Notes under the pieces: model-generated
Told to the model about the DNA's origin: nothing
What the model saw: only the letters and a program-made list of their open reading frames with translations
Databases searched by the model: none
Position numbers and translations under genes: made by a program
Virus genome (UHGV): UHGV-0098755
Source: a virus
Reading direction: 5' to 3' (one strand)
DNA length: 64,000 bases
Part shown: piece after piece, positions 1 through 64,000 of the stretch
How positions within the stretch are numbered: position 1 is the first letter of the stretch
Layout of the letters: each line of letters begins with the position of its first letter

Positions 1-1248
1 CCATCAAAAACTTATTCCATTTATTCTTATCACCATATCGTGATTTGATTTGCTTAATGAGTTGTTGTTCAGCAGCTGCTAACTCCTCAGTTTCAATGAC
101 CGCAAGCATAAAATCAGCTGTGGCTGGAAGACCAGCAGATTCTGCAATATCGCTCATGTTAACATCAGAAGAATCCCAAGCTTGCTTACCAACCTGTGCT
201 GCAGTCCAAAGAACAGTTTCGGTTTCAACAGCCAGAGCACGCAATTCTTCTGCGATGGCTTTAACAGTTGTGTAACTATTTTCTGAGTAAACTCTGATGC
301 GGCAAGATTTACAAATACCTAGATAGTCGACAATAATGATCGTTGGAACAAAATTCTTCTTGAGCTTCAATTCGTTTAAAAGCGATCGAAATGTATTAGC
401 GTCTGCTCCACCAGTAGGATATTGCTTAACGATTAAACGACCGAGAGTAGATTTCTCACGCCATTTTTCCATTTTTCCTTTATATTCAGCGTAAGAAATA
501 TGCCCATCATCAATGTCATCAAGAGAAACATCGAGCATATTAGCGTCAATACGTTTAGCACAGACTTCTTCTGCCATTTCCATTGAAATGTAAAGAACAT
601 TATGACCGAGCTGTAAATAATCTGCTGCCAATGAACACAATCCTAATGACTTACCAACGTTAACACCAGCCATTAAAACGTTCAGTGTTCCAGTCTCAGC
701 TCCGCCTTTAGTAATTTTATTTAGAATTTTGAGTTTAAATGGAACCTTACGAGCTTTATTCATATAAGATAGCCAACGTGCTTCATAGTCATCCATCCAA
801 TCATGACCAACGTAGCTATCAAATGAAATTGATAATGCTTGGCGCATGATGTCAGGAATAGCACCTACATCTGGCATTTTCTTATTTCGTTTTTCCGGAG
901 GAAGCTCAGCATTAGTTTGAATTTCGATTATTTTAGACGTAGCATTAAACATCGCCCTTTGCTGAACATATTTTTCTGTTTCTTTTACTAACCAGCTGTG
1001 GTCTTCCGGAGAATCAGCCAGTTTTGAAATAAGTGTTTTTACACCAGAATATTCTGTTTCAGTAAATGAACTATTTTCTAATGCAACATTTAACGCATTA
1101 ATAGATGGAACGCTATGATACTCATTGACATGAGATTTAATTAATTTGAATGTATTTTTAGCTGGACCACTTTCAAAATATTCTGAATCCATATATGGCC
1201 AAACTTTTGAAAAATAAGCTTGATCAAATATGAGATGAGAAAGAATAA
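1..1248 (-). CDS. 41: Replicative DNA helicase gp41 (DnaB-like), N-terminal ~415 codons; 3' end lies beyond window start
   Basis: Minus frame starts at GTG 1246-1248 after AAGGAG and reads MVEIILSHLIFDQAYFSKV; Walker A (AETGTLNVLMAGVNVGKS) encoded near 650-700; lies downstream of 40/uvsX as in T4. Not in ORF track because it runs off the edge. Confidence 0.85.
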
Positions 1249-1267
1249 TTTCTACCACACTTACTCC

Positions 1268-1630
1268 TTAAAAGAATTTAAATTTTTTCTTTGACCTTTT
1301 ATTAAATGCATCTTGTAGTTGCATTGTAATACATTTTTCTACATGAGGAGCTAACTCAGCTTTTCTTTCTTGGTCAAGAACAGCAAAGTCCATTACAACC
1401 TTTCCATCAACCCAATCCAGTTTAGTTACATACACTATATGTGTAGAACCATCTTCTAGTTTAATGACAATCTCCTGGATAACATTTTCCATGGCAGATT
1501 TAATTATCTTAAGAGATTCATTAAAAAGACGTTCTTTTCTTTCTTCTTCCCCCTCCGAAGAGGGGGATTCATCGATAATTTCTAGATCTAAATCTAAATC
1601 ATCTTTACTCATTAAATTCTTCCATATCAC
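1268..1630 (-). CDS. 40: gp40-like small protein (head vertex assembly chaperone in T4)
   Basis: 120-aa ORF between uvsX and gene 41, same slot as T4 gene 40; start overlaps uvsX 3' end. Confidence 0.6.
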   Translation of the reverse strand: MIWKNLMSKDDLDLDLEIIDESPSSEGEEERKERLFNESLKIIKSAMENVIQEIVIKLEDGSTHIVYVTKLDWVDGKVVMDFAVLDQERKAELAPHVEKCITMQLQDAFNKRSKKKFKFF

Positions 1631-2786
1631 TTAACTGCTCGAGGTCAGTTTCTAAATCAGCTGCTGATTTACTTTTACTTTCTGGAGATTTAAATTTTTC
1701 AACCTTTGAGTTAATCAATTCATCAACTTCAGCTTCAACAATTTCATTACTATCAATAGCACCTAACTGATAAGCACGTTTAATAGCATCTCGGAATGGT
1801 TGATGCTTAAATAAAGGACCCCAGAATGTAGTGCAGTTGGTATCTTTTGCACGCCAAGATTTTTCTTCGCGAATCATCTCGCCGGTTTCTTCATCAAGAA
1901 ATTCACGAGCATACCAGCCATTTTTAGGTTTTACCACGAATCCTAATTCTAGAGCCATATCTAACAATCCAGAATAAGGATCGATACCACCGTCAAATTT
2001 AACATCAATAAAGAATTTACTTTTTTCTTTAACAGTACGAGATTTTTCTACATTTAGAACAAATTGATACCCCTGAAGATCAGAACCATCTTTAATCTGA
2101 CGCTTACCGATAATGAATACAGTATCAGCCGAATACATTACGCCTGTACCACCTGTCATCACGGTTTTACTAAACATTTCAATTGTTTCAATTGTATGGT
2201 TAACCGCAACACATGGAATATTTTTAATGCTAAAGTAAGGAGTAACAATACGGAATAATGACTTCAGTGATTTAGCACGAGTCATATCTGCCACAGATTT
2301 TTCATTCAAGGCATCTTCCGTTTCTTTCTTAGAAGCCATATTACCGATTGAGTCGATGAATACAATAACTTTTTCACCGCGCTCAATAGCTTCAAGCTGA
2401 TTCACCATATCAATTTTCAGCTGTTCAACTGACTGGATTGGCGTATGAATTACTCGTTCCGGGTCAACCCCCATGGATCGCAAATAAGCTGGAGTAATAC
2501 CAAATTCACTATCATAGAATAGACAAACCGCGTCAGGATATTTGTTCAAATATGCCGCAACCATAGTCAAAGACATATTTGATTTAAAGTGTTTAGAAGG
2601 CCCTGCGAAAATAGTTAAACCAGACTGCATACCGCCATCAATCGCACCAGAAATAGCAATATTAAGCATTGGAATTTTTGTACGAATTACATCCTTTTCA
2701 TTAAAGAATTTAGATGTAGTCAGTTCAGCAGTCATTTTAGAAGTGGAAGCTTTAATCAAACGGGATTTTAAATCTGCAATAGACAT
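1605..2786 (-). CDS. uvsX: UvsX RecA-like recombinase
   Basis: 393-aa ORF; near-identical over its length to T4 UvsX as recalled (KSRLIKASTSK..., GPSKHFKS Walker A region, acidic C-terminus DLETDLEQLSDMEEFNE). Confidence 0.95.
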   Translation of the reverse strand: MSIADLKSRLIKASTSKMTAELTTSKFFNEKDVIRTKIPMLNIAISGAIDGGMQSGLTIFAGPSKHFKSNMSLTMVAAYLNKYPDAVCLFYDSEFGITPAYLRSMGVDPERVIHTPIQSVEQLKIDMVNQLEAIERGEKVIVFIDSIGNMASKKETEDALNEKSVADMTRAKSLKSLFRIVTPYFSIKNIPCVAVNHTIETIEMFSKTVMTGGTGVMYSADTVFIIGKRQIKDGSDLQGYQFVLNVEKSRTVKEKSKFFIDVKFDGGIDPYSGLLDMALELGFVVKPKNGWYAREFLDEETGEMIREEKSWRAKDTNCTTFWGPLFKHQPFRDAIKRAYQLGAIDSNEIVEAEVDELINSKVEKFKSPESKSKSAADLETDLEQLSDMEEFNE

Positions 2787-2863
2787 TCATTTTTTCCATA
2801 GGCATCATTATATTTTCCTCACTGGTTAAAGATAGGGTAATTATAACACAATAAATTTAGGCA

Positions 2864-3712
2864 TTAATCAACTGCTATTGGATGAATAGCATTAAACTTA
2901 TGAAATGCTTCTGATTTTTCTTTACGCGAAACACACATGCGAAGAACCTTTAATGGCTCGTCTTCTTCACCCAACGATTTTCGTTTTTCAATATTAGAAG
3001 TTTTCCAACGAGCTTGCTCTGGAAACTCTCTATTGATTTGCTCAAGCGCTCTATTATGTTTAGAATTACTACGAATTGAACTACACCCGCCAGGAGCTTG
3101 TGCTTTTCCAGATACAACCAGATATTTGAACAAGGCCAAATGCGGATAACCTTGATTAATTAAATTGAGAAATGCATACATATCTTCGCATAAATCAATT
3201 TTTCCATACCCAATTTGTTCTGTCGTAAGTTTTCCAAGGTCATACCATGTATTCGTGAATCCATATGAATTTTCACGATAATTACCCCAAGATGAAGTAA
3301 TTTTAAAAATAGGTAGACGAGCATGGCCATGATAATACCCGCAATCCATGGCATCTTCAACGTATTGAATCAATTCATAGAACTGTTCACGAGTTAATTG
3401 ATTAATTTTATCTACGCAGCGACGATCATCTTTCTTTCGCATTGAACTCATACGAATAGTAGTATCATCATCAATCATCCAAATTCGTTGACCTGCATAC
3501 ATATCAGTAATTGCTTTACGAGTACCAGCAATTCCGTTAACATCATCAGGAATAGTTATAATTTTAGCTCTAGACCCATAAGCGTCATAATAAGCTTTTT
3601 CTTCGTGTTCACGTACTACAATATGAGGTTCATAATCAGTCGGAAACATATCAAGGGCAGAAACTGCCCCTACGCGTTGATAGCTTGGAATTACGAATTG
3701 AATCATTTCCAC
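2864..3712 (-). CDS. Glycosyltransferase with DXD motif at the beta-gt locus; candidate HMC-DNA sugar transferase (beta-alpha-gt-like), not T4 beta-gt
   Basis: 282-aa ORF between uvsX and gene 42 where T4 has 351-aa beta-gt; contains IWMIDDDTTIR (DXD-type motif); no resemblance to T4 beta-gt N-terminus as recalled. Confidence 0.55.
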   Translation of the reverse strand: MEMIQFVIPSYQRVGAVSALDMFPTDYEPHIVVREHEEKAYYDAYGSRAKIITIPDDVNGIAGTRKAITDMYAGQRIWMIDDDTTIRMSSMRKKDDRRCVDKINQLTREQFYELIQYVEDAMDCGYYHGHARLPIFKITSSWGNYRENSYGFTNTWYDLGKLTTEQIGYGKIDLCEDMYAFLNLINQGYPHLALFKYLVVSGKAQAPGGCSSIRSNSKHNRALEQINREFPEQARWKTSNIEKRKSLGEEDEPLKVLRMCVSRKEKSEAFHKFNAIHPIAVD

Positions 3713-4443
3713 TCACCGTTATAATCTTTTTTCGCAATATGAGTTTCGCCAGTTTTCCACCAATGGTCAACCAAATAAAAATGGCGGGAATACACATGAA
3801 GGCTCCCGACATTCCATATAATGGAACCTGCTTTATACTGACGAGTTGAATCACCTGCATTCAAATCAGATACTAATTTATCTAGTACGTATTTTTGCCA
3901 TGCATAATCATTACGGAATCCGAAGACTACGTCATTTGAACGCATGCTTACTACTGCATTGACTTTCTTATCACGAATCAGGTACTGTACTGTATTCGTA
4001 CACATGAAATCTGACATACCATCTTTATTGTAGTCAAACTGCATGGATGGACGAGTATAAATCATGATACCACGCCGAGAATCAGGATTTTGACCAAGTT
4101 CAGCTAAACACATATCATATTGGGCATAGTTATCTTCTGACCAGATGGCCCAACCATAATTCGAGTTAATTTCGCCTTTAGAAGATGCTACCTGCTGCCA
4201 AATCTTTGGTATTTCACCTGGAATATCTTTAACAAACAGACTTTGAGACTTATACCATTCAAGTTCACGTTGAATGTATTCATCATTAAGAGCGCCAAAA
4301 ATAAAAGGTTCATCTGCTACAAATGATGCACCAATAATTTCAATAGTTTTAACACCGGTTTTATCAATTACGAAATCTTTTTCCTTTAATGCAATTCCTA
4401 AATGAAGACGGATTTCTTCAACTGTCATAGAGTCATTAATCAT
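3703..4443 (-). CDS. 42: dCMP hydroxymethylase
   Basis: 246-aa ORF, near-identical to T4 gp42 as recalled (MTVEEIRLHLG..., thymidylate-synthase-like fold motifs). Confidence 0.95.
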   Translation of the reverse strand: MINDSMTVEEIRLHLGIALKEKDFVIDKTGVKTIEIIGASFVADEPFIFGALNDEYIQRELEWYKSQSLFVKDIPGEIPKIWQQVASSKGEINSNYGWAIWSEDNYAQYDMCLAELGQNPDSRRGIMIYTRPSMQFDYNKDGMSDFMCTNTVQYLIRDKKVNAVVSMRSNDVVFGFRNDYAWQKYVLDKLVSDLNAGDSTRQYKAGSIIWNVGSLHVYSRHFYLVDHWWKTGETHIAKKDYNGEWK

Positions 4444-4596
4444 TTAAACCTCAATTGATACATTCATATTTAACTTGTAACAGTAATAAACTCCACCCTA
4501 TAATAAGCGTTGGAATCATACAAGGAACTGCTACGCTATAGTATATACTTATTATAACCATCAAGATTAAAAGCAATGCTGTTATAATTTTGCTTT

Positions 4597-4848
4597 TCAT
4601 TCCTTCTCTCTGATGATAATTACTTGATTTTGCTGTACAGATTTTTTAGTTTCACCTGCAATTGACCAAATAAATGTAATAAACCAACCAATAATTGACC
4701 AGTTAAACAGTAAAGATGTGAAAAAGATTCCTACTGTCGATTTTGACCCACGCATCAAGGCGATGAACCATGGAAGCATGTATATAATAATAGCCAACAC
4801 ACCTGAAACTAAAACCATAAAAATTGAACCTGCTACTAAAGTTTCCAT
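4597..4848 (-). CDS. imm: Superinfection immunity membrane protein
   Basis: 83-aa ORF with two hydrophobic helices, located between 42 and 43 as T4 imm (83 aa). Confidence 0.85.
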   Translation of the reverse strand: METLVAGSIFMVLVSGVLAIIIYMLPWFIALMRGSKSTVGIFFTSLLFNWSIIGWFITFIWSIAGETKKSVQQNQVIIIREKE

Positions 4849-4855
4849 GTTTTCC

Positions 4856-5236
4856 TCACTTAGTCAAATTTTTTACACATGAATTATAAGAATTTACTAC
4901 ATACTCCATCGGAGCATTTTTACCAGTACGCCATTGGTAATTATTAGCCCAATTTGCCCAAAGCTCAGCGCAGTAGTTTTCAATTTTTTCTTCGCGTGTA
5001 ATTACATCCGAATTACGATATGCTTGAGCAGATTCATCTGGGCGAATAGCTTCGTCAAAATTCGCCTGCATCTGTTCTACTGTCTGTTTTGGAGCTTCTT
5101 TATAACACTTGACGTTAGGATTATAAAATTTGCTTGAACAGTTTACAATTTTTCCTACATCAGACTGATTTACTACCGGTCCTTGAGCTACACAACCAGT
5201 AAGACCTAATGCAATAACCAAAATAGCGATTTTCAT
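4856..5236 (-). CDS. Small lipoprotein (signal peptide with lipobox LTGC)
   Basis: ORF track gives 4856..5347, but the upstream part is a translated promoter; likely start is ATG 5234-5236 (MKIAILVIALGLTGC) preceded by GGAG. Confidence 0.6.
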   Translation of the reverse strand: MKIAILVIALGLTGCVAQGPVVNQSDVGKIVNCSSKFYNPNVKCYKEAPKQTVEQMQANFDEAIRPDESAQAYRNSDVITREEKIENYCAELWANWANNYQWRTGKNAPMEYVVNSYNSCVKNLTK

Positions 5237-5261
5237 TTCATTCTCCAAATCCGTATCAGTT

Positions 5262-5315
5262 GATAGTTGTATAGTACCACAAAGGAACAGGGATGTAAAC
5301 AGTTTTGTGAAAAAA
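5262..5315 (-). promoter_or_regulatory. T4-type early promoter
   Basis: Minus strand reads GTTTACA, ~17 nt, TGGTACTATACA, with conserved upstream AAAATTTTTTTCACAAAACT region; drives the lipoprotein gene. Confidence 0.7.
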
Positions 5316-5384
5316 ATTTTTAGGGAATCCAAAGGGTCCAGAATCATCTCTTTTTCATAAGTATAGATTTATATTACTTGTATG

Positions 5385-5405
5385 AAAAAGGGACCTGGAG
5401 GTCCC
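5385..5405 (-). terminator. Intrinsic terminator after gene 43
   Basis: GGGACC-UCCA-GGUCCC hairpin followed by U-run on the minus-strand transcript. Confidence 0.7.
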
Positions 5406-5418
5406 TAGATTTATTCTA

Positions 5419-8115
5419 TCAGCCAAACAGGAAGTCTAACGAAGCTTTTTCTTCATAGTCCATGCCAGCCGATTCACACATACCCGCAAGCGGTTTAACA
5501 AACGATTTTTGGAACAAAGTTGAGTGGTCAATCCAAGATAGTACATCAGAACGAATTTCTTTTGGAAGTTCTGTACCCGACGGCCAAGCAATGCACTTGT
5601 CACCAAATGGATTTCCTTCACGTAATGGAAGAACCATTACCTTATTTCCATCCAAAATTGGAGCTACACCTAGACCACTAACAGCTCGACGATAAGTTAG
5701 CACCCCACGAATGTGGAACGGGCATTTAAATCCTGGCCAACCTTTATCGTCATATTTCGCTATATCGTTCGCGGTTTTTACTTCAGCAATAACTTTATAG
5801 TCAAGTTGACGATATTCTTTCTCGAAGTTCTTGTAGTATTCTTGGACAGACTCTTCACCTTCCTGAAGAATACGACGAATACTTTCTTCGAGAGCTTCTT
5901 GTACTGCTTTTGGTGTTGAACTCTGCTGAGTTTCCATACCCATGATTTTTAGATGTGGTTCAGCAAATCGCTTATCTTCCATATCATAAACGTTCAGAGC
6001 ATAACGTTTTTTCGCTTTCCAAAATCCACCGACACCCTTTGAACCAAGCGGAGGACAAGAAATAGCTTCACGGTCCATATGCATCAGATGCTCGCGGTTA
6101 TTCATATAATCACATAACTCACGATATGCAACATCAATCATAGGTTCCATCTTTTTCTTACCAAACTGATTCATGAATTCAACTAAATCATTTTGTTCTT
6201 TAAAGCGGTCAAGACCTACTTTTTCAATAACTTTATCTACACAGACATATACCGAATCAGTATCACCTGCTGCGATGAAATCTTCACCACCAGTTCCACA
6301 TACTTTATTCAGGTATTCATTAATTTTACGAGCAATCCACTGAATACCGACTTGACCAAAAATTGTGATAGCAGTAGCATTTCGCAAATCATAGTAACGG
6401 AAATGAATATTACCAAGAGCACCATAAAGACTGTTGATAAGAATTTTACGGTTTAGCTGATTTGTGTTAGCAAGTGTAGCTGCTTTTTCACATTCTTCAA
6501 TCAGACTATTGAGAACGGATTCGGTGTAATTCGATAGTTCATTTAAGAAATCATCACTGAACTTAACATATCGTTCAACTTCTGGTTTAGTTGAGCAAGA
6601 CCCTGCACCTTTCATAATAATCTTTTTAATAGCTTCGGCATTCATTTCTTCAGCGAACATTTTCTTTTTCCAATCTTTACGTTGGAAAAATACTTTAGCG
6701 ATTTCCTTTGGAATGATACCTTCTTGATGCTTATCATACATCCATCCATTCGGAGAACAAGAATATTCATCACTCGGTTTAGGAGCTGTTCCTGCAATAT
6801 ATTCATGAATTGGATGAACTTTAAACTGCCCACGAATAGTCTCAGGACTAATGTTAACCTGACGAATAATGCTAGGATACAGAGACGTCAAGTCAAAACT
6901 CATAATATATCGACGAGCAATTGGTTTAGGTTCAAACACAAATGCACCCGGAAAACTCTGTTTAACGTGCGAACCTTGTTGAGGAATAACCTTATGTTCA
7001 CCTTTCAATGAGTTAAAAATAATAGCATCCCAAGTTTTAATAGGACTCATTACACCGGAAAAAGGCATTTTAGCATAATAAGACATACTTAAAACTAGAT
7101 CGATAAACCCGCGAATTTTATCAATTGCTTGAACTGATTCTACGTCAATGATGTTATAACTAATGTATCGTTGATGATTAGTTTCACGAAGTTTATTAAT
7201 AGGACCGTCGTATGGTAATTTACCTTTTTTGGTTTCATGTTGAGCAACTGATTCCAAAGAGAATGACGGCAAATTAGTAAATGCGAATTTCTTATACAAA
7301 TCTAAATAATCAAGAATAGATACGCCATCAATAGAATAAATTTCTTTGCTACCGTACACATTTTGAATTAGTTTAGATTTTACTCGACCGATTGGAGAGA
7401 AGCGTTTCATACTACGTTCACCGAGAACCATTTTAACGCGATTCATGATATACGGAACGTCAAATCCCTCAATATTCCAACCAGTAAAAATAGCAGGTCG
7501 TTTCTGTTCCCAGAGATTGATATATTCCATGAGCATATCACGCTCATTATCGAATGGCATATAAATTACTCGGTCAAGAATTTCTTGAGGAACTTCATCA
7601 CCACCTTCACAGTCAAGCTTAGCAGCTAACTTTGCATCCCATTTTGATACTGAACCATACATTGAATTCAAAAGGTCGAAAACATAAAAACGATCGTCAA
7701 TTGAATCGTAATGAGTGATAGCATCAATTTCATATTCTGCTTTCATTGGGTCAGGAAATTTATCACCAGTAACCTCAATGTCACAGTTAGCTACACGAAC
7801 AAATTTTCGGTCATAAACAATTTCTGAACCGTATGTATCACTGATATAAGCGAGTTTAAAATCGTTCATACCGAGAGCTTCGAGACCGATGTCTTCCATT
7901 CGTTTCATCCAATCTCGAGCATCTTTCATTGATGGAAATTTTTGAGGAGCACAGTTTTTACCATAGATGTCTTTGTATTTTGACTCTTCCTTACAATGCC
8001 TAAACATAGTCGGAAGATATTCTACTTCACGAGTACGTTCCTTTCCGTTTTCATCAATATAACGTTCAACAATGTTATTTCCGACTGTTTCAATAGAGAT
8101 ATAAAATTCTTTCAT
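5419..8115 (-). CDS. 43: DNA polymerase (family B) gp43
   Basis: 898-aa ORF, same length as T4 gp43; exonuclease and polymerase motifs present (e.g. DIEV, YGDTDS-like AAGDTDSVYV). Confidence 0.97.
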   Translation of the reverse strand: MKEFYISIETVGNNIVERYIDENGKERTREVEYLPTMFRHCKEESKYKDIYGKNCAPQKFPSMKDARDWMKRMEDIGLEALGMNDFKLAYISDTYGSEIVYDRKFVRVANCDIEVTGDKFPDPMKAEYEIDAITHYDSIDDRFYVFDLLNSMYGSVSKWDAKLAAKLDCEGGDEVPQEILDRVIYMPFDNERDMLMEYINLWEQKRPAIFTGWNIEGFDVPYIMNRVKMVLGERSMKRFSPIGRVKSKLIQNVYGSKEIYSIDGVSILDYLDLYKKFAFTNLPSFSLESVAQHETKKGKLPYDGPINKLRETNHQRYISYNIIDVESVQAIDKIRGFIDLVLSMSYYAKMPFSGVMSPIKTWDAIIFNSLKGEHKVIPQQGSHVKQSFPGAFVFEPKPIARRYIMSFDLTSLYPSIIRQVNISPETIRGQFKVHPIHEYIAGTAPKPSDEYSCSPNGWMYDKHQEGIIPKEIAKVFFQRKDWKKKMFAEEMNAEAIKKIIMKGAGSCSTKPEVERYVKFSDDFLNELSNYTESVLNSLIEECEKAATLANTNQLNRKILINSLYGALGNIHFRYYDLRNATAITIFGQVGIQWIARKINEYLNKVCGTGGEDFIAAGDTDSVYVCVDKVIEKVGLDRFKEQNDLVEFMNQFGKKKMEPMIDVAYRELCDYMNNREHLMHMDREAISCPPLGSKGVGGFWKAKKRYALNVYDMEDKRFAEPHLKIMGMETQQSSTPKAVQEALEESIRRILQEGEESVQEYYKNFEKEYRQLDYKVIAEVKTANDIAKYDDKGWPGFKCPFHIRGVLTYRRAVSGLGVAPILDGNKVMVLPLREGNPFGDKCIAWPSGTELPKEIRSDVLSWIDHSTLFQKSFVKPLAGMCESAGMDYEEKASLDFLFG

Positions 8116-8169
8116 AGATATTCCTTAGTTTATAGCCCGAGTTATTAGGCTCTTGATATATTATACTCC

Positions 8170-8189
8170 AAATAAGGGGCCGAAGCCCC
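8170..8189 (-). terminator. C(UUCG)G hairpin after regA
   Basis: GGGGC-UUCG-GCCCC on the minus transcript. Confidence 0.6.
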
Positions 8190-8193
8190 TTGC

Positions 8194-8562
8194 TTAATTA
8201 CCAATCGTATATTTAGGAACGAGTTTCCATTCATGTTTTTGTTTAAAAGAAATAACTCGGAAGTTATTAGTTAAATCTTTCATAAAAGTTCTTTGACCGG
8301 GAGCGATTTCGATCAGTCCCCAATCTTCTAACAACCACGCAATCGAATCACGACGAACTTCATCTTCTTCTGTCATTTCAACCTGACGGCCATCCATACG
8401 AAGCATTTCTTTAAAATGAACGATATAGTATAGCCCTTTTTTCTGGAGAATGTGGCAGGATTGATACAGAACTTTATCTTTATTATTAGCAATTCCCATA
8501 CGAGTCAAAGTTTCTTTAACTTTCAGAAAATCTTCAGGTTTTTTAAGAGTAATTTCAATCAT
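8194..8562 (-). CDS. regA: Translational repressor RegA
   Basis: 122-aa ORF matching T4 RegA as recalled; immediately upstream of gene 43. Confidence 0.95.
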   Translation of the reverse strand: MIEITLKKPEDFLKVKETLTRMGIANNKDKVLYQSCHILQKKGLYYIVHFKEMLRMDGRQVEMTEEDEVRRDSIAWLLEDWGLIEIAPGQRTFMKDLTNNFRVISFKQKHEWKLVPKYTIGN

Positions 8563-8563
8563 T

Positions 8564-9127
8564 TTACCATTCCAATGCTAGTTTTTTGAGTTGTTTCTGT
8601 TCTTTTACATTCTTAGTCACTTCTTTCAAAAAATCATCCGTGACTAAACCTTTTAGTTCTTTTAATACTAAAGGAAGTTTTCCATTTTTAGTAAGAATTG
8701 ATTTATAGTTAATTGCATCATTTGTATTAACTTGATACCGCTTAGCAAGTAACTTAATAATCAATACTTCGGTAGAATCTTCAACCAGTTTTGCCCATTT
8801 ACCATATCTTTTACCCCGAGGAACAGCAGCCATCAGATAATTAAAATGGGCTTCATCGCTTAAACCCGATCCAATTAAATTCATAGCATATACAGCTGGC
8901 ATGCACTCCGGAAATTGCGATAATGCATTCTCAACCATGTATTTTGAATAATCTTTTTGAGCAATAGAGCATTTAGTTTTATTATTAATAGCTCCAATTA
9001 TTTCAAAAAACTCATTTTCAGCTTTTTCTTTAAAAGAATCAGCAGCAGATTGGACAGCTGTCCAATCTTTTGAATACCAAGCAACTTGATGCTCGTTTAA
9101 TTGAATATCATCTTCAAATAAGCTCAT
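8564..9127 (-). CDS. 62: Clamp loader small subunit gp62
   Basis: ORF 8564..9148; start at internal ATG ([10 protein letters not shown]) gives 187 aa as T4 gp62; lies just after the gene 44 stop. Confidence 0.85.
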
Positions 9128-9128
9128 A

Positions 9129-10088
9129 TCACTTCCACTGCATTTCACATGCCAATTGAATGAAAAGATATGCTAAATGTAATTCAGTATTAGCCGCAAT
9201 TCCATGGTACTGGTTATTTTCACCAACAATTTCATACATACGAATAATACTTTGCGGAGTTACGCGTGTATAGATTTCTTCAGCAAGTTTACCAACGAAC
9301 CACGAATAATCAGCCGCATATTTTGGTGCTAAAGCTCTGAGTTGTTTAACATCTTTATTTTTGAGAGACTCAAGAACATCATCAATAGCACCACGATCGT
9401 TAGTAACCAGTGATAAAATACCAGCATCCAAAACACCTTTAGATGAATAACTATCGAGCTCGCCAATAGTTTTACGAAAATCAGGAAAATTCTTTTTAAC
9501 CAAAGCTGCTACAACTTTCATATCAGCTATAGCAATTCCTTCACGCTTGCAGATTTCAGTCAATCGACGAATCATCTGCTTCATCATTTCAATTTTATCT
9601 TCATCGGTTGGTTGACCGAATGTAATAACTCGGCAGCGTGACTGAAGCGGTTTAATAATACCATCAATATTGTTAGCAGTAATAATAATACTACAGTTTG
9701 AACTATAAGCTTCCATAAAGGAACGAAGATGTCGCTGAGACTCTGCTAGCCCTGAGCGGTCAAATTCATCAATAACAATTACTTTTTGACGACCATCAAA
9801 TGAAGCTGCACTAGCAAAATTAGTCAAAGGACCACGAACGAAATCAATTTTACAATCTGACCCATTCACAAACATCATATCAGCATTTACATCATGACAC
9901 AATGCTTTTGCTACGGTTGTTTTACCTGTTCCTGGAGAAGGAGAATGAAGAATAATATGTGGAATCTTACCTTTACTTGTAATAGATTTAAAGGTTTCTT
10001 TATCAAAGGCGGGAAGAATACATTCATCGATAGTAGATGGACGATATTTCTGTTCAAGAATGTGTTCTTTTTCATTTACAGTAATCAT
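9129..10088 (-). CDS. 44: Clamp loader large subunit gp44 (AAA+)
   Basis: Start MITVNEKEH gives 319 aa; Walker [11 protein letters not shown]; T4 synteny. Confidence 0.95.
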
Positions 10089-10116
10089 AATTTCCTCATT
10101 CAAGTTTTAGTGTAAA

Positions 10117-10137
10117 TTATAAAGGGCCGAAGCCCTC
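10117..10137 (-). terminator. C(UUCG)G hairpin after gene 45
   Basis: AGGGC-UUCG-GCCCU then U-rich. Confidence 0.6.
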
Positions 10138-10139
10138 TA

Positions 10140-10826
10140 TTAAAAATCGTGGGTAGAATCAGCTTCAAGAGCTACTACATAATTCGCGTGTTCACCTTCA
10201 AATTTAGCAGCACCTTGTTTACCTTTTGCCCAGAGCAGAAGTTTATAATTTCCTGGTTGCATTTTCATATTTGCCATATTGATAATGAAATTAAATGTAT
10301 TTTCACCATCATAATCACCAAGAGTCAAAGAATATTTAACACGGGTTAAAGCAGAATCTTCTACTTTATTAAAACCGTTAATTACGATTTTACCTTCTTT
10401 TACTGTGATAGCAATTGTATCAATCTGCAGACCGCGAGATACACGCAACAGTTGTTGAAGGTCTTCAGCTTTAATTTCAGTAACAACAGATGCTACCGGG
10501 AATGGAATTGGTTTATTAGGAGCAACGACTGTACTCGGATCAGCTGCCGGCCAAAAAATTGTTGAACGGGCATCAGCAATTTTAATATTACCATCTTCTG
10601 ACTGGGAAATTTCTGCATCATCATTAACTAGAGACAGAATACCGAGAAAACCGTTCAAATCGTAAATCGCTACATCAAAATCAATAGTGTCAGAAATATT
10701 TGCTTCCGCATAAGTTGTACCATTAACCGCGCGAGTCATAATAAATTGACCGGATTTAAGCATAATACCGGAGTTAATAGTAGCGAAATTTTTAAGCAGA
10801 GCAGTAGTATCTTTAGACAGTTTCAT
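10140..10826 (-). CDS. 45: Sliding clamp gp45
   Basis: 228-aa ORF matching T4 gp45 length and sequence as recalled. Confidence 0.95.
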   Translation of the reverse strand: MKLSKDTTALLKNFATINSGIMLKSGQFIMTRAVNGTTYAEANISDTIDFDVAIYDLNGFLGILSLVNDDAEISQSEDGNIKIADARSTIFWPAADPSTVVAPNKPIPFPVASVVTEIKAEDLQQLLRVSRGLQIDTIAITVKEGKIVINGFNKVEDSALTRVKYSLTLGDYDGENTFNFIINMANMKMQPGNYKLLLWAKGKQGAAKFEGEHANYVVALEADSTHDF

Positions 10827-10834
10827 GTAATTTC

Positions 10835-10880
10835 CTTCAATTCAAATGAGATTTAATTTTATAACTAATTTAATAAAGCA
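10835..10880 (-). promoter_or_regulatory. MotA-dependent middle promoter upstream of gene 45
   Basis: Minus strand AATTGCTTTATT (MotA box), ~11 nt, TATAAA. Confidence 0.55.
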
Positions 10881-10881
10881 A

Positions 10882-11271
10882 TTAACGATTAAAATCAGCA
10901 GCAATTGTTTCAGCAACAATTTGAGCAGCAATAATTAGACGTTCATCTGCATTACCGCAATAATCATCTTCAAGGCGTTCACCACATGAAGTCATAATAA
11001 ATTTAGCACCAGCATTTAGAGATTCTGTCGTATGTTTGCGCATTAGTTCAATCCATTTATCACTTACTTCACGATCGATGGCTTCATAATATGCATGACG
11101 AGCAGGTGCAGATTTAATTTTGTTCTGAATAACTTCCATTGCGTTATCAGAAAGAGACAAAACCCATGCTCGACGAATTTTATTTTGGTTTTGTGGATTT
11201 GATTCAGAACGCACGTATTTTGGCTGAATATCTTTTACATCAACAGTATAATTCACAGTAATTTTAGTCAT
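10882..11271 (-). CDS. rpbA: RNA polymerase-binding protein RpbA
   Basis: 129-aa ORF in the T4 rpbA slot between 45 and 45.2/46. Confidence 0.8.
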
Positions 11272-11280
11272 AATACACCT

Positions 11281-11469
11281 TTAGTCATAATAATCAGTAA
11301 CAGTCCAAGCTTCATTTCTATTGGACATTATTTTCGTATATTCTGATTTAAATGCATTCTTAAGCATAGATTCAGTAACTATATGCTCTTCATTAGAAAA
11401 ATTATTTCTCAGAATATATCGTTTTATTTCAGGAATAGTTAATAGATGCTGTCCAGTTGAATATTCCAT
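11281..11469 (-). CDS. Small hypothetical protein (T4 45.2 slot)
   Basis: 62-aa ORF preceded by a MotA-box middle promoter; synteny only. Confidence 0.5.
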   Translation of the reverse strand: MEYSTGQHLLTIPEIKRYILRNNFSNEEHIVTESMLKNAFKSEYTKIMSNRNEAWTVTDYYD

Positions 11470-11477
11470 GTTTTTCC

Positions 11478-11515
11478 TCCATAGAGATTATACTCTAATA
11501 AATTAAAGCATAATC
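11478..11515 (-). promoter_or_regulatory. MotA-dependent middle promoter
   Basis: Minus strand TTATGCTTTAAT, 12 nt, TATAAT. Confidence 0.6.
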
Positions 11516-11524
11516 TCTTATAAA

Positions 11525-13207
11525 TTAAACCATTACAGTAAATCGACCAACTTTCTTCATTTGAAGATGCTGACCATATTCTTGCGGGTCATGGTCTTTA
11601 TGCGAAATTATAAAAACATTAGTGTTTTTCATTGAATTTATAATATTAGCTACACCTTTAATACCTTCGGCATCAAATGACCCATCAAACACTTCATCGA
11701 GTATTAATGTACTAATACTAACACCAGATACAATAGAAGCAATATCACGCCAAGTAAATAAAAGAGCAATATCGATTCGTGCTTTTTCACCTTCACTAAA
11801 TGAAGCATAACTAAAATCTTCACGACCACGGGATTTAATTGTCTCATTAAATTCTTCATCTAATGTAAACACATAATCCGCTTCCATTATTTTAAGATAA
11901 TGGTTAATCTGCTTATTAAATAATGGAATGTACTTTTTAATAATAGCACCTTTAATACCAGAATCTTTGAGCATATCAGTCAAAATTCCTCGGTGGTATT
12001 TTTCCATTACTAAATTAGTTTTTGTCTTAACAATTTTATCAAGTTCTTCTTGAAGCAGTGCTATTTCATCAGCATGGTCAATAAACTCAGATGATGCTTT
12101 TTCTATAGCCGCTTTAACTTTTTTAGCTTTATCTACTGCTGCGATCAGAGATTGCTTTTTATTGCGAATATCATTTGCCAACGACTGCTGAGTTTTAATA
12201 TTATCTCGGTATTCATCAACAAGAACTTTTAAATTATCACGATGTGTTGAAAGCTGTTCAAACGAATGCGTACATTCAGAAACTTTATCTTTAATTTTAG
12301 AAACAACTTTATCACCGGAACTCAATTGTGACAAACAGGTTGGACATAATCCGCCTTCGTGATACATATTAATGACTTTATTATACGAGTCAATTTTTGA
12401 TTTAATTAAAAATGCTTCTTGACCGATTTTATTAAACGCATCAGTTGGGTCTTCGTCTAAAACAATATTAACTAATCTTTCATTAGCTTCTTCTATTTCC
12501 GATTTTAGCGTTCTAGCTTCTTTTGCCAAATCATCATACATATTTTGTAGACGAGTAAGGTTGTCACCCGTTAATTTTTTCTGGCGTTCAACGTTATCAT
12601 TATATATTTTAATTTGCTGGATAATACTATCTTTTTTAACATCAAGCACTTGGTTTTGTGAATTTAATTCACGTATTAGTGCTTTATTAAGCTTATCCAT
12701 TTCAGCTAATGTTCCTACCTCAAGCAGGTCTTCCACAAGCTTTCTTCGCGCAGGGGTCGACAAACCCATGAAAGGGGTATACCCTGCTGTACCAAGGACA
12801 ACAATCTGCTTGAAACTGGCATATGACATTCCGATAAGCTGTTCAAATTCTGCTTGGAAATCTTTACTGCTGGCAGATTCATTAAGACGTGTACCGTTAA
12901 CGGTGATTTCGAAAACGTTTGGTTTTTGTCCTCTTTTGATATAGTACTTTTTCTCATCATATTCCATCCACAGTTCAACTAAAAGTTCTTTCTTATTTGT
13001 GCTGTTTATTAATTGACCTTTCTTTACATCACGAAATGGCTTGCCAAAAAGCCCAAATGTGATGGCTTCTAACATAGTAGACTTACCACCGCCATTTCGT
13101 CCAGTAATAAGAGTTTTTTGAACCTTATCTAGTTGAATGTCAATAGGATTTCCACCTACTGACATTATATTTTGATACCTAACTCGGTTTAGTTTAAAAT
13201 TCTTCAC
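11525..13207 (-). CDS. 46: Recombination endonuclease subunit gp46 (SbcC/Rad50-like)
   Basis: 560-aa ORF; Walker A GRNGGGKST, coiled-coil middle, C-terminal signature/Walker B LILDEVFDGSFD. Confidence 0.92.
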   Translation of the reverse strand: MKNFKLNRVRYQNIMSVGGNPIDIQLDKVQKTLITGRNGGGKSTMLEAITFGLFGKPFRDVKKGQLINSTNKKELLVELWMEYDEKKYYIKRGQKPNVFEITVNGTRLNESASSKDFQAEFEQLIGMSYASFKQIVVLGTAGYTPFMGLSTPARRKLVEDLLEVGTLAEMDKLNKALIRELNSQNQVLDVKKDSIIQQIKIYNDNVERQKKLTGDNLTRLQNMYDDLAKEARTLKSEIEEANERLVNIVLDEDPTDAFNKIGQEAFLIKSKIDSYNKVINMYHEGGLCPTCLSQLSSGDKVVSKIKDKVSECTHSFEQLSTHRDNLKVLVDEYRDNIKTQQSLANDIRNKKQSLIAAVDKAKKVKAAIEKASSEFIDHADEIALLQEELDKIVKTKTNLVMEKYHRGILTDMLKDSGIKGAIIKKYIPLFNKQINHYLKIMEADYVFTLDEEFNETIKSRGREDFSYASFSEGEKARIDIALLFTWRDIASIVSGVSISTLILDEVFDGSFDAEGIKGVANIINSMKNTNVFIISHKDHDPQEYGQHLQMKKVGRFTVMV

Positions 13208-13467
13208 AAAAGATTCCTTTTAATGTATCTTTTAGACCATTCTATCATATCATCATAATCTAAAAAGTATTCATCAAATTCAGCCATGCAAACAACACCT
13301 TGCGCTGCTTTTGATGTGATATAAATTATTCCAACATATCTAGAATCTTCTTCGGTGTAATCAATATTTGCTATGAATTCATCATTAATGTCAAATGTCG
13401 AAAACTTCACAGTATGCATCCTTAATACAAGATACAGCCATATCTTGTAATGATTTAGGTGTGTCAT
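13204..13467 (-). CDS. Small hypothetical protein (46.1 slot)
   Basis: 87-aa ORF between 46 and 47. Confidence 0.45.
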   Translation of the reverse strand: MTHLNHYKIWLYLVLRMHTVKFSTFDINDEFIANIDYTEEDSRYVGIIYITSKAAQGVVCMAEFDEYFLDYDDMIEWSKRYIKRNLL

Positions 13468-13654
13468 TATCTAAAATGTTGAAGTTAAAAGATACAGCCC
13501 AGTCAGTGCAGACCGTAACCTTTTTAATACAATTATCTTCAACTTCTAGGGGTTCAAACCAATATTCAATAATTTCTTTATGCCCAATATCATCTTTTAC
13601 TTCGCATTCAAAATGCTGACACATCATAACATTTTTAAATTCATCAAAAGTCAT
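13391..13654 (-). CDS. Small hypothetical protein (46.2 slot)
   Basis: 87-aa ORF; overlaps the previous ORF by 77 nt in another frame, true start uncertain. Confidence 0.4.
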   Translation of the reverse strand: MTFDEFKNVMMCQHFECEVKDDIGHKEIIEYWFEPLEVEDNCIKKVTVCTDWAVSFNFNILDNDTPKSLQDMAVSCIKDAYCEVFDI

Positions 13655-14670
13655 TGTGTTGCCTCTACATATAACTGATTTGCATATTGAATAAGTGCTT
13701 CACGGTCAGAATCAGTGATGTCTGGAATTGCATTAATGTATTCTTCCATCAATGTCTGAAGAGATTGAACTTCAACTTCTTCACTATCATCTGACTCGAC
13801 AGAGTTATCAATCTTTGACACAACTCGTAATGAATGCACAACTTTTTCTAGTTCAGATTCGAACTTCGTTAGATTTTTGTCTACCTCAGTTACTATAACA
13901 CGCACTGATAGATTTGTAAAATCTTTATAGTCAATTTTTCCTTTAAATGGATACTGAATTCGACGATGCCAGGTAGTGTTGTTTGGAATAAATTCCATTC
14001 GTTCTGTTTCTGTATCAAACATCCAGAACCCACGAGGGTCATTCTCGTCACCCGCAGTTAGTGTCCATGGTGTCCCAATATATCTGACGTTAGCAGCCTC
14101 AGAGATAGTATGGAAGTGACCAGACCACACTTCTTTATAAGTCTTAAGGAAATCAGGTTCAAGACCGTGAGATTTCATTCCTTTATAAAAATAAAATCCA
14201 TTCAGTTCCCAGTGACCAACACAAAAAGAAGCAGATGAAGTTTTGATGTGTTCAAGAATTTCACCAGTATTTTCTTCGCACATCCAAGGAATTAAATCAA
14301 TCAAACATCCGTCAAAATCTACTGTAGTAGGCTTATCATATACTTTAACATTAGGGTATTTAGCCAAAAGCTCAGTAGAAGCATTTGGAGTTAAAGTATT
14401 TTTAAAGTGCATATCATGGTTTCCTACAACAGTATGTAGGGTAATACCAGCATCATCAAGCATTTGAACTATTTCACGGGCAAACTCCATAGTTTTATGC
14501 GTGATTGCTTTTCGCACATCAAAAATATCACCGTATTGAATCCATGTAGTAATTCCGTTTTTCTTAGAATATTCTATCGCTTGCTTAATTCCATCCAGCT
14601 GAATAGATTGAACCCACTCATCATCAGCTTTAACGCCTAAATGCCAATCACCTAAATTTAAAATTTTCAT
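13651..14670 (-). CDS. 47: Recombination endonuclease subunit gp47 (Mre11/SbcD-like phosphoesterase)
   Basis: 339-aa ORF; metallophosphoesterase motifs (LGDWHLG, GNHD, GHWE). Confidence 0.92.
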   Translation of the reverse strand: MKILNLGDWHLGVKADDEWVQSIQLDGIKQAIEYSKKNGITTWIQYGDIFDVRKAITHKTMEFAREIVQMLDDAGITLHTVVGNHDMHFKNTLTPNASTELLAKYPNVKVYDKPTTVDFDGCLIDLIPWMCEENTGEILEHIKTSSASFCVGHWELNGFYFYKGMKSHGLEPDFLKTYKEVWSGHFHTISEAANVRYIGTPWTLTAGDENDPRGFWMFDTETERMEFIPNNTTWHRRIQYPFKGKIDYKDFTNLSVRVIVTEVDKNLTKFESELEKVVHSLRVVSKIDNSVESDDSEEVEVQSLQTLMEEYINAIPDITDSDREALIQYANQLYVEATQ

Positions 14671-14825
14671 ATATCAAGAACCGTCATTGAAATGCAAAAT
14701 AAAATTATTGAAATAAATCCATCTGGAGTACTAAAGAACCCAATCCAACACGCTCTGGTGAATAGATAAAATGCAAGAAAAAGTATCACATATCCAAGAA
14801 ATATCATTATATCAAACTCCGTATA

Positions 14826-14848
14826 AAGCTAAAGGGCCGAAGCCCTTT
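14826..14848 (-). terminator. C(UUCG)G hairpin after alpha-gt
   Basis: AAAGGGC-UUCG-GCCCUUU. Confidence 0.6.
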
Positions 14849-16049
14849 ATTTTGTAATAATGTCAAACTGCTCTTTAAAGCAGAAGCTTGAATCTTGGTG
14901 CTGATACAAAAATTCATAAGCTTTTTCACGTTCACGGTCATAAAGAGCTCGGTCAGATGACAGTTCTTTAATACGTTCAAATGTTGATTCCATGTCATTT
15001 TCATCAAACCAAACGATACCGCTATCGTGTGAAATTAATGGAGTATTATCAACACGGAATTTTAAATTTTCGCCAGTAGATTTCCAAAATACTGGAATTG
15101 TTCCACATGCACCAAGCTCGAGATGAGTGTATTCTAAAGAACGCTGTAGATATTTTTTATCTAATTTACTCAGCTGATAACCAAATCCGGATTTACTCAT
15201 GCGTTCAAGCATTTCGCTATTTACATAACGGTCAAGAATTTGCGTTGGCAAATTAGGAGCAATTTTAATTTGGTCTACTTGATGAAGACGATAATACTCG
15301 TATGGAATTCCTTTTTCTTTAATAGGAATGAACGCTGGAGAACGTTCCAGACCTTCCATAATAGTACTTAGTCCTGCAGGTTTAAGATGTTTTTCATGAA
15401 AATCAAACATCTGATAAAAGCCTTTCCATGTAGTAGTACGACCAATCCAACGGTTGATATTCATGTTAATTTCAGAAACATCTTTCCAGTAGGTTGATCG
15501 AACCTTCGCAATATCCATAGGAGGCTGAAAGTTATATACGGTCGGTGCTTCTTCAATATCATCAAACAAAGAAACAGTTTCCGGATACCATTCTTTCATT
15601 AAAACTTTATTAAAATCACCATTATCAGAATGGCTAAAAATAACATCAGCTCGACGAACAGTTTCTTCTAATCCCAAATTTCGACGCAAAGAAAGAGAAG
15701 AATGGTCATGCTGATAAACTACAACACGAACCGAAGGTTTAATGTTATCAATAATTTTTTTATAGTTATTAATCGTGTCTTCTTCAACTGAAGTAGCAGG
15801 AACTGAATTGATAACTAGAATATCACAATCATTTACCAGCTTAAGTGTTTTATCGTATTCTTTTGCCAATAAAACTGGAATTGAAAATGACTTATAATCA
15901 TGCGCACAATTACGAGTAAATGATTTATCTTTAGCATAAACCAAAGTTACTTCATGACCATTTTTAATAAACCAATCACGCTGCTCAAGAGAAAATTTAG
16001 TTACACCGCAACCTTCAAGACCTCGAGCCATAAAAATACATACTTTCAT
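14847..16049 (-). CDS. agt: DNA alpha-glucosyltransferase
   Basis: 400-aa ORF, same length and N-terminus type as T4 alpha-gt (ICIFMARGLEGCGVTKF...); position after gene 47. Confidence 0.88.
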   Translation of the reverse strand: MKVCIFMARGLEGCGVTKFSLEQRDWFIKNGHEVTLVYAKDKSFTRNCAHDYKSFSIPVLLAKEYDKTLKLVNDCDILVINSVPATSVEEDTINNYKKIIDNIKPSVRVVVYQHDHSSLSLRRNLGLEETVRRADVIFSHSDNGDFNKVLMKEWYPETVSLFDDIEEAPTVYNFQPPMDIAKVRSTYWKDVSEINMNINRWIGRTTTWKGFYQMFDFHEKHLKPAGLSTIMEGLERSPAFIPIKEKGIPYEYYRLHQVDQIKIAPNLPTQILDRYVNSEMLERMSKSGFGYQLSKLDKKYLQRSLEYTHLELGACGTIPVFWKSTGENLKFRVDNTPLISHDSGIVWFDENDMESTFERIKELSSDRALYDREREKAYEFLYQHQDSSFCFKEQFDIITK

Positions 16050-16067
16050 TTAATGTCCTCATTGTTT

Positions 16068-16100
16068 TGGTTTATTTTACCAAAAATTTATAAAGCAATA
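16068..16100 (-). promoter_or_regulatory. MotA-dependent middle promoter upstream of alpha-gt
   Basis: Minus strand TATTGCTTTATAAA, 12 nt, TAAAAT; sits between a terminator hairpin and the agt start. Confidence 0.5.
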
Positions 16101-16118
16101 TAGGAGCCGAGGCTCCTA
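16099..16118 (-). terminator. Hairpin (GGAGCC-UCGG-CUCC type)
   Basis: Perfect inverted repeat ataggagccgaggctcctat. Confidence 0.5.
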
Positions 16119-16292
16119 TCCACATAATACACCATACAGAGGCTCATTAGAGCTTCTAAATTTTATGCGCTTATATGTTATAGTTCCTTCTGCTTTAGCT
16201 TTATCATGAGACTCTTTAAAGCGTCTCATCATTTCTACTTTAGAGGAACGAATTTTATTATAATCTATTTCAGAAGTCTGGGTGTTCATCTT

Positions 16293-16499
16293 TCACAGTT
16301 GCCACCATTTTTTGACTTGATAAGAATCAACCCACACTTTCATATTAGGGTCTGCTCTTACAATAGGAGGATTAACTTCTTTAATTGAACTATCATGGTA
16401 TTCTTTTTCAGAAATTTTCACACAAAGATGACCATTCAAAGATTCAGTAAATCCTGCATTAATTTTAAGACGCTTGAATTTTACGTGTGTAAGCATCAA
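16293..16499 (-). CDS. Small hypothetical protein
   Basis: 68-aa ORF only; overlaps next ORF. Confidence 0.3.
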   Translation of the reverse strand: MMLTHVKFKRLKINAGFTESLNGHLCVKISEKEYHDSSIKEVNPPIVRADPNMKVWVDSYQVKKWWQL

Positions 16500-16782
16500 T
16501 CATATCCTCAATCTGTGATCTAGTAGTCTTCCAAAGAATACTAATGAGTTCATCATTATATGGCTGTTTTAGAATATCCCGACTTTTCTTGATAGCATAT
16601 TCGTATTGAGCAAAATTATTGTTTTCAGCTGCAATCTGAGCGTGTTTATAAAGACGGTTCAGTTCGCGTTTGTTTTTAGACAATAACTTATTTGCTTTTC
16701 TTTCTGCTTCAAGACGGTTCTTTTCTTCAATAGAAGAAATAAGCTTTTCCACTTCATCATTAATTTCGGGTTTATCAGTCAT
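16465..16782 (-). CDS. Small hypothetical protein downstream of gene 55
   Basis: 105-aa ORF, charged/helical. Confidence 0.5.
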   Translation of the reverse strand: MTDKPEINDEVEKLISSIEEKNRLEAERKANKLLSKNKRELNRLYKHAQIAAENNNFAQYEYAIKKSRDILKQPYNDELISILWKTTRSQIEDMIDAYTRKIQAS

Positions 16783-16783
16783 A

Positions 16784-17002
16784 TTATTTCTCTAATATAA
16801 AATAAAAATCATCATCTGTTAAATGATACCGATAGTTTAATTCTACACCATTAGATTTAAAAGCGGTATCATACGGATTTTCTGGATCAATATCAATGTC
16901 AAGAGCTAAAACTTCCCTGAGATACATTTTAAGTAAATAGGGAATAGCTTCAACTTCAGGTATTTCTTCCAAGAATCCGGAGAGGTTAATCGTTAGCCTC
17001 AT
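16784..17002 (-). CDS. Small hypothetical protein
   Basis: 72-aa ORF tightly packed after gene 55. Confidence 0.5.
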
Positions 17003-17543
17003 ATAAAAAATCCAAACTAGGAGAATCGTCTACAACACTTTTCTTTTCAGCCCCCGGTGTTCTATAGGTTGATTCTTCGTAATGCGTCATTTTATCGTAG
17101 ATGTCTTGAATAAAAGTTTCATCTACTAACGCAACCATATCGTCGTCACGACTGTCATAGACATTGTGAACGAAGTAACTATATTTCTTTGCAACTTCCT
17201 TACGTTCTTTTTTAATACGTTGGACGAATGCATTAAAACAAGCTTGAGTTATATATGCATGTGGGTTTTTATATTTCGTTTCATCAAAATTATGAAGCCC
17301 CTTAATAGAAGCTTCTATACCATCTGCAATCATTTCTTGTTTCCAAGACTGGGTGTATCCTGAAAAGTTGAAACGTTTAGATAAGCCTTCTGCAATAAGC
17401 ATAATGGCTAATCCGATAGTATCATTCTGACGAACTACTTTATTTGGGTCTTTATTATTTGCTAATTCTGTTTTCCAATCAATAATAGCTTGTAAAAGCT
17501 CTTTATTGTTTACGTAATTATATTTAGGCTTAGTTTCTGACAT
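16986..17543 (-). CDS. 55: Late-transcription sigma factor gp55
   Basis: Start [20 protein letters not shown] gives 185 aa, matching T4 gp55 as recalled. Confidence 0.9.
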
Positions 17544-17564
17544 TTTCACCTCTTAGCTCAATTC

Positions 17565-17600
17565 ATAGATCTATTATATCATAATATTTGAAGATCTATC
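17565..17600 (-). promoter_or_regulatory. MotA-box middle promoter candidate upstream of gene 55
   Basis: Minus strand TCTATGCTTTAAG followed by TATTAT. Confidence 0.4.
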
Positions 17601-17625
17601 TTAAAGCATAGAGGATGAATCAATT

Positions 17626-17841
17626 TTACGTATTCATTAAGTTAGCCGCTTCGAGAGCTGCATCTAGTGAATCAAATTGATCGACATATTCAATTAATTC
17701 GCCATAATTAGCATATAACCACCATTGGCTAAATTCATACTCAAGGATGAATCCATTTCCTTCAATTTGAGTTAAACCATTGCCGTTTGTATTTACTTCA
17801 TATCCGGCAAGACGCAAATCGTTAATAAGAGCTTCGTTCAT
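17626..17841 (-). CDS. Small hypothetical protein
   Basis: 71-aa ORF. Confidence 0.4.
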   Translation of the reverse strand: MNEALINDLRLAGYEVNTNGNGLTQIEGNGFILEYEFSQWWLYANYGELIEYVDQFDSLDAALEAANLMNT

Positions 17842-17843
17842 AA

Positions 17844-18170
17844 TTATACCTTAGTAATTTTCAGGTCTGCAAATTTTTTCTTGCGTTGATTTTTCATGCG
17901 ACGAATAGTTTTATCGGAAATTTCATGTTTTTGATAAGCTTTAGATTCTACGCCAAAAGCTTTAACATCAAATTCTGACAAGATATATTGAACTAACAAT
18001 TCACGGACAGTATTGCGTCCAATCTTCTGATCATTCTGTTTCATCGTCTGATGAAGCTCTTTTTCCCATTTATCCAAAATTTGAGGAGTTACAATATCGC
18101 CTTTTTCTAGCAGAGAAACTACTTTATCATATGCGTAAGAATTGATGGCGTTTTTAATTTGAATAGTCAT
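17844..18170 (-). CDS. Small hypothetical protein
   Basis: 108-aa ORF followed by a terminator hairpin. Confidence 0.5.
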   Translation of the reverse strand: MTIQIKNAINSYAYDKVVSLLEKGDIVTPQILDKWEKELHQTMKQNDQKIGRNTVRELLVQYILSEFDVKAFGVESKAYQKHEISDKTIRRMKNQRKKKFADLKITKV

Positions 18171-18199
18171 ACATTATCCTCAATTACGTTAAAATTTTA

Positions 18200-18224
18200 T
18201 TATCCAAAAAGGGCCGAAGCCCTT
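18200..18224 (-). terminator. C(UUCG)G hairpin terminator
   Basis: AAGGGC-UUCG-GCCCUU followed by UUUUU. Confidence 0.7.
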
Positions 18225-18423
18225 AGCTAAACTGTTTGGCACCCTTCCAGCCTTCGTACATCATTGCGGCTGATATTAATATTGCTCCTGAGCAACTCGA
18301 ATATTTGTGATTCCAAAACCAGTTTAGAAAAACTTCATCATCAATACCTTGGGCTATCATATTTTCAAAGAACTGACGACGAGATTCGGCAATTCGTTGT
18401 GATAATTTAGATTCAGGATTCAT
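18223..18423 (-). CDS. Small hypothetical protein
   Basis: 66-aa ORF. Confidence 0.4.
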   Translation of the reverse strand: MNPESKLSQRIAESRRQFFENMIAQGIDDEVFLNWFWNHKYSSCSGAILISAAMMYEGWKGAKQFS

Positions 18424-18562
18424 TTAAATTTTCCAGTTACCGTTTTCATCAATAAATTTAATCCAGTCATTTACTGACCACTTAGTTGTATCACCTTTTG
18501 GAGTAACATTTAAAGTGTATAATCCTTGTTTAAAAAGCATACGTTTGATATTCATATTTTCC

Positions 18563-18856
18563 TCAGCTGTAACGATAGCACTCGTTTGATTTACGTTTAG
18601 CAACTCGTTGAGAAGTATTATAATCAAAATCATCATCAATGTAAACTGATTTTTTCAACTTTCTTACTTCACTACGTAATTGACGATTTAGCTCATCTTT
18701 AACTTCTGAATCAATGCCTTTCATTCTACGCCATTTATCTGAGCGAAAAATGTTTTCAACCATATCTTTATGACTTACCCCATCAGGAGCTTTACGCTTT
18801 CCGAAATAGTCATAATCACGCACTTTTAAGTCTTTACGACGATACGTTTTACCCAT
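18563..18856 (-). CDS. Small basic hypothetical protein
   Basis: ORF 18563..18895; probable start MGKTYRRK at ATG 18854-18856. Confidence 0.4.
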   Translation of the reverse strand: MGKTYRRKDLKVRDYDYFGKRKAPDGVSHKDMVENIFRSDKWRRMKGIDSEVKDELNRQLRSEVRKLKKSVYIDDDFDYNTSQRVAKRKSNECYRYS

Positions 18857-19054
18857 GGAGTTTAATTTCCTTAGCAATTGAACTAAATGCAGCACGATCG
18901 CAAATCATGCGTTTATGTAACTTGAGTATAATATAGCAAACTTCAAAACTATTTACATGAGTAACACGAACAGCATTACCATTCACGAGATAATACTGTC
19001 CCTTTTTAATTTCTTTATCAACCACAACCATATCAATTCCTCAAAGGTAATTCA

Positions 19055-19112
19055 TATGTTAATAATACCACAGTTTGAACTTGTTGTAAACAACTTTGTG
19101 AAAATTATTTTA
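19055..19112 (-). promoter_or_regulatory. T4-type early promoter
   Basis: -35 GTTTAC (19086-19091) and -10 TGGTATTATTAA on the minus strand, conserved upstream block. Confidence 0.65.
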
Positions 19113-19189
19113 GGGAATGATAAGAAAGGAACGATAGCTTAGAATGGTAATATACAGAATGTGAGAAAGAAAGGCCCAGAGGGCCCGTC

Positions 19190-19498
19190 TTAATCTTCTA
19201 TGATATCTCTATCATATCCAAGTGAAATGAGAGTTTCTTTGAAGTGTTTAATGTTCTTTTGTCTAGAATCATTAATGAAAATGACTGGATAACGAATGTT
19301 AAGAGATGTGAATCCAGCGCGTTTAGCAAGAGATACAATCAGTGGACGATCATACTCAATCTTACCATTATTTGTAAGAACTTTATAGAAAGTAAAAGGA
19401 GCATTGAGCTCCTTTAGAAGTTTTGTAACTGATTGACATCCAGGACAACGACCTACTTCATCTGGAATTCCATAGACTTCAATCTTATTTTGTTTCAC
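19190..19498 (-). CDS. nrdH: Glutaredoxin-like protein NrdH
   Basis: 102-aa ORF with CPGC redox motif, upstream of nrdG/nrdD. Confidence 0.8.
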   Translation of the reverse strand: MKQNKIEVYGIPDEVGRCPGCQSVTKLLKELNAPFTFYKVLTNNGKIEYDRPLIVSLAKRAGFTSLNIRYPVIFINDSRQKNIKHFKETLISLGYDRDIIED

Positions 19499-19500
19499 AA

Positions 19501-19713
19501 CTATTCCTTACTAAGAGCAGCATTCAGCTTGTTAGTAATTTTATCCAGACGCTCACTGAACTCACTGGAAGATAAGCCTTTTTCTGGAGAAATTAAACTA
19601 ATCACGAAAAATATAGCAATAAAAGGAATAAGGAAAATAGCTCCAACTGCCATAAACAGAAAGAATGTTACAGTTGTAAGAAAATCAGCTAAACCTTTAC
19701 GAAATTTATACAT
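19501..19713 (-). CDS. Small membrane protein
   Basis: 70-aa ORF, one long hydrophobic segment. Confidence 0.45.
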   Translation of the reverse strand: MYKFRKGLADFLTTVTFFLFMAVGAIFLIPFIAIFFVISLISPEKGLSSSEFSERLDKITNKLNAALSKE

Positions 19714-19828
19714 ATTTTACCCTTAATTGATTAACCAAGCATTGATAAGCACTAAACTATATTGGGAATAAAATTCTGGACCAAAATGAAAAATCATATC
19801 ATTTATAGTATCCATAATGTAATTCAAT

Positions 19829-20299
19829 TTAATCATGTTTCCACACCCCATCGGTATTTGACCAAAGCCGCTGATTATCTGATCCTCGCCACAGCTTTTT
19901 GGTCGGAAGATTTTTCTCATACTTCCCATCAATAATAACATCAACATATTTAAGCATTTCTAGTTGTTTAATATCTTCAAACTTGTATCCTGTCCACAAC
20001 CAAATGCTTTTATTCGGATAAAGATTTTTTACCGTTTGAACAATGCAATGAACAACATCTCGGTTATCAGGATAAAGAGGGTCTCCTCCAGTTATAGTTA
20101 ATCCTTCTATATAATCATTATTCAAACATTCAATTAATTGTTCTAGTGTTTCACCAGTGAATGGAATACCATTTCTAGCATTCCATGTTGATTTATTATA
20201 ACACCCTTCGCATTTATGCAAACAACCTGTAACGAAAAGAACAACCCTGCAACCAGGGCCATTCACAAAATCGCAAGGATAAAATCTATCATAATTCAT
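19829..20299 (-). CDS. nrdG: Anaerobic ribonucleotide reductase activase NrdG (radical SAM)
   Basis: 156-aa ORF with cysteine cluster GCLHKCEGC. Confidence 0.9.
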   Translation of the reverse strand: MNYDRFYPCDFVNGPGCRVVLFVTGCLHKCEGCYNKSTWNARNGIPFTGETLEQLIECLNNDYIEGLTITGGDPLYPDNRDVVHCIVQTVKNLYPNKSIWLWTGYKFEDIKQLEMLKYVDVIIDGKYEKNLPTKKLWRGSDNQRLWSNTDGVWKHD

Positions 20300-22113
20300 T
20301 GGTGTTTAACCCTATGCATGATTTCTTTATTTTTACCGAGATTAAATCCGCGTTCGTTCGGGTTTCCAAGATATCCGCATGTTCTTCTTATTGTGTTCAT
20401 CTTTTTAGGATCAGTTTCTCCACAAATAGAACAAACAAATCCGTTTTCAGTAGGAGTCATTTCATGGGTACTTCCGCATGTAAAACATTTATCTACTGGC
20501 ATATTAACACCAAAATAATCTAAATGTTGTGCAGCATAATCCCATACAGCCTCAAGACCTTTTAGGTTATTTTTCATATCAGGAAGTTCAACATAAGAAA
20601 TGTGACCACCTGTCGCAATGAAATGATATGGGGCTTCTCGAGAAATCTTTTCAAACGGAGTGATATTTTCTTCTACTGAAACGTGGAAACTATTAGTGTA
20701 CCATCCTTTATCAGTAACATCCTTTACACTTCCATATTTCTCGGTATCAAGTTTACAGAAGCGATAGCACAGGTTTTCAGCAGGAGTAGAATACAAGCTA
20801 AAAGCAAAACCGGTTCTTTCAGTCCACTGCTTAAGATGTGCATTCATTTTAGTTAAAATTTCCTGTCCAATATCACGACCGACAAGAATATTCAATTCGT
20901 GAATACCGATGTATCCTAGGGACACTGAACTTCTACCGTTTTTAAATAACTCAATTATGTCGTCATCAGGTTTAAGACGAACCCCGAATGCACCTTCTTG
21001 GTAAAGAATAGGAGCAACAGTCGCTTTAACTCCTTTTAAGGAACTAATTCTACACATCAATGCTTCAAAACATAAATCCATTCGTTCATTGAACAATTCG
21101 ATAAATTTCTGTTCATTGAATTGTGTTCCAATATAAGAATCTAACGCGATGCGAGGAAGATTCAATGTTACAACGCCAAGATTATTACGTCCATCAAGAA
21201 TTTCATTACCAGTGGAATCTTTCCATACGCCCAAGAAACTACGACAACCCATTGGAGAAACAGGAATAGATGAACCTGTGATAGCTTTATTATTCTTAAC
21301 TGAAATAATATCAGGATACATTCTTTTACTTGCACACTCTAGGGCAAGTTGCTTAATATCATAGTTCGGATCGTCTTTATAAAGATTAACACCTTCTTCA
21401 ACGAACATAACAAGCTTAGGGAAAATAGGAGTTATCCCGTCACGACCGAGACCTTTAATGCGATTTTTCAGAATTGCTTTCTGAATCATTCGTTCAGTCC
21501 AGTCAGTTCCCGTACCAAATGTAATTGTTACAAAAGGCGTTTGTCCGTTTGAACTAAAGAGAGTATTTACTTCATATTCGTAAGCTTGGAATGCATCGTA
21601 TACGTCTTTTTCTGTTTTAGATTGGGCATAATTCAATGCATCTGCGATTTGCCATTTTTCTGCATCCTCAATATGTTTTGCATAGGTGCGTTTAACATAA
21701 GGAGAAAGTACTTTATCTACATTCGCAAAAGTCGTTCCGCCATATTGATGGGAAGCAACCTGTGCAGTAATTTGTGCCATAATTGCAGTAGCAACACCGA
21801 TTGATTTAGGAGTTTCAATCTGCGCATTACCGAGCTTAAATCCGTTCTCAAGCATTCCTTTTAAATCTACTAAACAGCAATTAGTAAATGGAAGAGCAGG
21901 GGAATAATCAATATCATGGAAATGAATAATTCCGCTTTCATGCGCTTTCATAATAAAAGACGGGACCATATTTTTGGCAATGTGTTTAGACACAATACCA
22001 GCCATAAGGTCCCGTTGAGTTGGAAAAACACGAGAATCTTTATTAGCATTCTCGTTTAAAAGGTCTTTATTAGTTTTATGAATCAATCCTTCAATTTCTT
22101 TTTCAATTGTCAT
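20296..22113 (-). CDS. nrdD: Anaerobic ribonucleoside-triphosphate reductase NrdD (glycyl radical enzyme), uninterrupted
   Basis: 605-aa continuous ORF; C-terminal glycyl-radical motif RRTCGYLG and Zn-ribbon cysteines. Confidence 0.95.
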   Translation of the reverse strand: MTIEKEIEGLIHKTNKDLLNENANKDSRVFPTQRDLMAGIVSKHIAKNMVPSFIMKAHESGIIHFHDIDYSPALPFTNCCLVDLKGMLENGFKLGNAQIETPKSIGVATAIMAQITAQVASHQYGGTTFANVDKVLSPYVKRTYAKHIEDAEKWQIADALNYAQSKTEKDVYDAFQAYEYEVNTLFSSNGQTPFVTITFGTGTDWTERMIQKAILKNRIKGLGRDGITPIFPKLVMFVEEGVNLYKDDPNYDIKQLALECASKRMYPDIISVKNNKAITGSSIPVSPMGCRSFLGVWKDSTGNEILDGRNNLGVVTLNLPRIALDSYIGTQFNEQKFIELFNERMDLCFEALMCRISSLKGVKATVAPILYQEGAFGVRLKPDDDIIELFKNGRSSVSLGYIGIHELNILVGRDIGQEILTKMNAHLKQWTERTGFAFSLYSTPAENLCYRFCKLDTEKYGSVKDVTDKGWYTNSFHVSVEENITPFEKISREAPYHFIATGGHISYVELPDMKNNLKGLEAVWDYAAQHLDYFGVNMPVDKCFTCGSTHEMTPTENGFVCSICGETDPKKMNTIRRTCGYLGNPNERGFNLGKNKEIMHRVKHQ

Positions 22114-22583
22114 TTTAAACTCTTTCTAAGCTGCTTCTTGAATGAAGCTATTAATTGTGTTTTGGTGTCAGATTCATTATATTCAAATCCTCTTTGAAGC
22201 ATCTCAGCCATCATTTCCTCTTTTCCTAAACGAGAAAATTCCTTTGATTTATCTCCAACGAAGTTAGGGTGAATATTATTTTGGGTGTAATCGGATTTTA
22301 AATAAGTAAGTAAATTTTCTAACCATTCAAGATAATCAACACCTTGTCCCTTTAAGCCAGAACGATTAAATTTATGCTTCATTTGACCTTCTGCGGCATT
22401 GCAGAGATTACAAAGCAATCCACGTACCTTTCCTGCTTTTGGTCCATTTAATTCATGGTCATGGTCGAGGTGATTAGCTTGAACATCAGGATTTAGTTCT
22501 CGTTGGCAAATTAAGCATTTACCGTTTTGTGCATCATAAAATTTCTGTTTTTCTTCTTTATATAATTTGCCAGTCAATAACAT
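22110..22583 (-). CDS. 49: Endonuclease VII (Holliday junction resolvase) gp49
   Basis: 157-aa ORF with N-terminal zinc-binding cysteines (CLICQ...CNLCN) and HxH motifs. Confidence 0.93.
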   Translation of the reverse strand: MLLTGKLYKEEKQKFYDAQNGKCLICQRELNPDVQANHLDHDHELNGPKAGKVRGLLCNLCNAAEGQMKHKFNRSGLKGQGVDYLEWLENLLTYLKSDYTQNNIHPNFVGDKSKEFSRLGKEEMMAEMLQRGFEYNESDTKTQLIASFKKQLRKSLK

Positions 22584-22625
22584 AATAAAACCCTTACCTT
22601 AAATAGATAAGGGTATTTATTATTT

Positions 22626-23129
22626 TCAAGTATTGTAAAACATTTGATTCAATCGCTTATATTGCCGAATCTTTTGGTCAGAAAAAGAAATTTGGGTTTC
22701 AAGCCATTCAATATATTCTGCCGCAGCTTGCATCAGGTTACCTTCATAGCCATCGTTATTTTCTTGTGCAGCTAATTTAGCTAATGCGTATGAAATACGT
22801 TCACCTTGAAAATCGGCTTTAGGTATTTGAACATCTTGACTAGTTCTCTCTACAACTTCTTCAATTTCGCCATTTTCAACGGATTCAGTATTCCATAAGC
22901 ACCAATACGTAATTGGCTTATCGTAGATGTTAATAATCTTTCCATCAGAAAGTTCAATTTCAATAATTCCAGTATCAGGTTCTATATCATCTTCGCATTC
23001 TTTTGCAAGTTCACGAACTTTAAAGACAGTACCTGCACTAAGTTCCGGCCAGTAATTACATAGCCCTCTATCAGCACGATTAATTCTAAACCACTTATCT
23101 ACTGTAATCATGTCCCATCTCCATATCAA
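22626..23129 (-). CDS. Hypothetical protein in the T4 pin (protease inhibitor) slot
   Basis: 167-aa ORF upstream of gene 49; assignment by position only. Confidence 0.45.
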   Translation of the reverse strand: MIWRWDMITVDKWFRINRADRGLCNYWPELSAGTVFKVRELAKECEDDIEPDTGIIEIELSDGKIINIYDKPITYWCLWNTESVENGEIEEVVERTSQDVQIPKADFQGERISYALAKLAAQENNDGYEGNLMQAAAEYIEWLETQISFSDQKIRQYKRLNQMFYNT

Positions 23130-23234
23130 TTAAGTCATTTATCGTTGGTTCATTATATACTGTTTCTTCATCAGTGTAAACCGGTTCTTCCGGCTCTGGC
23201 TCTACAGTTTCCCATCTAGCCGCCCACCAAGGTT

Positions 23235-23555
23235 TTATAGCGTAATCCATTCTCGTACTGTCTGAGTTACTACACGTTCTCGAAGCTCAACCAGTTCAAC
23301 AGTAGGAACTGCATAATACCAGTCAGAATGGTAAGAACCTGAGCGAGATTCATTTACGGAAACATATACGTAGTGTTTTGGGCTAAAGTAAATTACTCGA
23401 CGATATTGGCATTTGCCTTGTTGAGTCCATTCTTCGGATTCAATCTGAATAAGATAGTCGGAAAAATCGAAATCATAGTTTTCCGAAAATGCATCATGGT
23501 CTTCGATGATTTCGCTCAGAACTGCATCAACATCTAATTTATTTTCAATAGTCAT
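23235..23555 (-). CDS. Hypothetical protein
   Basis: 106-aa ORF. Confidence 0.45.
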   Translation of the reverse strand: MTIENKLDVDAVLSEIIEDHDAFSENYDFDFSDYLIQIESEEWTQQGKCQYRRVIYFSPKHYVYVSVNESRSGSYHSDWYYAVPTVELVELRERVVTQTVREWITL

Positions 23556-23566
23556 TTTTTCACCAA

Positions 23567-23776
23567 TTAATTTCGCAATTTATTAAGTTCTTCATAATCA
23601 ATCCAGGATTCTAATCCTGATGGCAAATCAGATTCAATTTCACAAAGAAGCTCTTCAATTTTCTGAAGACGATCTAATTCTTCAGCTGGAATAGTAACCA
23701 TTGACGGAGTTCTTGATACACTAATATCGTAAATCATATTTACCCCAGTTTGACCATACAATCGCCATATTTCCAT
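23567..23776 (-). CDS. Small hypothetical protein
   Basis: 69-aa ORF. Confidence 0.4.
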   Translation of the reverse strand: MEIWRLYGQTGVNMIYDISVSRTPSMVTIPAEELDRLQKIEELLCEIESDLPSGLESWIDYEELNKLRN

Positions 23777-23955
23777 TTAGAAATAGACTTTTCGCCGTTA
23801 GAATAATAAACTTCGAGTTTAGCGCGGCCATTTTTAATTTGAATAACCTTGGCTGTCATCAAAGTTCCATACCCATAGTAAACTGCAACTTCATCACCTA
23901 CATATACCGCGCTTCCGCGGTAATCATGGATATAATCAGTTCCTTCTAGCATCAT
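23740..23955 (-). CDS. Small hypothetical protein
   Basis: 71-aa ORF. Confidence 0.4.
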   Translation of the reverse strand: MMLEGTDYIHDYRGSAVYVGDEVAVYYGYGTLMTAKVIQIKNGRAKLEVYYSNGEKSISKWKYGDCMVKLG

Positions 23956-24215
23956 TTAAAGTATTCCCGCAATTGGTCAAATCCACCAATATGACTTCCA
24001 TCAGGAGCAAATACCTGAGGCATTGTCAAGCCGATTTGAGTATCACGACCTAGTTTAGTCAGAAGCTCAGCAATTTTCTCATCATCAAAAACACCTTTTT
24101 CCGGCATAATGTTGATAAATTCAAACGGCTGTTTCTTCACGGTCAAAAGACGTTTTGCATTATCGCAATACACACATTTGTGGATGTTGCTATCATAACC
24201 ATATACTTTAAACAT
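23952..24215 (-). CDS. nrdC: Thioredoxin/glutaredoxin NrdC
   Basis: 87-aa ORF with CVYC active site, matching T4 NrdC as recalled. Confidence 0.9.
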   Translation of the reverse strand: MFKVYGYDSNIHKCVYCDNAKRLLTVKKQPFEFINIMPEKGVFDDEKIAELLTKLGRDTQIGLTMPQVFAPDGSHIGGFDQLREYFK

Positions 24216-24216
24216 A

Positions 24217-24474
24217 TTATTCCTTAATTCCTAGTACTTGTTTAAAAGTCTCGTCGTAATCAAGACTTTGGCCCGTTTGTTCTTTATGTTTGTATATAAT
24301 ATCACTTACTTCTGATAGCATATTTTTATATGAACGAGTTAAAGCAGATTTAAGCACGCTGTATCTATCAGGAAATTTACCATGTTCATTATAATACGCT
24401 ATTGCTAATTCACGGACTGCCTTTTCAGCAGTCTCCATATATTCTTTACGCTTGGTCATTTTCTTCTCGGTCAA
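24217..24474 (-). CDS. Small hypothetical protein
   Basis: 85-aa ORF. Confidence 0.4.
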
Positions 24475-24760
24475 ATCGGTGTTTACAATGGCGACATTTA
24501 TAACGAAGATTACTAGTCTGCCAATGAACTAATTGTACCTGTTCAGTACCGCATTCAGGACAATTAGGAACGTTTTTAGAAGCCCTTTCGCGACGTTTAA
24601 CCATGACCATTACAGAATCCCAATTAACAGGAGGGCTATAATCATCACAACCATGAATCTTTCCACGCATTTCCAAATCGTCTTCTTCACCGGCCATAAT
24701 AATTTTAATTAAACTGGAATTACTTGAAGCTGCAATGTCTTCTAATAGACGCTTTTTCAT
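24446..24760 (-). CDS. Zinc-ribbon protein
   Basis: 104-aa ORF with CPEC...CRHCKH pairs. Confidence 0.5.
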
Positions 24761-25686
24761 TTCAATACCTCAATAGCATTACGTAAACCATTTGCTTTTG
24801 CATTAAGAGCTTTTAACAATTTGGTGTGTTCTGCAATTTGGGCTTCAACTTCAATCAAACGGGCATTGAGATATTCACGTTCTTCACTCAGATTATCAAC
24901 CTTTTCTGCTTTAGGTTCTTTTACAACTTGCTTATATGTATTAGGGTTCTTCAGTTTAATTAGAATGCGTGAACTGTACAGCATTGAACCATTATCTTCG
25001 GTTTCGTCATACATTTCCACTACGTCCATCATCTCCACCATCGTGCAGAGTTTATAAGACAACGAACGAATAATTTTGTTGTGCTTATTAATTTCTCTAG
25101 CTGTCATGGTGCCGAGATTACGTGAGTAATAATAAGGAACCTGGATATTAATTAATACTGATGAACCACCTGGCTTGTGTGTTACTTCATCAGCAATAAC
25201 CCAATCCTTAACATGAACTGTATTTGTACGGTCATCGCCCGCGGTAAATAGTTTACGAGCATGCTTAAAAAGCATATTCACTTGGTCATTGAATTGACAA
25301 GCGAATTTATCAGCAAATTTAGTTTCGGGAATGGTAGATAACCAATCAGCCAAATGGGTCTTTTTAACATCGTTAACAATAGTAAATTCAACCAAATCGG
25401 TTATAGATGTCTCAGATTTAATGAAGCTCGGCTTCATAAAGTTTTTAATGTTATCACTAGCTACAGTAGAAGATAACAGACGAGAACGTTTAAACCATTC
25501 AAGCAAATTACCTAACGAATGAGAATAAGCGTTTTGAGTATCTTTACAGATATGATTTTCCTGGCCAACATATTGAAGGAAATCACGAAGAATATTATTG
25601 ATTACTGCCCTGTGTCCTATCTGATAATTACGATGTTTAGTAATAAGACTGTCAAAATAATCAATATAATGTTTACGAGTTTTCAT
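24757..25686 (-). CDS. Hypothetical protein with C-terminal coiled coil (paralog family member 1)
   Basis: 309-aa ORF; heptad-rich C-terminal ~50 aa; internal LCTMVEMMDVVEMY segment resembling the next gene. Confidence 0.6.
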   Translation of the reverse strand: MKTRKHYIDYFDSLITKHRNYQIGHRAVINNILRDFLQYVGQENHICKDTQNAYSHSLGNLLEWFKRSRLLSSTVASDNIKNFMKPSFIKSETSITDLVEFTIVNDVKKTHLADWLSTIPETKFADKFACQFNDQVNMLFKHARKLFTAGDDRTNTVHVKDWVIADEVTHKPGGSSVLINIQVPYYYSRNLGTMTAREINKHNKIIRSLSYKLCTMVEMMDVVEMYDETEDNGSMLYSSRILIKLKNPNTYKQVVKEPKAEKVDNLSEEREYLNARLIEVEAQIAEHTKLLKALNAKANGLRNAIEVLK

Positions 25687-25738
25687 GTTCTTCTCACTTT
25701 GTTAATGATTTATACTCCGAGCCATCCTTGGCTTTAAA

Positions 25739-26740
25739 TTACTTAATTAACTGTAAAGCTTGTTCCAGACGATCAAGACGATTAACGGATTCTTCCCAAA
25801 TCTTTTTAGCCTGCTCATATTCTTTCTGCGCTTTATTAGAAATTTCTAGAACTTCTTTATAAGCTTTTTCTAGTGCAATAACTTCTGGACGAATTTCTAC
25901 CGGTTCAGGTGAATCATCAAGATTATCCATTAGTTCCTCAAGGGTAGTTTCTTCTTTAGGAGTATTCACAACTTCATCACATTTTTGTTGGTAAATTTCT
26001 TTATCAGTCGGTGAGTACGCGCACTTTACTTCACGAAGGCTAATTACGAGTTTATATCCTTCCCAACCGCATATATTCTTAAAAGGATATGTATGAATAT
26101 TTTCTACTGTTTCCATACAAAGTAATGCGGTCTCTAATTGACGAGTTATAGTACTAGCAATTGAGAAAAATTTATTAATATTCTTTTGGTTAGTTTCTGG
26201 TGTAAAAAATCCATAATTCACAAAAATAGATACTTTATTTTTATCAAGTTCATATTCTTTTATGATAATCATATCAGAAGCCAAAGGATGAATTTGACGA
26301 TAATCGCCATAACATAATTTAGAAGCTGATTTTAGAATCTGTCCTTTGAAAAGTCTGAAATTACTAATCCAACGACGAGTAAAAATATTCTCAGGGTCTT
26401 CTTTATTATTAAGATGATAAGAATTAACATCACCAAACCAATTATATCCTACTACATCTTTGGTTCGTTTAATTTCTTTCCCAAAATTACCAAGAATATC
26501 CCGATTAACCAAATATGAAAGAAGACGAGACTCTTTAAAGGTTTTCTTGATAAGATCTTTATCTACACGGCTAGAAATTTTACGAATTTCATGAATAAAT
26601 TTAGTAGAAGAAACAATACTTGCATCAACACTATTGAGCCATTGATTGATAATAGAAAGAACGATATTTTGACCAAACATCGGTATAGCTTTATCATCAA
26701 TAACGCTATTGAATGATTTGATATATTCGTTACGAGTCAT
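25739..26740 (-). CDS. Hypothetical protein with C-terminal coiled coil (paralog family member 2)
   Basis: ORF 25739..26770; likely start MTRNEY at 26738-26740 with GGAG; shares LFKGQILKSASKL-type segment with the next gene. Confidence 0.6.
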   Translation of the reverse strand: MTRNEYIKSFNSVIDDKAIPMFGQNIVLSIINQWLNSVDASIVSSTKFIHEIRKISSRVDKDLIKKTFKESRLLSYLVNRDILGNFGKEIKRTKDVVGYNWFGDVNSYHLNNKEDPENIFTRRWISNFRLFKGQILKSASKLCYGDYRQIHPLASDMIIIKEYELDKNKVSIFVNYGFFTPETNQKNINKFFSIASTITRQLETALLCMETVENIHTYPFKNICGWEGYKLVISLREVKCAYSPTDKEIYQQKCDEVVNTPKEETTLEELMDNLDDSPEPVEIRPEVIALEKAYKEVLEISNKAQKEYEQAKKIWEESVNRLDRLEQALQLIK

Positions 26741-26764
26741 ATTAATCTCCTCAGTAGAAAGTAA

Positions 26765-26805
26765 GAACATTATACCACATCCTTGTGACGAAGTAAACTA
26801 GTTTA
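26765..26805 (-). promoter_or_regulatory. T4-type early promoter
   Basis: GTTTAC, 17 nt, TGTGGTATAATG on the minus strand. Confidence 0.7.
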
Positions 26806-27823
26806 GTGCATTTAGTGCATTGTTCAGTTTAGAACGCTGCTTTGTCAGATTTTGAACCCTTGACTGAGCTTGTTCTAACACCTTTTCAGCTTCTAGCACT
26901 TCATTGGTCGCTTTAACGAGTTCATCATCTACTGCCTTAAGAGACTTCTCAATCGCGTCAGCGTGCCATTTTTCAACAGGTTTAAGACTCGGATTTTCAA
27001 TAGGAAGAAAATTCACTTTATTGAATTTCCATGCATCCTTATTACCTGAACTATACATCCAAAATTTAGGATCGTTTGATAAGTAATTGGATAAATTTAA
27101 ATTTAAGTTATCTTGTACTTCTTGCTTTTTCTCTTGTGTAACTTCGTCCTTTCTCAAAAAATCATATTTAAATGAAACGATCATATCAAGTTCATATGTT
27201 GTCGTATCTAACTTAAATCGTTCAAAACGAGGTAAAATCTTAGATTGAACAGCAGAAACAACATCCATATACTTAAATGCTTCTGTCAACTGTGATTTAA
27301 GGCATTCACAAATTGAAAGAGAATTTTTAGTATTAGGCTTAAAGCTAATTCGTGCAGTTCTATTATTTTCTTTTAATGGTCTTACTTCCATTTGAAGAGT
27401 ATAACCATCAAATTTCAGATTCTTTAAGTTAATATCAGAACCTTTTAATCGACTAGCAGTAGACAAAATTTGTTTTAATTGTCTACGGAACAGAGCAATA
27501 AATCTCCATTCAAGACGATAATGATTTGGATTAAAAAATCCTGTTGATAAATCGACCTTACTTTGACCAACGCCTTGAACAAATAGAGGATTTTTATAAT
27601 CAACAGTTTTACAGAAATCGGTGAGCTGCTCACGAGCAGTCATTTGAGTAATATACCCCGCTTTACTAAAATGACGTAACCATTCACTGCTATTCATATA
27701 CTTAAAGTGAATATCACGATTAACTTTATCAGGGTCTAAATTATTTTGGCACAAAAATGTCATAACATCACGAGTATAACTGGCATTACGAACCATATCT
27801 TCAATTTGAGAACGAGTTTTCAT
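26798..27823 (-). CDS. Hypothetical protein with C-terminal coiled coil (paralog family member 3)
   Basis: 341-aa ORF; ALFRRQLKQILSTASRL segment similar to member 2; coiled-coil tail. Confidence 0.6.
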   Translation of the reverse strand: MKTRSQIEDMVRNASYTRDVMTFLCQNNLDPDKVNRDIHFKYMNSSEWLRHFSKAGYITQMTAREQLTDFCKTVDYKNPLFVQGVGQSKVDLSTGFFNPNHYRLEWRFIALFRRQLKQILSTASRLKGSDINLKNLKFDGYTLQMEVRPLKENNRTARISFKPNTKNSLSICECLKSQLTEAFKYMDVVSAVQSKILPRFERFKLDTTTYELDMIVSFKYDFLRKDEVTQEKKQEVQDNLNLNLSNYLSNDPKFWMYSSGNKDAWKFNKVNFLPIENPSLKPVEKWHADAIEKSLKAVDDELVKATNEVLEAEKVLEQAQSRVQNLTKQRSKLNNALNALN

Positions 27824-27831
27824 GGTGTTCC

Positions 27832-28743
27832 TTAAGATTTAAGTAAATCAACAATTTTAATTAATTTTTCACGCTCAGATTTAGCTTTACTACTCAATCC
27901 AGATAGTCTGAAAATTTCATCGTCATATTGTTGAATAGAAATATTCAGCTCTTCAATTTGCTTATTAAAATAATCAATTTGTTCAGAATGTTTTTCGTTA
28001 CTACGAACTGGTGCAGGTTTTGTAGGCAATTTAGTTGAACTGGATTCATCCGGGCGATAAATTAAAATACAACTTGAACCAATCGGACATTTAGCACCAG
28101 ACACATATTCTAATGTTCCAGCTTCTTTTAAAATTTCAAAAGCTAAACAGAGATGATGCCCCATATTAACATAATCTGTAGAGTGAGCTCTGACGTAATA
28201 ATCATCTCCACGAGTGCTAAATTTAAAGCATTTAAGGTCTTCTGTATTATTAGTTTTAAAAATCATTTGTTTATCTAGACCTTTAGCCAATCGAGCGCCT
28301 AATGCTAATAATCGTCGTTGATTTTCCCACAAATCTGCGATCATTTGGTCAAATGATAATTTCGGCATTAGTCGACCATAAAGGTCATATCCTTTATTAT
28401 AATTACGAAGGATTTCACTCGCGTTAATACGAGACAATGCTCCAATTTTATTAAGGGCTTTCATAATGCGATTAGATAAACCCATTCCAGACCCGTTTGT
28501 TCGCTGTAAATGTTTTTCTAATCCAAATCCAATATCAACTTTAAATTTATCTAAAATTTCAGCATGAACATCTCTGTCAATAACATTCAAATCCAAAGTT
28601 GGGTTAAATCTATGAAAAAATTTATCTGGCTCTCCACGACGAAGTACAGTCCATTCATTCATCATTTTTTTATTAACTAAAGATTTAATTACTGCATTGA
28701 CATTATTAATTACTACTGACATATTTTCCTCACTCAATTTCAA
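27832..28743 (-). CDS. Hypothetical protein with C-terminal coiled coil (paralog family member 4)
   Basis: 303-aa ORF; coiled-coil tail; weaker similarity to members 2-3. Confidence 0.55.
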   Translation of the reverse strand: MKLSEENMSVVINNVNAVIKSLVNKKMMNEWTVLRRGEPDKFFHRFNPTLDLNVIDRDVHAEILDKFKVDIGFGLEKHLQRTNGSGMGLSNRIMKALNKIGALSRINASEILRNYNKGYDLYGRLMPKLSFDQMIADLWENQRRLLALGARLAKGLDKQMIFKTNNTEDLKCFKFSTRGDDYYVRAHSTDYVNMGHHLCLAFEILKEAGTLEYVSGAKCPIGSSCILIYRPDESSSTKLPTKPAPVRSNEKHSEQIDYFNKQIEELNISIQQYDDEIFRLSGLSSKAKSEREKLIKIVDLLKS

Positions 28744-29137
28744 TTTTACTAAATATACAGAATAAAATGGAACAGACTATATAAGCACCACACACAGATT
28801 GAACTAATACCATTCCAAAGAACCAAACAATATTATCAAACAATGTCTGTTTTACGTCGAAAGGACGTAAACTTACAGTAATATTATCACCTTTTTCTAT
28901 TGAAGAATACATCTCTGGTGAAATATATTCGCTAAATCTATAACCGTCTTTGAGTTCATATACAGCAATAAACGATAAACTAGACCCCTTTCCTTGAGTT
29001 CCTGTAAGGGTATTAACTACAGTAACATCATAATCTTTATAATGCATATAATCATTAATAGCATAATAACCATATGCAATTACTATACATAAACAACATA
29101 TCAATAAATTCAATCTTTTAATTATCAACTGTTTCAT
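28730..29137 (-). CDS. Membrane protein
   Basis: 135-aa ORF with N- and C-terminal hydrophobic helices. Confidence 0.5.
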   Translation of the reverse strand: MKQLIIKRLNLLICCLCIVIAYGYYAINDYMHYKDYDVTVVNTLTGTQGKGSSLSFIAVYELKDGYRFSEYISPEMYSSIEKGDNITVSLRPFDVKQTLFDNIVWFFGMVLVQSVCGAYIVCSILFCIFSKIEIE

Positions 29138-29192
29138 AATAATCTCAATTAAAAGGGCTTAGAACCATTATACCATCCTTGGTATAAAGCGG

Positions 29193-29720
29193 TTATGCGA
29201 GTACCGTCTTTAACCGTTCTTCAAACTTCCGAAGAGTATTTTGGCGTTCAGCTCTTTGCTTTTTGTAAGTTTCAATACGCTCTGAAATGAGAGTGTATCG
29301 TTCATTTACTGATTCTTTCATAAAATCAGGAATTTCACGAGAAGCTTTAATCTCGTCAAATTTATCAATAACAGCTTGCTCTTCAGCAATTAAGTTATCA
29401 TACATCAAAATATCTTTCTTGATGAACTCAATATCTTCTTGAGTTACACGAGATAATTTAGATGCTTTATCCTTTTTGTACTGTTCGTTAGTATCACGAG
29501 ACCAGTGTAATGTACGATTTTTATTCGTATTCTTGTAAATTTCTACAATACCAATCTCATCAATAATAACGATCCAATTCCAGCGGGATTTGTAAATTTG
29601 TCCTCCATCAACAGTGATTTCACCTCCGATTGAGATGTCGTTAAAGAACTTGCTTTGTGCTTCAGATTTAAATTTACCATCGTTGTAATTTACCAAGTTG
29701 AAAATATCTTTAGCGTTCAT
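29193..29720 (-). CDS. Hypothetical protein with C-terminal coiled coil
   Basis: 175-aa ORF directly downstream of an early promoter. Confidence 0.55.
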   Translation of the reverse strand: MNAKDIFNLVNYNDGKFKSEAQSKFFNDISIGGEITVDGGQIYKSRWNWIVIIDEIGIVEIYKNTNKNRTLHWSRDTNEQYKKDKASKLSRVTQEDIEFIKKDILMYDNLIAEEQAVIDKFDEIKASREIPDFMKESVNERYTLISERIETYKKQRAERQNTLRKFEERLKTVLA

Positions 29721-29737
29721 TTTCTGTTCCTCCGTAG

Positions 29738-29792
29738 TTGATAGTTGTATAGTACCACAGAGGAACAGTCTTGTAAACCACTAAAAGAAACT
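29738..29792 (-). promoter_or_regulatory. T4-type early promoter
   Basis: GTTTACA, 17 nt, TGGTACTATACAAC; upstream of gene starting at 29720. Confidence 0.7.
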
Positions 29793-30095
29793 TCTTTCAC
29801 AATTTTTTCCACTGAACCAAGCGCTCACTGCTTTCTTAGTCTCAGGAGCAGTGTTATCCATAAACCATTCAAAGGCAGCCTTTTTATGATTCTGGAGGGC
29901 TTCTCGGGCTTTAATCTGCTCACGGTCTATTAACACTAACATATGAGCCTTTCTTGTCACCATGGGCTTCTTATGATTTTTTGAATACTCCCAGTCATTT
30001 GTCCATCGCATTGTCGTTGCGAATTGAAATACAGCTTCTTTAATCTTAGTTTCGTAAATTTCACGAGCCTTTGAGTATAACATCACTACCTCCAT
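29781..30095 (-). CDS. Hypothetical protein
   Basis: 104-aa ORF. Confidence 0.45.
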   Translation of the reverse strand: MEVVMLYSKAREIYETKIKEAVFQFATTMRWTNDWEYSKNHKKPMVTRKAHMLVLIDREQIKAREALQNHKKAAFEWFMDNTAPETKKAVSAWFSGKNCERSFF

Positions 30096-30184
30096 TTACC
30101 AGTTTAATTCTAATCATCTTTTTGATGGCAGTCCATATAATCTATTTCTGAACTGCCTTTTTGTCATAGAAGTCCTCTTATGAA

Positions 30185-31165
30185 TTATTTTAGAAGAGTA
30201 ACCTCAGCAATTTCTTCCCAACCATTTTTGTCGGTCATAATAAAGTCAGCAAGATAAAGAGCAGTACGCAGTGAAACATTGCGTAAACGATTAACATTAA
30301 CTTTCATCCATGATAATGCTTTATAAGTTTCTTCATCAGAAAGACCGCGCTTTTGCATCATGTCAGTTGAAAGAATAACATCTTCAACCCTGACCATAAT
30401 TTCTTCATTAGTGTGAACACCCAAATCTAAATAAACCGAGCGGGACACTAATGCTTGTAAGTGTGGAGCAAGTTTAGTACCACGGTCTAATTCGCGGTCA
30501 ATGTCAACGTTTGTGATAAAAACAATCGTTCCTTTAAATTCAAACTCACGGTCAATGCCTTTTTCTTCTAAGTAAGAAGATGCAGTGCTCCAGCAGACTT
30601 TACGGGTCTCTCCAGTGTCCAGAGCAGCTTTTAGAAGATTAAGAATGTCCATATCAGAGAAAACATCCACATCATCAATCAAAAGGACAGAATTCTCTTC
30701 ACGATTATTCCAAAGCTGTTCATAAAGACCAATACCAGAGATTTTACCATTAATGCTTTTATATTCAATGTATCCATTATCATTTGCTTTATTTAAAGCT
30801 TTATCTAAAGAATACGTTTTACCAATACCTGCTGCGCCAGAGATAATTAATGAACGAATATTTCCATTAATAATACCATTCGTCATCATTCCCATAACAT
30901 TAAATCTTTTATTAATGCGGGTTTTCATATCTTCATACGATTCTTTAACTTCTTCAACTTTTACACCATCATATGAAATATCTGATTTGTAAACCCAAAC
31001 ACCGCGACGTTTACCGTCAATTTCAACAAAAACTTTACCATCTCCTTGTGCATCTACCGGAGCATTATCTGGGAACCATTCGCCTAAGAGCTCAAAAGTT
31101 CCAGAGATTTCTTTACCGAAGTAGATACCCTTATTGATAGTTACAGTTTTCATTTTATTCTCCAA
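30185..31165 (-). CDS. AAA+/P-loop ATPase
   Basis: 326-aa ORF; Walker A GAAGIGKTY, Walker B VLLIDDVD. Confidence 0.7.
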   Translation of the reverse strand: MENKMKTVTINKGIYFGKEISGTFELLGEWFPDNAPVDAQGDGKVFVEIDGKRRGVWVYKSDISYDGVKVEEVKESYEDMKTRINKRFNVMGMMTNGIINGNIRSLIISGAAGIGKTYSLDKALNKANDNGYIEYKSINGKISGIGLYEQLWNNREENSVLLIDDVDVFSDMDILNLLKAALDTGETRKVCWSTASSYLEEKGIDREFEFKGTIVFITNVDIDRELDRGTKLAPHLQALVSRSVYLDLGVHTNEEIMVRVEDVILSTDMMQKRGLSDEETYKALSWMKVNVNRLRNVSLRTALYLADFIMTDKNGWEEIAEVTLLK

Positions 31166-31177
31166 TTTTACATTTGT

Positions 31178-31222
31178 TTTGATAGGGTAATAGTATCACA
31201 CTACTACCCTGCTGTAAACAAT
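31178..31222 (-). promoter_or_regulatory. T4-type early promoter
   Basis: GTTTACAGCAGGG...GTGATACTATTACC pattern upstream of the AAA+ ATPase gene. Confidence 0.65.
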
Positions 31223-31486
31223 TTATTTTAATGTTTGCCAAATTTTTACTGCTTCGCGACGAGATACTTCTACGGCGCCAAGTTCTATAGCTTTTTGGCG
31301 TCGCCGAGCGTGTAAGTCATAATGTTTAATGCGTTTATCTTGAAACCAAGAACGTTTCATTCCTATTGCTTCTGCCATTTCGTGAAGCTCTTCAATATCT
31401 CCATCAGTGAACATATGACAATTTTTAGTTGGATGACCGCGAAGTTTCCATCCATGATTCATTAAAACATCTACGTAAACTGTCAT
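31223..31486 (-). CDS. DUF4031-like small protein
   Basis: 87-aa ORF with MTVYVD...HMFTD...WFQ...HYDL pattern recalled for DUF4031. Confidence 0.5.
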   Translation of the reverse strand: MTVYVDVLMNHGWKLRGHPTKNCHMFTDGDIEELHEMAEAIGMKRSWFQDKRIKHYDLHARRRQKAIELGAVEVSRREAVKIWQTLK

Positions 31487-31651
31487 TGATTCTTCTCCAA
31501 ATAAGTTTCGATAATTTTCTGGGCGAGATAAACCGCGTTATCTTCAGTTGCGTCTTCTAAGAAACTTTCAAAACACTCTGAAATTTCTTCTGTATCAATC
31601 AACTTTTTTACTTCAATTGGTGTAATTTTCATTTTGTTTTCCGTTTAAGTG

Positions 31652-31705
31652 TTTGTTTTGATAGTTGTATAGTACCATAAAGCTTTATGCTTGTAAACCA
31701 CTTTG
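31652..31705 (-). promoter_or_regulatory. T4-type early promoter
   Basis: GTTTACAAGCATAAAGCTTTATGGTACTATACAAC. Confidence 0.7.
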
Positions 31706-31722
31706 TGAAAAATTTTTGAAAT

Positions 31723-31750
31723 AAAAAAGGGGACCTCTAGGGCCCCTTTG
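31723..31750 (-). terminator. Intrinsic terminator
   Basis: GGGGCCC...GGUCCCC hairpin followed by UUUUUU. Confidence 0.65.
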
Positions 31751-31757
31751 TGTTGAT

Positions 31758-32243
31758 TTATTCCATTTCTACTATATGCATGTTCTTTTTGCTATCAAAA
31801 TATATGTTTTTAACTATTAACTCAGAATTAATTGGCAGTAAAAACTCTCTTTCATAATCTACCATACAAAGATTATCATAAAGCTTGTTAAGCTTATCAT
31901 CGTCAGTTTGGCCAGATTCTTCAATTGCGATTAAATTTTCTAAAATGTCAATCATAGCAGTCGAATAGTCGAAAACGTTTGCATTTTTTAACACTACTAA
32001 AACATTAGTCATATAGCGTTCTGCCGCAAACGTTTCAGCTATATGAGACTCACTGCTAAAGGAAGTTATTCTTTTAAATTTGATTCTCCTATTAACTTCA
32101 AACTTATAAGATAGCACTTCCTCTATTGTAAGTCCTCTAAAAAGCACGTCTTTAATCTCAAGTTTGTCTTTAATGTAATCATTAACACGCTTATGATTAA
32201 AATCATTAATTTTGTTGCCAAGGCATTGCATTAAAATATGCAT
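31758..32243 (-). CDS. Hypothetical protein
   Basis: 161-aa ORF between an early promoter and a terminator. Confidence 0.5.
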   Translation of the reverse strand: MHILMQCLGNKINDFNHKRVNDYIKDKLEIKDVLFRGLTIEEVLSYKFEVNRRIKFKRITSFSSESHIAETFAAERYMTNVLVVLKNANVFDYSTAMIDILENLIAIEESGQTDDDKLNKLYDNLCMVDYEREFLLPINSELIVKNIYFDSKKNMHIVEME

Positions 32244-32284
32244 TGTATTCTCCTCAATTTTTAAAGAGCAATTAATTAACTACA

Positions 32285-32335
32285 CATATATTATAATATG
32301 CTTTGCGATAGAAGTAAACAACTTTGTGACGTCAT
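32285..32335 (-). promoter_or_regulatory. T4-type early promoter
   Basis: GTTTAC (32314-32319) with TATTATAAT -10 region; upstream of gene starting at 32243. Confidence 0.65.
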
Positions 32336-32342
32336 TTTAAAC

Positions 32343-32368
32343 AAAAAAAGGGGAGCCCGAAGGCTCCC
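32343..32368 (-). terminator. Strong intrinsic terminator after the NTase gene
   Basis: GGGAGCC-UUCG-GGCUCCC followed by UUUUUUU. Confidence 0.8.
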
Positions 32369-32370
32369 TA

Positions 32371-33384
32371 TCATTTATAATAACTTCGGTGGTTTTCAAG
32401 ATAAACCCTCTCAAGGAAGTCATCCCAGAAACCCATGTCTACTTTTTGCTGCATACCGTTCTTAGAAGCTTCAATTGATGCTGCTTCTACTTGATCGACC
32501 ACATCTTCCAAAAACTCTTGAACCGTTTTAAATGGATGTTTACCAAGCTTCACGTCGAGAATAAATGGAGCGTCTTGGAGTGGATAGACTAAGTCACCAG
32601 TTTTGTAAATTTCCAATAGTTGGAGTCCACCACGACAAGCATGACTCAGAGCTTTCCAGTCAATACCCTCATTCGCTTCAGCCTTACGAGCGCGTTCACC
32701 ATATTCGGCATCAAGTTTATTCAAAGACTGCTTAAGCTCAATAAGAGAAAGTGTTGTCTGATATTTACGACCCAACACGGTATAAAACGTTTGTGGGCCT
32801 GTTTTCTCATGATTATGGAATACCCATTCGCAGAATTCGTTCTCTGGAAGACGATGCTTAATATCTTCAACTTTAGTGCGACGTTGCTTAATAGAACCAT
32901 CTTCTTGGTAATCAACCCACTGGTCAGGGATTTGATTAACTACTTTCAATACATCACGTAATGCGGCCAAACGAGAACCCTTGACACCGTATTTAGAAGC
33001 TTGCTTGCGAACATATCCTAAATAGGATTTCATGTTAGTCGTATAAAAACGAGAACGATTGTCTTGAATGAACTTCCATACATCAGGCAAATCAGATTTA
33101 ACTACCAGTTCAGGTGGAGTGTGGAGCATATCCAATGCTACAGTTTCACCATCTGCTGCTAATTTAAAGAAATACTTAAGACTGTACAGTTCATGGTCAA
33201 TATCATCTTTAGTGTTTTTAGATGATGTGTTGTTAGTGTTTTTACTCATATGCTCTTTAACATTTCCAATAAGAATATCACGAGCAGGAGGAACAAAGAT
33301 TTCTTTAAAATCTACATCAGATTCTGGAGTAGAAGTTCCATAAAGATGACTACCAAAATAGCTTTTCATTACTGTTTTCATCAT
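32371..33384 (-). CDS. Pol-beta-superfamily nucleotidyltransferase
   Basis: 337-aa ORF; N-terminal FGSHLYGTSTPESDVDF (GS-x10-SDVD) plus downstream DIDHE acidic patch; strong terminator immediately after stop. Confidence 0.65.
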   Translation of the reverse strand: MMKTVMKSYFGSHLYGTSTPESDVDFKEIFVPPARDILIGNVKEHMSKNTNNTSSKNTKDDIDHELYSLKYFFKLAADGETVALDMLHTPPELVVKSDLPDVWKFIQDNRSRFYTTNMKSYLGYVRKQASKYGVKGSRLAALRDVLKVVNQIPDQWVDYQEDGSIKQRRTKVEDIKHRLPENEFCEWVFHNHEKTGPQTFYTVLGRKYQTTLSLIELKQSLNKLDAEYGERARKAEANEGIDWKALSHACRGGLQLLEIYKTGDLVYPLQDAPFILDVKLGKHPFKTVQEFLEDVVDQVEAASIEASKNGMQQKVDMGFWDDFLERVYLENHRSYYK

Positions 33385-33842
33385 TCAGCCTTATATTCAA
33401 TAACAGGACATACTTTAGCTTTACGCGCTTTTAAAAATTCGACGATAATAGATTTCTTGGGTTGAATAGGAGGTAAACCTTTATACGCCCTATCAATATT
33501 TTCTACGTGTAAAGCATAGTCCTTTTTCCATTTATAATCTTTATATTTTTCATGCAGTTGTGCAGGAATAACAAATGAACCAATAATAAGTAAAACAAGC
33601 AAAATGGCAAGTATAAATGCTGATGGAATAAGAGTCCATAAACTACCAAAAATAAGCCATTTCTGTATGATTTCTGCGCAGATGATAGTTAGACCTGCGA
33701 GTATAGTACATCCGAAAAAAGAAACGAAAAATGTAGGGATAACAATAGACCAAAAGTATGCGCACAGCGTCTTAGGTCGTTGCCATTCATCGTTAAACAA
33801 TTTGAATAATTTATAGTGCCAAGAGTTTTCATTAATAATCAT
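33381..33842 (-). CDS. Multi-pass membrane protein
   Basis: 153-aa ORF with at least three hydrophobic helices; stop overlaps the NTase start. Confidence 0.6.
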   Translation of the reverse strand: MIINENSWHYKLFKLFNDEWQRPKTLCAYFWSIVIPTFFVSFFGCTILAGLTIICAEIIQKWLIFGSLWTLIPSAFILAILLVLLIIGSFVIPAQLHEKYKDYKWKKDYALHVENIDRAYKGLPPIQPKKSIIVEFLKARKAKVCPVIEYKAE

Positions 33843-33844
33843 AA

Positions 33845-34366
33845 TTATCCTTTCATTGAAGGTGTAACAGTTGTTAAATATTTAATCATAGCTTCAGCTT
33901 CTGATTTTGATAATGAAATTTCTCCATTGTTTTGACGAATAGAAATAAAATCCGGATGACGGTCACCACCGGCTTTTAAAACACACATATAAGTATCAGA
34001 TTCGTCTTCGATATTTGAAATGATTGAAGCAGTTCCACACGAATGTGGTTTTTGATAAATCAATACAGCTTTTCTTCCACCGTTTGACTGTTCATAAACT
34101 TTTAACACATCAAACAAATCACTTCTTTTATCAATAGCTAAGATGTTATTTTCATCTTCAATGTTAAATCCTTCGGATACTTCATAAAGTGTTACCCATA
34201 AATCACCTATATCGATAGTAGCATTTACTTTTCCATGACTTTCAAGAGCATGACAAATTTTCTTGATTTCGTCATAACTCATTTTAATAATATCATCTCC
34301 TTGAATAAGGAAGATGTCATTTTTAAATTCAACACGAATTAAACCACTTTCACTTGAAATAAACAT
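33845..34366 (-). CDS. Hypothetical protein (paralog A of NTase-cassette pair)
   Basis: 173-aa ORF; GFNIEDENNI and C-terminal EAEAMIKYLTTVTPSM resemble the upstream paralog. Confidence 0.55.
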   Translation of the reverse strand: MFISSESGLIRVEFKNDIFLIQGDDIIKMSYDEIKKICHALESHGKVNATIDIGDLWVTLYEVSEGFNIEDENNILAIDKRSDLFDVLKVYEQSNGGRKAVLIYQKPHSCGTASIISNIEDESDTYMCVLKAGGDRHPDFISIRQNNGEISLSKSEAEAMIKYLTTVTPSMKG

Positions 34367-34372
34367 ATTTCC

Positions 34373-34930
34373 TCACTTTGAAATCATAGTTGGAATGACA
34401 GAATCAAGATAAGTCTTTAGCGCAATAGCTTCGTCTTTGGTAAATGTGACAATATGTGATCGAAAATCGTCAATTTGGCGAATAGTTAAGACATCTCCTT
34501 CTTCATAACATTTTGATACATTTAAAACAGTTTCATCATTCTGATCACAAGCGTTAGTAATAATAGCATTGCAATTTTTAAACCATTTTAAACTATGTTT
34601 TCTTTCATTAGAATAATAAAAATATTTAATCTTAGTTATAAAATTATCCCAATTATTAATTGATAAGCATATTGACTCGCTTTCAATATTAAATCCTGGG
34701 CATGAAGAATAAAAATGAATTTTATGCTCATCATTAATGCTTACAATTTTATCAGTATAAGGATTTTCAATTTGGGTTAAATGAATGATTTCACTAGGCG
34801 TAAAATACAGCATATCGTCTTCTTGCGTCAAACGATACATATTATTTACTTTTTCTATAGCCAATTCACCAAAAAGTGAACTAACTTCTAGTACTAATCG
34901 TTTCATATTGATTCTCTTCGACTCACTCAC
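34373..34930 (-). CDS. Hypothetical protein (paralog B of NTase-cassette pair)
   Basis: 185-aa ORF; GFNIESESIC and C-terminal EAIALKTYLDSVIPTM. Confidence 0.55.
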   Translation of the reverse strand: MSESKRINMKRLVLEVSSLFGELAIEKVNNMYRLTQEDDMLYFTPSEIIHLTQIENPYTDKIVSINDEHKIHFYSSCPGFNIESESICLSINNWDNFITKIKYFYYSNERKHSLKWFKNCNAIITNACDQNDETVLNVSKCYEEGDVLTIRQIDDFRSHIVTFTKDEAIALKTYLDSVIPTMISK

Positions 34931-35065
34931 AATTACATACTCCTTTGAATAATATCAATAATATTGTTCACTAGATTATAAGTAAACATTGGGTAATTAT
35001 ATTGAATCATCACATACACAACAAACAAAACTTTCATTCTCTTCTCCTTGACAGTTGACAAGATT

Positions 35066-35105
35066 ACTATATCATAACCTTGCCAACTTGTAAACCATTA
35101 AATGA
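35066..35105 (-). promoter_or_regulatory. T4-type early promoter heading the NTase cassette
   Basis: GTTTACAAGTTGGCAAGGTTATGATATAGTAAT on the minus strand; next downstream gene starts at 34930. Confidence 0.6.
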
Positions 35106-35260
35106 CGTTTTCAATAAAATTCTGAAGCTTTGTGTGCGCATCAACCATAATTTTCATTTCTTCCTTTGCGAAAGCTGTACCTCTTTCCCGAGCAGAATAC
35201 TCATAGTCAGAAACTGCATTAGCATATTCTTCAATTAGCTTCATTAAAAACATCTGCTTT

Positions 35261-35455
35261 TCAGTTTTCATTATTCCACCTAATCATTTCAAGATATTGA
35301 ACTAACTTAGCTTTGGATTTATCCAAATCCTTTTTAGCTGCTTCTATACCATCGTATGAATATCCTTCACAATGCTCAACTGCTAATTGATATGAATCTA
35401 TTTCAATATCACGTGCTAATTTAATGATTTTTTCAAACTGTTCGCATGTTAGCAT
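35261..35455 (-). CDS. Small hypothetical protein
   Basis: 64-aa ORF. Confidence 0.4.
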   Translation of the reverse strand: MLTCEQFEKIIKLARDIEIDSYQLAVEHCEGYSYDGIEAAKKDLDKSKAKLVQYLEMIRWNNEN

Positions 35456-35457
35456 AC

Positions 35458-35676
35458 TTAAACTCTCGTATTGTGATCGATAATTTCATCAAGAAACATA
35501 TCTAAAGCTTCTAAAGCATTATCAACTTTAGCTTCAAGTTCTTCAATACCTGATAAGGCAAAGTTAATGCGTTCCTCATCTGCTTTGCGAATTAAAGCTA
35601 CCAATTCTTTAATTTTATCTGCTTGTTCGATACTAATCATTATTCCACCACATATGAAAGAGAGAATATTGCACAC
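35458..35676 (-). CDS. Small hypothetical protein
   Basis: 72-aa ORF. Confidence 0.4.
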
Positions 35677-35828
35677 GCCATGTGAGTTGCAACTTCATCA
35701 CACATATCATAACGTTTCTTAAGAAGTTCTACAAGTTCTTCACTAGTAACTTCATCCATGTCGACGAAAAAATCACCATTAATGATGACGTAGATATTTC
35801 CTTCTTGATTAAGTGCTTCAATTTTCAT
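35640..35828 (-). CDS. Small hypothetical protein
   Basis: ORF 35640..35873; upstream codons are a translated promoter; likely start MKIEALNQ at 35826-35828. Confidence 0.4.
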
Positions 35829-35839
35829 GATGTTCTCCT

Positions 35840-35890
35840 CTTTATCCGATGGTTGTATAGTATCACAGTTCAAATGGAAAGTAAACCAGT
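35840..35890 (-). promoter_or_regulatory. T4-type early promoter
   Basis: GTTTAC (35881-35886) and GTGATACTATACAACC -10 region. Confidence 0.65.
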
Positions 35891-35895
35891 AAAAT

Positions 35896-35919
35896 GAAAA
35901 AAGTCTCCCGAAGGAGACT
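35896..35919 (-). terminator. Intrinsic terminator after rI.-1 slot gene
   Basis: AGUCUCC-UUCG-GGAGACU followed by UUUUU. Confidence 0.75.
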
Positions 35920-35923
35920 AATG

Positions 35924-36310
35924 TTATTCGAGGGAAAGAAGATACTTACTCTGGTAAAACATTCCAGTAATATCATCTATCGTGCTTTGGATGGCTGGAG
36001 GCATTTCTTTATAAATGCTGTTAGATTGGTCTAGTATGCGATCAATCATTTTAATTGTGTCGGTAGGAAGTTTACTGGCATCTGGAATTGAAGGTGTGTA
36101 TTTTCTACCAGAATACCCCAAATATTGCTCACCAAATTTATCAATCAAATCTGGCAACTCGGAGAAAATAAAATCGTATGCTTTGTGTCTAGCATAACTT
36201 TTAGTTTCAAAATGTGCAGAATGAAAATAAGCTTGTGCAGCCATTAATAAACCTAAGTATTCATCTGCCTTTGAAGGTTTTCCACTTTGTGAAAAGTCGC
36301 TGAATTTCAT
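35924..36310 (-). CDS. Hypothetical protein in the T4 rI.-1 slot
   Basis: 128-aa ORF downstream of rI; synteny only. Confidence 0.5.
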
Positions 36311-36600
36311 TCAGTCTCCAATTTAATGTTCATAATTCTAGCGTATGATTGTGCCATCTCCGCGCCTCGTTCTATACATTCAAAATCAGAAGAGCACGGG
36401 TCATTTTTATAGGTCGTTCTCATAAAACTATAGAATTGTTCAGACGATTCTACGCTTTTATTTTCAAAAAGCATATAAACGTGCCTAATACCAGATTCCA
36501 TAAATTTATCAAAATGAGGATCGACATTCGCTTCAATCGATGGGGATAAAACAAATGACAATCCTAGCATGGCAAATAGTGCCGTTGCTTTTAAGGCCAT
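36307..36600 (-). CDS. rI: Lysis-inhibition regulator RI
   Basis: 97-aa ORF with N-terminal signal-anchor, same length as T4 RI; adjacent to tk. Confidence 0.85.
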   Translation of the reverse strand: MALKATALFAMLGLSFVLSPSIEANVDPHFDKFMESGIRHVYMLFENKSVESSEQFYSFMRTTYKNDPCSSDFECIERGAEMAQSYARIMNIKLETE

Positions 36601-36612
36601 AAAGGCCTCCTA

Positions 36613-36825
36613 TCATTTTTGCCCTGTATTTACTTTATGCCGATGCACGGCCTTAACTTTATCAAGGTATTTTTCAAAATTTCGCAATCTAGTATAGTCT
36701 GCCGGAGATTGGTTGAGTGATACTTCTCGACGCAAAGCTGAAATGATATTTCCAACTTCCCTACGAATTTCATCTAATTGAAGAACAGTAAGATTGCGAA
36801 GTTGCTTTTCAGTTAATTGTAGCAT
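36613..36825 (-). CDS. Small hypothetical protein (rI.1 slot)
   Basis: 70-aa ORF between tk and rI. Confidence 0.5.
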
Positions 36826-36867
36826 ATATACCCCTTTAGTTAGATAAACCTATTTATAACTTTTGCA

Positions 36868-37449
36868 CTAACCAAGCTTTTTAGTTAATTCATTCCAATG
36901 TTTTCTACACAAAGAAACATAAATTTCATCACCAATACAGATTTGATTACCTTCTTTAACTGGTGTTCCATCTTCCATTAATCGAGCTGTCATAATCGCT
37001 TTTTTACCGCAATGACAAACTGCCTTTAGTTCAATAAGTTTATCTGCAATCGCCAAAAGTTCTTTAGAACCTTCAAACAATTTTCCAGCGAAATCAGTCC
37101 TTAATCCATAAGCCATAACAGGAACATTATATGTATCAACAATTCGACTCAATTGATGCACTTGTTCAGTTTTTAAAAACTGGGCTTCATCTACAAATAC
37201 GCAATGAATATCTTTTTGTGCTTCAGCCCATTTATAGAACTCGAAAATATCCATATCATCTGTAATAATATTTGCTTCCTGCCTAATTCCAATGCGAGAA
37301 ACGACTTCACAGACAGAATCGCGAGTATCAATAGCAGGCTTAAGAACTAATACACTCATTCCACGTTCTTTATAATTATGTGCAGCAGTCAAAAGAGAAG
37401 CAGATTTTCCAGCATTCATTGCTGCATAAGTAAAAATTAAACTCGCCAT
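36868..37449 (-). CDS. tk: Thymidine kinase
   Basis: 193-aa ORF; P-loop AAMNAGKS; C-terminal zinc cysteines. Confidence 0.95.
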   Translation of the reverse strand: MASLIFTYAAMNAGKSASLLTAAHNYKERGMSVLVLKPAIDTRDSVCEVVSRIGIRQEANIITDDMDIFEFYKWAEAQKDIHCVFVDEAQFLKTEQVHQLSRIVDTYNVPVMAYGLRTDFAGKLFEGSKELLAIADKLIELKAVCHCGKKAIMTARLMEDGTPVKEGNQICIGDEIYVSLCRKHWNELTKKLG

Positions 37450-37450
37450 T

Positions 37451-37639
37451 TTAGTCCTTAGTTAAATTTTCTAAATATGTTTCTAAATCATTTTCAGCTT
37501 TATCGATAGATTTTACTAATTCGTAATATGTTTCGGCATCTCCATAATCAGAAGATAATTCAAAAGACAAATCCTTTTCTAAACTAATAATTTCACCAAC
37601 TAAAAATAATATTTCGTTCTTTTGTTCGCGAGTAATCAT
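37451..37639 (-). CDS. Small acidic hypothetical protein
   Basis: 62-aa ORF. Confidence 0.4.
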   Translation of the reverse strand: MITREQKNEILFLVGEIISLEKDLSFELSSDYGDAETYYELVKSIDKAENDLETYLENLTKD

Positions 37640-37842
37640 AAGGAATTTATATAATCAATAAGTTCTTGTTCTTTATTATCGAATTCTTTAGAAAGTTCTT
37701 CGTACTCGTTTGCACTAAAAGGACCGCATTCATTACAAACTTTTTCCAATTCACTATTTTTATCCATAACTTCGTGGATAAGAGAAAAGAGTTTGTCTTT
37801 TTGTTCTTTGCTTAAACTCATAACCATGTCACCTTTAAGCAA
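37636..37842 (-). CDS. Small hypothetical protein
   Basis: 68-aa ORF. Confidence 0.4.
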   Translation of the reverse strand: MLKGDMVMSLSKEQKDKLFSLIHEVMDKNSELEKVCNECGPFSANEYEELSKEFDNKEQELIDYINSL

Positions 37843-38045
37843 TATTCTTCTACGTGCTGTTTACGACCTTTCTTATCAATAAAGGTGTATTCAACGAATG
37901 TTCCAATGTAGTCTTTATCGACATCATGTGGACTATTAATTGGACATTTAGTACGGCAAATGCGTTCCCATTGACGAATAATTACTGCCTTATTCTTTGG
38001 GTCATACGGATGTGGATAATGTATATTCATAATAATGGTTCCCAA
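37818..38045 (-). CDS. Small hypothetical protein
   Basis: 75-aa ORF. Confidence 0.4.
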   Translation of the reverse strand: MGTIIMNIHYPHPYDPKNKAVIIRQWERICRTKCPINSPHDVDKDYIGTFVEYTFIDKKGRKQHVEEYCLKVTWL

Positions 38046-38494
38046 TCAACAATCACAATTTCTAATTTAGAGGAATATGTATCTAAAATCCCCTCAATAA
38101 TATCCCAGTTCCCTTTACCTATGCCTGCACCAATCCTAGGCATATAGATTGTAGGTTTAATCAGTTTATTTTCACCAAACTCATTTAATTCTAACATACA
38201 ATTCATTAAAGCGGAATATTCAAAATTTGGCCCTGGTTGAAATTGAGTATAAAGATTAAAGCAGTAAGCTTTATGAGTCCTAAAGTATTTTTCATAGACT
38301 GAGTAAGAACCAAGTTTAGTTACATCACCCCATTCAGTCTGTAATTTATCAGCTTCCAAAATTTTAGGGAAAGCTTTGGTTAATTGACCTGCGACTCCAG
38401 CTTTCATCGTATGAAAACAATTGCATCCATGCGCAATATTTTTACCTTCAGTGAAAAGGGCGACAATATCGCCCTTGATATATTTTATAATCAT
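38027..38494 (-). CDS. Macro-domain protein (ADP-ribose binding/processing fold)
   Basis: 155-aa ORF; KGDIVALFTEGKNIAHGCNCFHTMKAGVAGQL and later MPRIGAGIGKGNW fit macro-domain N- and C-terminal signature positions as recalled. Confidence 0.55.
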   Translation of the reverse strand: MIIKYIKGDIVALFTEGKNIAHGCNCFHTMKAGVAGQLTKAFPKILEADKLQTEWGDVTKLGSYSVYEKYFRTHKAYCFNLYTQFQPGPNFEYSALMNCMLELNEFGENKLIKPTIYMPRIGAGIGKGNWDIIEGILDTYSSKLEIVIVDWEPLL

Positions 38495-38838
38495 TTAGTA
38501 CTCAATCCTCGATTATAAGAATCTACCAAACGGTCAACCATTGAATGACAAGCGGCTTTATCTTTCTCCTCCGCAACTGAACATTCTAAGGTATTCCACT
38601 TTTTAGCATATCGTTTTAATAATGTATCGTTTTTGTATCTGCTTGATTTATCTCTTTCTCCGTCTTTATATGCATATATTAATTTCTGCGCAAATTCAGC
38701 TTGGCATGCTTTATTTTTCCCACAATAATCTGCCGCAGTGCGATTTACATATTCTCTAATTTCAGTATATGATGTATCTGCTGACGCAGAAGCAGAAAAT
38801 GAAATTAATCCTATACATAAAACCAAAATTTTAGTCAT
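38491..38838 (-). CDS. Secreted small protein in the T4 vs slot
   Basis: 115-aa ORF with signal peptide; assignment by position only. Confidence 0.45.
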   Translation of the reverse strand: MTKILVLCIGLISFSASASADTSYTEIREYVNRTAADYCGKNKACQAEFAQKLIYAYKDGERDKSSRYKNDTLLKRYAKKWNTLECSVAEEKDKAACHSMVDRLVDSYNRGLSTK

Positions 38839-39376
38839 TTACTATTTCCAAAAGTTTATTATTTTTAAGGTAATTAGCCTTTTCTAGGACTTCAGAAGCA
38901 TATTTAGAACCAGCTTTAACATTCCATCCCGAATTATAAGAGGATATTGCTTTTCTTATATCGCCCTTATGTATATTTAACCAATAAGAAAGTTCAATGT
39001 ACGCCCAGGAAGCTGAATTGGATCGTTTATTCAACATTCTTTTTATTTCAGCATCGGTCATATTATAACCAAGTTCCTTAACTCTCGCTCGCATAGTAGG
39101 CAAATAATTTTGGAACATTCCGTAGGCGTGATGCTTTGGTTTAGATTTTAAATTAACTCCGCCAGAGCTTTCTTGCCATAAAATAGCAGCCATTATATGA
39201 CCTAATCCGCTCTTGTGGATATTTTTGTGTGTTTTATATTTTCCATCCTTAGAAAACTGTTCCCCGAATTGATACGCGTAACGCATGTTATCGAGTTGGA
39301 CATTACTGAAAGTATGCTCGGAGCTATGTGCCATCATAGAAATGGCCAATAGACCAGCGAGTAGTGCTTTTCTCAT
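38831..39376 (-). CDS. Secreted lytic-transglycosylase-like protein
   Basis: 181-aa ORF with signal peptide and ILWQESSGG motif typical of SLT-type catalytic glutamate. Confidence 0.5.
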   Translation of the reverse strand: MRKALLAGLLAISMMAHSSEHTFSNVQLDNMRYAYQFGEQFSKDGKYKTHKNIHKSGLGHIMAAILWQESSGGVNLKSKPKHHAYGMFQNYLPTMRARVKELGYNMTDAEIKRMLNKRSNSASWAYIELSYWLNIHKGDIRKAISSYNSGWNVKAGSKYASEVLEKANYLKNNKLLEIVND

Positions 39377-39383
39377 GCTTACC

Positions 39384-39845
39384 TCATTGAGTTTTAATTA
39401 CTGCTTTAGAAGCCTTTCCTGGTAAACGACGACTGTTGATAATTGCCATCCTACATTGAAGTGACGGGTCTTTGAACTTCGCGTTAGGTTTACAAACTGT
39501 AAATCCAAGCCAAAGATTTCCATCTGTGATTTCTAAACGTCCAGGACGATATTCAACCCCATCAATAAAATCCTCGTCAATGTCAGGACGCGGAGGCATA
39601 CTAAGGAATTCATTAACTTCTAAAACATGGTCTTTTATTTTATGGAATAATTCAAAAACATATGTCTCGTCAATCTCCCGTTGAATTGCACGATCAAGAA
39701 GATGCTGAGAATATTTTAGATGAAACGATGAGACCCCTGCTGCTTTTGATGCCTCACGAATCTCATTGTTAATTTGACGAAACTCCGACTCAAAGTGACG
39801 ACGAAGCTTATTTCGACGGATAAAAACTTCTGTATTGATAGTCAT
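39384..39845 (-). CDS. regB: Sequence-specific mRNA endoribonuclease RegB
   Basis: 153-aa ORF matching T4 RegB as recalled; own early promoter upstream. Confidence 0.9.
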   Translation of the reverse strand: MTINTEVFIRRNKLRRHFESEFRQINNEIREASKAAGVSSFHLKYSQHLLDRAIQREIDETYVFELFHKIKDHVLEVNEFLSMPPRPDIDEDFIDGVEYRPGRLEITDGNLWLGFTVCKPNAKFKDPSLQCRMAIINSRRLPGKASKAVIKTQ

Positions 39846-39867
39846 GTTATTCTCCTCTTAACTGATA

Positions 39868-39905
39868 GAAAAATTATACCACAGTCAAGAGGAAAAGTAA
39901 ACAGT
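39868..39905 (-). promoter_or_regulatory. T4-type early promoter upstream of regB
   Basis: GTTTAC (39897-39902), TGTGGTATAATTT -10 region. Confidence 0.7.
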
Positions 39906-40225
39906 TATTCTTTAAATCTAATCAATTTATTCATAGACTTTGAAACTTCTGCACGAACCTCATGTAGATTTTTGAGCTGTTCAAGACGCTGCTCATAGTA
40001 AGCAATTTCATCTTCTTCGAGACAGTCCTGTGAATCTTCTTTAAGATAACGTGCATAGTCCTGGAAAGCGTTACGAACTACTTCCTGGAAGTCATCAAGA
40101 CTTTGAATTTTCTTAGGAGCAACAGATACACGACGAGGGGCAGTATAATACTCATAACCAAACCCTGCGCTTAATTGAGCCATTAGTATTTTTCCTCTGG
40201 TTGGAACACAGCACGGCAAGCCCAC
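39905..40225 (-). CDS. Hypothetical protein (vs.3 slot)
   Basis: 106-aa ORF. Confidence 0.45.
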
Positions 40226-40485
40226 ATACTGGCTTCTTTGAGTTTCGTTTTAGCAATAGTTAACTGATCGAGGCTTTCGGCGTAATTCTTCGCGAGTTCA
40301 TCATCTTCACAGCTATCAAATGCTTCCCAAAATTCATCGTATAAAGCATCAAAGATAAGTCCTAAACGAACTTCAGCGTCTTTAATAGCATTTACTTTAC
40401 CGATTTTTTCGTCGGTATGTGGCTTATAACCTTTAATATCTTCAATCATATTTGACTTCCTCACCAGTACATAAATCGTATTCAA
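40183..40485 (-). CDS. Hypothetical protein (vs.4 slot; candidate Acb2-type position)
   Basis: 100-aa ORF; positional inference only. Confidence 0.4.
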
Positions 40486-40663
40486 CTAAACGAATAGGTT
40501 CATGAATGCCATATCCTTGAACAGAAATTTCTGTCGTAGGATAAATTCCATTAATATCACCCATGTTCCATGCTTCGTTAAATTGCTGTTCGCCTGAATT
40601 ACTAAACCATTCGGCGAAAGCATTTAGCACATCTTCAGAACCTTCAATAATTATCTTTGCCAT
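40442..40663 (-). CDS. Hypothetical protein (vs.5 slot)
   Basis: 73-aa ORF. Confidence 0.4.
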   Translation of the reverse strand: MAKIIIEGSEDVLNAFAEWFSNSGEQQFNEAWNMGDINGIYPTTEISVQGYGIHEPIRLVEYDLCTGEEVKYD

Positions 40664-41025
40664 TACAAACTCTCGGTAAAGGTACGAGCGATAACGTCGC
40701 GCTGCTGTTCCGGAGTCAGAGAGTTAAAGCGAACTGCATAACCGGATACACGGATGGTCAGCTGCGGATATTTTTCCGGATGCTTAACTGCATCTTCCAG
40801 AGTTTCGCGACGCAGAACGTTAACGTTCAGGTGTTGACCACCTTCAATTTTAACTGTAGGTTGTGTTTCAATTTCAATTTCACGGGCATGCAAACCATAG
40901 AAAATTTCTGGGTCTACAAAAGAGTCCTCTTTAAAGGTTTTAGAAACGATAATTCGTGCTTGAATACCATCTTCAAAATAAATAGTACCTTTATGTGTGC
41001 CTTCAAGAATTTGATATGCTTTCAT
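40663..41025 (-). CDS. Autonomous glycyl-radical cofactor (GrcA/YfiD-like)
   Basis: 120-aa ORF; C-terminal half almost identical to E. coli GrcA as recalled, including glycyl-radical motif [13 protein letters not shown]. Confidence 0.9.
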
Positions 41026-41032
41026 ATAAACC

Positions 41033-41362
41033 TCAATTAGAAAATAAATTTATCCAAGATTGTTCTTTAATTAAAAATGGCTCAGAATCATATGCCATTA
41101 AACTTTGGGTGATTAGTCCTTTAAAAGGCCCATCAATAAATTCCATGGTAAAATATGGAATTTTATTCATTAGCCGTGCATTAGGAGCAGTGCACAAAAC
41201 TCTGCATCCTTTGAATACGCCTTTTTGTAATTTGTATTGCTTAGGATAAAATTCGCTCAAAATGTTATTTTTTGCCAAAATTTCAAAATGATTCACCAAT
41301 TTATTTTTAATAGTTTTTGGTGAAAAATAAAGATATTCGAAAAGCTGAGTGTCTGTCATCAT
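41033..41362 (-). CDS. Hypothetical protein translationally coupled to upstream P-loop gene
   Basis: ORF 41033..41413; likely start at ATG 41360-41362 overlapping upstream TGA (ATGA). Confidence 0.45.
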
Positions 41363-41946
41363 TGCATTCCGATTACGAAAAACTGTGGACGAGTAATACC
41401 ACCAATGCAACATTTAATATTACAGCAGCAGTGTACAGTGTCAATATGGACACTATAAATCTTATCCATATCAGGAGATTTGACAGGCTCATCAATTATA
41501 TATAAAATTCGCGAAAGCTTTAAACCTCTGAACTTGCTTCCTTTATTACCGATAAAACTGCGCACAGAATCAGTAAATAAACGAAAACGTATATCATCAT
41601 TAGAATAACGCGAAAATTCCTTTTTGATGCTATTTGCAGAAATTTTAGCGTAAGCTGAAGTATTAGAAAGAACAATAACTGTTCCACCGTCATACAACCA
41701 ATTAGCGGCAAAATTAGTTACTGCAGTTGATTTACCGGATTGACGTCCACCATCTAGTCGAAGTGTGCAATACTGTTTGAGTAAGTCTTCAAATGGTGGG
41801 ATATAATCGTTTTTACAAATTTCTTCTACTCTAGCATCAGAATGGTGTGTAAAAGCATTCATCAGGGATAGATAAGGACCAGTTAAAAATGTTCTCATTT
41901 TGTTATCTCTAAATTTGGGCCATTCCGTGGCGCGTGAATTGTCCAT
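41359..41946 (-). CDS. P-loop NTPase with cysteine-rich N-terminal segment
   Basis: 195-aa ORF; Walker A GGRQSGKST, Walker B ILYIIDEP; cysteine cluster HCCCNIKCC near the N-terminus. Confidence 0.5.
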   Translation of the reverse strand: MDNSRATEWPKFRDNKMRTFLTGPYLSLMNAFTHHSDARVEEICKNDYIPPFEDLLKQYCTLRLDGGRQSGKSTAVTNFAANWLYDGGTVIVLSNTSAYAKISANSIKKEFSRYSNDDIRFRLFTDSVRSFIGNKGSKFRGLKLSRILYIIDEPVKSPDMDKIYSVHIDTVHCCCNIKCCIGGITRPQFFVIGMQ

Positions 41947-42049
41947 TTCTGTATTTACCCATTACCGCACTTGGGCTCGACCTTATTACAGGTTGGCGGG
42001 AATCCCTCACAGAATCATGAGGTCCAGCTTGTTCCCATGTTATTTGAAT

Positions 42050-42073
42050 GTAAATAGGCCTAAGTATAGGCCT
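42050..42073 (-). terminator. Hairpin after ipIII
   Basis: AGGCCUA...UAGGCCU inverted repeat right after the stop codon. Confidence 0.5.
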
Positions 42074-42075
42074 TA

Positions 42076-42654
42076 TTAATTACCACGGGCTGCATTAGCA
42101 ACGGCATAAGCGTACTGAACATTAGCGTCCTTAAACGTACCTTTAGAGGTATCTATTTCTGCCTTAAAGCCGCCTTTAGCCATAACATCGGCAAATTCTT
42201 TACGGAAAGCCATTGCATCAAGACCTTTCCATGATGATTTGTGCTTAGCGAATTCAAGACCAGCGTAGTTGACAGCCTTAGCTAATTTATTATCAATGAC
42301 CCATTTACCGGCTTTAGGCACAAACTTCGGGCCTTTTTGTTTAGAGAACAGTTTTAAATTCCAGCGACGAAGGTCACTGTCGGCTTTAACAAAAGCTGCG
42401 TCTAAGTTACTAGCAACAACATCTTCAATATGAGCAAATTTAAGTCCGTCAACTTCAATATTTAGATCGTTACGCCAGCGAAGTCCTTCCCAAGCGAAGG
42501 CTTTAAAGTCGGAAGCCTTTGTAGCTAAGTACCGTTCAATAGGAGCTGTTTTAGGGTCAAAGCCGTTTCCCGATCGGTAGGTCCACTCATCTTTATTAAT
42601 GCCTTTGGCCTTTACTATAGAAGCTTCGGCAATAAATTCTTGATAGGTTTTCAT
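42076..42654 (-). CDS. ipIII: Internal protein III (capsid-targeted)
   Basis: 192-aa basic ORF beginning MKTYQEFIAEA (capsid targeting sequence); length close to T4 IPIII. Confidence 0.8.
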   Translation of the reverse strand: MKTYQEFIAEASIVKAKGINKDEWTYRSGNGFDPKTAPIERYLATKASDFKAFAWEGLRWRNDLNIEVDGLKFAHIEDVVASNLDAAFVKADSDLRRWNLKLFSKQKGPKFVPKAGKWVIDNKLAKAVNYAGLEFAKHKSSWKGLDAMAFRKEFADVMAKGGFKAEIDTSKGTFKDANVQYAYAVANAARGN

Positions 42655-42677
42655 GTGTTTCCTTGTTTGTTTTGATA

Positions 42678-42716
42678 GAGTAATTATACCATATTAATAC
42701 TTAAGCGTAAACCGTT
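42678..42716 (-). promoter_or_regulatory. T4-type early promoter upstream of ipIII
   Basis: GTTTAC (42707-42712), TGGTATAATTAC. Confidence 0.7.
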
Positions 42717-42976
42717 TAAGCTTTACCGCCAGAAATAATTCCGAAGTTGTTAAAATCATATCCAATATCGTCAACATCTACTTTAGGACTTGCTACAACA
42801 TAAGCAATTTCACTACGTTTTGCACAGGTGTTGATTTCTTTACCATCGCCACCTAAGAAAGAATACCCATTACGTTTTAATGAGCCAAAGTCTTCCGCAT
42901 CACCAATGAAAGCTTTAACTTTAAATTTAGAACCTTTGGCATCTGCTTCAACGATAAATTCTTGATACATTTTCAT
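42716..42976 (-). CDS. Internal-protein-like small protein with capsid targeting sequence
   Basis: 86-aa ORF beginning MKMYQEFIVEA; own early promoter upstream. Confidence 0.65.
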   Translation of the reverse strand: MKMYQEFIVEADAKGSKFKVKAFIGDAEDFGSLKRNGYSFLGGDGKEINTCAKRSEIAYVVASPKVDVDDIGYDFNNFGIISGGKA

Positions 42977-43107
42977 TTTTCCTTAGTAAATTGATTTACC
43001 AAAGTATTTGTACCAAGTCGGACGTTGATCAATTTTTTCATCTAAGCGTGCTTGATTTATCGCAATGGACGCTTCGGACGGGTCATAATTTCCTCCAAGT
43101 AGTTGAT

Positions 43108-43145
43108 GAATATATAGTATCAAAACCCTTGGAGGAAGTAAACAA

Positions 43146-43146
<1 letters not shown>
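43108..43146 (-). promoter_or_regulatory. T4-type early promoter inside the denV remnant
   Basis: GTTTAC (43138-43143), 17 nt, GATACTATATATTC. Confidence 0.65.
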
Positions 43147-44386
<1,240 letters not shown>

Positions 44387-44405
<19 letters not shown>

Positions 44406-44875
44406 TCAGTGATAAAGCTATTTAAATTTTGAGCATATTTCTTTTCATCATAAATCTTTTGCTGTCTGCGTAAACGCCATGGCATTTCAATGAACATACG
44501 CCATGTTCCTGATAATACTGCTGCTGTAAAAATATTAACAAGTATAGTTAAAAGAACCCAATCTCCTATTCTGTCCATTGGATTTTTTATAAAAAAGTAA
44601 AATACTAACGATGATATAGGAAGACTAATGATATACCACAGAAGAACCTTCTTATCTGTGAACCAATCAGCATTCGTTAACTTAGCGCGACCATTTTGAA
44701 TACACACGAATTTATCATCTGTTACCGTAAATGGCTTAGCTGCTTGATATCCCATTCTAAACTCCCTAATCAGCAAATTTTTCATATCTTCGGAACAGCC
44801 ATTCCAGTCAACTCTATCAACTGAAATGCCATCGTCCCCATCATCTAAATCATACCAGCGAGTTTTTAAAATCAT
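44387..44875 (-). CDS. Membrane protein (paralog trio member)
   Basis: 162-aa ORF; hydrophobic helices; C-terminal tail ending ...FITECRKLK. Confidence 0.5.
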
Positions 44876-45234
44876 TTAATTTTCCTACAATCACTCACAA
44901 ACTCTTCCATTGATTCATTTTCAATATAAGACATGTAGTTATTATATTCTTTTAATTGTATTTTGTAATCCTTTTTTCTTTGCCAATTTATTTTAAAATT
45001 ATCATAATGAAAATATAGCATGGTACCAAAGAATGAAAATAATGTAATCGCTATAGTAAAACGAAGTTCACTCCAAACCTCTGTTATAATTGCTGAACCA
45101 TCGATGTTTAAAATAATACAGTCAATTAACAATCCAATAAGACTACCAGCAAGAGCTGCAAATACTGACACGGCAAGAATTAATAGTGCCTCGGGAAACG
45201 AATATTTGACTTTATTTAGTTTTGGCTTTTGCAT
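44872..45234 (-). CDS. Membrane protein (paralog trio member)
   Basis: 120-aa ORF; two hydrophobic helices; tail ending ...EFVSDCRKIK. Confidence 0.5.
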   Translation of the reverse strand: MQKPKLNKVKYSFPEALLILAVSVFAALAGSLIGLLIDCIILNIDGSAIITEVWSELRFTIAITLFSFFGTMLYFHYDNFKINWQRKKDYKIQLKEYNNYMSYIENESMEEFVSDCRKIK

Positions 45235-45629
45235 CGTGATTCCTTAACAAATTTCATAATTTCATTAAATTCATACTCAGCAAGTTTAAGCTGGTGTTCC
45301 TTTTTAATCTTTTTACACTGTGCTTTCCAATCACGTACACGTTTACGATAATGTCTTCCTTGATACCAATATCCTATCCAATTTACAGGTACTAATAAAA
45401 GTGGAACTATTAATGGAAGAATTAGCATTAACACAAGTATTTCGCCAGAATCAATATCAGTCATAACATCTAAAACACCTCCAATAATCAATAGAATTAC
45501 AAATGATATGAGTATAACAGGACCTATTAATACATCAGTAGGAATTAGCTGGCGTTTTAATTCATACTTCAAAGGTTTACTTGGAAGGTATAGTGATGGC
45601 TTTGACATATTCTCTACATTCCTTAACAA
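45216..45629 (-). CDS. Membrane protein (paralog trio member)
   Basis: 137-aa ORF; hydrophobic helices; tail ...FVKESRCKSQN. Confidence 0.5.
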   Translation of the reverse strand: MLRNVENMSKPSLYLPSKPLKYELKRQLIPTDVLIGPVILISFVILLIIGGVLDVMTDIDSGEILVLMLILPLIVPLLLVPVNWIGYWYQGRHYRKRVRDWKAQCKKIKKEHQLKLAEYEFNEIMKFVKESRCKSQN

Positions 45630-46185
45630 ATTTTTCTAGTAATAAATCACTTTCAAAATTAGGATTTTCCACTAATTTATCAAAAAGATCATCAACAATA
45701 TTCAAGATATTTCTTTTACTAAGAATACGTTTATTTTCATGCTTCGTTTCAGAATCAACTATAAGAGTAAAGAAATATTTCTTTCCCTGAAATTTTACTG
45801 TAGTATCAATATAGAATAAATTTGACTTTTGTAAGTTACGTTTAAACCATGCGTCACTTAAACTATAAACGCCGAGATAATCAAAATCGTCGTTTAAATA
45901 ACATACTGTCCATTCAGGAGAAATGAAATCAGTAAATTCAACATCAAAATCACACGTCAATGAATGAATTGATTCAATACTGTTAATAAGTATTCCAGGA
46001 CGTATTAAAGACTTTTTACCTCTAGAAAATCTTCCAGAAAGACTTTCATCAGTTTCATATGAAGACCCCCAATAGTAATTACGTCCTTCTGCCATACGTT
46101 TAAGAGCATTTAATAATTGGTCTGGAACATCAACTTGTCTTTGGAATTCTTCAAACATTGAATTGAAATCACTTTGCATTTTCAT
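45577..46185 (-). CDS. Hypothetical protein
   Basis: 202-aa ORF. Confidence 0.5.
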   Translation of the reverse strand: MKMQSDFNSMFEEFQRQVDVPDQLLNALKRMAEGRNYYWGSSYETDESLSGRFSRGKKSLIRPGILINSIESIHSLTCDFDVEFTDFISPEWTVCYLNDDFDYLGVYSLSDAWFKRNLQKSNLFYIDTTVKFQGKKYFFTLIVDSETKHENKRILSKRNILNIVDDLFDKLVENPNFESDLLLEKFVKECREYVKAITIPSK

Positions 46186-46206
46186 TCCTATTTACTCCAA
46201 GTAATA

Positions 46207-46220
46207 GGGGCCGAAGCCCC
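46207..46220 (-). terminator. C(UUCG)G hairpin
   Basis: GGGGC-UUCG-GCCCC. Confidence 0.55.
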
Positions 46221-46226
46221 TTATCA

Positions 46227-46820
46227 TTATTTCAGAGAATTAATATATTCCTGAACATCGGCAGAGGTAGTTTCAACCCCAGAAATATTACCGTTAAAGG
46301 TTTCAACTCGAGCGAGAGTGTCTTCAATATCAACCTTAGTCAGCGCTGCAATTTCAACTACATCATCAGCAGTACTAATTCCAAGTGCATTCGCTGCACG
46401 AGTTTCACGGATATATTCCAATTTAACTGCAAGTTCTTGGCGAGCATCATCCAATTCAACTACTTTCTTGGCGATTTCAATTCGCATTTCAGCATAACCA
46501 TCAGCTTTAGTAGTCAACTGTTCAGCTGTTCGACGATATAGCAAACCGAGTTTAGCATGCATTGTTACATCTTGACCCTCGGAAAGAAGCTTGCGAATTT
46601 CACGCTCTTTTGATTCGGCCTGCTTATTCTTTTCAATAACAAGTTCACGAATACGTTTTTCTTCATTAATAGATTTAACAGAAGCAGTTTTTAGATCTTT
46701 AATTTTATCAAGTAGTTTTGCTGCTGCAGCAGTATACTGTTCTTCAACAGATAGATTTTTAGCCATAGCAGAACCAAGTTTAGTGCGAATAAACTCAACA
46801 ATTTTCTTCAGCATGTTCAT
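46227..46820 (-). CDS. Coiled-coil protein (possible PspA/IM30-like)
   Basis: 197-aa largely helical ORF with amphipathic N-terminus; family assignment tentative. Confidence 0.45.
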
Positions 46821-47044
46821 AGCATTTCCTTTAGTTAATTAAGGGTTTTATAATCCATGGGAGTATTATACTCCGGATAGTTTGTAAACTATTTCAACAT
46901 CGCCTTTTGCTGCTTTATAACCTTCAGCCCAAGATACAACCGAGTTTTTATCCGAAGATTCAAATTCTGGCATTGGGCTTTCGCCAATGTTCACGCAGTA
47001 TGTTTCTTCATTTTCGTCAAACCAAATAATTAAAGTAGTCATTT

Positions 47045-47100
47045 ATTTCTCTGTTTCTGTATTTGTTTTGATAAGTCTATAATAACACCGTCCTTGGTGT
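47045..47100 (-). promoter_or_regulatory. Early-promoter-like element (variant -35)
   Basis: Minus strand GTGTACAAACACC...TATTATAGAC; upstream of an unlisted 58-codon ORF (46868-47044). Confidence 0.4.
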
Positions 47101-47110
47101 TTGTACACAA

Positions 47111-47371
47111 TTATTTCATATTATTGAAATATTCTTCAGCGATTTCGTCGTTATCATGGTAAACTTTAGAAGACAGTTTAACATAACTTTCAGCAGTGAA
47201 CATGTTAATCACAACCTTTACAGTATACCACTGACCATCTTCATTACCCATTACTGCATAGGTTTCAAACATCGGATGGTCAGGACCGATAACTTTAATA
47301 TCATTCACTGTACGACCGAAATCTTCTGAAACACATTTCATAAAGAAGTTGAACAGTTCGCCGTAATTATC
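47111..47371 (-). CDS. Small hypothetical protein
   Basis: ORF 47111..47437; upstream codons are a translated promoter; likely start MDNYGELF at 47369-47371 with GGAG. Confidence 0.45.
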   Translation of the reverse strand, partial: DNYGELFNFFMKCVSEDFGRTVNDIKVIGPDHPMFETYAVMGNEDGQWYTVKVVINMFTAESYVKLSSKVYHDNDEIAEEYFNNMK

Positions 47372-47397
47372 CATTTCGTTCTCCAAGTTGTTTTCTG

Positions 47398-47455
47398 TAT
47401 CAGTAGTTGATAGTTGTATAGTACCATGGAATGACAAGGGTGTAAACAGTTTTGT
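47398..47455 (-). promoter_or_regulatory. T4-type early promoter
   Basis: GTTTACACCCTTGTCATTCCATGGTACTATACAAC with conserved upstream block. Confidence 0.7.
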
Positions 47456-47576
47456 GAAAAAATTTTTAAAAAGTTTTAGGGAATTCTAGGGCAAAGAGGG
47501 GCAATTAAAGGATAGGATAATATATTAAAAGGGTAGAAACTAAATGATGCCTAGAGAGGTCCAGAAAGGCCTAGAT

Positions 47577-47607
47577 ACTAAAAAGCCCCAACCTTTCGGT
47601 CGGGGCT
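47577..47607 (-). terminator. Intrinsic terminator at the end of the tRNA/stable-RNA transcription unit
   Basis: GCCCCGACC-GAAA-GGUUGGGGC hairpin followed by UUUUU. Confidence 0.65.
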
Positions 47608-47619
47608 AAGCCTTGCGGC

Positions 47620-47915
47620 AACCTTGTCGGGGTTCCACCTGCTAAGGCAAGTGTTTGTACGAAACGCCGGGATTCGAACCCGGTTATTAAGTAGTTGACG
47701 CTACTCAATATTTTTAAAAGGCCATATCTCGACCATATCCGAACGTTCCGTCAAAAACGCTACTCGGCTTACGGCAAAGATATTTCCTCGAATCGATAAT
47801 TCTGTGCGCCGTTTCTGCTGTGATGTAAGGGGACATTAACAGATCGTAAAGATTTGTTAATGCCAGTCCTTACCCAGGGAACATCAGTCCGACGACTTAC
47901 CGGTAGCGACCCGGT
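47620..47915 (-). ncRNA. Candidate small stable RNA region (tRNA-like T-arm, no ORF)
   Basis: About 300 nt without ORFs next to the tRNA cluster; contains CCGGGTTCGAATCCCGG T-arm-like hairpin and other stems; ends at a terminator hairpin. Boundaries not defined. Confidence 0.35.
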
Positions 47916-47918
47916 TTC

Positions 47919-48269
47919 TTAGTATTCTTTTAAAGCATCAATCTGTTCACGGCGTTTACGCCATAAATCAATTGCCTCATACGCGGATTCAGCATTTCGA
48001 ATTGGTCGGCATTTATGTAAAGACTTGTGATTTTGATATTTTGTAGATAATGGAATTTTATCTAAAAGGTCTTTACGTTCAAAGTATTCGTAACCATCTA
48101 AACCAAATGAACGATTTTTGAGAAATTGCCAATGACCATATTCGTTTTGGATGTAAATATAATCCGCGTGTTGATAAAGCAAATTAGTTTCACGAGATGA
48201 GATATGGTTTTCATATTCATTGAAGTAAAATGTTAAATCATGAACTACTAAATAAACATTACCTTTCAT
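47919..48269 (-). CDS. Hypothetical protein between tRNA-Arg and the ORF-free RNA region
   Basis: 116-aa ORF. Confidence 0.4.
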   Translation of the reverse strand: MKGNVYLVVHDLTFYFNEYENHISSRETNLLYQHADYIYIQNEYGHWQFLKNRSFGLDGYEYFERKDLLDKIPLSTKYQNHKSLHKCRPIRNAESAYEAIDLWRKRREQIDALKEY

Positions 48270-48287
48270 ATTTTCCTCACTTATAAT

Positions 48288-48363
48288 TGGTCGAGGCAGT
48301 AGGGATCGAACCTACGACCCAGGACTTAGAAGGTCCTTGCTCTTCCTTCTGAGCTATGCCTCG
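48288..48363 (-). tRNA. tRNA-Arg (anticodon UCU), CCA encoded
   Basis: Hand-folded cloverleaf: acceptor CGAGGCA/UGCCUCG, anticodon loop CUUCUAA, T-arm GGUUCGAUCC. Confidence 0.85.
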
Positions 48364-48367
48364 TATT

Positions 48368-48442
48368 TGGCGGACGTGATAGGATTCGAACCTATAACCA
48401 ATCGCTTAACAGGCGATCGCTCTGCCATTGAGCTACACATCC
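48368..48442 (-). tRNA. tRNA-Asn (anticodon GUU), CCA encoded
   Basis: Acceptor GGAUGUG/CACGUCC, anticodon stem AUCGC/GCGAU, loop CUGUUAA, T-arm GGUUCGAAUCC. Confidence 0.8.
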
Positions 48443-48446
48443 AAAT

Positions 48447-48534
48447 TGGTGGGGAGTGATGGAGTCGAACCACCCGAGTCGCAATGACAATGGATTTACA
48501 GTCCACACCGCTACCTCTACGGGATAACTCCCCA
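48447..48534 (-). tRNA. tRNA-Tyr (anticodon GUA), type II with long variable arm, CCA encoded
   Basis: Acceptor GGGGAGU/ACUCCCC, anticodon loop CUGUAAA, long extra arm, T-arm GGUUCGACUCC. Confidence 0.8.
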
Positions 48535-48543
48535 AATTAATTT

Positions 48544-48617
48544 GGTGGCCCTGGGTGGAATTGAACCACCATCTGGCGATTATGAGTCGCTTGCTTGAAC
48601 CTTCCAGCTACAGGGCC
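48544..48617 (-). tRNA. tRNA with anticodon CAU (Ile-lysidine type or Met), CCA encoded
   Basis: Acceptor GGCCCUG/CAGGGCC, anticodon loop CUCAUAA; T4 tRNA-Ile is known to carry CAU. Confidence 0.75.
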
Positions 48618-48618
48618 T

Positions 48619-48694
48619 TGGTGCTGATTGACGGAATCGAACCGCCGACCTTCTCATTACAAGTGAGTTGCTCTACCTACTGAGCTAAATCAGC
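48619..48694 (-). tRNA. tRNA-Thr (anticodon UGU), CCA encoded
   Basis: Acceptor GCUGAUU/AAUCAGC, anticodon loop CUUGUAA, T-arm GGUUCGAUUCC. Confidence 0.8.
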
Positions 48695-48699
48695 AAAAC

Positions 48700-48789
48700 T
48701 GGCGGAGGCGATAGGATTTGAACCTATGAGTCGCCGGAGCGACTGCCGGTTTTCAAGACCGGTGCATTAAACCACTCTGCCACGCCTCC
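48700..48789 (-). tRNA. tRNA-Ser (anticodon UGA), type II, CCA encoded
   Basis: Acceptor GGAGGCG/CGCCUCC, anticodon stem CCGGU/ACCGG, loop CUUGAAA, long variable arm. Confidence 0.85.
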
Positions 48790-48791
48790 AG

Positions 48792-48865
48792 TCTCCATAC
48801 AAGGATTTGAACCTTGGACCTCCTGATCCCAAATCAGGCGCTCTACCAAACTGAGCTACACGGAG
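48792..48865 (-). tRNA. tRNA-Pro (anticodon UGG), CCA not encoded; 2 nt from tRNA-Ser (dimeric precursor arrangement)
   Basis: Acceptor CUCCGUG/UAUGGAG, anticodon stem CCUGA/UCAGG, loop UUUGGGA. Confidence 0.8.
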
Positions 48866-48875
48866 TAAATTAAAT

Positions 48876-48949
<74 letters not shown>

Positions 48950-48954
48950 AAATT

Positions 48955-49041
48955 TGGTGCGAGAAGTGGGACTCGAACCCACAAGGAAATCATTCCGCAG
49001 CATTTTAAGTGCTGTGCCTTTACCAATTTGACCATTCTCGC
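48955..49041 (-). tRNA. tRNA-Leu (anticodon UAA), type II, CCA encoded
   Basis: Acceptor GCGAGAA/UUCUCGC, anticodon stem CAGCA/UGCUG, loop CUUAAAA, long variable arm. Confidence 0.85.
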
Positions 49042-49042
49042 G

Positions 49043-49115
49043 CTGGGAATAAAGGACTCGAACCTTTGCATCTAGCAGTCAAAGTGCTATGCCTTACCAA
49101 CTTGGCTAATTCCCA
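49043..49115 (-). tRNA. tRNA-Gln (anticodon UUG), CCA not encoded; 1 nt from tRNA-Leu
   Basis: Acceptor UGGGAAU/AUUCCCA (U1-A72), anticodon stem UAGCA/UGCUA, loop CUUUGAC. Confidence 0.85.
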
Positions 49116-49275
49116 ATTATTAACAAAGGCTCTTAAGCAAGAACCCTTGATGATAGAGGGTATTAATCAGTGCGATATGAGTTAATAATAACAAATAATT
49201 CTTAAAGCAAATTAAACATTTTAACGGTCGGCAAAACAATTTCTTCTTCTATATAAGAGTATTTAACACTCTCAA

Positions 49276-49725
49276 CTACACGCAAAAATCATAATCATAA
49301 TACTCAGAAGCATTACCTAAAATATTAATAAGTCCTTCAAGCACTTTATTACCATTCACAAAGAATAAGTCAAATACACGTTCTTCATCTTCTTCAGATT
49401 TATTACCAAGGTCAACTTCTATATCAAAGACCTTTTTAATGAATTCTGGATAAAGTTGGTCTGAGAACAGTCCTTCAACCAAGTATTCATAGATAAAAAG
49501 CGATTGCTCACTGAACGAAGCATTACCACAATAGTGCTCAATTTTAGTACTAGAATGTCGGCTTTTAAACTTCTTTAAAAGATATTGGAATTGTAAGATT
49601 TCATGCTCTTCTACGCCAAACAGTGTTTTGGTTTTATAGTTGTCACCATCATTTTCCCAGGTAGTGACATCAATTACGTAACCCTGCGGAATTGTAGTAC
49701 CCAAACAAATATTCATTTTCACCAC
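49276..49725 (-). CDS. Hypothetical protein
   Basis: 149-aa ORF. Confidence 0.45.
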   Translation of the reverse strand: MVKMNICLGTTIPQGYVIDVTTWENDGDNYKTKTLFGVEEHEILQFQYLLKKFKSRHSSTKIEHYCGNASFSEQSLFIYEYLVEGLFSDQLYPEFIKKVFDIEVDLGNKSEEDEERVFDLFFVNGNKVLEGLINILGNASEYYDYDFCV

Positions 49726-50015
49726 GCTGCATTAATGTAAGTATATTTAATACATTCAAGACCCAAAGGATTCTTGAAAATATCATATTCAAGAGGACCT
49801 TTTTCTGTTTCAATAAAGAAATCAAAATTTACTGTATTAAATTTACGGTCTTCCTTTACTAATTTAACTTGAGAAGATGAACGGTCAATGTAAACCTTTT
49901 CAACTTCAAAACATGTTAAAATGCCATAATCATCAATCAAGGCTTTAGCCGCATCTTGATCATATTTATATCCATTTTCAATGGATGATACTTTCGCATA
50001 AAGAATCACTATCAA
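49719..50015 (-). CDS. Hypothetical protein
   Basis: 98-aa ORF. Confidence 0.45.
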   Translation of the reverse strand: MIVILYAKVSSIENGYKYDQDAAKALIDDYGILTCFEVEKVYIDRSSSQVKLVKEDRKFNTVNFDFFIETEKGPLEYDIFKNPLGLECIKYTYINAAW

Positions 50016-50422
50016 CCTCTATCAACAATAGCATGAGTATGGGCATTTACAATTTGCCACCAATCGAAACGATTGGAACCATAATCTGGTTTATTTTCAT
50101 TTTCTTTAATGATATCACGCAGTTTATCTTCTGTTTCAGCATACGCAATTAAATCATCATATCCACCACAAGGATAATAATTATCACCCGCGAATAAAAG
50201 AAAATTTACCTTAGATGGATTTACGTAATAATGGTCTTTAGGATATTTAGTTCCTCTCCAATCAGTTACTTCAACATAACGATAAGAAAATCCATTTTTA
50301 CTTTCAATCCAACTCCACGCTTCAAAAGGAGTATTAAAAACTTTATCAGGTATTAAATTACCTTCAAAATGAGAAGGATTTGCATAATCCCCGGCATAAA
50401 CATAATATTCGTTAATACTCAT
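50012..50422 (-). CDS. Hypothetical protein
   Basis: 136-aa ORF, Tyr/Trp-rich. Confidence 0.45.
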   Translation of the reverse strand: MSINEYYVYAGDYANPSHFEGNLIPDKVFNTPFEAWSWIESKNGFSYRYVEVTDWRGTKYPKDHYYVNPSKVNFLLFAGDNYYPCGGYDDLIAYAETEDKLRDIIKENENKPDYGSNRFDWWQIVNAHTHAIVDRG

Positions 50423-50608
50423 TTATTCACCTTTAGAAATTTTATCCATAACGATAGCGATTAAACCAATTAAAAATGCTACTACAAGTGAAAACACATT
50501 TTCTGCTGTAGTTAATAATCCGCATATAAATCCAGCAAACATTGAAAAACTAAAAGCGGAAGCAGAAATTGCAATAGCAACATTTCGAATTAATTCACAA
50601 CGTTTCAT
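50423..50608 (-). CDS. Small membrane protein
   Basis: 61-aa ORF, two hydrophobic helices; own early promoter. Confidence 0.45.
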   Translation of the reverse strand: MKRCELIRNVAIAISASAFSFSMFAGFICGLLTTAENVFSLVVAFLIGLIAIVMDKISKGE

Positions 50609-50617
50609 TTTATTCTC

Positions 50618-50672
50618 CTCAGTAGTTGATAGGGTAATAATATCACTACCCCATCTAAAAGTAAACGGTTTA
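50618..50672 (-). promoter_or_regulatory. T4-type early promoter
   Basis: GTTTAC...GTGATATTATTACC. Confidence 0.65.
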
Positions 50673-50676
50673 TAAA

Positions 50677-50985
50677 CTATTTTATTCCGCGTGATGCAAT
50701 TGTGTTCTGCCGTTTAACGCCAGTTTGTTTAAAGTCATGATTGTCAATTTGATCGGTACGAGCAACTCCGAATGATGATTTGATCTTAGCTTTAGATCCT
50801 TTAGTTATAGAAATAAACATCTCGGAAGCCCCTTTCTTAAAGTCCGAGGCGATTACTTCAACGCCGTTCTTAGCAAGTGACTTCAGAATTGCCTCTGCAT
50901 ACTCATCGTCAAGACTCGTCTGAGTATTAATAACGAATGTCTTTGGCGCAGCCGCTTCATTGATAAATTCTTTAAATGTTTTCAT
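50677..50985 (-). CDS. Internal-protein-like small protein with capsid targeting sequence
   Basis: 102-aa ORF beginning MKTFKEFINEA; own early promoter. Confidence 0.6.
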   Translation of the reverse strand: MKTFKEFINEAAAPKTFVINTQTSLDDEYAEAILKSLAKNGVEVIASDFKKGASEMFISITKGSKAKIKSSFGVARTDQIDNHDFKQTGVKRQNTIASRGIK

Positions 50986-51007
50986 TTTATTTTCCTAATT
51001 AATTTTT

Positions 51008-51052
51008 GATGAGATAATAGTATCACAACCCTATTTAAAAGTAAACTCATTT
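51008..51052 (-). promoter_or_regulatory. T4-type early promoter
   Basis: GTTTACTTTTAAATAGGGTTGTGATACTATTATC. Confidence 0.65.
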
Positions 51053-51319
51053 TAAATAAATTGCGTATTTTTTATAACCCGCTGACTCATGACGAAGACC
51101 CTTATCATTAGCAAAACGCTCAATGTTGTTAATTTGATTCTGGTCAAGTTCAGAGATGTCAAACACGAAAAAATTACGTTTGTTACCAACTGTTACATAG
51201 TCAGTTAAATCAATATCATATAGGTAATTGATGTCAGCAATCAAAGTCTTGACAGCTTTGCTAATTTTTACTTTTTCGTTAAAAGCAGCTTCAGCAATAA
51301 ATTCTTGATACGTTTTCAT
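51047..51319 (-). CDS. Internal-protein-like small protein with capsid targeting sequence (ipI slot)
   Basis: 90-aa ORF beginning MKTYQEFIAEA, adjacent to 57B; own early promoter. Confidence 0.65.
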   Translation of the reverse strand: MKTYQEFIAEAAFNEKVKISKAVKTLIADINYLYDIDLTDYVTVGNKRNFFVFDISELDQNQINNIERFANDKGLRHESAGYKKYAIYLK

Positions 51320-51344
51320 TTTATTTTCCTAATTAATTTTGATG

Positions 51345-52088
<744 letters not shown>

Positions 52089-52089
<1 letters not shown>

Positions 52090-52814
52090 TATAGTACCTT
52101 TAGTGTATTTTTAATTTTAGAAAAAAGTTCTTCAAGAGAACCATCGTTTGTAATTACTAAATCGCCATCACGAATTGGCAATCCAGCTTCTGTAATATGT
52201 GTATCATTGGATTTTTGACCAGGACGAACTACATGAATTACTGTAGCACCCATCGCCCTAGCCGCATCCATTTCATGATCTTGACGAGTATCAGGAACGA
52301 TATAATAATCATAACCTGAGTTAAATTTATCAAGATAATCTAAAGCAAATAATTTTACCCAATACATGCGGTCGAAGTTATTAACAATCAAATCCGTACC
52401 TAGGGCTTGCATCAGACGACGGACTGACCATTGATCTTCAATATTATTTATAACGTCAGCAATCTTGTTAAATGCTACGAAAGTAACTGATTCCTTTCCT
52501 TCGTCATCAAAAACAAACACACCTTTAATTGGGCTTTTACTATTAAGATAGCAAAATGCTTGTTCCATAATCGTAATTACTTCTAATTTAGTCAGATTTA
52601 AATTAGTCTCACGATCATAGTCAATTCCTTCAAACTCTTTACGAGTTAAACAAGGATAGTCAGTGTTTGCTGCAAATACTCCCCATGCATAAGCCAATGC
52701 ATCTTTAATAGGACCAGCAAGTTGATATTTAACTGCAGAATAATTATTCATGATAAAATCTGCAGTAGTATCTTTTCCACTACGCTTTACACCACTTAAA
52801 AAGATTAGTTTCAT
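52089..52814 (-). CDS. 1: dNMP kinase gp1
   Basis: 241-aa ORF with P-loop SGVKRSGKDT; same length as T4 gp1. Confidence 0.93.
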
Positions 52815-52863
52815 ATGTTTCTCCTCAAATTTAGTTAAGATTATAACACATGAAACTGAAGCA

Positions 52864-53394
52864 TTAAACTTCTGCTATAATTTTACCATCTTTTTCTACT
52901 TGAAAATACGTATAAGGAATCGTTGCTGTACATACTAAAGCTGGGTCTGAATCTTCCGTGTAGCTAAATTCTACTTCAGACAGGTCAGAAACCCAAGGCT
53001 TATAAAAATTTATTGACATCACGATTTCAGTTTTACTGTTATCTAAAATGTAAAGCGTAATGTATTCAGGACCTGTTTTTTGGGCAGTATTTTCGCCTGT
53101 AAGATAGTTGCTAGTTCCTAGCATCCATTCATACATTCCTATCCACGACTTAAGTTCTTCATCAACTATAAATCTCACAATGAGTGGGTCGTACTCAAAT
53201 GTAACACCTGGACGTTGTGCTCGGCCTAGTCCAAACGGCCCAGTCACGGTATCAGTAACAGGTATCCTAATTCCCGGAATAGGAACTGACTGAGCATTTA
53301 AAGTAAAAGCGGATGTAGTATTACTATGCGGTATTGATACTACAAAGTTAGTTGTATTTGCTTGGTTAAAAATTTGTTGTAGTGCTTGCGACAT
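52864..53394 (-). CDS. 3: Tail sheath stabilizer/completion protein gp3
   Basis: ORF 52864..53475; start MSQALQQIF gives 176 aa as T4 gp3. Confidence 0.8.
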   Translation of the reverse strand: MSQALQQIFNQANTTNFVVSIPHSNTTSAFTLNAQSVPIPGIRIPVTDTVTGPFGLGRAQRPGVTFEYDPLIVRFIVDEELKSWIGMYEWMLGTSNYLTGENTAQKTGPEYITLYILDNSKTEIVMSINFYKPWVSDLSEVEFSYTEDSDPALVCTATIPYTYFQVEKDGKIIAEV

Positions 53395-53500
53395 ATATTC
53401 CTCATAATGCTTCATAAATGTTGGTGGTATAATGGGTCTAAGTCCCTTCCATTCAATTCCAATTAGAACAAACAATAGAAAAGAATGGAAGATAATAGAA

Positions 53501-54325
53501 TTAGATATTTGACCAGACTTTGTTTGCAGAGAAACGTTTTCCTTTTGAAACGAACTGCTGAAGTGGCATTAATACAACGTTCGCCCAGTCTTTCGGGGCG
53601 ATTTCAACAAGGTTACCCATAATATTACCAGGTATATATGCCTTAATCATTTGGTCTGCACCCCTAAATCCTTTCACTTGACTCCAATCAATTTTTAATT
53701 TCGTTTTATTAGTAATAGTAGGTGTATTTGAATATTGCTTTAAAAGCTCTTCTAGAAATTGCTGACGAGCTTTAGGTGGAATATAGTGCAAGTTCAATCC
53801 ATACATTAAATTATGTTTACCTAAACCAAGGTAGATTATCAAAGGAAATTTATCCCAGTAAGGAAGAGTTTCTTTGTGTTTAGCATCGTAAGCAAAAGCA
53901 TATATTCGTCCCGGCTGCGGGCGAACAACTTTATGTCCTTTTACTTGCTTAATAGTTTCAGCAAACCACTTTCTGGTTTTATTATTAATTGCTGCACCTT
54001 CATTACGAATTTTATCACGCAATGTTTGCCTGAATGAATTTATCATAAGCAGTTGTCTTTCTTGCTTATTGAGTTTATTCATTGGTTTTGATTCAAGCTT
54101 TTGAATCTTTTCAGCCGTTTTAATTCCTGAAGCATATTTTGACATTGCCGAAGTAAACGTAGAGTATTTGATTCCTCTTTCTTCAGCAAATTGCTTTCCT
54201 GACATTCCTTTTGCTTTGGCCTTTCTGTATTCAAGACCTATCTGAATCCATTTCTTTTCGTTTAATGATTGCTTAACCTTTGGAACTTGGGGAGTGCTTT
54301 CATTAATTATTTGAAAAATAGCCAT
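53501..54325 (-). CDS. 2: DNA end-protector protein gp2
   Basis: 274-aa ORF, T4 gp2 length and position. Confidence 0.88.
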
Positions 54326-54777
54326 TATGCCCCCTTAAAGCCAAGAGCTCTTAATCCATCTTCTGTTAGAATTCTAAATTTTATTCCACGCTTTTCAGCT
54401 AAAGCTTGAGCTGCTTTCCATTTGTCAGTATTAACGGAATATGTATAAATTTCATTCATAAATCTTTTCTTCGCTGCAGTTGTTAGATGTGCTGGTTTAA
54501 CTGGTGGTTGTGTTTCTTTTTTAGGCTTTATTTCAATAAAAAATTCTTGTCCAGAAGAATCTTTCATCCAAATATCCATGAAGTATCTACGTTTTTTCCC
54601 TTCTGCATTACAAAAATAAGGAATTACTGCTGTTTCACTACCCCATGCAATAATTTCTGGATTTTTATCTAACCATTCAAAAAAGAATTTTTCCCAATTT
54701 GATCTATACGTAATTTTTTTAGGGTCACCTCTATATTTTGATATATTTTTAGGAACCCATTTTCCAGAATATGCCAT
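54325..54777 (-). CDS. 4: Head completion protein gp4
   Basis: 150-aa ORF; late promoter upstream; T4 synteny. Confidence 0.88.
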
Positions 54778-54788
54778 TGGATTCTCCT

Positions 54789-54812
54789 TATAAATAGATA
54801 ATATATTTATAA
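54789..54812. promoter_or_regulatory. Divergent late promoters: TATAAATA for gene 53 (plus) and gene 4 (minus)
   Basis: tataaata at 54789-54796 on plus; tatttata at 54805-54812 (TATAAATA on minus); located in the 47-bp gap between genes 4 and 53. Confidence 0.75.
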
Positions 54813-54824
54813 ACAGGAGGGCCC

Positions 54825-55415
54825 ATGCTCTTTACATTTTTTGATCCGATTGAATATGCGGCCAAAACGGTGAATAAAAACGCGCCGACTATTCCTATGA
54901 CAGATATTTTTAGAAACTATAAAGACTATTTTAAACGCGCTCTTGCGGGATACCGCTTACGTACTTATTATATTAAAGGTTCACCACGCCCGGAAGAATT
55001 AGCAAATGCTATATATGGAAATCCGCAGTTGTATTGGGTTTTATTGATGTGTAATGATAATTATGATCCGTATTATGGATGGATTACTTCGCAAGAAGCT
55101 GCTTATCAAGCATCTATACAAAAATACAAAAATGTAGGTGGAGACCAAATAGTATATCATGTGAATGAAAACGGTGAAAAATTTTATAATTTAATATCAT
55201 ACGATGATAATCCATATGTTTGGTATGACAAAGGCGATAAAGCTAGAAAATATCCTCAATATGAAGGAGCACTTGCTGCGGTAGATACGTATGAAGCTGC
55301 TGTTCTTGAAAATGAAAAACTTCGTCAAATAAAAATAATAGCAAAATCAGACATCAATTCATTTATGAACGACCTTATACGTATAATGGAGAAATCTTAT
55401 GGAAATGATAAGTAA
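54825..55415 (+). CDS. 53: Baseplate wedge protein gp53
   Basis: 196-aa ORF; late promoter TATAAATA 30 nt upstream; T4 synteny. Confidence 0.9.
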   Translation: MLFTFFDPIEYAAKTVNKNAPTIPMTDIFRNYKDYFKRALAGYRLRTYYIKGSPRPEELANAIYGNPQLYWVLLMCNDNYDPYYGWITSQEAAYQASIQKYKNVGGDQIVYHVNENGEKFYNLISYDDNPYVWYDKGDKARKYPQYEGALAAVDTYEAAVLENEKLRQIKIIAKSDINSFMNDLIRIMEKSYGNDK

Positions 55416-57126
55416 TAACCTTAATTGGTTTGTTGGTGTTGTTGAAGATAGAATGGACCCATTAAAATTAGGTCGTGTTCGTGTTCGTGTAGTTGGTCTG
55501 CATCCACCTCAAAGAGCACAAGGCGACGTAATGGGTATTCCAACCGATAAATTGCCATGGATGTCAGTTATTCAACCTATAACTTCTGCAGCAATGTCTG
55601 GAATTGGAGGTTCTGTTACAGGGCCAGTAGAAGGAACTAGAGTTTATGGTCATTTTTTAGACAAATGGAAAACTAACGGAATTGTCCTTGGCACTTATGG
55701 CGGAATAGTTCGCGAAAAGCCTAATAGACTTGAAGGATTTTCTGACCCGACTGGACAGTATCCTAGACGTCTAGGAAATGATACTAACGTATTAAACCAA
55801 GGCGGAGAAGTAGGATATGATTCGTCTTCTAATATTATTCAAGATAGTAATCTAGACACTGCGATAAATCCTGATGATAGACCGCTATCAGAGATTCCAA
55901 CTGATGATAATCCAAATATGTCAATGGCTGAAATGCTTCGCCGTGATGAAGGATTAAGACTAAAAGTTTATTGGGATACTGAAGGATATCCGACAATTGG
56001 TATTGGTCATCTTATCATGAAGCAGCCAGTTCGTGATATGGCCCAAATTAATAAAGTTTTATCAAAACAAGTTGGTCGTGAAATTACTGGAAATCCAGGT
56101 TCTATTACAATGGAAGAAGCGGTAACTTTATTTGAACGTGATTTGGCTGATATGCAACGTGACATTAAATCACATTCTAAAGTTGGCCCAGTTTGGCAGG
56201 CAGTTAATCGTTCTCGTCAAATGGCATTAGAAAATATGGCATTTCAGATGGGTGTTGGTGGTGTAGCTAAATTTAACACAATGTTAACTGCTATGTTAGC
56301 CGGAGATTGGGAAAAAGCATATAAAGCCGGTCGTGATTCATTGTGGTATCAACAAACAAAAGGCCGTGCATCCCGTGTTACCATGATTATTCTTACAGGG
56401 AATTTGGAATCATACGGTATTGAAGTGAAAACTCCAGCTAGGTCTTTATCAGCAATGGCTGCGACTGTAGCTAAATCTTCTGATCCAGCTGATCCTCCTA
56501 TTCCGAATGATTCGAGAATTTTATTCAAAGAACCTGTTTCTTCATATAAAGGTGAATATCCGTATGTTCACACAATGGAAACTGAAAGCGGTCATATTCA
56601 GGAATTTGATGATACCCCTGGGCAAGAACGATACAGATTAGTTCATCCAACTGGAACTTATGAAGAAGTATCACCGTCAGGAAGAAGAACAAGAAAAACT
56701 GTTGATAATTTGTATGATATAACCAACGCTGATGGTAATTTTTTGGTAGCTGGCGATAAAAAGACTAACGTCGGTGGATCAGAAATTTATTACAACATGG
56801 ATAATCGTCTTCACCAAATAGATGGAAGCAATACAATATTTGTACGTGGCGATGAAACTAAGACGGTTGAAGGTAATGGAACTATCCTAGTCAAAGGTAA
56901 TGTTACTATTGTAGTTGAAGGTAATGCTGACATTACAGTTAAAGGAGATGCTACCACTTTAGTTGAAGGTAATCAAACTAATACAGTAAATGGAAATCTT
57001 TCTTGGAAAGTTGCTGGGACAGTTGATTGGGACGTTGGTGGTGATTGGACAGAAAAAATGGCATCTATGAGTTCTATTTCATCTGGTCAATACACAATTG
57101 ATGGATCGAGGATTGACATTGGCTAA
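55399..57126 (+). CDS. 5: Baseplate hub and tail lysozyme gp5
   Basis: 575-aa ORF; internal lysozyme domain (LRRDEGLRLKVYWDTEGYPTIGIGHL) and C-terminal beta-helix VxGxxxxx repeats. Confidence 0.95.
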   Translation: MEMISNNLNWFVGVVEDRMDPLKLGRVRVRVVGLHPPQRAQGDVMGIPTDKLPWMSVIQPITSAAMSGIGGSVTGPVEGTRVYGHFLDKWKTNGIVLGTYGGIVREKPNRLEGFSDPTGQYPRRLGNDTNVLNQGGEVGYDSSSNIIQDSNLDTAINPDDRPLSEIPTDDNPNMSMAEMLRRDEGLRLKVYWDTEGYPTIGIGHLIMKQPVRDMAQINKVLSKQVGREITGNPGSITMEEAVTLFERDLADMQRDIKSHSKVGPVWQAVNRSRQMALENMAFQMGVGGVAKFNTMLTAMLAGDWEKAYKAGRDSLWYQQTKGRASRVTMIILTGNLESYGIEVKTPARSLSAMAATVAKSSDPADPPIPNDSRILFKEPVSSYKGEYPYVHTMETESGHIQEFDDTPGQERYRLVHPTGTYEEVSPSGRRTRKTVDNLYDITNADGNFLVAGDKKTNVGGSEIYYNMDNRLHQIDGSNTIFVRGDETKTVEGNGTILVKGNVTIVVEGNADITVKGDATTLVEGNQTNTVNGNLSWKVAGTVDWDVGGDWTEKMASMSSISSGQYTIDGSRIDIG

Positions 57127-57655
57127 TATACTTCCAATGAGCGCTGATTTAGGAGAATCCATGGAAGGTTCTTCTATCGACGTCACCTTTACCGCTCAAT
57201 TAGAAACAGGTGAAACGTTAGTATCTATAAATATAACTAGTTACGAAGAAACTCCTGGGGTTTTAGTAGAAGAAAATCGTTTATATGGAACGTATGAATC
57301 TGTATTTGGATTTGGAAATGATGCATTGAAATATCGTTTAGATAATGAATTTAAAACCGCTGCTTCATGGGAAGACCTTCCAACTGATTCTAATACTCAG
57401 TTATATCTATGGAAAGCTCCTCAAAACCTCCAGAAGACATTCACTTACGAAGTAACATTAATATATGACTACCAAGAACAAAGTGAATCTGGAGGTTCTG
57501 GCAGTAATTCTAGGTCATCTTCTGATACTACTGAACCAACGAATCCTCCAGCTCCAATAAGAAAAACTCTTGTTAAAAATTACACAAAAACTATAGTTGG
57601 AAATTGGAGTCGTTGGGCTAATAAATTGAGAAGCTATGTGTATGAGAGGCCATAA
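57098..57655 (+). CDS. Hypothetical protein (gp5.1 slot)
   Basis: 185-aa ORF between genes 5 and 5.4. Confidence 0.55.
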   Translation: MMDRGLTLANILPMSADLGESMEGSSIDVTFTAQLETGETLVSINITSYEETPGVLVEENRLYGTYESVFGFGNDALKYRLDNEFKTAASWEDLPTDSNTQLYLWKAPQNLQKTFTYEVTLIYDYQEQSESGGSGSNSRSSSDTTEPTNPPAPIRKTLVKNYTKTIVGNWSRWANKLRSYVYERP

Positions 57656-57949
57656 ATGTCAGGATTAAGTTATGATAAGTGTGTTACTGCTGGCCATGAA
57701 GCATGGCCTCCAACAGTTGTGAATTCTACACAAAGTAAAGTATTCACTGGAGGAATTGCTGTTCTCGTAGCAGGTGATCCAATTACAGAACATACAGAAA
57801 TTAAAAAGCCATATGAAACACATGGCGGAGTGACACAACCTAGAACTTCTAAGGTATATGTCACTGGAAAGAAAGCTGTTCAAATGGCTGATCCAATATC
57901 ATGCGGTGATACTGTGGCTCAGGCATCATCTAAAGTATTCATTAAATAG
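57656..57949 (+). CDS. 5.4: PAAR-repeat spike tip protein gp5.4
   Basis: 97-aa ORF, same length as T4 gp5.4; PAAR-like motifs. Confidence 0.8.
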
Positions 57950-57957
57950 GATTTAAA

Positions 57958-59940
57958 ATGGCAAATACCCCTGTAAATTATCAATTAACAAGAACAGCAA
58001 ATGCTATTCCCGAGATATTCGTCGGGGGTACATTTGCTGAAATAAAACAAAACCTCATTGAATGGCTTAATGGCCAAAATGAATTTTTGGATTATGATTT
58101 TGAAGGCTCAAGATTAAACGTTCTGTGTGACCTTTTGGCTTATAATACGCTGTACATTCAGCAGTTTGGTAATGCTGCTGTGTATGAAAGCTTTATGCGT
58201 ACTGCTAACTTACGAAGTTCAGTTGTTCAAGCTGCGCAAGATAACGGATATTTACCTACTTCAAAATCCGCTGCGCAGACCGAAATTATGTTAACATGCA
58301 CCGACGCATTGAATAGGAATTACATTACTATTCCTCGCGGTACTCGCTTTTTAGCATATGCAAAAGATACTTCTGTTAATCCATATAACTTCGTTTCTAC
58401 CGAAGACGTTATTGCTATTCGTGATAAAAATAACCAATATTTTCCACGTTTAAAATTAGCTCAGGGACGTATAGTAAGAACTGAAATCATTTATGATAAA
58501 TTAACACCTATTATCATTTATGATAAAAATATTGATAGAAACCAGGTTAAATTGTATGTTGATGGAGCGGAATGGATTAACTGGACGAGAAAGTCAATGG
58601 TTCATGCTGGTTCAACATCAACGATTTACTATATGCGTGAAACTATTGATGGAAACACTGAATTTTATTTTGGCGAAGGTGAAATTTCTGTTAATGCTTC
58701 TGAAGGAGCTTTGACCGCTAATTATATCGGAGGTCTTAAACCTACTCAGAACTCTACGATTGTTATTGAGTACATCAGTACTAATGGTGCTGACGCGAAC
58801 GGAGCAGTCGGATTTTCATATGCAGATACATTAACAAATATAACTGTCATCAATATTAATGAAAATCCAAACGATGACCCAGATTTTGTTGGGGCAGATG
58901 GCGGCGGTGATCCAGAAGATATTGAGCGTATTCGCGAATTGGGTACTATTAAACGCGAAACCCAGCAACGCTGCGTAACTGCAACTGACTATGATACATT
59001 CGTTTCAGAAAGATTTGGTTCTATTATTCAAGCAGTTCAAACTTTCACTGATTCTACTAAACCTGGGTATGCATTTATTGCTGCTAAACCTAAATCAGGG
59101 TTGTATTTAACTACTGTACAACGCGAAGATATTAAAAATTATCTCAAAGACTATAATTTAGCTCCTATTACGCCATCAATTATTTCTCCTAATTATCTTT
59201 TTATTAAGACTAATTTAAAAGTCACATATGCTTTAAATAAGCTGCAAGAATCTGAACAGTGGCTTGAAGGTCAAATAATTGATAAAATTGACCGCTATTA
59301 TACTGAAGATGTAGAAATTTTTAACTCATCTTTCGCTAAATCTAAGATGTTGACATATGTAGATGATGCAGATCATTCTATCATTGGTTCATCAGCGACA
59401 ATTCAAATTGTTCGTGAAGTACAAAACTTCTATAAAACGCCTGAAGCAGGTATTAAATACAATAATCAAATAAAAGATCGTTCTATGGAATCTAATACGT
59501 TTTCATTTAATTCTGGACGAAAGGTTGTAAATCCTGATACTGGTTTAGAAGAAGATGTATTATATGACGTTCGTATAGTATCAACAGACCGAGATTCTAA
59601 AGGAATTGGTAAAGTTATTATTGGTCCATTTGCTTCTGGCGATGTTACAGAAAATGAAAACATTCAGCCATATACAGGCAACGATTTTAACAAATTAGCA
59701 AATTCTGATGGACGCGACAAATACTATGTTATCGGTGAAATAAATTATCCAGCTGATGTGATTTACTGGAATATCGCTAAAATTAATTTAACATCTGAAA
59801 AATTTGAAGTTCAGACTATTGAATTATATTCTGACCCAACAGATGATGTTATCTTTACTCGCGATGGTTCACTGATTGTATTTGAAAATGACTTACGTCC
59901 ACAATACTTAACTATCGATTTGGAGCCTATATCACAATGA
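57958..59940 (+). CDS. 6: Baseplate wedge protein gp6
   Basis: 660-aa ORF, T4 gp6 length and position. Confidence 0.93.
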   Translation: MANTPVNYQLTRTANAIPEIFVGGTFAEIKQNLIEWLNGQNEFLDYDFEGSRLNVLCDLLAYNTLYIQQFGNAAVYESFMRTANLRSSVVQAAQDNGYLPTSKSAAQTEIMLTCTDALNRNYITIPRGTRFLAYAKDTSVNPYNFVSTEDVIAIRDKNNQYFPRLKLAQGRIVRTEIIYDKLTPIIIYDKNIDRNQVKLYVDGAEWINWTRKSMVHAGSTSTIYYMRETIDGNTEFYFGEGEISVNASEGALTANYIGGLKPTQNSTIVIEYISTNGADANGAVGFSYADTLTNITVININENPNDDPDFVGADGGGDPEDIERIRELGTIKRETQQRCVTATDYDTFVSERFGSIIQAVQTFTDSTKPGYAFIAAKPKSGLYLTTVQREDIKNYLKDYNLAPITPSIISPNYLFIKTNLKVTYALNKLQESEQWLEGQIIDKIDRYYTEDVEIFNSSFAKSKMLTYVDDADHSIIGSSATIQIVREVQNFYKTPEAGIKYNNQIKDRSMESNTFSFNSGRKVVNPDTGLEEDVLYDVRIVSTDRDSKGIGKVIIGPFASGDVTENENIQPYTGNDFNKLANSDGRDKYYVIGEINYPADVIYWNIAKINLTSEKFEVQTIELYSDPTDDVIFTRDGSLIVFENDLRPQYLTIDLEPISQ

Positions 59941-62900
59941 CAGTAAAAGCACCTTCAGTCACTAGTCTCAGAATTTCCAAGTTATCCGCAAATCAGGTGC
60001 AAGTACGCTGGGATGACGTTGGTGCTAATTTCTACTATTTTGTAGAAATCGCTGAGACAAAAACAGACTCGGGGGAAAATCTCCCGAGTAATCAATACAG
60101 ATGGATTAACTTAGGATATACTGCAAATAACAGCTTCTTTTTTGATGATGCCGACCCATTGACATCATACGTTATTAGAGTAGCTACAGCTGCGCAGGAT
60201 TTTGAGCAGTCTGATTGGATTTATACCGAAGAGTTTGAAACTTTTGCTACAAACGCTTATACATTTCAAAACATGATTGAAATGCAATTAGCTAATAAAT
60301 TCATTCAGGAAAAATTTACTCTTAATAATTCTGATTATGTTAATTTTAATAATGACACTATAATGGCTGCATTGATGAATGAATCATTTCAATTCAGCCC
60401 GTCATATGTTGACGTTTCATCAATAAGTAATTTTATTATTGGTGAAAATGAGTATCATGAAATACAAGGTTCTATTCAGCAAGTATGTAAGGATATTAAC
60501 CGAGTTTATTTGATGGAATCAGAAGGGATTCTATATCTTTTTGAGCGTTATCAACCTGTAGTTAAAGTATCCAATGATAAAGGACAAACCTGGAAAGCGG
60601 TAAAGCTCTTCAATGACCGTGTAGGATATCCTTTATCTAAGACAGTATATTACCAATCTGCGAACACAACATACGTTCTAGGATACGACAAGATTTTCTA
60701 TGGCCGCAAATCTACTGATGTTAGATGGTCAGCTGACGATGTCAGATTTAGTTCGCAGGATATAACATTCGCTAAACTTGGCGACCAATTACATCTAGGA
60801 TTTGATGTAGAAATTTTTGCCACTTACGCAACTTTGCCAGCGAATGTATACCGTATAGCTGAGGCTATTACTTGCACGGATGATTATATCTATGTTGTTG
60901 CCAGAGATAAAGTTAGATACATAAAAACGAGTAATGCACCTATAGATTCTGATCCATTATCTCCGACATATTCGGAAAGACTTTTTGAACCTGATACTAT
61001 GACTATAACCGGAAATCCTAAAGCAGTATGCTATAAAATGGATTCTATCGGTGATAAAGTTTTTGCTCTTATTATTGGTGAAGTTGAAACATTAAATGCT
61101 AATCCTAGAACATCAAAAATAATTGATTCTGTTGATAAAGGAATATATGTTTTAAATCATGACACAAAAACGTGGAAAAGAGTTTTTGGCAACACTGAAG
61201 AAGAAAGAAGACGTATTCAACCAGGGTATGCGAATATGTCAACTGATGGTAAATTAGTTTCTCTATCATCGAGTAATTTTAAATTTTTAAGTGATAATGT
61301 TGTTAATGACCCTGAAACTGCAGCAAAATATCAGTTAATCGGTGCTGTTAAATATGAATTTCCTCGTGAATGGTTAGCTGATAAGCATTATCATATGATG
61401 GCATTTATAGCAGATGAAAAGTCTGATTGGGAAACTTTTACTCCTCAGCCGATGAAATACTACGCTGAACCATTCTTTAACTGGTCTAAAAAATCTAACA
61501 CACGCTGTTGGATAAACAACTCTGATAGGGTTGTAGTAGTTTATGCTGATTTAAAATACACTAAAGTTATAGAAAATATTCCGGAAACATCACCAGATAG
61601 ATTAGTTCATGAATACTGGGATGATGGCGATTGCACTATAGTAATGCCAAATGTTAAATTCACTGGATTTAAAAAATATGCATCTGGGATGCTTTTCTAT
61701 AAAGCCTCTGGTGAAATAATTTCTTACTATGATTTTAACTATCGTGTTAGAGACACTGTCGAAATTATTTGGAAGCCAACTGAAGTATTTTTAAAAGCAT
61801 TTTTACAAAACCAAGAGCATGAAACTCCTTGGTCGCCCGAAGAAGAGCGTGGATTAGCTGACCCTGATTTAAGACCATTGATTGGCACAATGATGCCTGA
61901 TTCTTATTTGTTACAGGATTCGAATTTTGAGGCATTTTGCGAAGCATATATTCAGTATCTTTCTGATGGATATGGAACTCAGTATAACAATTTACGAAAT
62001 TTAATTCGTAACAAATATCCACGAGAAGAGCATGCATGGGAATATTTGTGGTCAGAGATATATAAAAGAAACATTTATTTAAATGCTGATAAACGCGATG
62101 CTGTTGCGAGATTCTTTGAATCACGTAGCTACGATTTTTATTCTACTAAAGGAATTGAAGCATCATACAAGTTTCTTTTTAAAGTTCTTTATAATGAAGA
62201 AGTTGAAATTGAAATTGAATCTGGGGCTGGTACTGAATATGACATAATCGTTCAATCTGATTCTTTGACTGAAGATTTAGTAGGACAAACGATTTATACG
62301 GCAACAGGAAGATGTAATGTTACTTATATAGAAAGAAGCTATTCTAATGGTAAATTGCAATGGACCGTAACTATTCATAATCTTTTGGGAAGATTAATTG
62401 CTGGTCAAGAAGTTAAAGCAGAAAGACTCCCTAGTTTTGAAGGCGAAATTATTCGTGGCGTTAAAGGAAAGGATTTGCTTCAAAACAATATAGACTATAT
62501 TAATAGAAGTAGATCATACTATGTAATGAAAATTAAATCCAATTTACCTTCTTCCCGCTGGAAATCTGACGTTATTCGTTTTGTTCATCCAGTAGGATTT
62601 GGATTTATAGCAATTACACTTTTAACAATGTTTATTAATGTTGGTTTAACTCTTAAACATACAGAGACTATAATTAATAAATACAAAAACTATAAATGGG
62701 ATTCTGGATTGCCTACTGAATACGCTGATAGAGTAGCTAAATTGACTCCAACTGGCGAAATTGAGCATGATTCAGTAACAGGCGAAGCAATTTATGAGCC
62801 TGGCCCAATGGCTGGCGTAAAATATCCTCTTCCTGATGACTATAATGCTGAAAATAATAATTCAATATTTCAAGGTCAATTGCCGTCTGAACGACGTAAA

Positions 62901-63035
62901 TTAATGAGTCCTTTATTTGATGCATCTGGAACAACATTTGCGCAATTTAGAGATTTAGTTAATAAACGTTTAAAAGATAATATAGGAAATCCAAGAGACC
63001 CTGAAAATCCAACACAGGTTAAAATAGATGAATGA
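59937..63035 (+). CDS. 7: Baseplate wedge protein gp7
   Basis: 1032-aa ORF, T4 gp7 length and position. Confidence 0.93.
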   Translation: MTVKAPSVTSLRISKLSANQVQVRWDDVGANFYYFVEIAETKTDSGENLPSNQYRWINLGYTANNSFFFDDADPLTSYVIRVATAAQDFEQSDWIYTEEFETFATNAYTFQNMIEMQLANKFIQEKFTLNNSDYVNFNNDTIMAALMNESFQFSPSYVDVSSISNFIIGENEYHEIQGSIQQVCKDINRVYLMESEGILYLFERYQPVVKVSNDKGQTWKAVKLFNDRVGYPLSKTVYYQSANTTYVLGYDKIFYGRKSTDVRWSADDVRFSSQDITFAKLGDQLHLGFDVEIFATYATLPANVYRIAEAITCTDDYIYVVARDKVRYIKTSNAPIDSDPLSPTYSERLFEPDTMTITGNPKAVCYKMDSIGDKVFALIIGEVETLNANPRTSKIIDSVDKGIYVLNHDTKTWKRVFGNTEEERRRIQPGYANMSTDGKLVSLSSSNFKFLSDNVVNDPETAAKYQLIGAVKYEFPREWLADKHYHMMAFIADEKSDWETFTPQPMKYYAEPFFNWSKKSNTRCWINNSDRVVVVYADLKYTKVIENIPETSPDRLVHEYWDDGDCTIVMPNVKFTGFKKYASGMLFYKASGEIISYYDFNYRVRDTVEIIWKPTEVFLKAFLQNQEHETPWSPEEERGLADPDLRPLIGTMMPDSYLLQDSNFEAFCEAYIQYLSDGYGTQYNNLRNLIRNKYPREEHAWEYLWSEIYKRNIYLNADKRDAVARFFESRSYDFYSTKGIEASYKFLFKVLYNEEVEIEIESGAGTEYDIIVQSDSLTEDLVGQTIYTATGRCNVTYIERSYSNGKLQWTVTIHNLLGRLIAGQEVKAERLPSFEGEIIRGVKGKDLLQNNIDYINRSRSYYVMKIKSNLPSSRWKSDVIRFVHPVGFGFIAITLLTMFINVGLTLKHTETIINKYKNYKWDSGLPTEYADRVAKLTPTGEIEHDSVTGEAIYEPGPMAGVKYPLPDDYNAENNNSIFQGQLPSERRKLMSPLFDASGTTFAQFRDLVNKRLKDNIGNPRDPENPTQVKIDE

Positions 63036-64000
63036 TTCAAGTGTTATCTATCGTGCGATAGTTACTTCAAAATTTAGAACAGAAAAAATGTTGAATTTTT
63101 ATAATTCAATTGGAAGTGGTCCGGATAAAAACACTATCTTTATCACATTTGGAAGATCAGAACCATGGTCATCAAATGAAAATGAGGTGGGATTTGCCCC
63201 ACCTTATCCCACCGATTCTGTATTAGGTGTAACTGACATGTGGACTCATATGATGGGAACCGTGAAGGTTCTTCCATCTATGCTTGATGCAGTTATTCCT
63301 CGTCGAGATTGGGGAGATACTAGATATCCGGATCCATACACATTTAGAATTAACGATATTGTAGTATGTAACTCAGCTCCTTACAATGCTACCGAATCAG
63401 GCGCAGGCTGGTTAGTATATCGATGTTTAGATGTTCCTGATACCGGAATGTGTTCAATAGCATCTTTAACTGATAAAGATGAATGCCTTAAGTTAGGTGG
63501 AAAATGGACTCCTTCCGCTAGGTCAATGACTCCTCCTGAAGGTCGAGGAGACGCGGAAGGAACAATTGAACCTGGAGACGGATATGTTTGGGAATATCTT
63601 TTTGAGATTCCGCCTGATGTATCTATAAATAGATGTACGAATGAATATATCGTGGTTCCTTGGCCTGAGGAATTAAAAGAAGACCCGACTAGATGGGGAT
63701 ATGAAGATAATCTCACATGGCAGCAAGATGATTTTGGATTAATTTACCGGGTTAAGGCAAATACTATTCGTTTTAAAGCATATTTAGATTCAGTTTATTT
63801 TCCTGAAGCTGCATTGCCGGGAAATAAAGGATTTAGACAAATATCAATAATCACGAATCCTCTTGAAGCTAAAGCTCATCCAAATGACCCAAACGTTAAA
63901 GCTGAAAAGGATTATTATGATCCAGAAGATTTAATGAGGCATTCGGGCGAAATGATTTATATGGAAAATAGGCCACCTATTATCATGGCAATGGATCAAA
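63028..64000 (+). CDS. 8: Baseplate wedge protein gp8, N-terminal ~324 codons; continues beyond window end
   Basis: ATG 63028 overlaps the gp7 stop by 8 nt; open frame MNDSSVIYRAIV... to the window end; T4 synteny. Confidence 0.85.
   Translation, partial: MNDSSVIYRAIVTSKFRTEKMLNFYNSIGSGPDKNTIFITFGRSEPWSSNENEVGFAPPYPTDSVLGVTDMWTHMMGTVKVLPSMLDAVIPRRDWGDTRYPDPYTFRINDIVVCNSAPYNATESGAGWLVYRCLDVPDTGMCSIASLTDKDECLKLGGKWTPSARSMTPPEGRGDAEGTIEPGDGYVWEYLFEIPPDVSINRCTNEYIVVPWPEELKEDPTRWGYEDNLTWQQDDFGLIYRVKANTIRFKAYLDSVYFPEAALPGNKGFRQISIITNPLEAKAHPNDPNVKAEKDYYDPEDLMRHSGEMIYMENRPPIIMAMDQ

What the first reader, a model, noticed from the sequence alone, without database searches (positions are those of the whole stretch)
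2864..3712. Different glycosyltransferase at the beta-gt locus
Between uvsX and gene 42, where T4 carries the 351-aa beta-glucosyltransferase, this phage has a 282-aa protein with a DXD-type motif (IWMIDDDTTIR) and no resemblance to T4 beta-gt as recalled. With a T4-like alpha-gt also present (14847-16049), this suggests a different hydroxymethylcytosine sugar pattern (for example gentiobiosyl as in T2/T6), which determines sensitivity to host type IV restriction and CRISPR systems.
Basis: partly seen in the sequence, partly recalled or inferred. Interest (0 to 1): 0.45.

Follow-up and report, generated by a model that had tools for sequence, protein, structure and literature searches.

The report
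T2/T6-type second-glucose DNA glucosyltransferase gene
This is the ordinary, long-known T2/T6-type enzyme gene that adds a second glucose to already glucosylated phage DNA.

Summary
The ORF at 2864-3712 (minus strand) is real. It lies between uvsX and gene 42 and carries the IWMIDDDTTIR motif. Its likely start is the ATG at 3706, which overlaps the gene 42 stop as ATGA, giving 280 aa rather than 282.

It shows no similarity to T4 beta-gt, and no beta-gt is found anywhere in the window. It is the beta-glucosyl-HMC-alpha-glucosyltransferase (ba-GT, ggt, "TAGT") of phages T2 and T6:
- PHROG 842, E=1.9e-89.
- Pfam PF20691, above the curated cut-off.
- 276/280 residues identical to the T2 protein.
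- 475 GenBank phage records carry the gene at 95-99% DNA identity.

A T4-type alpha-gt is present at 14847-16049. A predicted structure has the GT-A fold, closest to inverting GT2 enzymes. That fits transfer of glucose from UDP-glucose in beta-1,6 linkage onto alpha-glucosyl-hydroxymethylcytosine, which makes gentiobiosyl-hmC.

Published work already covers this:
- the synteny with T4 beta-gt;
- the GT-A fold;
- LC-MS detection of gentiobiosyl-hmC in alpha-GT + TAGT Tequatroviruses;
- a T6 ba-gt deletion that makes the phage more susceptible to the Brig1 glycosylase.

The feature is already known and common, and T4 is the exception. Interest is low.

The parts
2864..3706 (-). ba-gt / ggt / TAGT coding sequence: beta-glucosyl-HMC-alpha-glucosyltransferase, 280 aa plus stop TAA at 2864-2866
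   Evidence: ORF. ATG at 3706 in an ATGA overlap with the gene 42 stop. PHROG 842 E=1.9e-89. Pfam PF20691 38.8 bits against a cut-off of 27.5. 276/280 identical to T2.
3707..3712 (-). Two extra codons (GTG GAA) of the mechanical ORF; probably not translated as part of the protein
   Evidence: The T2 annotation starts at the equivalent ATG.
3713..3717 (-). Shine-Dalgarno-like GGTGA, 6 nt upstream of the ATG and inside the end of gene 42; suggests translational coupling to gene 42
   Evidence: Sequence read directly. Coupling is inferred.
3464..3472 (-). GAT GAT GAT = D79-D80-D81, the DXD-type metal and nucleotide-sugar binding motif
   Evidence: Sequence. Invariant in the homologue alignment. 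It sits at the end of a central beta strand (E74-79) of the GT-A model.
3182..3187 (-). GAA GAT = E174-D175, a candidate 'ED' catalytic-base motif at the start of helix 174-184
   Evidence: D175 is invariant and E174 at least 90% conserved. Helix position from the model. The assignment as catalytic base is an inference by analogy with GT2 enzymes.
3673..3696 (-). Codons 4-11, FVIPSYQR: the beta1 strand and loop motif resembling the GT2 'IPTYNR' nucleotide-binding motif
   Evidence: I6, P7, S8, Y9 and R11 are invariant. Strand E2-6 in the model.
2775..3720 (.). Segment with no nucleotide homology to T4; T4 has segA plus beta-gt in 1941 nt at this position
   Evidence: blastn of window 1-9000 against T4 19000-32000 aligns only 1-2774 and 3721-9000. 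T4 annotation.
3703..4443 (-). Gene 42, dCMP hydroxymethylase; makes the hmC precursor
14847..16049 (-). a-gt, DNA alpha-glucosyltransferase; makes alpha-glucosyl-hmC, the acceptor for ba-GT
   Evidence: E=7e-257 to PDB 1xv5.
1605..2786 (-). uvsX (RecA-like recombinase), downstream neighbour

Best explanation
The gene encodes the T2/T6-type beta-glucosyl-HMC-alpha-glucosyltransferase (ba-GT, also ggt, a member of Pfam TAGT; EC number 2.4.1.28 as I recall it).

Proposed pathway:
1. gp42 makes hm-dCMP, which is incorporated into phage DNA.
2. The alpha-GT encoded at 14847-16049 puts an alpha-linked glucose on hmC.
3. This enzyme uses host UDP-glucose to add a second glucose in beta-1,6 linkage to that alpha-glucose. 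The product is gentiobiosyl-hmC.

The enzyme has a GT-A (GT2-like) fold. The invariant D79-D80-D81 motif presumably holds a divalent metal and the UDP diphosphate. An acidic residue, E174 or D175, is the candidate base that activates the acceptor 6-OH for a single-displacement, inverting transfer (UDP-alpha-Glc to a beta linkage).

The gene is probably co-transcribed with gene 42 and translationally coupled to it through the ATGA overlap.

The expected biological effect is a DNA sugar pattern of hmC, alpha-glucosyl-hmC and gentiobiosyl-hmC with no beta-glucosyl-hmC. That changes susceptibility to modification-specific defences, for example masking alpha-glucosyl-hmC from the Brig1 glycosylase.

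Shown here: identity of the gene, its fold class, motif conservation, synteny and the presence of alpha-gt. Taken from the literature on near-identical genes: the chemistry and the defence phenotype. Inferred: the catalytic residues, the coupling, and the extent of modification in this phage.
For: - PHROG 842 'beta-glucosyl-HMC-alpha-glucosyltransferase', E=1.9e-89, full length.
- Pfam PF20691 TAGT, 38.8 bits against a cut-off of 27.5, covering profile positions 2-205 of 205.
- 475 phage records at 95-99% nucleotide identity, many annotated as this enzyme.
- 276/280 aa identical to T2, and 275/280 to the T6 MH550421 reading frame, one difference being a stop codon.
- Same position between uvsX and gene 42 as in T2 and T6.
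- Intact T4-type alpha-gt in the window.
- No beta-gt in the window.
- DDD, R11 and D175 are invariant in homologues.

Literature:
- In T2 and T6 this enzyme adds glucose to alpha-glucosylated hmC to give gentiobiosyl-hmC, has a GT-A fold by AF3, and clusters next to GT2 (PMC13216743).
- Tequatroviruses with alpha-GT plus TAGT and no beta-GT contain alpha-gentiobiosyl-mdC and no beta-glc-mdC by HPLC/MS (PMC13390438).
- T6 with ba-gt deleted is more susceptible to Brig1, and its DNA is degraded by Brig1 (PMC11078745).
Against: - No biochemical or mass-spectrometry data exist for this particular phage.
- The window is only 64 kb of a genome of roughly 166 kb, so a beta-gt elsewhere cannot be excluded from the sequence alone. 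only shows that this window holds none.
- The model has low-confidence loops (87-100, 130-149, 194-210), so active-site assignments are tentative.
- The fraction of hmC that ends up gentiobiosylated cannot be predicted. T2 has 5% and T6 has 72% with enzymes differing at a handful of residues.
Confidence: 0.93

Rival explanations
1. The protein is a functional substitute for T4 beta-gt. It would act directly on unmodified hmC and give mono-beta-glucosyl-hmC rather than extending alpha-glucosyl-hmC.
For: It occupies the position syntenic with T4 beta-gt. It makes a beta linkage. PMC13216743 notes that TAGT homologues also occur with beta-GT or alone, so acceptor specificity across the family is not settled.
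Against: The protein is 98-99% identical to the T2 and T6 enzymes, whose product is gentiobiose on alpha-linked glucose. Phages with this gene content showed no beta-glc-mdC by HPLC/MS (PMC13390438). T6 with ba-gt deleted is described as carrying only alpha-glucosyl-hmC (PMC11078745).
Confidence: 0.03
2. The gene is present but weakly active or inactive in this phage. The DNA would then be essentially T2-like or alpha-only, with little gentiobiosyl-hmC.
For: T2 carries a near-identical gene yet has only about 5% gentiobiosyl-hmC (PMC6024577, PMC13390438). Two public T6 records carry lesions in this gene, so alleles do vary. The window protein has two substitutions, K92 and I101, not seen in T2 or T6.
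Against: The ORF is intact and every invariant family position is retained, including R11 (His in T2) and the DDD motif. K92 and I101 lie in or beside the variable, low-confidence 87-100 loop, at positions that vary among homologues. Environmental Tequatroviruses with this gene set had 40-67% gentiobiosyl-mdC (PMC13390438).
Confidence: 0.12
3. The enzyme uses a different sugar donor or makes a different linkage from the T2/T6 enzyme, giving a new disaccharide.
For: Only the general observation that T-even relatives have diversified their sugars, for example arabinosylation in RB69 and Mosigvirus (PMC6024577, PMC13390438).
Against: There are 4 differences from T2 and 5 from the T6 MH550421 frame (one of them that record's stop codon), none at conserved positions. 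No sugar-nucleotide biosynthesis genes lie beside it: the neighbours are uvsX and gene 42.
Confidence: 0.01

Closest known systems
Phage T2 beta-glucosyl-HMC-alpha-glucosyltransferase (AP018813 CDS BBF63203.1, 280 aa)
   Same: 276/280 residues identical. Same length, same ATGA overlap with gene 42, same position between gene 42 and uvsX.
   Different: Four substitutions: R11H, K92R, I101V and P251S (window residue first). T2 has His at position 11, where the window and all other homologues have Arg.
Phage T6 ba-gt / ggt (MH550421 AXN58083.1; AP018814 BBF63468.1)
   Same: About 98% identical and at the same locus. The gene's function was shown genetically in T6: a ba-gt deletion is described as leaving only alpha-glucosyl-hmC and raises Brig1 sensitivity (PMC11078745).
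   Different: The window gene is intact. Record MH550421 has TAG at codon 10 and is annotated from Met20 (261 aa). Record AP018814 lacks one Asp codon of the DDD motif. Other differences are Y40N, D55G, K92R, I101V and R106H.
Pfam PF20691 TAGT (TET-associated glycosyltransferase) family
   Same: Full-length profile match above the gathering score. GT-A fold and an acidic DDD motif.
   Different: The family was named for members linked to TET/JBP dioxygenases that make hmC in DNA by oxidation. Here hmC comes from the gp42 nucleotide-level pathway and no TET gene is adjacent. The match is modest (E=1.2e-9), so the T-even enzymes are a divergent branch.
T4 beta-glucosyltransferase (PF09198; PDB 1JG7 as cited in PMC13216743)
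   Same: Same genomic slot next to gene 42. Uses UDP-glucose, inverts configuration to make a beta linkage, and modifies hmC-containing DNA.
   Different: No sequence similarity. GT-B fold against GT-A here (PMC13216743). The acceptor is bare hmC rather than alpha-glucosyl-hmC. The T4 cassette also contains the homing endonuclease segA, which is absent here.
Cellular GT2-family inverting GT-A glycosyltransferases (BcsA, SpsA, TarP/TarS, AvpGT)
   Different: Only 7-15% sequence identity. The acceptor is a sugar on duplex DNA rather than a lipid, polysaccharide or teichoic acid. No solved structure is detectable by sequence.
Second arabinosyltransferase of RB69 / Mosigvirus phages
   Same: Analogous logic: a second transferase extends a monosaccharide on modified cytosine to a disaccharide (PMC13390438).
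   Different: Different sugar, base chemistry (5-hydroxy-dC) and genomic location. Homology was not tested here.

Membership tests
T2/T6 beta-glucosyl-HMC-alpha-glucosyltransferase (ba-GT, PHROG 842) | Full-length sequence homology to the T2 and T6 enzymes | tested here: met
   PHROG 842 E=1.9e-89 over residues 2-277. 276/280 identical to T2 and 275/280 to the T6 MH550421 frame.
T2/T6 beta-glucosyl-HMC-alpha-glucosyltransferase (ba-GT, PHROG 842) | Located between gene 42 and uvsX, in place of T4 beta-gt | tested here: met
T2/T6 beta-glucosyl-HMC-alpha-glucosyltransferase (ba-GT, PHROG 842) | Co-occurs with an alpha-glucosyltransferase that supplies the alpha-glucosyl-hmC acceptor, and with the gp42 hmC pathway | tested here: met
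   alpha-gt at 14847-16049, E=7e-257 to 1xv5. Gene 42 at 3703-4443.
T2/T6 beta-glucosyl-HMC-alpha-glucosyltransferase (ba-GT, PHROG 842) | Transfers glucose from UDP-Glc in beta-1,6 linkage to alpha-glucosyl-hmC in DNA (gentiobiosyl-hmC product) | not testable with these tools
   Known for T2 and T6 and for relatives by HPLC/MS (PMC13216743, PMC13390438, PMC11078745). Needs an enzyme assay or LC-MS for this phage.
Pfam PF20691 TAGT | Score above Pfam's gathering threshold with full profile coverage | tested here: met
   38.8 bits against 27.5; profile positions 2-205 of 205. Homologues P0001-P0004, P0006, P0007 and P0009-P0011 carry precomputed PF20691; P0005 and P0008 have none on record.
Pfam PF20691 TAGT | Genomic association with a TET/JBP dioxygenase (the origin of the family name) | tested here: not met
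   The neighbours are uvsX and gene 42. The hmC here comes from dCMP hydroxymethylase. This is a contextual feature of the founding members and not a criterion of the Pfam model.
GT-A fold, GT2-like inverting glycosyltransferases | Single Rossmann-like nucleotide-sugar-binding domain with the GT-A topology | tested here: met
GT-A fold, GT2-like inverting glycosyltransferases | DXD-type acidic motif following a central beta strand | tested here: met
   D79-D80-D81 are invariant and follow strand E74-79.
GT-A fold, GT2-like inverting glycosyltransferases | Catalytic base carboxylate positioned at the acceptor site | tested here: inconclusive
   E174 and D175 are conserved, but no structural superposition of active-site residues was possible with these tools.
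T4 beta-glucosyltransferase (PF09198) | Sequence homology to T4 beta-gt | tested here: not met
   BLASTP best E=3.4. No PF09198 hit. GT-A rather than GT-B fold.

The most novel reading that the evidence does not exclude
The most novel reading still open concerns allelic differences in this enzyme, not its presence. They might set how much of the DNA becomes gentiobiosylated. T2 (about 5% gentiobiosyl-hmC) has His at position 11 in the beta1 'IPSYQR' motif. T6 (about 72%), this window and every other homologue examined have Arg there. If R11H is the cause of the 60-year-old T2/T6 difference, this phage would be predicted to be T6-like (high gentiobiosyl). Single-residue variation in ba-GT would then tune sensitivity to alpha-glucosyl-hmC-specific defences such as Brig1. 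This rests only on the alignments. No phenotype was tested, and expression level or the alpha-GT allele could equally explain the difference.
Probability: 0.15. Interest if true: 0.3.

Novelty: already known. Interest (0 to 1): 0.08.

Why it matters
The sugar pattern on hmC decides which host defences can see T-even DNA. These include type IV restriction enzymes (McrBC, GmrSD/BrxU), the Brig1 glycosylase and some CRISPR-Cas systems. Knowing that this phage has the alpha-GT plus ba-GT genotype therefore predicts its defence-sensitivity profile, which is useful for choosing therapeutic or model phages.

It does not open a new question. The gene, its chemistry, fold, synteny and prevalence have all been described, and near-identical copies exist in hundreds of sequenced phages.

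Tried and rejected
- **Homology to T4 beta-gt:** rejected (BLASTP E=3.4; tblastn over the whole window, best E=7).
- **A second copy or paralogue of the gene in the window:** none.
- **Sequence search of the PDB:** no relative with a solved structure; best E=0.76, spurious.
- **NCBIfam:** no model matches either ba-GT or alpha-GT, because that library targets bacterial and archaeal proteins.
- **Promoter and terminator consensus scans around the gene:** counts at chance level (12 found against 9.9 expected; 1 against 1.4). No dedicated sigma-70 promoter or terminator can be claimed.
- **GTG at 3712 as the start:** considered and rejected in favour of ATG at 3706, because of the ATGA overlap, the SD spacing and the T2 annotation.
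- **The T6 amber-codon variant in IMG/VR:** none found; the intact version is in 3 contigs.
- **A deeper profile search and a second structure prediction:** not run, because the shallow alignment already gave a usable GT-A model and the literature reports the same fold.

Full report
**Observation**

The minus strand carries an uninterrupted ORF at 2864..3712, 282 aa from a GTG. Downstream of it is a 393-aa RecA-family gene (1605..2786). Upstream is a 246-aa thymidylate-synthase-family gene (3703..4443). Both flanks are 93-96% identical in DNA to the T4 regions annotated as uvsX and gene 42, dCMP hydroxymethylase. The motif IWMIDDDTTIR is present.

Reading the start region directly shows ...GGTGAGTGGAAATGATT.... 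The gene 42 stop TGA (3705-3703) overlaps an ATG at 3706-3704 as ATGA, and GGTGA lies 6 nt upstream. The T2 record annotates the equivalent ATG, with a 4-nt overlap with gene 42. The product is therefore most likely 280 aa, and the GTG is an artefact of mechanical ORF calling.

**What it is**

The protein has no similarity to T4 beta-gt (best BLASTP E=3.4). T4 beta-gt finds nothing in the 64-kb window by tblastn. Instead:
- The protein matches PHROG 842, 'beta-glucosyl-HMC-alpha-glucosyltransferase', over its full length at E=1.9e-89.
- It matches Pfam PF20691 (TAGT) above the curated threshold (38.8 against 27.5 bits, full profile coverage).
- A megablast of the gene finds 475 phage records at 95-99% identity. 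Nearly all are Escherichia, Shigella, Yersinia or Salmonella T4-like phages, and many annotate it as beta-glucosyl-HMC-alpha-glucosyltransferase.
- The first 25 kb of the window is about 97% identical to Tequatrovirus genomes such as PEC04 and HY01.
- Against the classical phages, the protein is 276/280 identical to T2. It is 275/280 identical to the T6 MH550421 reading frame, where one of the five differences is a stop codon. The gene sits in the same slot in T2 and T6.

Nucleotide homology to T4 is lost exactly over window 2775-3720. T4 carries segA plus beta-gt there, 1941 nt against 946 nt in the window. This is a clean cassette difference whose edges lie in the first codons of uvsX and the last codons of gene 42.

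**How it most likely works**

Database homologues (E from 4e-189 down to 2.6e-8) conserve several features:
- an N-terminal FVIPSYQR motif;
- the DDD triplet (D79-D81);
- an E174-D175 pair;
- a GGCSxxR motif.

An inverting GT-A enzyme is what is needed to turn UDP-alpha-glucose into a beta-1,6 linkage. I infer the following:
- DDD binds the metal and the UDP diphosphate.
- E174 or D175 is the catalytic base.
- The acceptor is the 6-OH of the alpha-glucose installed on hmC by the alpha-GT.
- Expression is coupled to gene 42. Promoter and terminator scans show no signal above chance around the gene.

**Comparison with what is known**

All of this is already published.
- PMC13216743 (NAR 2026) equates the T2/T6 beta-glucosyl-HMC-alpha-GT with PF20691 TAGT. 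It reports a GT-A fold next to GT2 from an AF3 model. [quoted passage not shown]
- PMC13390438 (AEM 2026) notes that TAGT lies at the position syntenic with T4 beta-gt. By HPLC/MS, Tequatroviruses with alpha-GT plus TAGT contain 5-hmdC, alpha-glc-mdC and alpha-gentiobiosyl-mdC (roughly 1:2:2, or about one third hmdC to two thirds gentiobiosyl) and no beta-glc-mdC.
- PMC11078745 (Nature 2024) deleted ba-gt in T6. The mutant is described as carrying only alpha-glucosyl-hmC and is more susceptible to the Brig1 glycosylase.
- PMC6024577 summarises the classical values: gentiobiosyl-hmC is 72% in T6 and 5% in T2.
- From my own memory, not checked here: the T2 and T6 genes were cloned and sequenced in 1993 (Winkler and Rueger, Nucleic Acids Res.).

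Both the observation and the interpretation hold. The locus has a non-homologous transferase, and the T2/T6 gentiobiosyl pathway is the right call.

**Limits**

- Only 64 kb of the genome is available, so a beta-gt elsewhere is not formally excluded.
- The proportion of gentiobiosyl-hmC in this phage cannot be predicted from sequence.
- The catalytic-residue assignments are by analogy only.

**Side observations**

- *T6 public records.* Both carry a lesion in this gene. MH550421 has TAG at codon 10 and is annotated from Met20, which removes the conserved beta1 motif. AP018814 has only two of the three Asp codons of the invariant DDD. The amber variant is absent from IMG/VR.
- *T2.* T2 alone has His at the otherwise invariant Arg11. 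This is a candidate, untested explanation for its low gentiobiosyl content. The window allele has Arg11 and an intact DDD.

**Scores**

Novelty: already known. Interest: low (0.08). The only mildly novel thread is the allele-level hypothesis about residue 11.

Noticed in passing
L002 (T6, MH550421) 3138-3980 minus strand; L004 (T6, AP018814) 3135-3974; aligned to window 2864-3706: The two public T6 genome records each carry a different lesion in ba-gt. MH550421 has TAG at codon 10 (CAA Gln in the window and T2) and is annotated from Met20 as 261 aa, losing the conserved FVIPSYQR strand. AP018814 lacks one GAT of the invariant GAT-GAT-GAT (DDD). T6 is the textbook high-gentiobiosyl phage, and the NCBI database accession that PMC13216743 gives for its TAGT query (YP_010067197.1) may derive from the first record; I did not check this. 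These could be stock mutations or sequencing errors.
   Followed up: partly
window 3674-3676 (codon 11, CGC Arg); L003 (T2) equivalent codon CAT: T2 has His at position 11, where the window, T6 and all eight other homologues that include this region have Arg. The residue lies in the N-terminal IPSYQR motif typical of GT2 nucleotide-binding sites. It is a possible cause of T2's 5% against T6's 72% gentiobiosyl-hmC, but this is untested.
   Followed up: partly
window 2775-3720 against L001 (T4) 4557-6497: The homing endonuclease gene segA, which in T4 lies between uvsX and beta-gt, is absent here. The non-homologous cassette boundaries fall inside the first codons of uvsX and the last codons of gene 42. 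The uvsX product is 393 aa here and in T6, against 391 aa in T4.
   Followed up: partly
window 2840-2866, minus strand: The ba-gt stop codon lies within TAATGCCTAA, followed 11 nt later by TATAAT. This resembles a T4 MotA-dependent middle promoter (MotA box plus -10) placed to drive uvsX. The consensus is recalled from memory, and the sigma-70 scan does not cover this promoter class.
   Followed up: no
window 3652-3672, minus strand: A 9-bp GC-containing hairpin (TAGGGGCAG-TTT-CTGCCCTTG) lies inside codons 12-18 of ba-gt and is conserved in T2 and T6. The terminator-like count in the region is not above chance (1 against 1.4 expected).
   Followed up: no
window 4856-5347, minus strand: This mechanical 163-aa ORF contains an internal Met followed by a lipoprotein-type signal (MKIAILVIALGLTGC). 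It probably corresponds to the roughly 126-aa imm.1 product annotated in T4 and T6, so the real start is likely the internal ATG.
   Followed up: no

What the first reader, a model, noticed from the sequence alone, without database searches (positions are those of the whole stretch)
24757..28743. Tandem array of four 300-340-aa paralogs with C-terminal coiled-coil tails
Four consecutive minus-strand genes (309, ~333, 341, 303 aa) each end in a ~45-60-residue heptad-rich helical tail, and at least members 2 and 3 share internal segments (LFKGQILKSASKL vs ALFRRQLKQILSTASRL; LLCMETVENIHTY vs LCTMVEMMDVVEMY in member 1). A fifth smaller coiled-coil-tailed ORF follows at 29193-29720. Tandem diversified paralogs with a common oligomerisation tail are typical of arms-race loci (host-takeover or anti-defence families), and none is functionally assigned here.
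Basis: seen in the sequence. Interest (0 to 1): 0.55.

Follow-up and report, generated by a model that had tools for sequence, protein, structure and literature searches.

The report
T4 nrdC.3–nrdC.6 anti-defence paralog array
Four neighbouring early genes of a T4-like phage (nrdC.3, nrdC.4, nrdC.5, nrdC.6) are diverged copies of one protein design, and because one copy (nrdC.5) is already known to switch off the bacterial immune protein Dsr1, the other three are good candidates for inhibitors of other bacterial defences.

Summary
The window is a Tequatrovirus (T4-like) genome. The four genes are the orthologues of T4 nrdC.3, nrdC.4, nrdC.5 and nrdC.6.

- nrdC.3, nrdC.4 and nrdC.5 are homologous by profile-profile comparison: 3–4 at 98–99% probability, 4–5 at 93%. 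A metagenomic protein also bridges all three.
- nrdC.6 has no significant sequence signal. It joins through Foldseek hits (E 3e-5), the same order of secondary-structure elements, and the same linker-plus-tail design.
- All four end in a 45–55-residue heptad helix after a proline-rich linker.
- The fifth ORF (nrdC.8) is not a paralog and its tail is not significantly heptad.

- The claim that none is functionally assigned is wrong. T4 nrdC.5, 95% identical to the copy here, counteracts the SIR2 defence protein Dsr1 (Srikant et al., eLife 2022).
- The genes sit behind T4 early-type promoters, are dispensable and are variably present. They recombine into natural chimeras and evolve under relaxed purifying selection (dN/dS 0.11–0.18).
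- I found no enzyme signature.

**Verdict:** known genes, with a modest new family link.

The parts
24757..25686 (-). nrdC.3 orthologue, 309 aa; family member 1 (Pfam Phage_T4_Y04OP / phrog_1435)
   Evidence: ORF. Annotated as nrdc.3 in Shfl2, which is 96% identical. phrog_1435 E 9e-116. hhalign to the nrdC.4 family 98.5-99.1%. Occurs as three allelic classes at about 95%, 76% and 60% identity; T4 itself is the 60% class.
25739..26740 (-). nrdC.4 orthologue, 333 aa (the ORF extends to an upstream ATG at 26770); family member 2 and the central link of the family
   Evidence: phrog_1435 E 4e-168. AF2 model pLDDT 83.4: N-terminal helical domain 3-84, alpha/beta core 88-235, disordered linker 262-284, helix 285-332.
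26798..27823 (-). nrdC.5 orthologue, 341 aa; family member 3; DUF7235. Its T4 orthologue counteracts Dsr1.
   Evidence: Pfam PF23882 404 bits against a cut-off of 30. 95% identical to T4 NrdC.5. Anti-Dsr1 genetics in PMC9391042. hhalign to the nrdC.4 family 93.4%, E 2.6e-7.
27832..28722 (-). nrdC.6 orthologue, 296 aa (TTG-started ORF to 28743); probable distant family member 4 (PF26899 / phrog_2257)
   Evidence: AF2 model pLDDT 78.5 with the same alpha-beta-beta-alpha-beta-beta core order, linker and C-terminal helices. Foldseek hits of the nrdC.4 model to nrdC.6 of JS10 and Sf25. The sequence-profile link is not significant.
24760..24912 (-). nrdC.3 C-terminal heptad helix (residues 259-309), ending LRNAIEVLK
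25742..25888 (-). nrdC.4 C-terminal helix (residues 285-333), ending LEQALQLIK
   Evidence: AF2 helix 285-332. Heptad periodicity 0/2000 shuffles.
26801..26971 (-). nrdC.5 C-terminal heptad helix (residues 285-341), ending LNNALNALN
27835..27996 (-). nrdC.6 C-terminal helical hairpin (residues 243-296), ending LIKIVDLLKS
   Evidence: AF2 helices 243-272 and 277-295. Periodicity 1/2000 shuffles.
26769..26797 (-). T4 early-type promoter (TTTACT-17-TATAAT with extended TG) directly upstream of nrdC.4
   Evidence: Similar GTTTAC...TGGTA(T/C)TAT elements lie upstream of nrdC.8 (29749-29777) and nrdC.10 (31190-31218), and a TGGTATAAT element lies upstream of nrdC.7.
29193..29720 (-). nrdC.8, 175 aa: a conserved neighbour, NOT a family member
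   Evidence: phrog_2274 only. No similarity to the four. 99-100% conserved within Tequatrovirus, dN/dS 0.06. Tail periodicity not significant.

Best explanation
The four genes are the T4 accessory genes nrdC.3, nrdC.4, nrdC.5 and nrdC.6, and they are diverged tandem duplicates of one modular protein.

The shared design has four parts:
- a variable N-terminal helical head;
- a conserved alpha/beta core;
- a disordered proline-rich linker;
- a C-terminal heptad helix that ends in a shared h-x-x-A-h-x-L-L-K-type motif.

They are transcribed early, before any virion protein is made. They act as non-enzymatic binding proteins that disarm host immune sensors.

Shown: the T4 orthologue of nrdC.5 is sufficient in trans to restore infection of Dsr1-carrying E. 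coli.

Inferred:
- NrdC.5 binds Dsr1 directly and blocks either its capsid-protein sensor or its NADase.
- NrdC.3, NrdC.4 and NrdC.6 do the same to other sensors, plausibly other Dsr1 variants or Avs7-type receptors that carry the same capsid-sensing domain.
- The common tail makes homo- or hetero-oligomers that add avidity against oligomeric defence proteins.
For: Identity of the genes: the 5.8-kb region is 96-98% identical to many Tequatrovirus genomes and is annotated nrdc.3 to nrdc.6 in Shfl2 and T4.

Homology:
- nrdC.3-nrdC.4 98.5-99.1% and nrdC.4-nrdC.5 93.4% by hhalign.
- The metagenomic protein P0234 hits the nrdC.4 family at 95%, nrdC.5 at 95% and nrdC.3 at 75%.
- The extreme N-terminus M(K)TR is shared by nrdC.3, nrdC.4 and nrdC.5.
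- nrdC.6 is linked by Foldseek (E 3.3e-5 and 3.5e-4, probability 1.0) and by identical element order.

Function of one member: T4 nrdC.5 expressed from a plasmid restores plating of a T4 deletion mutant on MG1655 carrying ECOR17 dsr1 (PMC9391042). Dsr1 is triggered by the major capsid protein through a sensor domain shared with Avs7 and many other effectors (bioRxiv 10.64898/2026.01.04.697583).

Early expression: T4 early-type promoters lie upstream of nrdC.10, nrdC.8, nrdC.7 and nrdC.4. The eLife paper calls nrdC.5 an early gene.

Accessory and plastic:
- tblastn finds nrdC.6 in 742 phage records, nrdC.3 in 654, nrdC.5 in 582 and nrdC.4 in 554.
- Array composition differs by genus: 6-5-4-3 in Tequatrovirus, 6-5like-3 in Mosigvirus, 6-5like-4 in Dhakavirus, one copy in Jiaodavirus and two in Acinetobacter phage Acj61. 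The array always lies between nrdC.10 and nrdC.
- Natural deletions and in-frame chimeras occur between members.

Selection: dN/dS is 0.18 for nrdC.3, nrdC.4 and nrdC.5 and 0.11 for nrdC.6, against 0.00-0.06 for gp49, nrdC, nrdC.8 and nrdC.10.

No enzyme signature:
- There are no Pfam, NCBIfam or PDB sequence hits beyond the DUF families.
- Positions conserved across nrdC.3, nrdC.4 and nrdC.5 are almost all hydrophobic core residues.
Against: - Only nrdC.5 has any functional data, those data are genetic, and its mechanism is unknown.
- No binding or oligomerisation was tested here, and I could not run multimer prediction.
- Tail-only profile comparisons beat reversed-sequence controls in all six pairs, but none is individually significant.
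- dN/dS below 0.2 does not itself show an arms race.
- T4's own nrdC.6 carries a 1-nt deletion that removes the tail, so at least one laboratory phage does without an intact copy.
Confidence: 0.55

Rival explanations
1. Trigger masking. The proteins do not touch the defence proteins. They bind phage or host components that the sensors read, such as the major capsid protein gp23 or its complexes, or they act as oligomeric mimics of a virion part, so the sensor never sees its trigger.
Against: - The genes are early, whereas capsid and tail proteins are late.
- The nrdC.6 model did not reproduce the hit.
- No capsid-protein fold was found.
Confidence: 0.15
2. Only nrdC.5 is an anti-defence gene. 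The other three paralogs have other host-takeover roles or are drifting duplicates on their way to loss.
For: Members are frequently lost, frameshifted or fused:
- ACG-C40 has a deletion of nrdC.5 to nrdC.3.
- nrdC.4 is split in phage G8.
- T4 nrdC.6 is frameshifted.
- Pinarejo retains only a remnant of nrdC.6.

No functional data exist for these three in the searchable literature.
Against: - dN/dS of 0.11-0.18 shows each is maintained by purifying selection.
- Each is present in 550-740 sequenced phages.
- Syntenic relatives persist in Klebsiella and Acinetobacter phages.
- The in-frame chimera in phage Manna keeps an intact head-plus-tail protein.
Confidence: 0.22
3. They are enzymes that repair the damage done by defences, for example by rebuilding NAD+ after SIR2 cleavage as the NARP pathways do.
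For: Dsr1 is an NAD+-depleting SIR2 protein, and NAD+ reconstitution is a known phage counter-measure (papers listed).
Against: - There are no hits to any enzyme family in Pfam, NCBIfam or PDB.
- Residues conserved across the family are hydrophobic, with no catalytic-looking constellation.
- The head, linker and coiled-coil architecture is atypical for a metabolic enzyme.
Confidence: 0.04
4. The similarity is an artefact of low-complexity helical sequence, and the four genes are unrelated.
For: The tails alone are not significantly similar. Sequence profiles of nrdC.6 are not significant against the others.
Against: - The nrdC.3-4 and nrdC.4-5 alignments cover the globular N-terminal 220-250 residues, not just the tail.
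- PHROGs and Pfam already place nrdC.3 and nrdC.4 in one family.
- Structure search links nrdC.6.
Confidence: 0.03

Closest known systems
T4 NrdC.5 (Pfam DUF7235 / PF23882), the anti-Dsr1 gene of Srikant, Guegler and Laub, eLife 2022
   Same: Member 3 of the array is its orthologue: 95% identity, full-length DUF7235 match and the same genomic position. nrdC.4 and nrdC.3 are detectable homologues of it.
   Different: Nothing differs for member 3 itself. For members 1, 2 and 4 the anti-Dsr1 activity is untested, and they do not match the DUF7235 model. The mechanism of NrdC.5 has not been described in the searchable literature.
Pfam PF26897 Phage_T4_Y04OP and PHROG phrog_1435 (T4 nrdC.3 and nrdC.4); PF26899 / phrog_2257 (nrdC.6)
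   Same: Members 1 and 2 both match phrog_1435, and their homologues carry PF26897. nrdC.6 homologues carry PF26899. All are families of unknown function restricted to T4-like phages: a profile search of 1.84 billion representatives found only 10.
   Different: These resources keep nrdC.3/nrdC.4, nrdC.5 and nrdC.6 as three separate families. The link between them and the known anti-Dsr1 gene is what the present analysis adds.
DSAD1, the SPbeta-phage inhibitor of DSR2
   Same: It is a functional analogue: a phage protein that neutralises a defence-associated sirtuin which senses a virion protein. DSR2 is triggered by the tail tube protein and repressed by DSAD1 (abstracts listed).
   Different: The target is different (DSR2, not Dsr1) and the phage lineage is different. 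No sequence or structure comparison with DSAD1 was made here, so this is an analogy of role, not membership.
Phage tail terminator proteins (lambda gpU, T5 p142, Mu, SaPI1 DUF3168, R2 pyocin collar)
   Different: - There is no sequence similarity (5-13% identity) and no Pfam hit.
- The nrdC proteins carry an extra helical head, a linker and a coiled-coil tail.
- They are early and dispensable rather than late and essential.
- The result was not reproduced with the nrdC.6 model.

Membership tests
DUF7235 / NrdC.5 (anti-Dsr1) | Full-length match to PF23882 above the gathering score | tested here: met
   nrdC.5 (26798-27823) scores 404 bits against a cut-off of 30, covering 1-341. nrdC.3, nrdC.4 and nrdC.6 do not match this model; they are related only at profile-profile or fold level.
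DUF7235 / NrdC.5 (anti-Dsr1) | Neutralises Dsr1-mediated defence | not testable with these tools
   Shown for T4 NrdC.5 in PMC9391042. The copy here is 95% identical. It is untested for the paralogs.
Phage_T4_Y04OP (PF26897) / phrog_1435 | Significant match of nrdC.3 and nrdC.4 to one shared family model | tested here: met
   phrog_1435 gives E 9e-116 for nrdC.3 and 4e-168 for nrdC.4. hhalign gives 98.5-99.1%. Homologues carry precomputed PF26897.
One superfamily comprising nrdC.3, nrdC.4, nrdC.5 and nrdC.6 | Collinear profile-profile homology between the member families | tested here: inconclusive
   Met for 3-4 (E about 1e-15) and 4-5 (93.4%, E 2.6e-7), with the bridging protein P0234. Not met for nrdC.6 (1-16% probability). 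nrdC.6 is supported only by Foldseek E 3.3e-5 and 3.5e-4 and by identical element order.
Coiled-coil oligomerisation tail | Long C-terminal helix with heptad (3.5-residue) hydrophobic periodicity | tested here: met
   AF2 helices. Periodicity against 2000 shuffles: nrdC.4 0, nrdC.5 0, nrdC.6 1, nrdC.3 36. For nrdC.8 the feature is not met (400/2000).
Coiled-coil oligomerisation tail | Actual homo- or hetero-oligomer formation | not testable with these tools
   Only monomer prediction was available. This needs multimer modelling, SEC-MALS or cross-linking.
Tail terminator (gpU-like) proteins | Fold match to solved tail terminators | tested here: inconclusive
Tail terminator (gpU-like) proteins | Late, essential virion or assembly gene with sequence-family membership | tested here: not met
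   Early-type promoters. The genes are deleted in viable phages. No Pfam or PHROG structural annotation.

The most novel reading that the evidence does not exclude
The nrdC.3-nrdC.6 family, with its relatives in Klebsiella and Acinetobacter T4-like phages, could be a virion-derived domain turned to immune evasion.

On this reading a tail-terminator-like core was fused to a variable head and a common coiled-coil tail. It is expressed early as an oligomeric decoy or plug, and each paralog is tuned to a different member of the large receptor family that senses capsid or tail proteins (Dsr1, Avs7 and relatives).

The shared tail would let paralogs co-assemble into mixed oligomers, giving one particle several specificities.
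Probability: 0.12. Interest if true: 0.75.

Novelty: new member of a known kind. Interest (0 to 1): 0.45.

Why it matters
T4 is the reference lytic phage, and most of its roughly 130 non-essential genes still have no known role. If nrdC.3, nrdC.4 and nrdC.6 are paralogs of the one gene known to defeat Dsr1, then three uncharacterised genes become concrete anti-defence candidates with an obvious test: plating deletion mutants on defence-system panels.

It also gives a natural system for asking how a phage diversifies one inhibitor scaffold against a diversifying family of immune sensors. The naturally occurring head/tail chimeras (phage Manna, protein P0120) and the tail-less T4 nrdC.6 serve as ready-made domain-swap and truncation controls.

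Tried and rejected
- **Sequence search of PDB.** I queried the nrdC.4 and nrdC.6 alignments and nrdC.5. Only designed helical repeats and noise came back.
- **NCBIfam.** Only sub-threshold coiled-coil-type noise (DndD, PgrA, prefoldin).
- **HMMER profile search.** The nrdC.3+nrdC.4 alignment against 1.84 billion representatives returned only 10 proteins, all phage-type. There are no bacterial or distant relatives to borrow a function from.
- **Tail-only profile comparisons with reversed-sequence controls.** Real tails always scored above reversed tails, but never significantly. Tail homology cannot be proven from the tails alone.
- **Direct nrdC.3-nrdC.5 profile comparison without the bridging protein.** It gave 6% probability. 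The 96.7% seen came from my having placed the bridging protein P0234 in the nrdC.3 set, so I discarded that number.
- **Literature search by protein accessions and locus tags.** It returned only unrelated papers, through DOI string collisions.
- **Literature search for a renamed anti-Dsr1 gene.** Nothing beyond the 2022 paper.
- **The DRT1 paper's description of nrdC.8 as a nucleotide reductase.** I did not rely on it, because nrdC.8 has no such domain.
- **Search for further paralogs elsewhere in the window with family HMMs.** None found.
- **nrdC.8 as a fifth member.** Rejected.

Full report
**What the region is.** The window has about 35% G+C with almost all genes on the minus strand. The 5.8 kb around the finding is 96-98% identical to hundreds of Tequatrovirus (T4-like) genomes.

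Annotated relatives name the four genes nrdC.3, nrdC.4, nrdC.5 and nrdC.6 (Shigella phage Shfl2; T4 NC_000866). They lie between nrdC (thioredoxin, 23952-24215) and nrdC.7, nrdC.8, nrdC.9 and nrdC.10.

| Gene | Window coordinates | Length |
|---|---|---|
| nrdC.3 | 24757-25686 | 309 aa |
| nrdC.4 | 25739-26740 (ORF runs to 26770) | 333 aa |
| nrdC.5 | 26798-27823 | 341 aa |
| nrdC.6 | 27832-28722 (TTG-started ORF to 28743) | 296 aa |

The shorter nrdC.4 start follows a GAGGAG Shine-Dalgarno sequence. It lies downstream of a T4 early-type promoter (TTTACT-17-TATAAT with extended TG, 26797-26769) whose -10 overlaps the longer start.

**Is the paralogy real?** For nrdC.3, nrdC.4 and nrdC.5 it is.
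- Single sequences already link nrdC.3 and nrdC.4: 26% identity over 226 aa, E 6.5e-7. Both match phrog_1435.
- I built family alignments from database homologues and from orthologues in fetched phage loci.
- hhalign gave nrdC.3-nrdC.4 98.3% and then 98.5-99.1% (E down to 2e-18).
- nrdC.4-nrdC.5 gave 79% with narrow families and 93.4% (E 2.6e-7) once Dhakavirus and Mosigvirus relatives were added. The alignment is collinear over about 250 columns.
- The direct nrdC.3-nrdC.5 comparison is weak (6%). However, the metagenomic protein P0234 (315 aa) matches the nrdC.4 family at 95%, the nrdC.5 family at 95% and the nrdC.3 family at 75%.
- I discarded an inflated nrdC.3-nrdC.5 value, which arose because P0234 had been placed in the nrdC.3 set.
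- The three also share the extreme N-terminus M(K)TR.

**nrdC.6.** Sequence profiles do not reach significance. The best result is 15.8%, E 1.6e-3, against the merged nrdC.3+4+5 profile. That alignment does fall on the two most conserved motifs of both sides.

The case for membership is structural.
- The AF2 model of nrdC.4 has pLDDT 83.4. Its order is helical head 3-84, three strands, helix 119-142, two strands, helix 185-208, two strands, disordered linker 262-284, helix 285-332.
- The AF2 model of nrdC.6 has pLDDT 78.5. Its order is helical head 3-107, helix 124-145, two strands, helix 187-200, two strands, disordered linker 228-243, helices 243-272 and 277-295.
- Foldseek of the nrdC.4 model against viral models hits nrdC.6 of phage JS10 (E 3.3e-5, probability 1.0) and of Sf25 (E 3.5e-4).
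- In a scan of every ORF in the window, the nrdC.6 HMM ranks nrdC.4 third and nrdC.3 fifth.

I rate membership of nrdC.6 as likely, at about 0.75, but not proven.

**The tails.** All four proteins end with a proline-rich linker followed by 45-55 helical residues.
- Hydrophobic periodicity at 3.5 residues beats shuffles: 0/2000 for nrdC.4 and nrdC.5, 1/2000 for nrdC.6 and 36/2000 for nrdC.3.
- The last residues are alike: [27 protein letters not shown] (LRAAVLALK in Dhakavirus) and LIKIVDLLKS.
- Only 5 of 71 ORFs of at least 100 aa in the window have such a C-terminal heptad stretch, and 4 of these are in this locus.
- Tail-only profile comparisons exceed reversed-sequence controls in all six pairs, but none is significant alone.
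- Whether the tails oligomerise could not be tested.
- nrdC.8 (29193-29720) is not a paralog. Its tail is an ordinary amphipathic helix (400/2000 shuffles), and it is highly conserved (dN/dS 0.06).

**What is known.**
Srikant, Guegler and Laub (eLife 2022, PMC9391042) found that an evolved T4 clone with compensatory deletions could no longer infect E. coli ECOR17.
  - Deleting dsr1 from the host restored infection.
  - dsr1 on a plasmid protected MG1655.
- The copy here is 95% identical to T4 NrdC.5 and matches Pfam DUF7235 over its full length.
- A 2026 preprint reports that Dsr1 is activated by the phage major capsid protein. It does so through a sensor domain shared with Avs7 and with about 9,000 other defence proteins carrying many different effectors.
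- I found no paper giving a mechanism for NrdC.5 or any function for nrdC.3, nrdC.4 or nrdC.6.
- Pfam and PHROGs keep nrdC.3/4 (PF26897 'Phage_T4_Y04OP'), nrdC.5 (PF23882) and nrdC.6 (PF26899) as separate families.

**Distribution and plasticity.** tblastn against 50,697 phage records finds nrdC.6 in 742, nrdC.3 in 654, nrdC.5 in 582 and nrdC.4 in 554.
- nrdC.3 exists as three allelic classes at about 95%, 76% and 60% identity. T4 itself carries the 60% class.
- The array differs by genus but always sits between nrdC.10 and nrdC:

| Genus or phage | Array |
|---|---|
| Tequatrovirus | 6-5-4-3 |
| Mosigvirus | 6, 5-like (RB69p097), 3 |
| Dhakavirus | 6, small ORF, 5-like, 4 |
| Klebsiella phage JD18 | one member, JD18_070 (96% to the merged profile, E 2.6e-9) |
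| Acinetobacter phage Acj61 | two adjacent members, p120 and p121 (Foldseek hits E5E4A1 and E5E4A2) |

- A full HMMER search of 1.84 billion representative proteins with the nrdC.3+4 profile found only 10 proteins, all of this phage type.
- Natural rearrangements join members:
  - Salmonella phage Manna encodes an in-frame NrdC.6(1-~270)::NrdC.4(~254-333) protein, with the junction at DDEI|VNTPKE.
  - Protein P0120 is NrdC.5(145-273)::NrdC.3(~136-309).
  - ACG-C40 has an out-of-frame deletion from early nrdC.5 into the nrdC.3 tail.
  - Sf25 nrdC.6 has an internal 82-residue tandem duplication.
  - Phage G8 has a split nrdC.4.
  - T4's nrdC.6 has a 1-nt deletion that removes its tail.

  This matches the microhomology-driven deletions described for T4 in the eLife paper.
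- Pairwise dN/dS between the window and its orthologues is 0.18 for nrdC.3, nrdC.4 and nrdC.5 and 0.11 for nrdC.6. It is 0.00-0.06 for gp49, nrdC, nrdC.8 and nrdC.10. The genes are therefore maintained but less constrained, not positively selected gene-wide.

Other two-layer alpha/beta sandwiches (RRF, nitroreductase, S6) appear lower in the list. The nrdC.6 model gave only helical-hairpin matches. I treat this as a fold-level resemblance and a lead, not as homology. The genes are early and dispensable, unlike tail terminators.

**How it most likely works.**
- *Shown:* the gene identities; homology among nrdC.3, nrdC.4 and nrdC.5; the heptad tails; early-type promoters; the accessory and recombining nature of the locus; and the published anti-Dsr1 activity of the nrdC.5 orthologue.
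- *Inferred:* the proteins are non-enzymatic binders. This rests on three points:
  - There is no enzyme-family hit.
  - Family-wide conserved positions are nearly all hydrophobic core residues plus T2, R3, D146 and the tail L325 and A328.
  - The variable head gives each paralog a different target.
- *Inferred:* the shared tail oligomerises.
- The simplest model is that NrdC.5, made early, binds Dsr1 before the capsid protein appears and blocks sensing or NADase activation. NrdC.3, NrdC.4 and NrdC.6 would do the same to other sensors, with the large family carrying the Dsr1/Avs7 capsid sensor as obvious candidates.
- The rivals are trigger masking or mimicry, nrdC.5 being the only anti-defence member, an NAD-repair enzyme, and a low-complexity artefact. 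Each is weighed in its own section.

**Verdict.** These are known genes, one with a known anti-defence role. What is new is the family link, which makes the other three testable anti-defence candidates, together with the natural chimeras and the possible tail-terminator-like core. Interest is moderate.

Noticed in passing
L009 (T4 NC_000866) 10067-10894, compared with window 27832-28130: The reference T4 nrdC.6 carries a 1-nt deletion (GAAGAGCTG-ATATT) relative to this window and most relatives. The frameshift gives a 275-aa product that lacks the C-terminal helical tail. This is either a laboratory-strain pseudogene or a natural tail-less variant.
   Followed up: partly
L015 (Salmonella phage Manna) 4215-5252: An intact 345-aa ORF is an in-frame chimera of the NrdC.6 head (residues 1-~270) and the NrdC.4 linker plus tail (~254-333). 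The junction is at DDEI|VNTPKE, and nrdC.5 is deleted. It amounts to a natural domain swap between paralogs.
   Followed up: yes
P0120 (metagenomic or phage protein, 299 aa); L010 (ACG-C40) 6805-7216; P0122 (Sf25): There are three further rearrangements inside the array. P0120 joins NrdC.5(145-273) to NrdC.3(~136-309) at KFNKVN/QFNDQVN. ACG-C40 has an out-of-frame deletion that removes most of nrdC.5, all of nrdC.4 and most of nrdC.3. Sf25 nrdC.6 has an internal 82-residue tandem duplication.
   Followed up: yes
window 24757-25686 compared with T4 (L009 6934-7860): nrdC.3 is only 60% identical to T4's copy, while the flanking genes are 95-99% identical. Three allelic classes (about 95%, 76% and 60%) circulate among Tequatrovirus and Mosigvirus genomes, which indicates mosaic replacement of this one gene.
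   Followed up: partly
window 31223-31486 and 31758-32243: Relative to T4, two extra genes sit between nrdC.10 and nrdC.11 (32371-33384, RlaP-type nucleotidyltransferase). One is a DUF4031 protein (87 aa). The other is a 161-aa ORF with no Pfam hit, in the same position as the ORF annotated 'ModB' in phage ACG-C40.
   Followed up: partly
window 46227-46820 (- strand): This 197-aa ORF is the only other ORF in the window with a C-terminal heptad-rich helical stretch. The sequence looks helical throughout, and it has no Pfam family hit.
   Followed up: partly
window 25687-25738, 26741-26797, 29138-29192: A CAAGGATG(G) element recurs in the spacer of the promoter-like sequences upstream of nrdC.3, nrdC.4 and nrdC.7. 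nrdC.3 and nrdC.5 both begin with the identical 12 bases ATGAAAACTCGT.
   Followed up: no
window 30185-31165 (nrdC.10): The AAA/STAND-like NTPase nrdC.10 is far more widely conserved than the array. tblastn finds it in 1,312 phage records, including Vibrio, Aeromonas and Acinetobacter phages and jumbo phages. It served as a synteny anchor here, and its function is unassigned.
   Followed up: partly
PMC13275509 (DRT1 paper): That paper groups T4 nrdC.8 with 'nucleotide reductases'. nrdC.8 has no reductase domain in Pfam, PHROGs or NCBIfam, and the name only reflects its map position next to nrdC.
   Followed up: partly

What the first reader, a model, noticed from the sequence alone, without database searches (positions are those of the whole stretch)
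32343..35105. Promoter- and terminator-bounded four-gene cassette: nucleotidyltransferase, membrane protein and two paralogs
An early promoter (about 35066-35105) heads four tightly packed minus-strand genes ending at a strong UUCG terminator (32343-32368). They are two paralogous small proteins (185 and 173 aa, shared GFNIE and C-terminal E-A-x-A-[ML]-K-x-Y-L-x-x-V-x-P-[ST]-M segments), a 153-aa multi-pass membrane protein, and a 337-aa protein with a pol-beta-type nucleotidyltransferase signature (FGSHLYGTSTPESDVDF plus DIDHE). The membrane-protein stop overlaps the NTase start (ATGA), suggesting coupled expression. A nucleotidyltransferase paired with a membrane protein recalls signalling or abortive-infection modules (CBASS-like) and minimal-NTase toxin systems, but here it is early-expressed in a lytic phage. 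Candidate roles are anti-defence (nucleotide-signal interference), RNA 3'-end repair or tailing, or superinfection exclusion. This sits in the hyperplastic region between nrdC and rI, and I cannot match it to a characterised T4 protein from memory.
Basis: partly seen in the sequence, partly recalled or inferred. Interest (0 to 1): 0.7.

Follow-up and report, generated by a model that had tools for sequence, protein, structure and literature searches.

The report
T-even RlaP RNA-repair gene cassette
This is the T-even phage nrdC.11–mobD.2 early gene block: its enzyme is a known type of RNA-end-repair nucleotidyltransferase (RlaP family), not a CBASS-like signalling enzyme. Its membrane-protein neighbour belongs to a very large uncharacterised phage family that repeatedly sits next to RNA-repair genes.

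Summary
A conserved early-type promoter (35094-35066) and a UUCG-loop terminator (32368-32351) bracket tightly packed minus-strand genes. There are five genes, not four, because the 34-aa mobD.2 was missed.

Three of them are T4 ORFs: nrdC.11 (98% identical), mobD.1 (87.5%) and mobD.2. In T4, the 173-aa paralogue plus the membrane protein are replaced exactly by the homing endonuclease mobD. The window's arrangement is the common one (about 430 phage records against 47).

- **The nucleotidyltransferase** is a Pfam RlaP member. T4 NrdC.11 is already placed in that family, whose Pseudomonas members add 1-2 nucleotides to RNA 3'-OH ends. There are no CBASS or PADLOC, MntA or CCA-enzyme matches.
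- **The membrane protein** is a two-helix hairpin with an invariant SWH…LCxY…KxCP signature. Its phage-only family has over 6,000 clusters and no Pfam entry. In about 5 of 25 independent contexts it neighbours RNA-repair enzymes (RlaP, Rnl1, Rnl2, Pnkp).

Overall this is an ordinary, already catalogued T-even region, with one new lead worth following.

The parts
35066..35094 (-). Sigma-70/T4-early-type promoter: (G)TTTACA, 17 nt, TG-n-TATAGT
   Evidence: Found by the consensus scan. The -35 and -10 elements are invariant in T4, JB75 and Mosigvirus SF while the flanks vary. Activity was not measured.
34933..35037 (-). mobD.2 orthologue (34 aa).
   Evidence: 91% identical to T4 MobD.2. Matches phrog_3515. 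A conserved AAGGAG ribosome-binding site precedes its ATG.
34373..34930 (-). mobD.1 orthologue (185 aa from GTG, 177 aa from the ATG at 34906). T4_y05I family, predicted PUR/Whirly-like nucleic-acid binder.
   Evidence: 87.5% identical to T4 MobD.1. PF24449 E 9e-41 and PF24448 E 7e-21.
33845..34366 (-). 173-aa paralogue of mobD.1 (T4_y05I family). Absent from T4.
33381..33842 (-). 153-aa two-helix inner-membrane protein (phrog_944 family). Absent from T4.
   Evidence: phrog_944 E 3e-50 and no Pfam family. The model (pLDDT 85) shows a helical hairpin with paired N- and C-terminal strands. Two hydrophobic segments and a basic C-terminal tail. S7, W8, H9, C27, Y29, K143, C145 and P146 are 97-100% conserved in 155 diverse relatives.
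32371..33384 (-). nrdC.11 orthologue (337 aa). RlaP-family Pol-beta nucleotidyltransferase.
   Evidence: 98.2% identical to T4 NrdC.11. PF10127 RlaP E 3e-11, 43.7 bits against a cut-off of 23. phrog_388 E 7e-137. 64-80% identical across five Tevenvirinae genera.
32351..32368 (-). Intrinsic terminator: a 7-bp G+C stem, UUCG loop and U7 tail
   Evidence: Predicted energy -15.1 kcal/mol. Annotated as a terminator at the same place in phage JB75.
33386..34347 (.). Segment (173-aa paralogue plus membrane protein) that is replaced in T4 by the homing-endonuclease gene mobD
   Evidence: blastn homology with T4 stops at window 33385 and resumes at 34348. In T4 the gap holds positions 56450-57257, which is mobD.

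Best explanation
This is the T-even 'mobD.2 - mobD.1 - (paralogue) - (membrane protein) - nrdC.11' accessory transcription unit. It is headed by a conserved early-type promoter and closed by an intrinsic terminator.

**The enzyme.** NrdC.11 is an RlaP-family Pol-beta nucleotidyltransferase. [quoted passage not shown] The likely substrates are tRNA halves that host anticodon nucleases such as RloC have cut and trimmed. The phage polynucleotide kinase and RNA ligases, encoded elsewhere in the genome, could then reseal a functional tRNA. That would make it a counter-defence function.

**The paralogues.** The two paralogues are three-repeat PUR/Whirly-like proteins and probably bind single-stranded RNA or DNA.

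**The membrane protein.** It is an N-in/C-in two-helix hairpin. Its conserved cytosolic N- and C-terminal pieces (SWH, LCxY, KxCP) fold together.

**Inferred link.** I infer that the PUR-like and membrane proteins are dispensable accessory factors of the same RNA-end-repair process, acting in substrate handling or localisation. The basis is that the membrane-protein family neighbours RlaP, Rnl1-type, Rnl2-type or Pnkp genes in several unrelated phage lineages.

**Shown:** gene identities, family memberships, the swap with mobD, the conserved signals and the neighbourhoods.

**Inferred:** the enzymatic activity of NrdC.11, nucleic-acid binding by the paralogues, any role of the membrane protein, and early timing.
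For: NTase:
- PF10127 match above the curated cut-off.
- 98% identity to T4 NrdC.11.
- PMC12776372 places T4 NrdC.11 in the RlaP family. It also shows that RlaP adds 1-2 NMP to RNA 3'-OH ends, prefers damaged-tRNA mimics, and restores aminoacylation of over-trimmed tRNA.
- PMC7824862 predicts the same role for phage RlaP.
- The hG[GS]x10DxD motif and the DxDHE motif are invariant across genera.
- In phiM7 the NTase lies 3.3 kb from an RNA ligase.

Paralogues:
- Pfam T4_y05I N and C domains.
- The repeat layout is like Pur-alpha, as described in PMC7549692.

Membrane protein, in 31 T4-like loci:
- The gene lies 0-1.7 kb upstream of the NTase in all 31.
- It directly abuts the NTase in 12 of them.
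- It is immediately preceded by a y05I_C-domain ORF in 28 of them.

Membrane protein, independent neighbourhoods:
- Pakpunavirus: phosphoesterase - HTH - membrane protein - Rnl1-like ligase - AAA_33 kinase. This holds in 123 records.
- Cronobacter S13 and locus L076: membrane protein - small ORF - Rnl2. S13's own RlaP gene sits elsewhere without a membrane-protein gene.
- L069: membrane protein - small ORF - an unrelated PF09414 RNA ligase.
- L071: Rnl1 and Pnkp 2-3 kb upstream, Thg1 3.6 kb downstream.

Signals.
Against: - No activity has been measured for any NrdC.11. It falls in cluster 5 of the RlaP similarity network, while the characterised enzymes are in cluster 1a. The Pfam match covers only the N-terminal 120 or so residues.
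- No ligase or kinase gene lies in this operon.
- T4 lacks both the membrane protein and the 173-aa paralogue yet keeps nrdC.11. The whole nrdC.11-mobD.3 block can be deleted from T4 (PMC9825161).
- About 20 of 25 membrane-protein context lineages show no RNA-repair gene within 4-5 kb. The association may therefore reflect co-location in early or hyperplastic regions.
- Within Tevenvirinae the linkage could be inherited synteny.
- Foldseek against the PDB gave no significant match for the paralogue model.
- Promoter timing is untested.
Confidence: 0.5

Rival explanations
1. The genes form a co-transcribed grab-bag. NrdC.11 is an RlaP-type enzyme, but the membrane protein and the PUR-like paralogues do unrelated jobs, such as superinfection exclusion, membrane or host takeover, or transcription or replication regulation. 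They sit here only because this is a hyperplastic early region with inherited gene order.
For: - T4 swaps the paralogue and membrane protein for mobD with no loss of nrdC.11.
- The NTase occurs in 1565 phage records against 935 for the membrane-protein family.
- Most membrane-protein lineages sit among DNA-metabolism or unknown genes. Examples are DNA polymerase B, DUF2800 nuclease, GmrSD_N, AAA_24, ERCC4 and Gad2.
- Pfam labels the paralogues as putative transcription factors.
Against: - RNA ligases and RlaP are rare genes, yet they lie within two genes of the membrane protein in four independent contexts. One of these is phage S13, where the membrane-protein gene sits beside rnlB rather than beside S13's own RlaP gene.
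- The stop and start codons are translationally coupled throughout the cassette.
Confidence: 0.35
2. NrdC.11 tails or edits RNA 3' ends for a purpose other than repairing nuclease damage. Possibilities are marking host or phage transcripts or tRNAs for decay or stabilisation, or repairing tRNA CCA ends.
For: - RlaP shows little NTP specificity and labels rRNA- and tRNA-sized species in total RNA.
- There is no ligase in the operon.
- The position downstream of an early-type promoter fits a host-takeover role.
Against: - RlaP adds only 1-2 nucleotides and prefers the broken anticodon-loop end over the acceptor end.
- There is no match to the CCA-adding or poly(A) polymerase head-domain families beyond a sub-threshold NTP_transf_2 hit (13.9 bits against a cut-off of 21).
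- S13 carries a separate CCA-adding enzyme as well as the RlaP gene.
Confidence: 0.1
3. One reading: a CBASS-like, abortive-infection or minimal-NTase toxin module, or an anti-CBASS signal-interference module. In it, the NTase would make or destroy a nucleotide signal and the membrane protein would be the effector.
For: Only the superficial architecture: an NTase next to a small membrane protein, with overlapping stop and start codons.
Against: - No PADLOC match for the NTase or the membrane protein.
- The MntA hit is 13 bits against a cut-off of 60.
- The best family is RlaP, whose substrates are RNA ends.
- The membrane protein has no SAVED, STING, CAP or other sensor domain. It is a 2-TM hairpin with a roughly 60-residue cytosolic tail.
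- The NTase occurs without the membrane protein in many phages.
Confidence: 0.03

Closest known systems
T4 NrdC.11 and the RlaP family (PF10127; Pseudomonas PfRlaP and PaRlaP, PMC12776372)
   Same: The 337-aa protein is 98% identical to T4 NrdC.11 and passes the Pfam RlaP threshold. It has the same Pol-beta catalytic motifs. The family adds 1-2 NMP to RNA 3'-OH ends.
   Different: - The characterised enzymes sit inside RtcB-RtcA operons. Here no ligase is adjacent.
- NrdC.11 belongs to a different sequence cluster (5 rather than 1a).
- NrdC.11 has never been assayed.
T4 Pnk / Rnl1 tRNA repair against the PrrC anticodon nuclease
   Same: It has the same biological logic, which is a phage undoing host tRNA cleavage. 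RlaP is proposed to extend that logic to nucleases that also trim a nucleotide.
   Different: The Pnk and Rnl genes lie outside this cassette. No genetic evidence links nrdC.11 to that pathway.
Pur-alpha, Whirly and MRP1/MRP2 (PC4-like fold), and the jumbo-phage RNA-binding protein ChmC
   Same: - The three-repeat layout mirrors Pur-alpha, in which repeats I and II form one domain and repeat III dimerises.
- ChmC is a precedent for a phage Whirly-fold RNA binder.
   Different: - There is no sequence similarity to these proteins.
- Foldseek found nothing significant.
- Nucleic-acid binding is untested.
- Pfam calls the family 'putative transcription factor'.
T4 mobD (free-standing HNH homing endonuclease between nrdC.11 and mobD.1; PMC2988022)
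   Same: It occupies exactly the same genomic slot.
   Different: The window carries the endonuclease-free allele. That allele holds two genes that T4 lacks and is about nine times commoner in the phage collection.
CBASS (CD-NTase plus transmembrane effector)
   Same: A nucleotidyltransferase gene lies next to a small membrane-protein gene.
   Different: - There is no CD-NTase similarity and no signal-sensing effector domain.
- The genes are phage-encoded, lie downstream of an early-type promoter and are not obligately paired.

Membership tests
RlaP (PF10127) RNA-repair nucleotidyltransferases | Match to the family profile above the curated threshold | tested here: met
   43.7 bits against a cut-off of 23, E 3.4e-11, residues 7-135. 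T4 NrdC.11 is included in the PF10127 network of PMC12776372.
RlaP (PF10127) RNA-repair nucleotidyltransferases | Pol-beta catalytic signature: hG[GS]-x9-13-DxD plus a third acidic residue | tested here: met
   G11-S12, then 10 residues, then D23-V-D25, and D61-I-D63-H-E65. All are invariant in five genera.
RlaP (PF10127) RNA-repair nucleotidyltransferases | C-terminal helical domain forming the RNA cleft | not tested
No PDB sequence match was found. The C-terminal half is strongly conserved.
RlaP (PF10127) RNA-repair nucleotidyltransferases | Gene neighbourhood with an RNA ligase | tested here: not met
   There is no ligase within the cassette or the surrounding 5 kb. In phiM7 an RNA ligase lies 3.3 kb upstream of the orthologue.
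RlaP (PF10127) RNA-repair nucleotidyltransferases | Adds 1-2 NMP to RNA 3'-OH ends | not testable with these tools
   This needs biochemistry on purified NrdC.11.
CBASS CD-NTase plus effector | CD-NTase profile match for the enzyme | tested here: not met
   No PADLOC family at E up to 0.1. Pfam gives RlaP.
CBASS CD-NTase plus effector | Effector with a nucleotide-sensing domain, obligately linked to the NTase | tested here: not met
   The membrane protein has no known domain. The NTase occurs without it in T4, QD01, phiM7, phiKp_32 and S13.
MNT/HEPN (type VII) toxin-antitoxin | MntA-type minimal NTase with a HEPN partner | tested here: not met
   The MntA hit is 13.2 bits against a cut-off of 60. 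None of the neighbours has a HEPN domain.
Pfam T4_y05I (PF24449 + PF24448) | Both domain profiles above threshold | tested here: met
   173-aa protein: 113 and 83.5 bits. 185-aa protein: 139 and 74.7 bits.
PC4-like / PUR / Whirly fold | Tandem beta-beta-beta-beta-alpha repeats and structural similarity to family members | tested here: inconclusive
   [not shown]
PC4-like / PUR / Whirly fold | Binds single-stranded DNA or RNA | not testable with these tools
   This needs binding assays.
phrog_944 membrane-protein family | Profile match and the SWH…LCxY…KxCP signature flanking a two-helix hairpin | tested here: met
   phrog_944 E 3e-50. The signature is 97-100% conserved in 155 relatives. Hairpin model.

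The most novel reading that the evidence does not exclude
The two-helix membrane protein (phrog_944; over 6,000 sequence clusters; invariant SWH…LCxY…KxCP cytosolic signature) may be a previously unrecognised, widespread accessory component of phage RNA repair and counter-defence. It would be a membrane-anchored factor, possibly metal-binding through His9, Cys27 and Cys145. It would work with whichever RNA-end-healing enzyme the phage carries (RlaP, Rnl1, Rnl2 or Pnkp). In T-even phages it would be partnered by a PUR-like RNA-binding protein encoded immediately upstream.
Probability: 0.2. Interest if true: 0.7.

Novelty: new member of a known kind. Interest (0 to 1): 0.4.

Why it matters
The result removes a tempting but wrong analogy: this is not a phage CBASS-like or abortive-infection module. 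It ties the cassette to a concrete, testable biochemistry, which is RlaP-type nucleotide addition to damaged RNA ends.

T-even phages are the founding model of RNA repair, yet NrdC.11 has never been tested. Natural alleles with and without the membrane protein and the PUR-like gene exist, because T4 carries mobD in their place. These offer ready-made genetic material.

The side result is a huge uncharacterised phage membrane-protein family that repeatedly sits beside RNA ligases, kinases and RlaP. If the association holds, it would add a membrane-associated component to RNA-repair counter-defence.

Tried and rejected
- **CBASS, Abi or toxin-antitoxin reading.** Rejected. PADLOC found nothing and NCBIfam gave only a sub-threshold MntA hit.
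- **Duplicated nrdC.8/nrdC.7 module.** I tested whether the paralogue plus membrane protein duplicates T4 nrdC.8 (175 aa) plus nrdC.7 (membrane). BLAST shows no similarity (E 2.3 and 0.57), so this was rejected.
- **Solved structures by sequence.** No relatives were found for the NTase, either as a single sequence or as a profile. Only chance-level hits appeared for the 185-aa protein.
- **Fold searches.** Foldseek against the PDB for the paralogue model gave nothing significant. The AFDB library was unavailable. Foldseek against BFVD for the membrane model found only other uncharacterised phage proteins.
- **A conserved DNA-binding partner upstream of the membrane gene.** The upstream gene is a y05I_C protein in Tevenvirinae and an HTH_37 protein in Pakpunavirus. 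Elsewhere it is a DksA-type zinc finger, an antiholin, a GmrSD_N protein or nothing recognisable, so there is no general rule.
- **The membrane or y05I families upstream of distant NTase orthologues.** Not found in QD01, phiM7 or phiKp_32.
- **Rfam.** No RNA family in 31000-36500.
- **Literature.**
  - The Burroughs and Aravind 2016 RlaP paper could not be retrieved.
  - No paper reports an experiment on NrdC.11, MobD.1 or the membrane protein.
Full report
**What is in the sequence**

The minus strand between 35094 and 32351 carries a promoter-like site, five tightly packed ORFs and a terminator.

- 34373-34930, 185 aa from GTG, or 177 aa from the ATG at 34906.
- 33845-34366, 173 aa.
- 33381-33842, 153 aa.
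- 32371-33384, 337 aa.

The junctions are as tight as described. There are 6 nt and 2 nt between the first three genes, and an ATGATGA overlap between the membrane-protein stop and the NTase start.

A fifth gene was missed. It is a 34-aa ORF (34933-35037) between the promoter and the 185-aa ORF.

The terminator (GGGAGCC-UUCG-GGCUCCC followed by U7) folds at -15.1 kcal/mol.

The promoter's GTTTAC and TATAGT elements are invariant in T4, phage JB75 and a Mosigvirus, while the flanking bases vary. That conservation is better evidence than the consensus scan, which finds promoter-like sites only slightly above expectation (33 against 24.6±4.9).

No terminator lies just upstream of the promoter, so the unit is closed at its 3' end only. 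Rfam finds no RNA family here.

**Where it belongs**

The window is a Tequatrovirus. The 2.76-kb stretch matches 674 phage records, 429 of them over at least 80% of its length, at up to 97% identity.

Against T4 proteins:
- The 337-aa ORF is NrdC.11 (98.2%).
- The 185-aa ORF is MobD.1 (87.5%).
- The 34-aa ORF is MobD.2 (91%).
- The 173-aa ORF is only a distant paralogue of MobD.1 (26.7%, E 9e-9).
- The membrane protein has no T4 counterpart.

DNA homology with T4 stops at window 33385 and resumes at 34348. In T4 the interval is filled by the HNH homing-endonuclease gene mobD, whose slot is listed as nrdC.11/mobD.1 in PMC2988022. The 173-aa gene and the membrane gene are therefore the endonuclease-free allele of that slot.

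This is also the common allele:
- About 423 records carry the membrane protein at 80% identity or more.
- 433 records carry the 173-aa protein at 90% or more.
- 47 records carry mobD at 95% or more.
- About 500 records carry the NTase at 90% or more.

The T4 block nrdC.11-mobD.3 can be deleted (PMC9825161).

**The nucleotidyltransferase**

The protein passes the Pfam threshold for RlaP (PF10127: 43.7 bits against a cut-off of 23) and matches phrog_388 'nucleotidyltransferase' (E 7e-137).

G11-S12, D23-x-D25 and D61-x-D63-H-E65 fit the Pol-beta signature and are invariant across five genera. The whole protein is 64-80% identical across those genera.

NrdC.11 was recognised as a COG3541 NTase in 2006 (PMC1524935).

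A December 2025 preprint (PMC12776372) places T4 NrdC.11 in the RlaP family (cluster 5) and characterises two Pseudomonas RlaPs. It reports four things about those enzymes:
- They add one or two NMPs to RNA 3'-OH ends.
- They do not act on DNA or proteins.
- They prefer the broken anticodon-loop end of a tRNA mimic.
- They are needed to restore aminoacylation of over-trimmed tRNA.

The same role was predicted for phage RlaPs in PMC7824862.

Nothing supports the CBASS-like reading:
- PADLOC finds no match.
- MntA scores 13 bits against a cut-off of 60.
- NTP_transf_2 is below threshold.

I did not model the NTase, so its C-terminal domain is untested. No PDB relative is detectable by sequence.

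**The paralogues**

Both match Pfam T4_y05I_N and T4_y05I_C and phrog_1502. The family is confined to T4-like phages (82 clusters).

An AlphaFold model of the 173-aa protein (pLDDT 83) shows three beta-beta-beta(-beta)-alpha repeats.

- An SsgA-like protein (8.2).
- The trypanosome guide-RNA-binding MRP2 and MRP1 (8.2 and 7.1).
- The Whirly proteins PBF-2 p24 and StWhy2 (7.2 and 6.6).

These all share the PC4-like/Whirly fold of single-stranded DNA or RNA binders. Pur-alpha likewise has two repeats forming one domain and a third repeat that dimerises (PMC7549692). A phage precedent is the RNA-binding Whirly-fold protein ChmC.

Foldseek gave no significant PDB match, although SsgA, SsgB, 2nvn and 2it9 had the highest probabilities. 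I therefore treat the fold assignment as likely, not proven.

In other genera the C-terminal repeat occurs alone as a roughly 70-aa protein.

**The membrane protein**

It matches phrog_944 and no Pfam family.

The model (pLDDT 85) is a two-helix hairpin. Its N-terminal strand (residues 2-4) pairs with a C-terminal strand (149-151), and a long basic helix follows the second membrane helix. Hydropathy and charge fit an N-in/C-in topology.

A profile search of 1.84 billion cluster representatives finds 6,033 relatives at E 1e-3 or better and 2,203 at 1e-10 or better.

In 155 diverse relatives, S7, W8, H9, C27, Y29, K143, C145 and P146 are 97-100% conserved, while the membrane core varies. The conserved residues all lie in the cytosolic juxtamembrane pieces, and a His/Cys/Cys metal site is a reasonable guess.

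Structural neighbours in BFVD are uncharacterised proteins of Vibrio, Pectobacterium, Acidovorax, Acinetobacter and Klebsiella phages.

**Is the pairing with the NTase meaningful?**

In 31 T4-like loci from several Tevenvirinae genera, Acinetobacter T4-likes and one 155-kb phage:
- The membrane gene lies 0-1.7 kb upstream of the NTase in all 31.
- It abuts the NTase directly in 12.
- It is immediately preceded by a y05I_C-containing ORF in 28.

That could be inherited synteny, and the pair is not obligate. The NTase stands without the membrane gene in T4, in the KVP40-like phage QD01, in phiM7, in phiKp_32 and in Cronobacter phage S13. The NTase is also found in more phage records (1565 against 935).

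However, outside that synteny block the membrane-protein family again sits beside RNA-repair genes:
- **Pakpunavirus (123 records).** HD hydrolase - phosphoesterase - HTH - membrane protein - Rnl1-like ligase - AAA_33 kinase.
- **S13 and the diverged locus L076.** Membrane protein - small ORF - Rnl2, even though S13's RlaP gene is elsewhere.
- **The environmental T4-like contig L069.** Membrane protein - small ORF - an unrelated PF09414 ligase.
- **L071.** Rnl1 and Pnkp lie 2-3 kb upstream and Thg1 3.6 kb downstream.

About 20 other context lineages show no such neighbour.

Because RNA ligases and RlaP are rare genes, four or five hits in about 25 lineages looks like enrichment. I could not compute a proper background, so this remains a lead.

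**Most likely mechanism**

The following steps are inferred, not shown. NrdC.11, made early in infection, adds back one or two nucleotides to 3'-OH ends of tRNA fragments that host anticodon nucleases have cut and trimmed. The phage Pnk and Rnl enzymes then reseal them.

The PUR-like proteins plausibly bind the single-stranded ends. The membrane protein may localise or regulate the process.

I give the NTase part about 0.6 to 0.65, the accessory-factor part about 0.2 to 0.3, and the combined statement 0.5.

The main rival (0.35) is that the partners are functionally unrelated accessory genes.

**Verdict**

- The region is a well-catalogued T-even block present in hundreds of genomes, and its enzyme belongs to a known, recently characterised family. 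Novelty is therefore modest.
- What is new here:
  - The clean mobD allele swap.
  - The PUR/Whirly-like reading of the y05I family.
  - The size, signature and RNA-repair neighbourhoods of the membrane-protein family.

Noticed in passing
window 31758-32243 (-), with a promoter-like site at 32318..32290 and a terminator at 31746..31730: A 161-aa ORF directly downstream of the cassette forms its own small transcription unit. It matches the C-terminal part of phrog_832 'RNA polymerase ADP-ribosylase' (E 1e-23) and has no Pfam hit. It may be a small ADP-ribosyltransferase-like protein, and it is absent from T4.
   Followed up: partly
window 31166-32313: A 1.15-kb insertion relative to T4 lies between nrdC.10 and nrdC.11. 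It carries three ORFs: 87 aa (DUF4031, PF13223), 49 aa, and the 161-aa ORF above. T4 has only about 46 nt here, and the terminator region is partly duplicated.
   Followed up: partly
window 35098-35271, 35261-35455 and 35458-35676 (-): The mobD.2a, mobD.3 and mobD.4 orthologues are three tandem paralogues of DUF7438 (PF24219). T4's annotated mobD.2a is shorter, at 38 aa against 57 aa.
   Followed up: no
L005:4560-4781, L030:5453-5674, L041:5571-5837, L048:5391-5687: A conserved 73-98-aa ORF family sits between the membrane gene and the NTase in Klebsiella, Acinetobacter and other T4-like phages. It is missing in the window, where the two genes abut.
   Followed up: no
L058:3088-3504 (Vibrio phage QD01 gene 148): In this KVP40-like phage the NTase start is overlapped by 4 nt by a 138-aa protein with a P-loop (GRPGSGKN). 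That protein takes the place of the membrane protein and has no Pfam match.
   Followed up: partly
L072:2395-3813: A Gad2-like (PF26128, anti-Gabija) gene lies two genes upstream of a membrane-family member in an environmental contig. This hints that the family sits in anti-defence gene neighbourhoods more generally.
   Followed up: no
window 30185-31165 (-): The nrdC.10 orthologue (98.7% identical to T4) gives only sub-threshold P-loop and STAND-type NTPase hits (nSTAND3, AAA_16). Together with nrdC.11 it is the conserved core of this region across genera.
   Followed up: no

What the first reader, a model, noticed from the sequence alone, without database searches (positions are those of the whole stretch)
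38027..38494. Macro-domain protein in the tk-vs interval
The 155-aa ORF shows macro-domain-like signature segments (GDI-x-ALFTEG...NIAHGCNCFHTMKAGVAGQL and MPRIGAGIGKGNW). T-even phages ADP-ribosylate host proteins and RNA, and hosts use ADP-ribosylation in defence, so a phage macro domain could remove or bind ADP-ribose marks.
Basis: partly seen in the sequence, partly recalled or inferred. Interest (0 to 1): 0.5.

Follow-up and report, generated by a model that had tools for sequence, protein, structure and literature searches.

The report
T-even phage macrodomain Tk.4 (AdfM)
This 155-residue gene is the orthologue of phage T4 tk.4, a true macrodomain that a 2025 preprint already showed T4 needs to resist the bacterial DarTG2 defence, which ADP-ribosylates DNA, so the finding is correct but not new.

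Summary

A 2025 preprint (HIDEN-SEQ) found tk.4 as the only T4 gene needed to resist DarTG2 and named it adfM.

Two points go beyond that preprint's text.
- Tk.4 is not a DarG copy. An invariant Gln84 sits where DarG, TARG1 and PhiKZ AdfM have the catalytic lysine. This matches SCO6735, a published lysine-independent hydrolase of ADP-ribosyl-thymidine.
- This window carries a minority allele, K31-A32, which breaks the GxG loop motif. It occurs in 21 phage records, against 166 for the T4 allele, and has not been tested.

Hydrolase activity of Tk.4 itself is inferred, not shown.

The parts
38027..38494 (-). tk.4 / adfM coding sequence: a 155-aa stand-alone macrodomain of the ALC1/TARG1-like class
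38417..38431 (-). Codons 22-26, motif H-G-C-N-C. H22 and N25 align with SCO6735 H24 and N27, and N25 aligns with DarG N22.
   Evidence: N25 is invariant and H22 is at least 90% conserved in the 72-sequence family alignment. The SCO6735 residues were probed in PMC9411070. DarG N22 is cited in PMC13309987.
38390..38407 (-). Codons 30-35, the diphosphate-binding 'GxG' loop. It reads M-K-A-G-V-A here, against M-G-S-G-V-A in T4 and T2. K31 replaces a Gly found in about 85% of relatives.
   Evidence: Conservation counts are G 99, K 6 and A 5 of 117. Codons 29 and 31-35 all differ from T4, forming a short divergent patch. By exact 32-mer, the allele occurs in 21 phage records against 166 for the T4 allele.
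38243..38257 (-). Codons 80-84, motif N-L-Y-T-Q. Gln84 occupies the position of the catalytic Lys of DarG (K80), TARG1 (K84) and PhiKZ gp104 (K78), and of Gln85 of SCO6735.
   Evidence: Y82, T83 and Q84 are invariant in the family. Alignments with bona fide DarG, TARG1, SCO6735, Bt_1257 and PhiKZ gp104 are.
38105..38140 (-). Codons 119-130, second substrate-binding loop P-R-I-G-A-G-I-G-K-G-N-W. It has the SCO6735/Bt_1257 form (GLAGGxW), not the DarG form (GNGGLDW). TARG1 Asp125 corresponds to Gly126.
   Evidence: The reverse complement of 38105..38140 was read.
38491..38838 (-). vs (valyl-tRNA synthetase modifier), the upstream gene. Its TGA stop overlaps the tk.4 ATG (ATGA), which suggests translational coupling.
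37818..38030 (-). tk.3, the downstream gene. Its ATG overlaps the tk.4 TGA stop (ATGA).
   Evidence: The ORF lister extends it to a TTG at 38045. The 213-nt form matches the T4 annotation.

Best explanation
The ORF is the orthologue of T4 tk.4, recently renamed adfM (anti-DarT factor, macrodomain). It encodes a small stand-alone macrodomain of the ALC1/TARG1-like class. It is transcribed with the vs-tk gene block and probably translationally coupled to vs and tk.3. Its most likely job is to bind ADP-ribosyl-thymidine, which the host DarT2 toxin places on single-stranded phage DNA, and to hydrolyse the ribose-base bond. That releases ADP-ribose and lets phage replication continue. The active site is not the DarG type. 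An invariant Gln84, together with H22, N25 and a G-[IL]-[AG]-G-G-x-W loop, matches the lysine-independent, water-mediated site described for Streptomyces SCO6735. Shown here: the macro fold, orthology to T4 Tk.4, the active-site residue pattern and purifying selection. Shown in the literature: T4 lacking tk.4 becomes sensitive to DarTG2, and SCO6735 with Gln at this position hydrolyses dT-ADPr. Inferred: that Tk.4 itself is a dT-ADPr hydrolase, that it uses the SCO6735-type chemistry, and that the K31-A32 allele in this window retains the function.
Against: No biochemical assay of Tk.4 was found in the searched library. The preprint itself says only that enzymatic removal 'seems likely'. Tk.4 lacks the DarG/TARG1 catalytic lysine. 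It also lacks the five-residue-longer 'mobile loop' and the K34 and K89 equivalents that the SCO6735 paper links to high DNA activity. This window's allele replaces the first Gly of the conserved GxG loop with Lys, and that allele has not been tested. Sequence identity to any biochemically characterised hydrolase is only 19-29%.
Confidence: 0.75

Rival explanations
1. Tk.4 processes small molecules. It would act as an ADP-ribose-1''-phosphate phosphatase, or as a hydrolase of other soluble ADP-ribose derivatives such as O-acetyl-ADPr or immune signals, like yeast Poa1p. Protection from DarTG2 would then be a side activity or an indirect effect.
Against: The only phenotype reported for tk.4 is specific to DarTG2, which modifies DNA. 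Poa1p has Ser, not Gln, at the position of Q84. 'Phosphatase' is a name transferred from the domain, not a measured activity.
Confidence: 0.12
2. Tk.4 neutralises DarT2 mainly by binding the toxin or its NAD+/DNA site in stoichiometric amounts, rather than by catalysis.
For: Catalytically dead SCO6735 Q85A, DarG K80A and TARG1 K84A all inhibit DarT in vitro, and SCO6735 inhibits most strongly (PMC9411070). Tk.4 lacks the canonical catalytic lysine.
Against: Tk.4 has no counterpart of the C-terminal DarT-binding domain of DarG. It is 155 aa, against 356-371 aa for DarG. The invariance of N25, Q84 and the ADPr-binding loops across distant phage lineages fits a conserved active site better than a toxin-specific interface.
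Confidence: 0.08
3. Tk.4 erases or reads the phage's own ADP-ribosyl or RNAylation marks made by Alt, ModA and ModB on host proteins.
For: T-even phages encode ADP-ribosyltransferases (established knowledge, also mentioned in PMC9503650). ALC1-like macrodomains such as TARG1 and SCO6735 can also de-modify proteins at Glu or Asp.
Against: By established knowledge, Alt and Mod enzymes modify arginine, a linkage handled by ARH-type enzymes rather than by macrodomains. No phenotype or genomic linkage connects tk.4 to alt or mod. Homologues occur in many phage groups (2,729 records); whether those phages carry Alt/Mod-type ARTs was not examined.
Confidence: 0.03
4. The allele in this window is functionally impaired, because Lys31 disrupts the GxG diphosphate-binding loop.
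For: Position 31 is Gly in about 85% of 117 relatives and in T4, T2, DarG, TARG1, SCO6735 and Bt_1257. The K31-A32 allele is the minority form, with 21 records against 166.
Against: The same allele persists in 21 independently isolated phages. Lys at this position recurs in distant family members P0095 and P0120. The ORF is intact, and pN/pS against T4 is 0.14.
Confidence: 0.07

Closest known systems
T4 Tk.4 = AdfM (NP_049723; HIDEN-SEQ preprint, bioRxiv 10.1101/2025.11.20.689424)
   Same: 151/155 identical, same length, and same position between tk.3 and vs with ATGA overlaps. All family-invariant residues are shared.
   Different: Four substitutions: I3V, T15A, K31G and A32S. Two of them lie in the GxG loop, and codons 29 and 31-35 form a short divergent patch. 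The window allele has not been tested.
Streptomyces coelicolor SCO6735 and Bacteroides Bt_1257 (PDB 5E3B, 2FG1/2AFC): Gln-type ALC1-like macrodomains, with SCO6735 a dT-ADPr DNA hydrolase
   Different: Only 22-29% identical. Tk.4 lacks the longer 'mobile loop' and the K34 and K89 equivalents. It is encoded by a phage, not a cell.
DarG antitoxin macrodomain (M. tuberculosis 5M3I, T. aquaticus 5M31/5M3E)
   Different: Gln84 replaces the essential K80, and His22 replaces Asn19. The second loop differs, and there is no C-terminal DarT-binding domain. The NCBIfam DarG score is 25 bits against a cut-off of 250.
PhiKZ gp104 'AdfM' (Cell Rep 2026, PMC13309987)
   Same: A stand-alone phage macrodomain that protects against DarTG2. 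It was given the same name independently.
   Different: gp104 is DarG-like, with an FPTK motif, N23 and K78, and 32-39% identity to DarG. Its dT-ADPr hydrolase activity is shown biochemically. Its identity to Tk.4 is 19%, with only a 23-residue BLASTP match at E 0.017. The two AdfM proteins therefore come from different macro sub-clades.
Human TARG1/OARD1 and yeast Poa1p
   Different: The TARG1 catalytic dyad K84/D125 corresponds to Q84/G126 in Tk.4. Poa1p is an ADPr-1''-phosphate phosphatase and has Ser at the Q84 position.

Membership tests
Macro domain superfamily (Pfam PF01661) | Profile score at or above Pfam's gathering threshold | tested here: met
   25 bits against a cut-off of 22, E=1.9e-5, covering profile positions 2-113 of 118.
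Macro domain superfamily (Pfam PF01661) | Three-layer alpha/beta macro fold | tested here: met
Macro domain superfamily (Pfam PF01661) | Conserved GxG motif in the ADPr-binding loop after the second core strand (as described in PMC9503650) | tested here: inconclusive
   The T4 orthologue has G31-S-G33. This window has K31-A-G33, so only the second Gly is kept. The functional consequence is unknown.
ALC1/TARG1-like macrodomain class | Closest structural and sequence relatives are TARG1, DarG, Poa1p and SCO6735/Bt_1257 rather than MacroD, PARG or viral nsp3 types | tested here: met
T4 Tk.4 / AdfM orthologous group | High identity over the full length and a conserved position between tk.3 and vs | tested here: met
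   97% identity over 155/155 residues. The gene order is the same in T4 and T2.
T4 Tk.4 / AdfM orthologous group | Required for phage growth on DarTG2-expressing hosts | not testable with these tools
   Shown for T4 only. An infection assay with this allele is needed.
DarG antitoxin (NCBIfam NF048014, equivalog) | Score at or above the curated cut-off of 250 bits | tested here: not met
   25.1 bits. A bona fide DarG used as control scored 392 bits.
DarG antitoxin (NCBIfam NF048014, equivalog) | Catalytic lysine (K80) in the FPTK motif | tested here: not met
   Gln84 is invariant in the Tk.4 family and aligns with K80 of three DarG proteins and K78 of PhiKZ gp104.
DarG antitoxin (NCBIfam NF048014, equivalog) | C-terminal DarT-binding domain and an adjacent darT gene | tested here: not met
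   Tk.4 is 155 aa, a macro domain only. Its neighbours are vs and tk.3. The DarG controls are 356-371 aa, and one lies next to darT.
SCO6735/Bt_1257 subclass (Gln-type dT-ADPr hydrolases) | Gln at the catalytic-Lys position, plus His and Asn of the first motif | tested here: met
   H22, N25 and Q84 align with H24, N27 and Q85. The residue roles come from PMC9411070.
SCO6735/Bt_1257 subclass (Gln-type dT-ADPr hydrolases) | Mobile loop five residues longer than in TARG1 or DarG (stated as characteristic of the subclass) | tested here: not met
   The alignment shows a 5-6-column gap in Tk.4 relative to SCO6735 and Bt_1257 after Q84, so the loop has TARG1/DarG length (criterion).
SCO6735/Bt_1257 subclass (Gln-type dT-ADPr hydrolases) | Hydrolysis of thymidine-linked ADP-ribose on ssDNA | not testable with these tools
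   This needs an enzyme assay. Only genetic evidence exists for T4 Tk.4.
Poa1p-like ADPr-1''-phosphate phosphatases | Significant sequence and structural similarity, and a shared H-x-C-N-C motif | tested here: met
Poa1p-like ADPr-1''-phosphate phosphatases | Phosphatase activity on ADP-ribose-1''-phosphate | not testable with these tools
   The annotation 'phosphatase' is transferred from the domain name. No assay was found.

The most novel reading that the evidence does not exclude
T-even Tk.4 is not an 'orphan DarG' captured from a DarTG2 operon. It would be an independently recruited, lysine-independent (Gln84) thymidine-ADP-ribose hydrolase from the SCO6735/Poa1p-like branch. Phages would then have reached anti-DarT2 activity at least twice, from different macro sub-clades: Tk.4 and PhiKZ gp104. 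The short divergent patch over the diphosphate-binding loop (K31-A32 allele) would reflect arms-race tuning of substrate or DarT-variant specificity rather than neutral drift.
Probability: 0.3. Interest if true: 0.4.

Novelty: already known. Interest (0 to 1): 0.15.

Why it matters
The gene belongs to the counter-defence repertoire of the T-even phages, alongside AdfA and AdfN, which act against DarTG1. The domain assignment has been in the T4 record for years, and the anti-DarTG2 role was published as a preprint in 2025, so the scan finding adds nothing fundamentally new. Two modest residual points remain. First, the active site is Gln-type rather than the DarG Lys-type, which bears on how ADP-ribosyl-thymidine is hydrolysed and on whether phage anti-DarT macrodomains arose more than once. 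Second, a natural allele alters the GxG loop and could serve as a ready-made specificity or activity variant for experiments.

Tried and rejected
- DarG membership was considered because NCBIfam and PADLOC both returned DarG as the only hit. It was rejected. The scores are domain-level only (25-30 bits), the catalytic lysine is absent, and there is no DarT-binding domain. This was checked against two real DarG proteins fetched from plasmids.
- The sigma-70 promoter scan of 36.5-42.5 kb gave no more sites than shuffled sequence (21 against 21.9 expected). No promoter is claimed. Early expression rests on general knowledge of the T4 tk-vs-regB region.
- The Poa1p structure paper (PDB 6LFQ-6LFU) is not in the searchable library, so Poa1p catalytic residues could not be compared from the literature.
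- A literature search for further work on tk.4 found only the HIDEN-SEQ preprint, a T2 RIL-seq and proteomics preprint, and incidental mentions.
Its numbering (K84, D125) is self-consistent, and it aligns as expected with the PDB hits, but it was not checked residue by residue against a database.

Full report
**Observation**

The ORF lister gives a 155-aa, ATG-started ORF at 38027..38494 on the minus strand. The flanking genes on the same strand are:
- thymidine kinase, 36868..37449;
- three small ORFs, tk.1 to tk.3;
- downstream in coordinate terms but upstream in transcription, a 115-aa ORF (vs), a 181-aa transglycosylase-like ORF (vs.1) and a 153-aa ORF (regB).

The tk.4 ATG overlaps the vs stop, and the tk.4 stop overlaps the tk.3 ATG. 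Both junctions read ATGA.

**Identity of the window and the gene**

A 2-kb query around the ORF matches 670 phage records. Nearly all are Tequatrovirus, with the best hit at 99.2% and T6 and T2 at about 98%. The first 25 kb of the window match the same phages across the genes for DNA polymerase, nrdD, helicase and alpha-glucosyltransferase.

In the T2 and T4 records the corresponding gene is tk.4. The protein is 151/155 identical to T4 Tk.4, with differences I3V, T15A, K31G and A32S. Other records call it 'macro domain protein' or 'high-affinity ADP-ribose binding module protein'. The domain assignment is therefore not new.

**Is it a macrodomain?**

Yes, on several lines of evidence.
- Pfam Macro scores 25 bits, above the gathering cut-off of 22. 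PHROG 335 gives E 6.8e-65.
- phmmer against PDB sequences finds Bt_1257 (3e-8), Poa1p, TARG1, SCO6735 and DarG.
- A database search returned 161 homologues, many pre-annotated with PF01661.
- An AlphaFold2 model built from a 72-sequence alignment has mean pLDDT 95.5 and pTM 0.91.
- Foldseek against the PDB puts TARG1, Poa1p, Bt_1257 and DarG first, at E 5e-10 to 2e-7.

The protein therefore belongs to the ALC1/TARG1-like class.

**What is already known about its function**

A full-text search for 'tk.4' found the HIDEN-SEQ preprint (bioRxiv 10.1101/2025.11.20.689424). In a T4 transposon library grown on a host expressing DarTG2, tk.4 was the single significant hit. A clean knock-out sensitised T4 to DarTG2, and the authors named the gene adfM. 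They state that enzymatic removal of ADP-ribose from DNA 'seems likely'. That part remains an inference.

Earlier work on AdfN had noted that T4 lacking both AdfA and AdfN is still DarTG2-resistant, and so must carry another counter-measure (PMC11257639). A T2 study detected the Tk.4 protein by proteomics, and found tk.4 mRNA interacting with the host sRNA ArcZ without any effect on protein level.

**Relation to DarG and to the other 'AdfM'**

NCBIfam and PADLOC each return only DarG, but at domain level: 25 bits against a 250-bit cut-off, and 30 bits.

To test membership I fetched two real DarG genes from plasmids.
- One is from Mycobacterium intracellulare. It scores 392 bits on the NCBIfam model and is nearly identical to the solved M. 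tuberculosis macrodomain.
- The other is from Klebsiella and lies next to an annotated darT.

Alignments place the invariant Gln84 of the Tk.4 family (motif N-L-Y-T-Q) exactly at K80 of DarG (F-P-T-K), at K84 of TARG1, and at K78 of PhiKZ gp104. TARG1 D125 corresponds to Gly126. DarG N22 is conserved as N25.

PhiKZ gp104 was independently named AdfM, and it has been shown biochemically to remove DarT2 marks (PMC13309987). It is DarG-like, at 32-39% identity to DarG, but only 19% identical to Tk.4. Pairwise BLASTP between the two finds only a 23-residue match at E 0.017. The two phage AdfM proteins therefore come from different sub-clades of the class.

**A precedent for the Gln active site**

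Streptomyces SCO6735 (PDB 5E3B) lacks the TARG1 and DarG catalytic residues and has Gln85 at that position. Even so, it removes thymidine-linked ADP-ribose from DNA faster than DarG or TARG1. Q85A and Q85E abolish activity, and a water-mediated mechanism was proposed that involves the V25 backbone, N27 and H24. Its dead mutant also inhibits DarT by binding (PMC9411070).

Tk.4 does not have the five-residue-longer 'mobile loop' that the paper gives as characteristic of that subclass. It also lacks the K34 and K89 equivalents. I therefore describe it as working like SCO6735, but I do not file it as a member of that subclass.

**The allele in this window**

Residue 31, the first Gly of the conserved GxG loop, is Lys here. 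In 117 relatives the counts are Gly 99, Lys 6 and Ala 5. T4, T2, DarG, TARG1, SCO6735 and Bt_1257 all have Gly.

Of the 16 nucleotide differences from T4, most fall in codons 29-35, which suggests a short recombinant patch. Overall pN/pS is 0.14.

An exact 32-nt probe over codons 31-32 finds this allele in 21 phage records, including RB51, RB68, wV7, HY03, SG1 and JEP6. The T4 form is found in 166 records, including T4, T2, RB14 and RB59. Lys also occurs at this position in distant family members (P0095 and P0120). The allele is probably tolerated, but it has not been tested.

**Distribution**

tblastn finds homologues in 2,729 of 50,697 phage records. They span Escherichia, Klebsiella, Salmonella, Pseudomonas, Vibrio, Acinetobacter, Aeromonas, cyanophage and Streptomyces phages. 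This agrees with the survey of Iyer et al., which found macro domains in about 41% of myoviruses.

**Verdict**

However, the gene is the known tk.4/adfM. Novelty is 'already known' and interest is low.

The best explanation is hydrolysis of DarT2-made ADP-ribosyl-thymidine by a Gln-type macrodomain, with confidence of about 0.75. The fold, the orthology and the residue pattern are shown here. The DarTG2 phenotype is shown in T4 by others. The enzymatic step and the competence of the K31 allele are inferred.

Noticed in passing
window 48288-49115 (minus strand): A cluster of 10 tRNA genes: Arg-TCT, Asn-GTT, Tyr-GTA, a CAT-anticodon tRNA called Met by ARAGORN, Thr, Ser, Pro, Gly, Leu and Gln. 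From my own knowledge, reference T4 has 8, so Asn and Tyr look like extras in this phage.
   Followed up: no
window 37636-38030, compared with L001 (T2) 3237-4004: T2 and T6 carry about 373 bp more between tk.2 and tk.3, holding two small extra ORFs (T2_114 and T2_115). This window has the shorter T4-like arrangement.
   Followed up: partly
window 38390-38409 (codons 29-35 of tk.4): Six of seven consecutive codons differ from T4, while the rest of the gene is nearly identical. This looks like a short gene-conversion or recombination patch centred on the ADP-ribose-binding loop.
   Followed up: partly
L002 (T4 NC_000866) 1353-1535 and 3714-3926; also bioRxiv 10.64898/2026.06.19.733364: There are name-driven mis-annotations. 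RefSeq calls T4 mobD.4 'molybdopterin-guanine dinucleotide biosynthesis protein MobD', and labels tk.3 as 'Tk.2 conserved hypothetical protein'. A 2026 preprint describes T2 tk.4 as a 'putative thymidine kinase'.
   Followed up: no
PP537961.1 Streptomyces phage Francob 87884-88321 (hit H63): A Tk.4-like macro ORF lies next to a gene annotated as an ADP-ribosyltransferase (gene 167). This may be a phage-borne writer/eraser or toxin-antitoxin pair.
   Followed up: no
Bacillus thuringiensis plasmids, e.g. NZ_CP013278.1 145437-145904 (hits H79-H87): The Tk.4-like macro region lies inside proteins annotated as 'SLOG family protein'. This suggests macro-SLOG fusions of the kind discussed by Iyer et al..
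   Followed up: no
CP057073.1 E. coli 'plasmid' 19859-20308 (hit H66): A 137-kb record deposited as a plasmid encodes a 40%-identical Tk.4 homologue. That is the same identity level as the rV5-like phage Murica, so the record may be a phage or a phage-plasmid.
   Followed up: no
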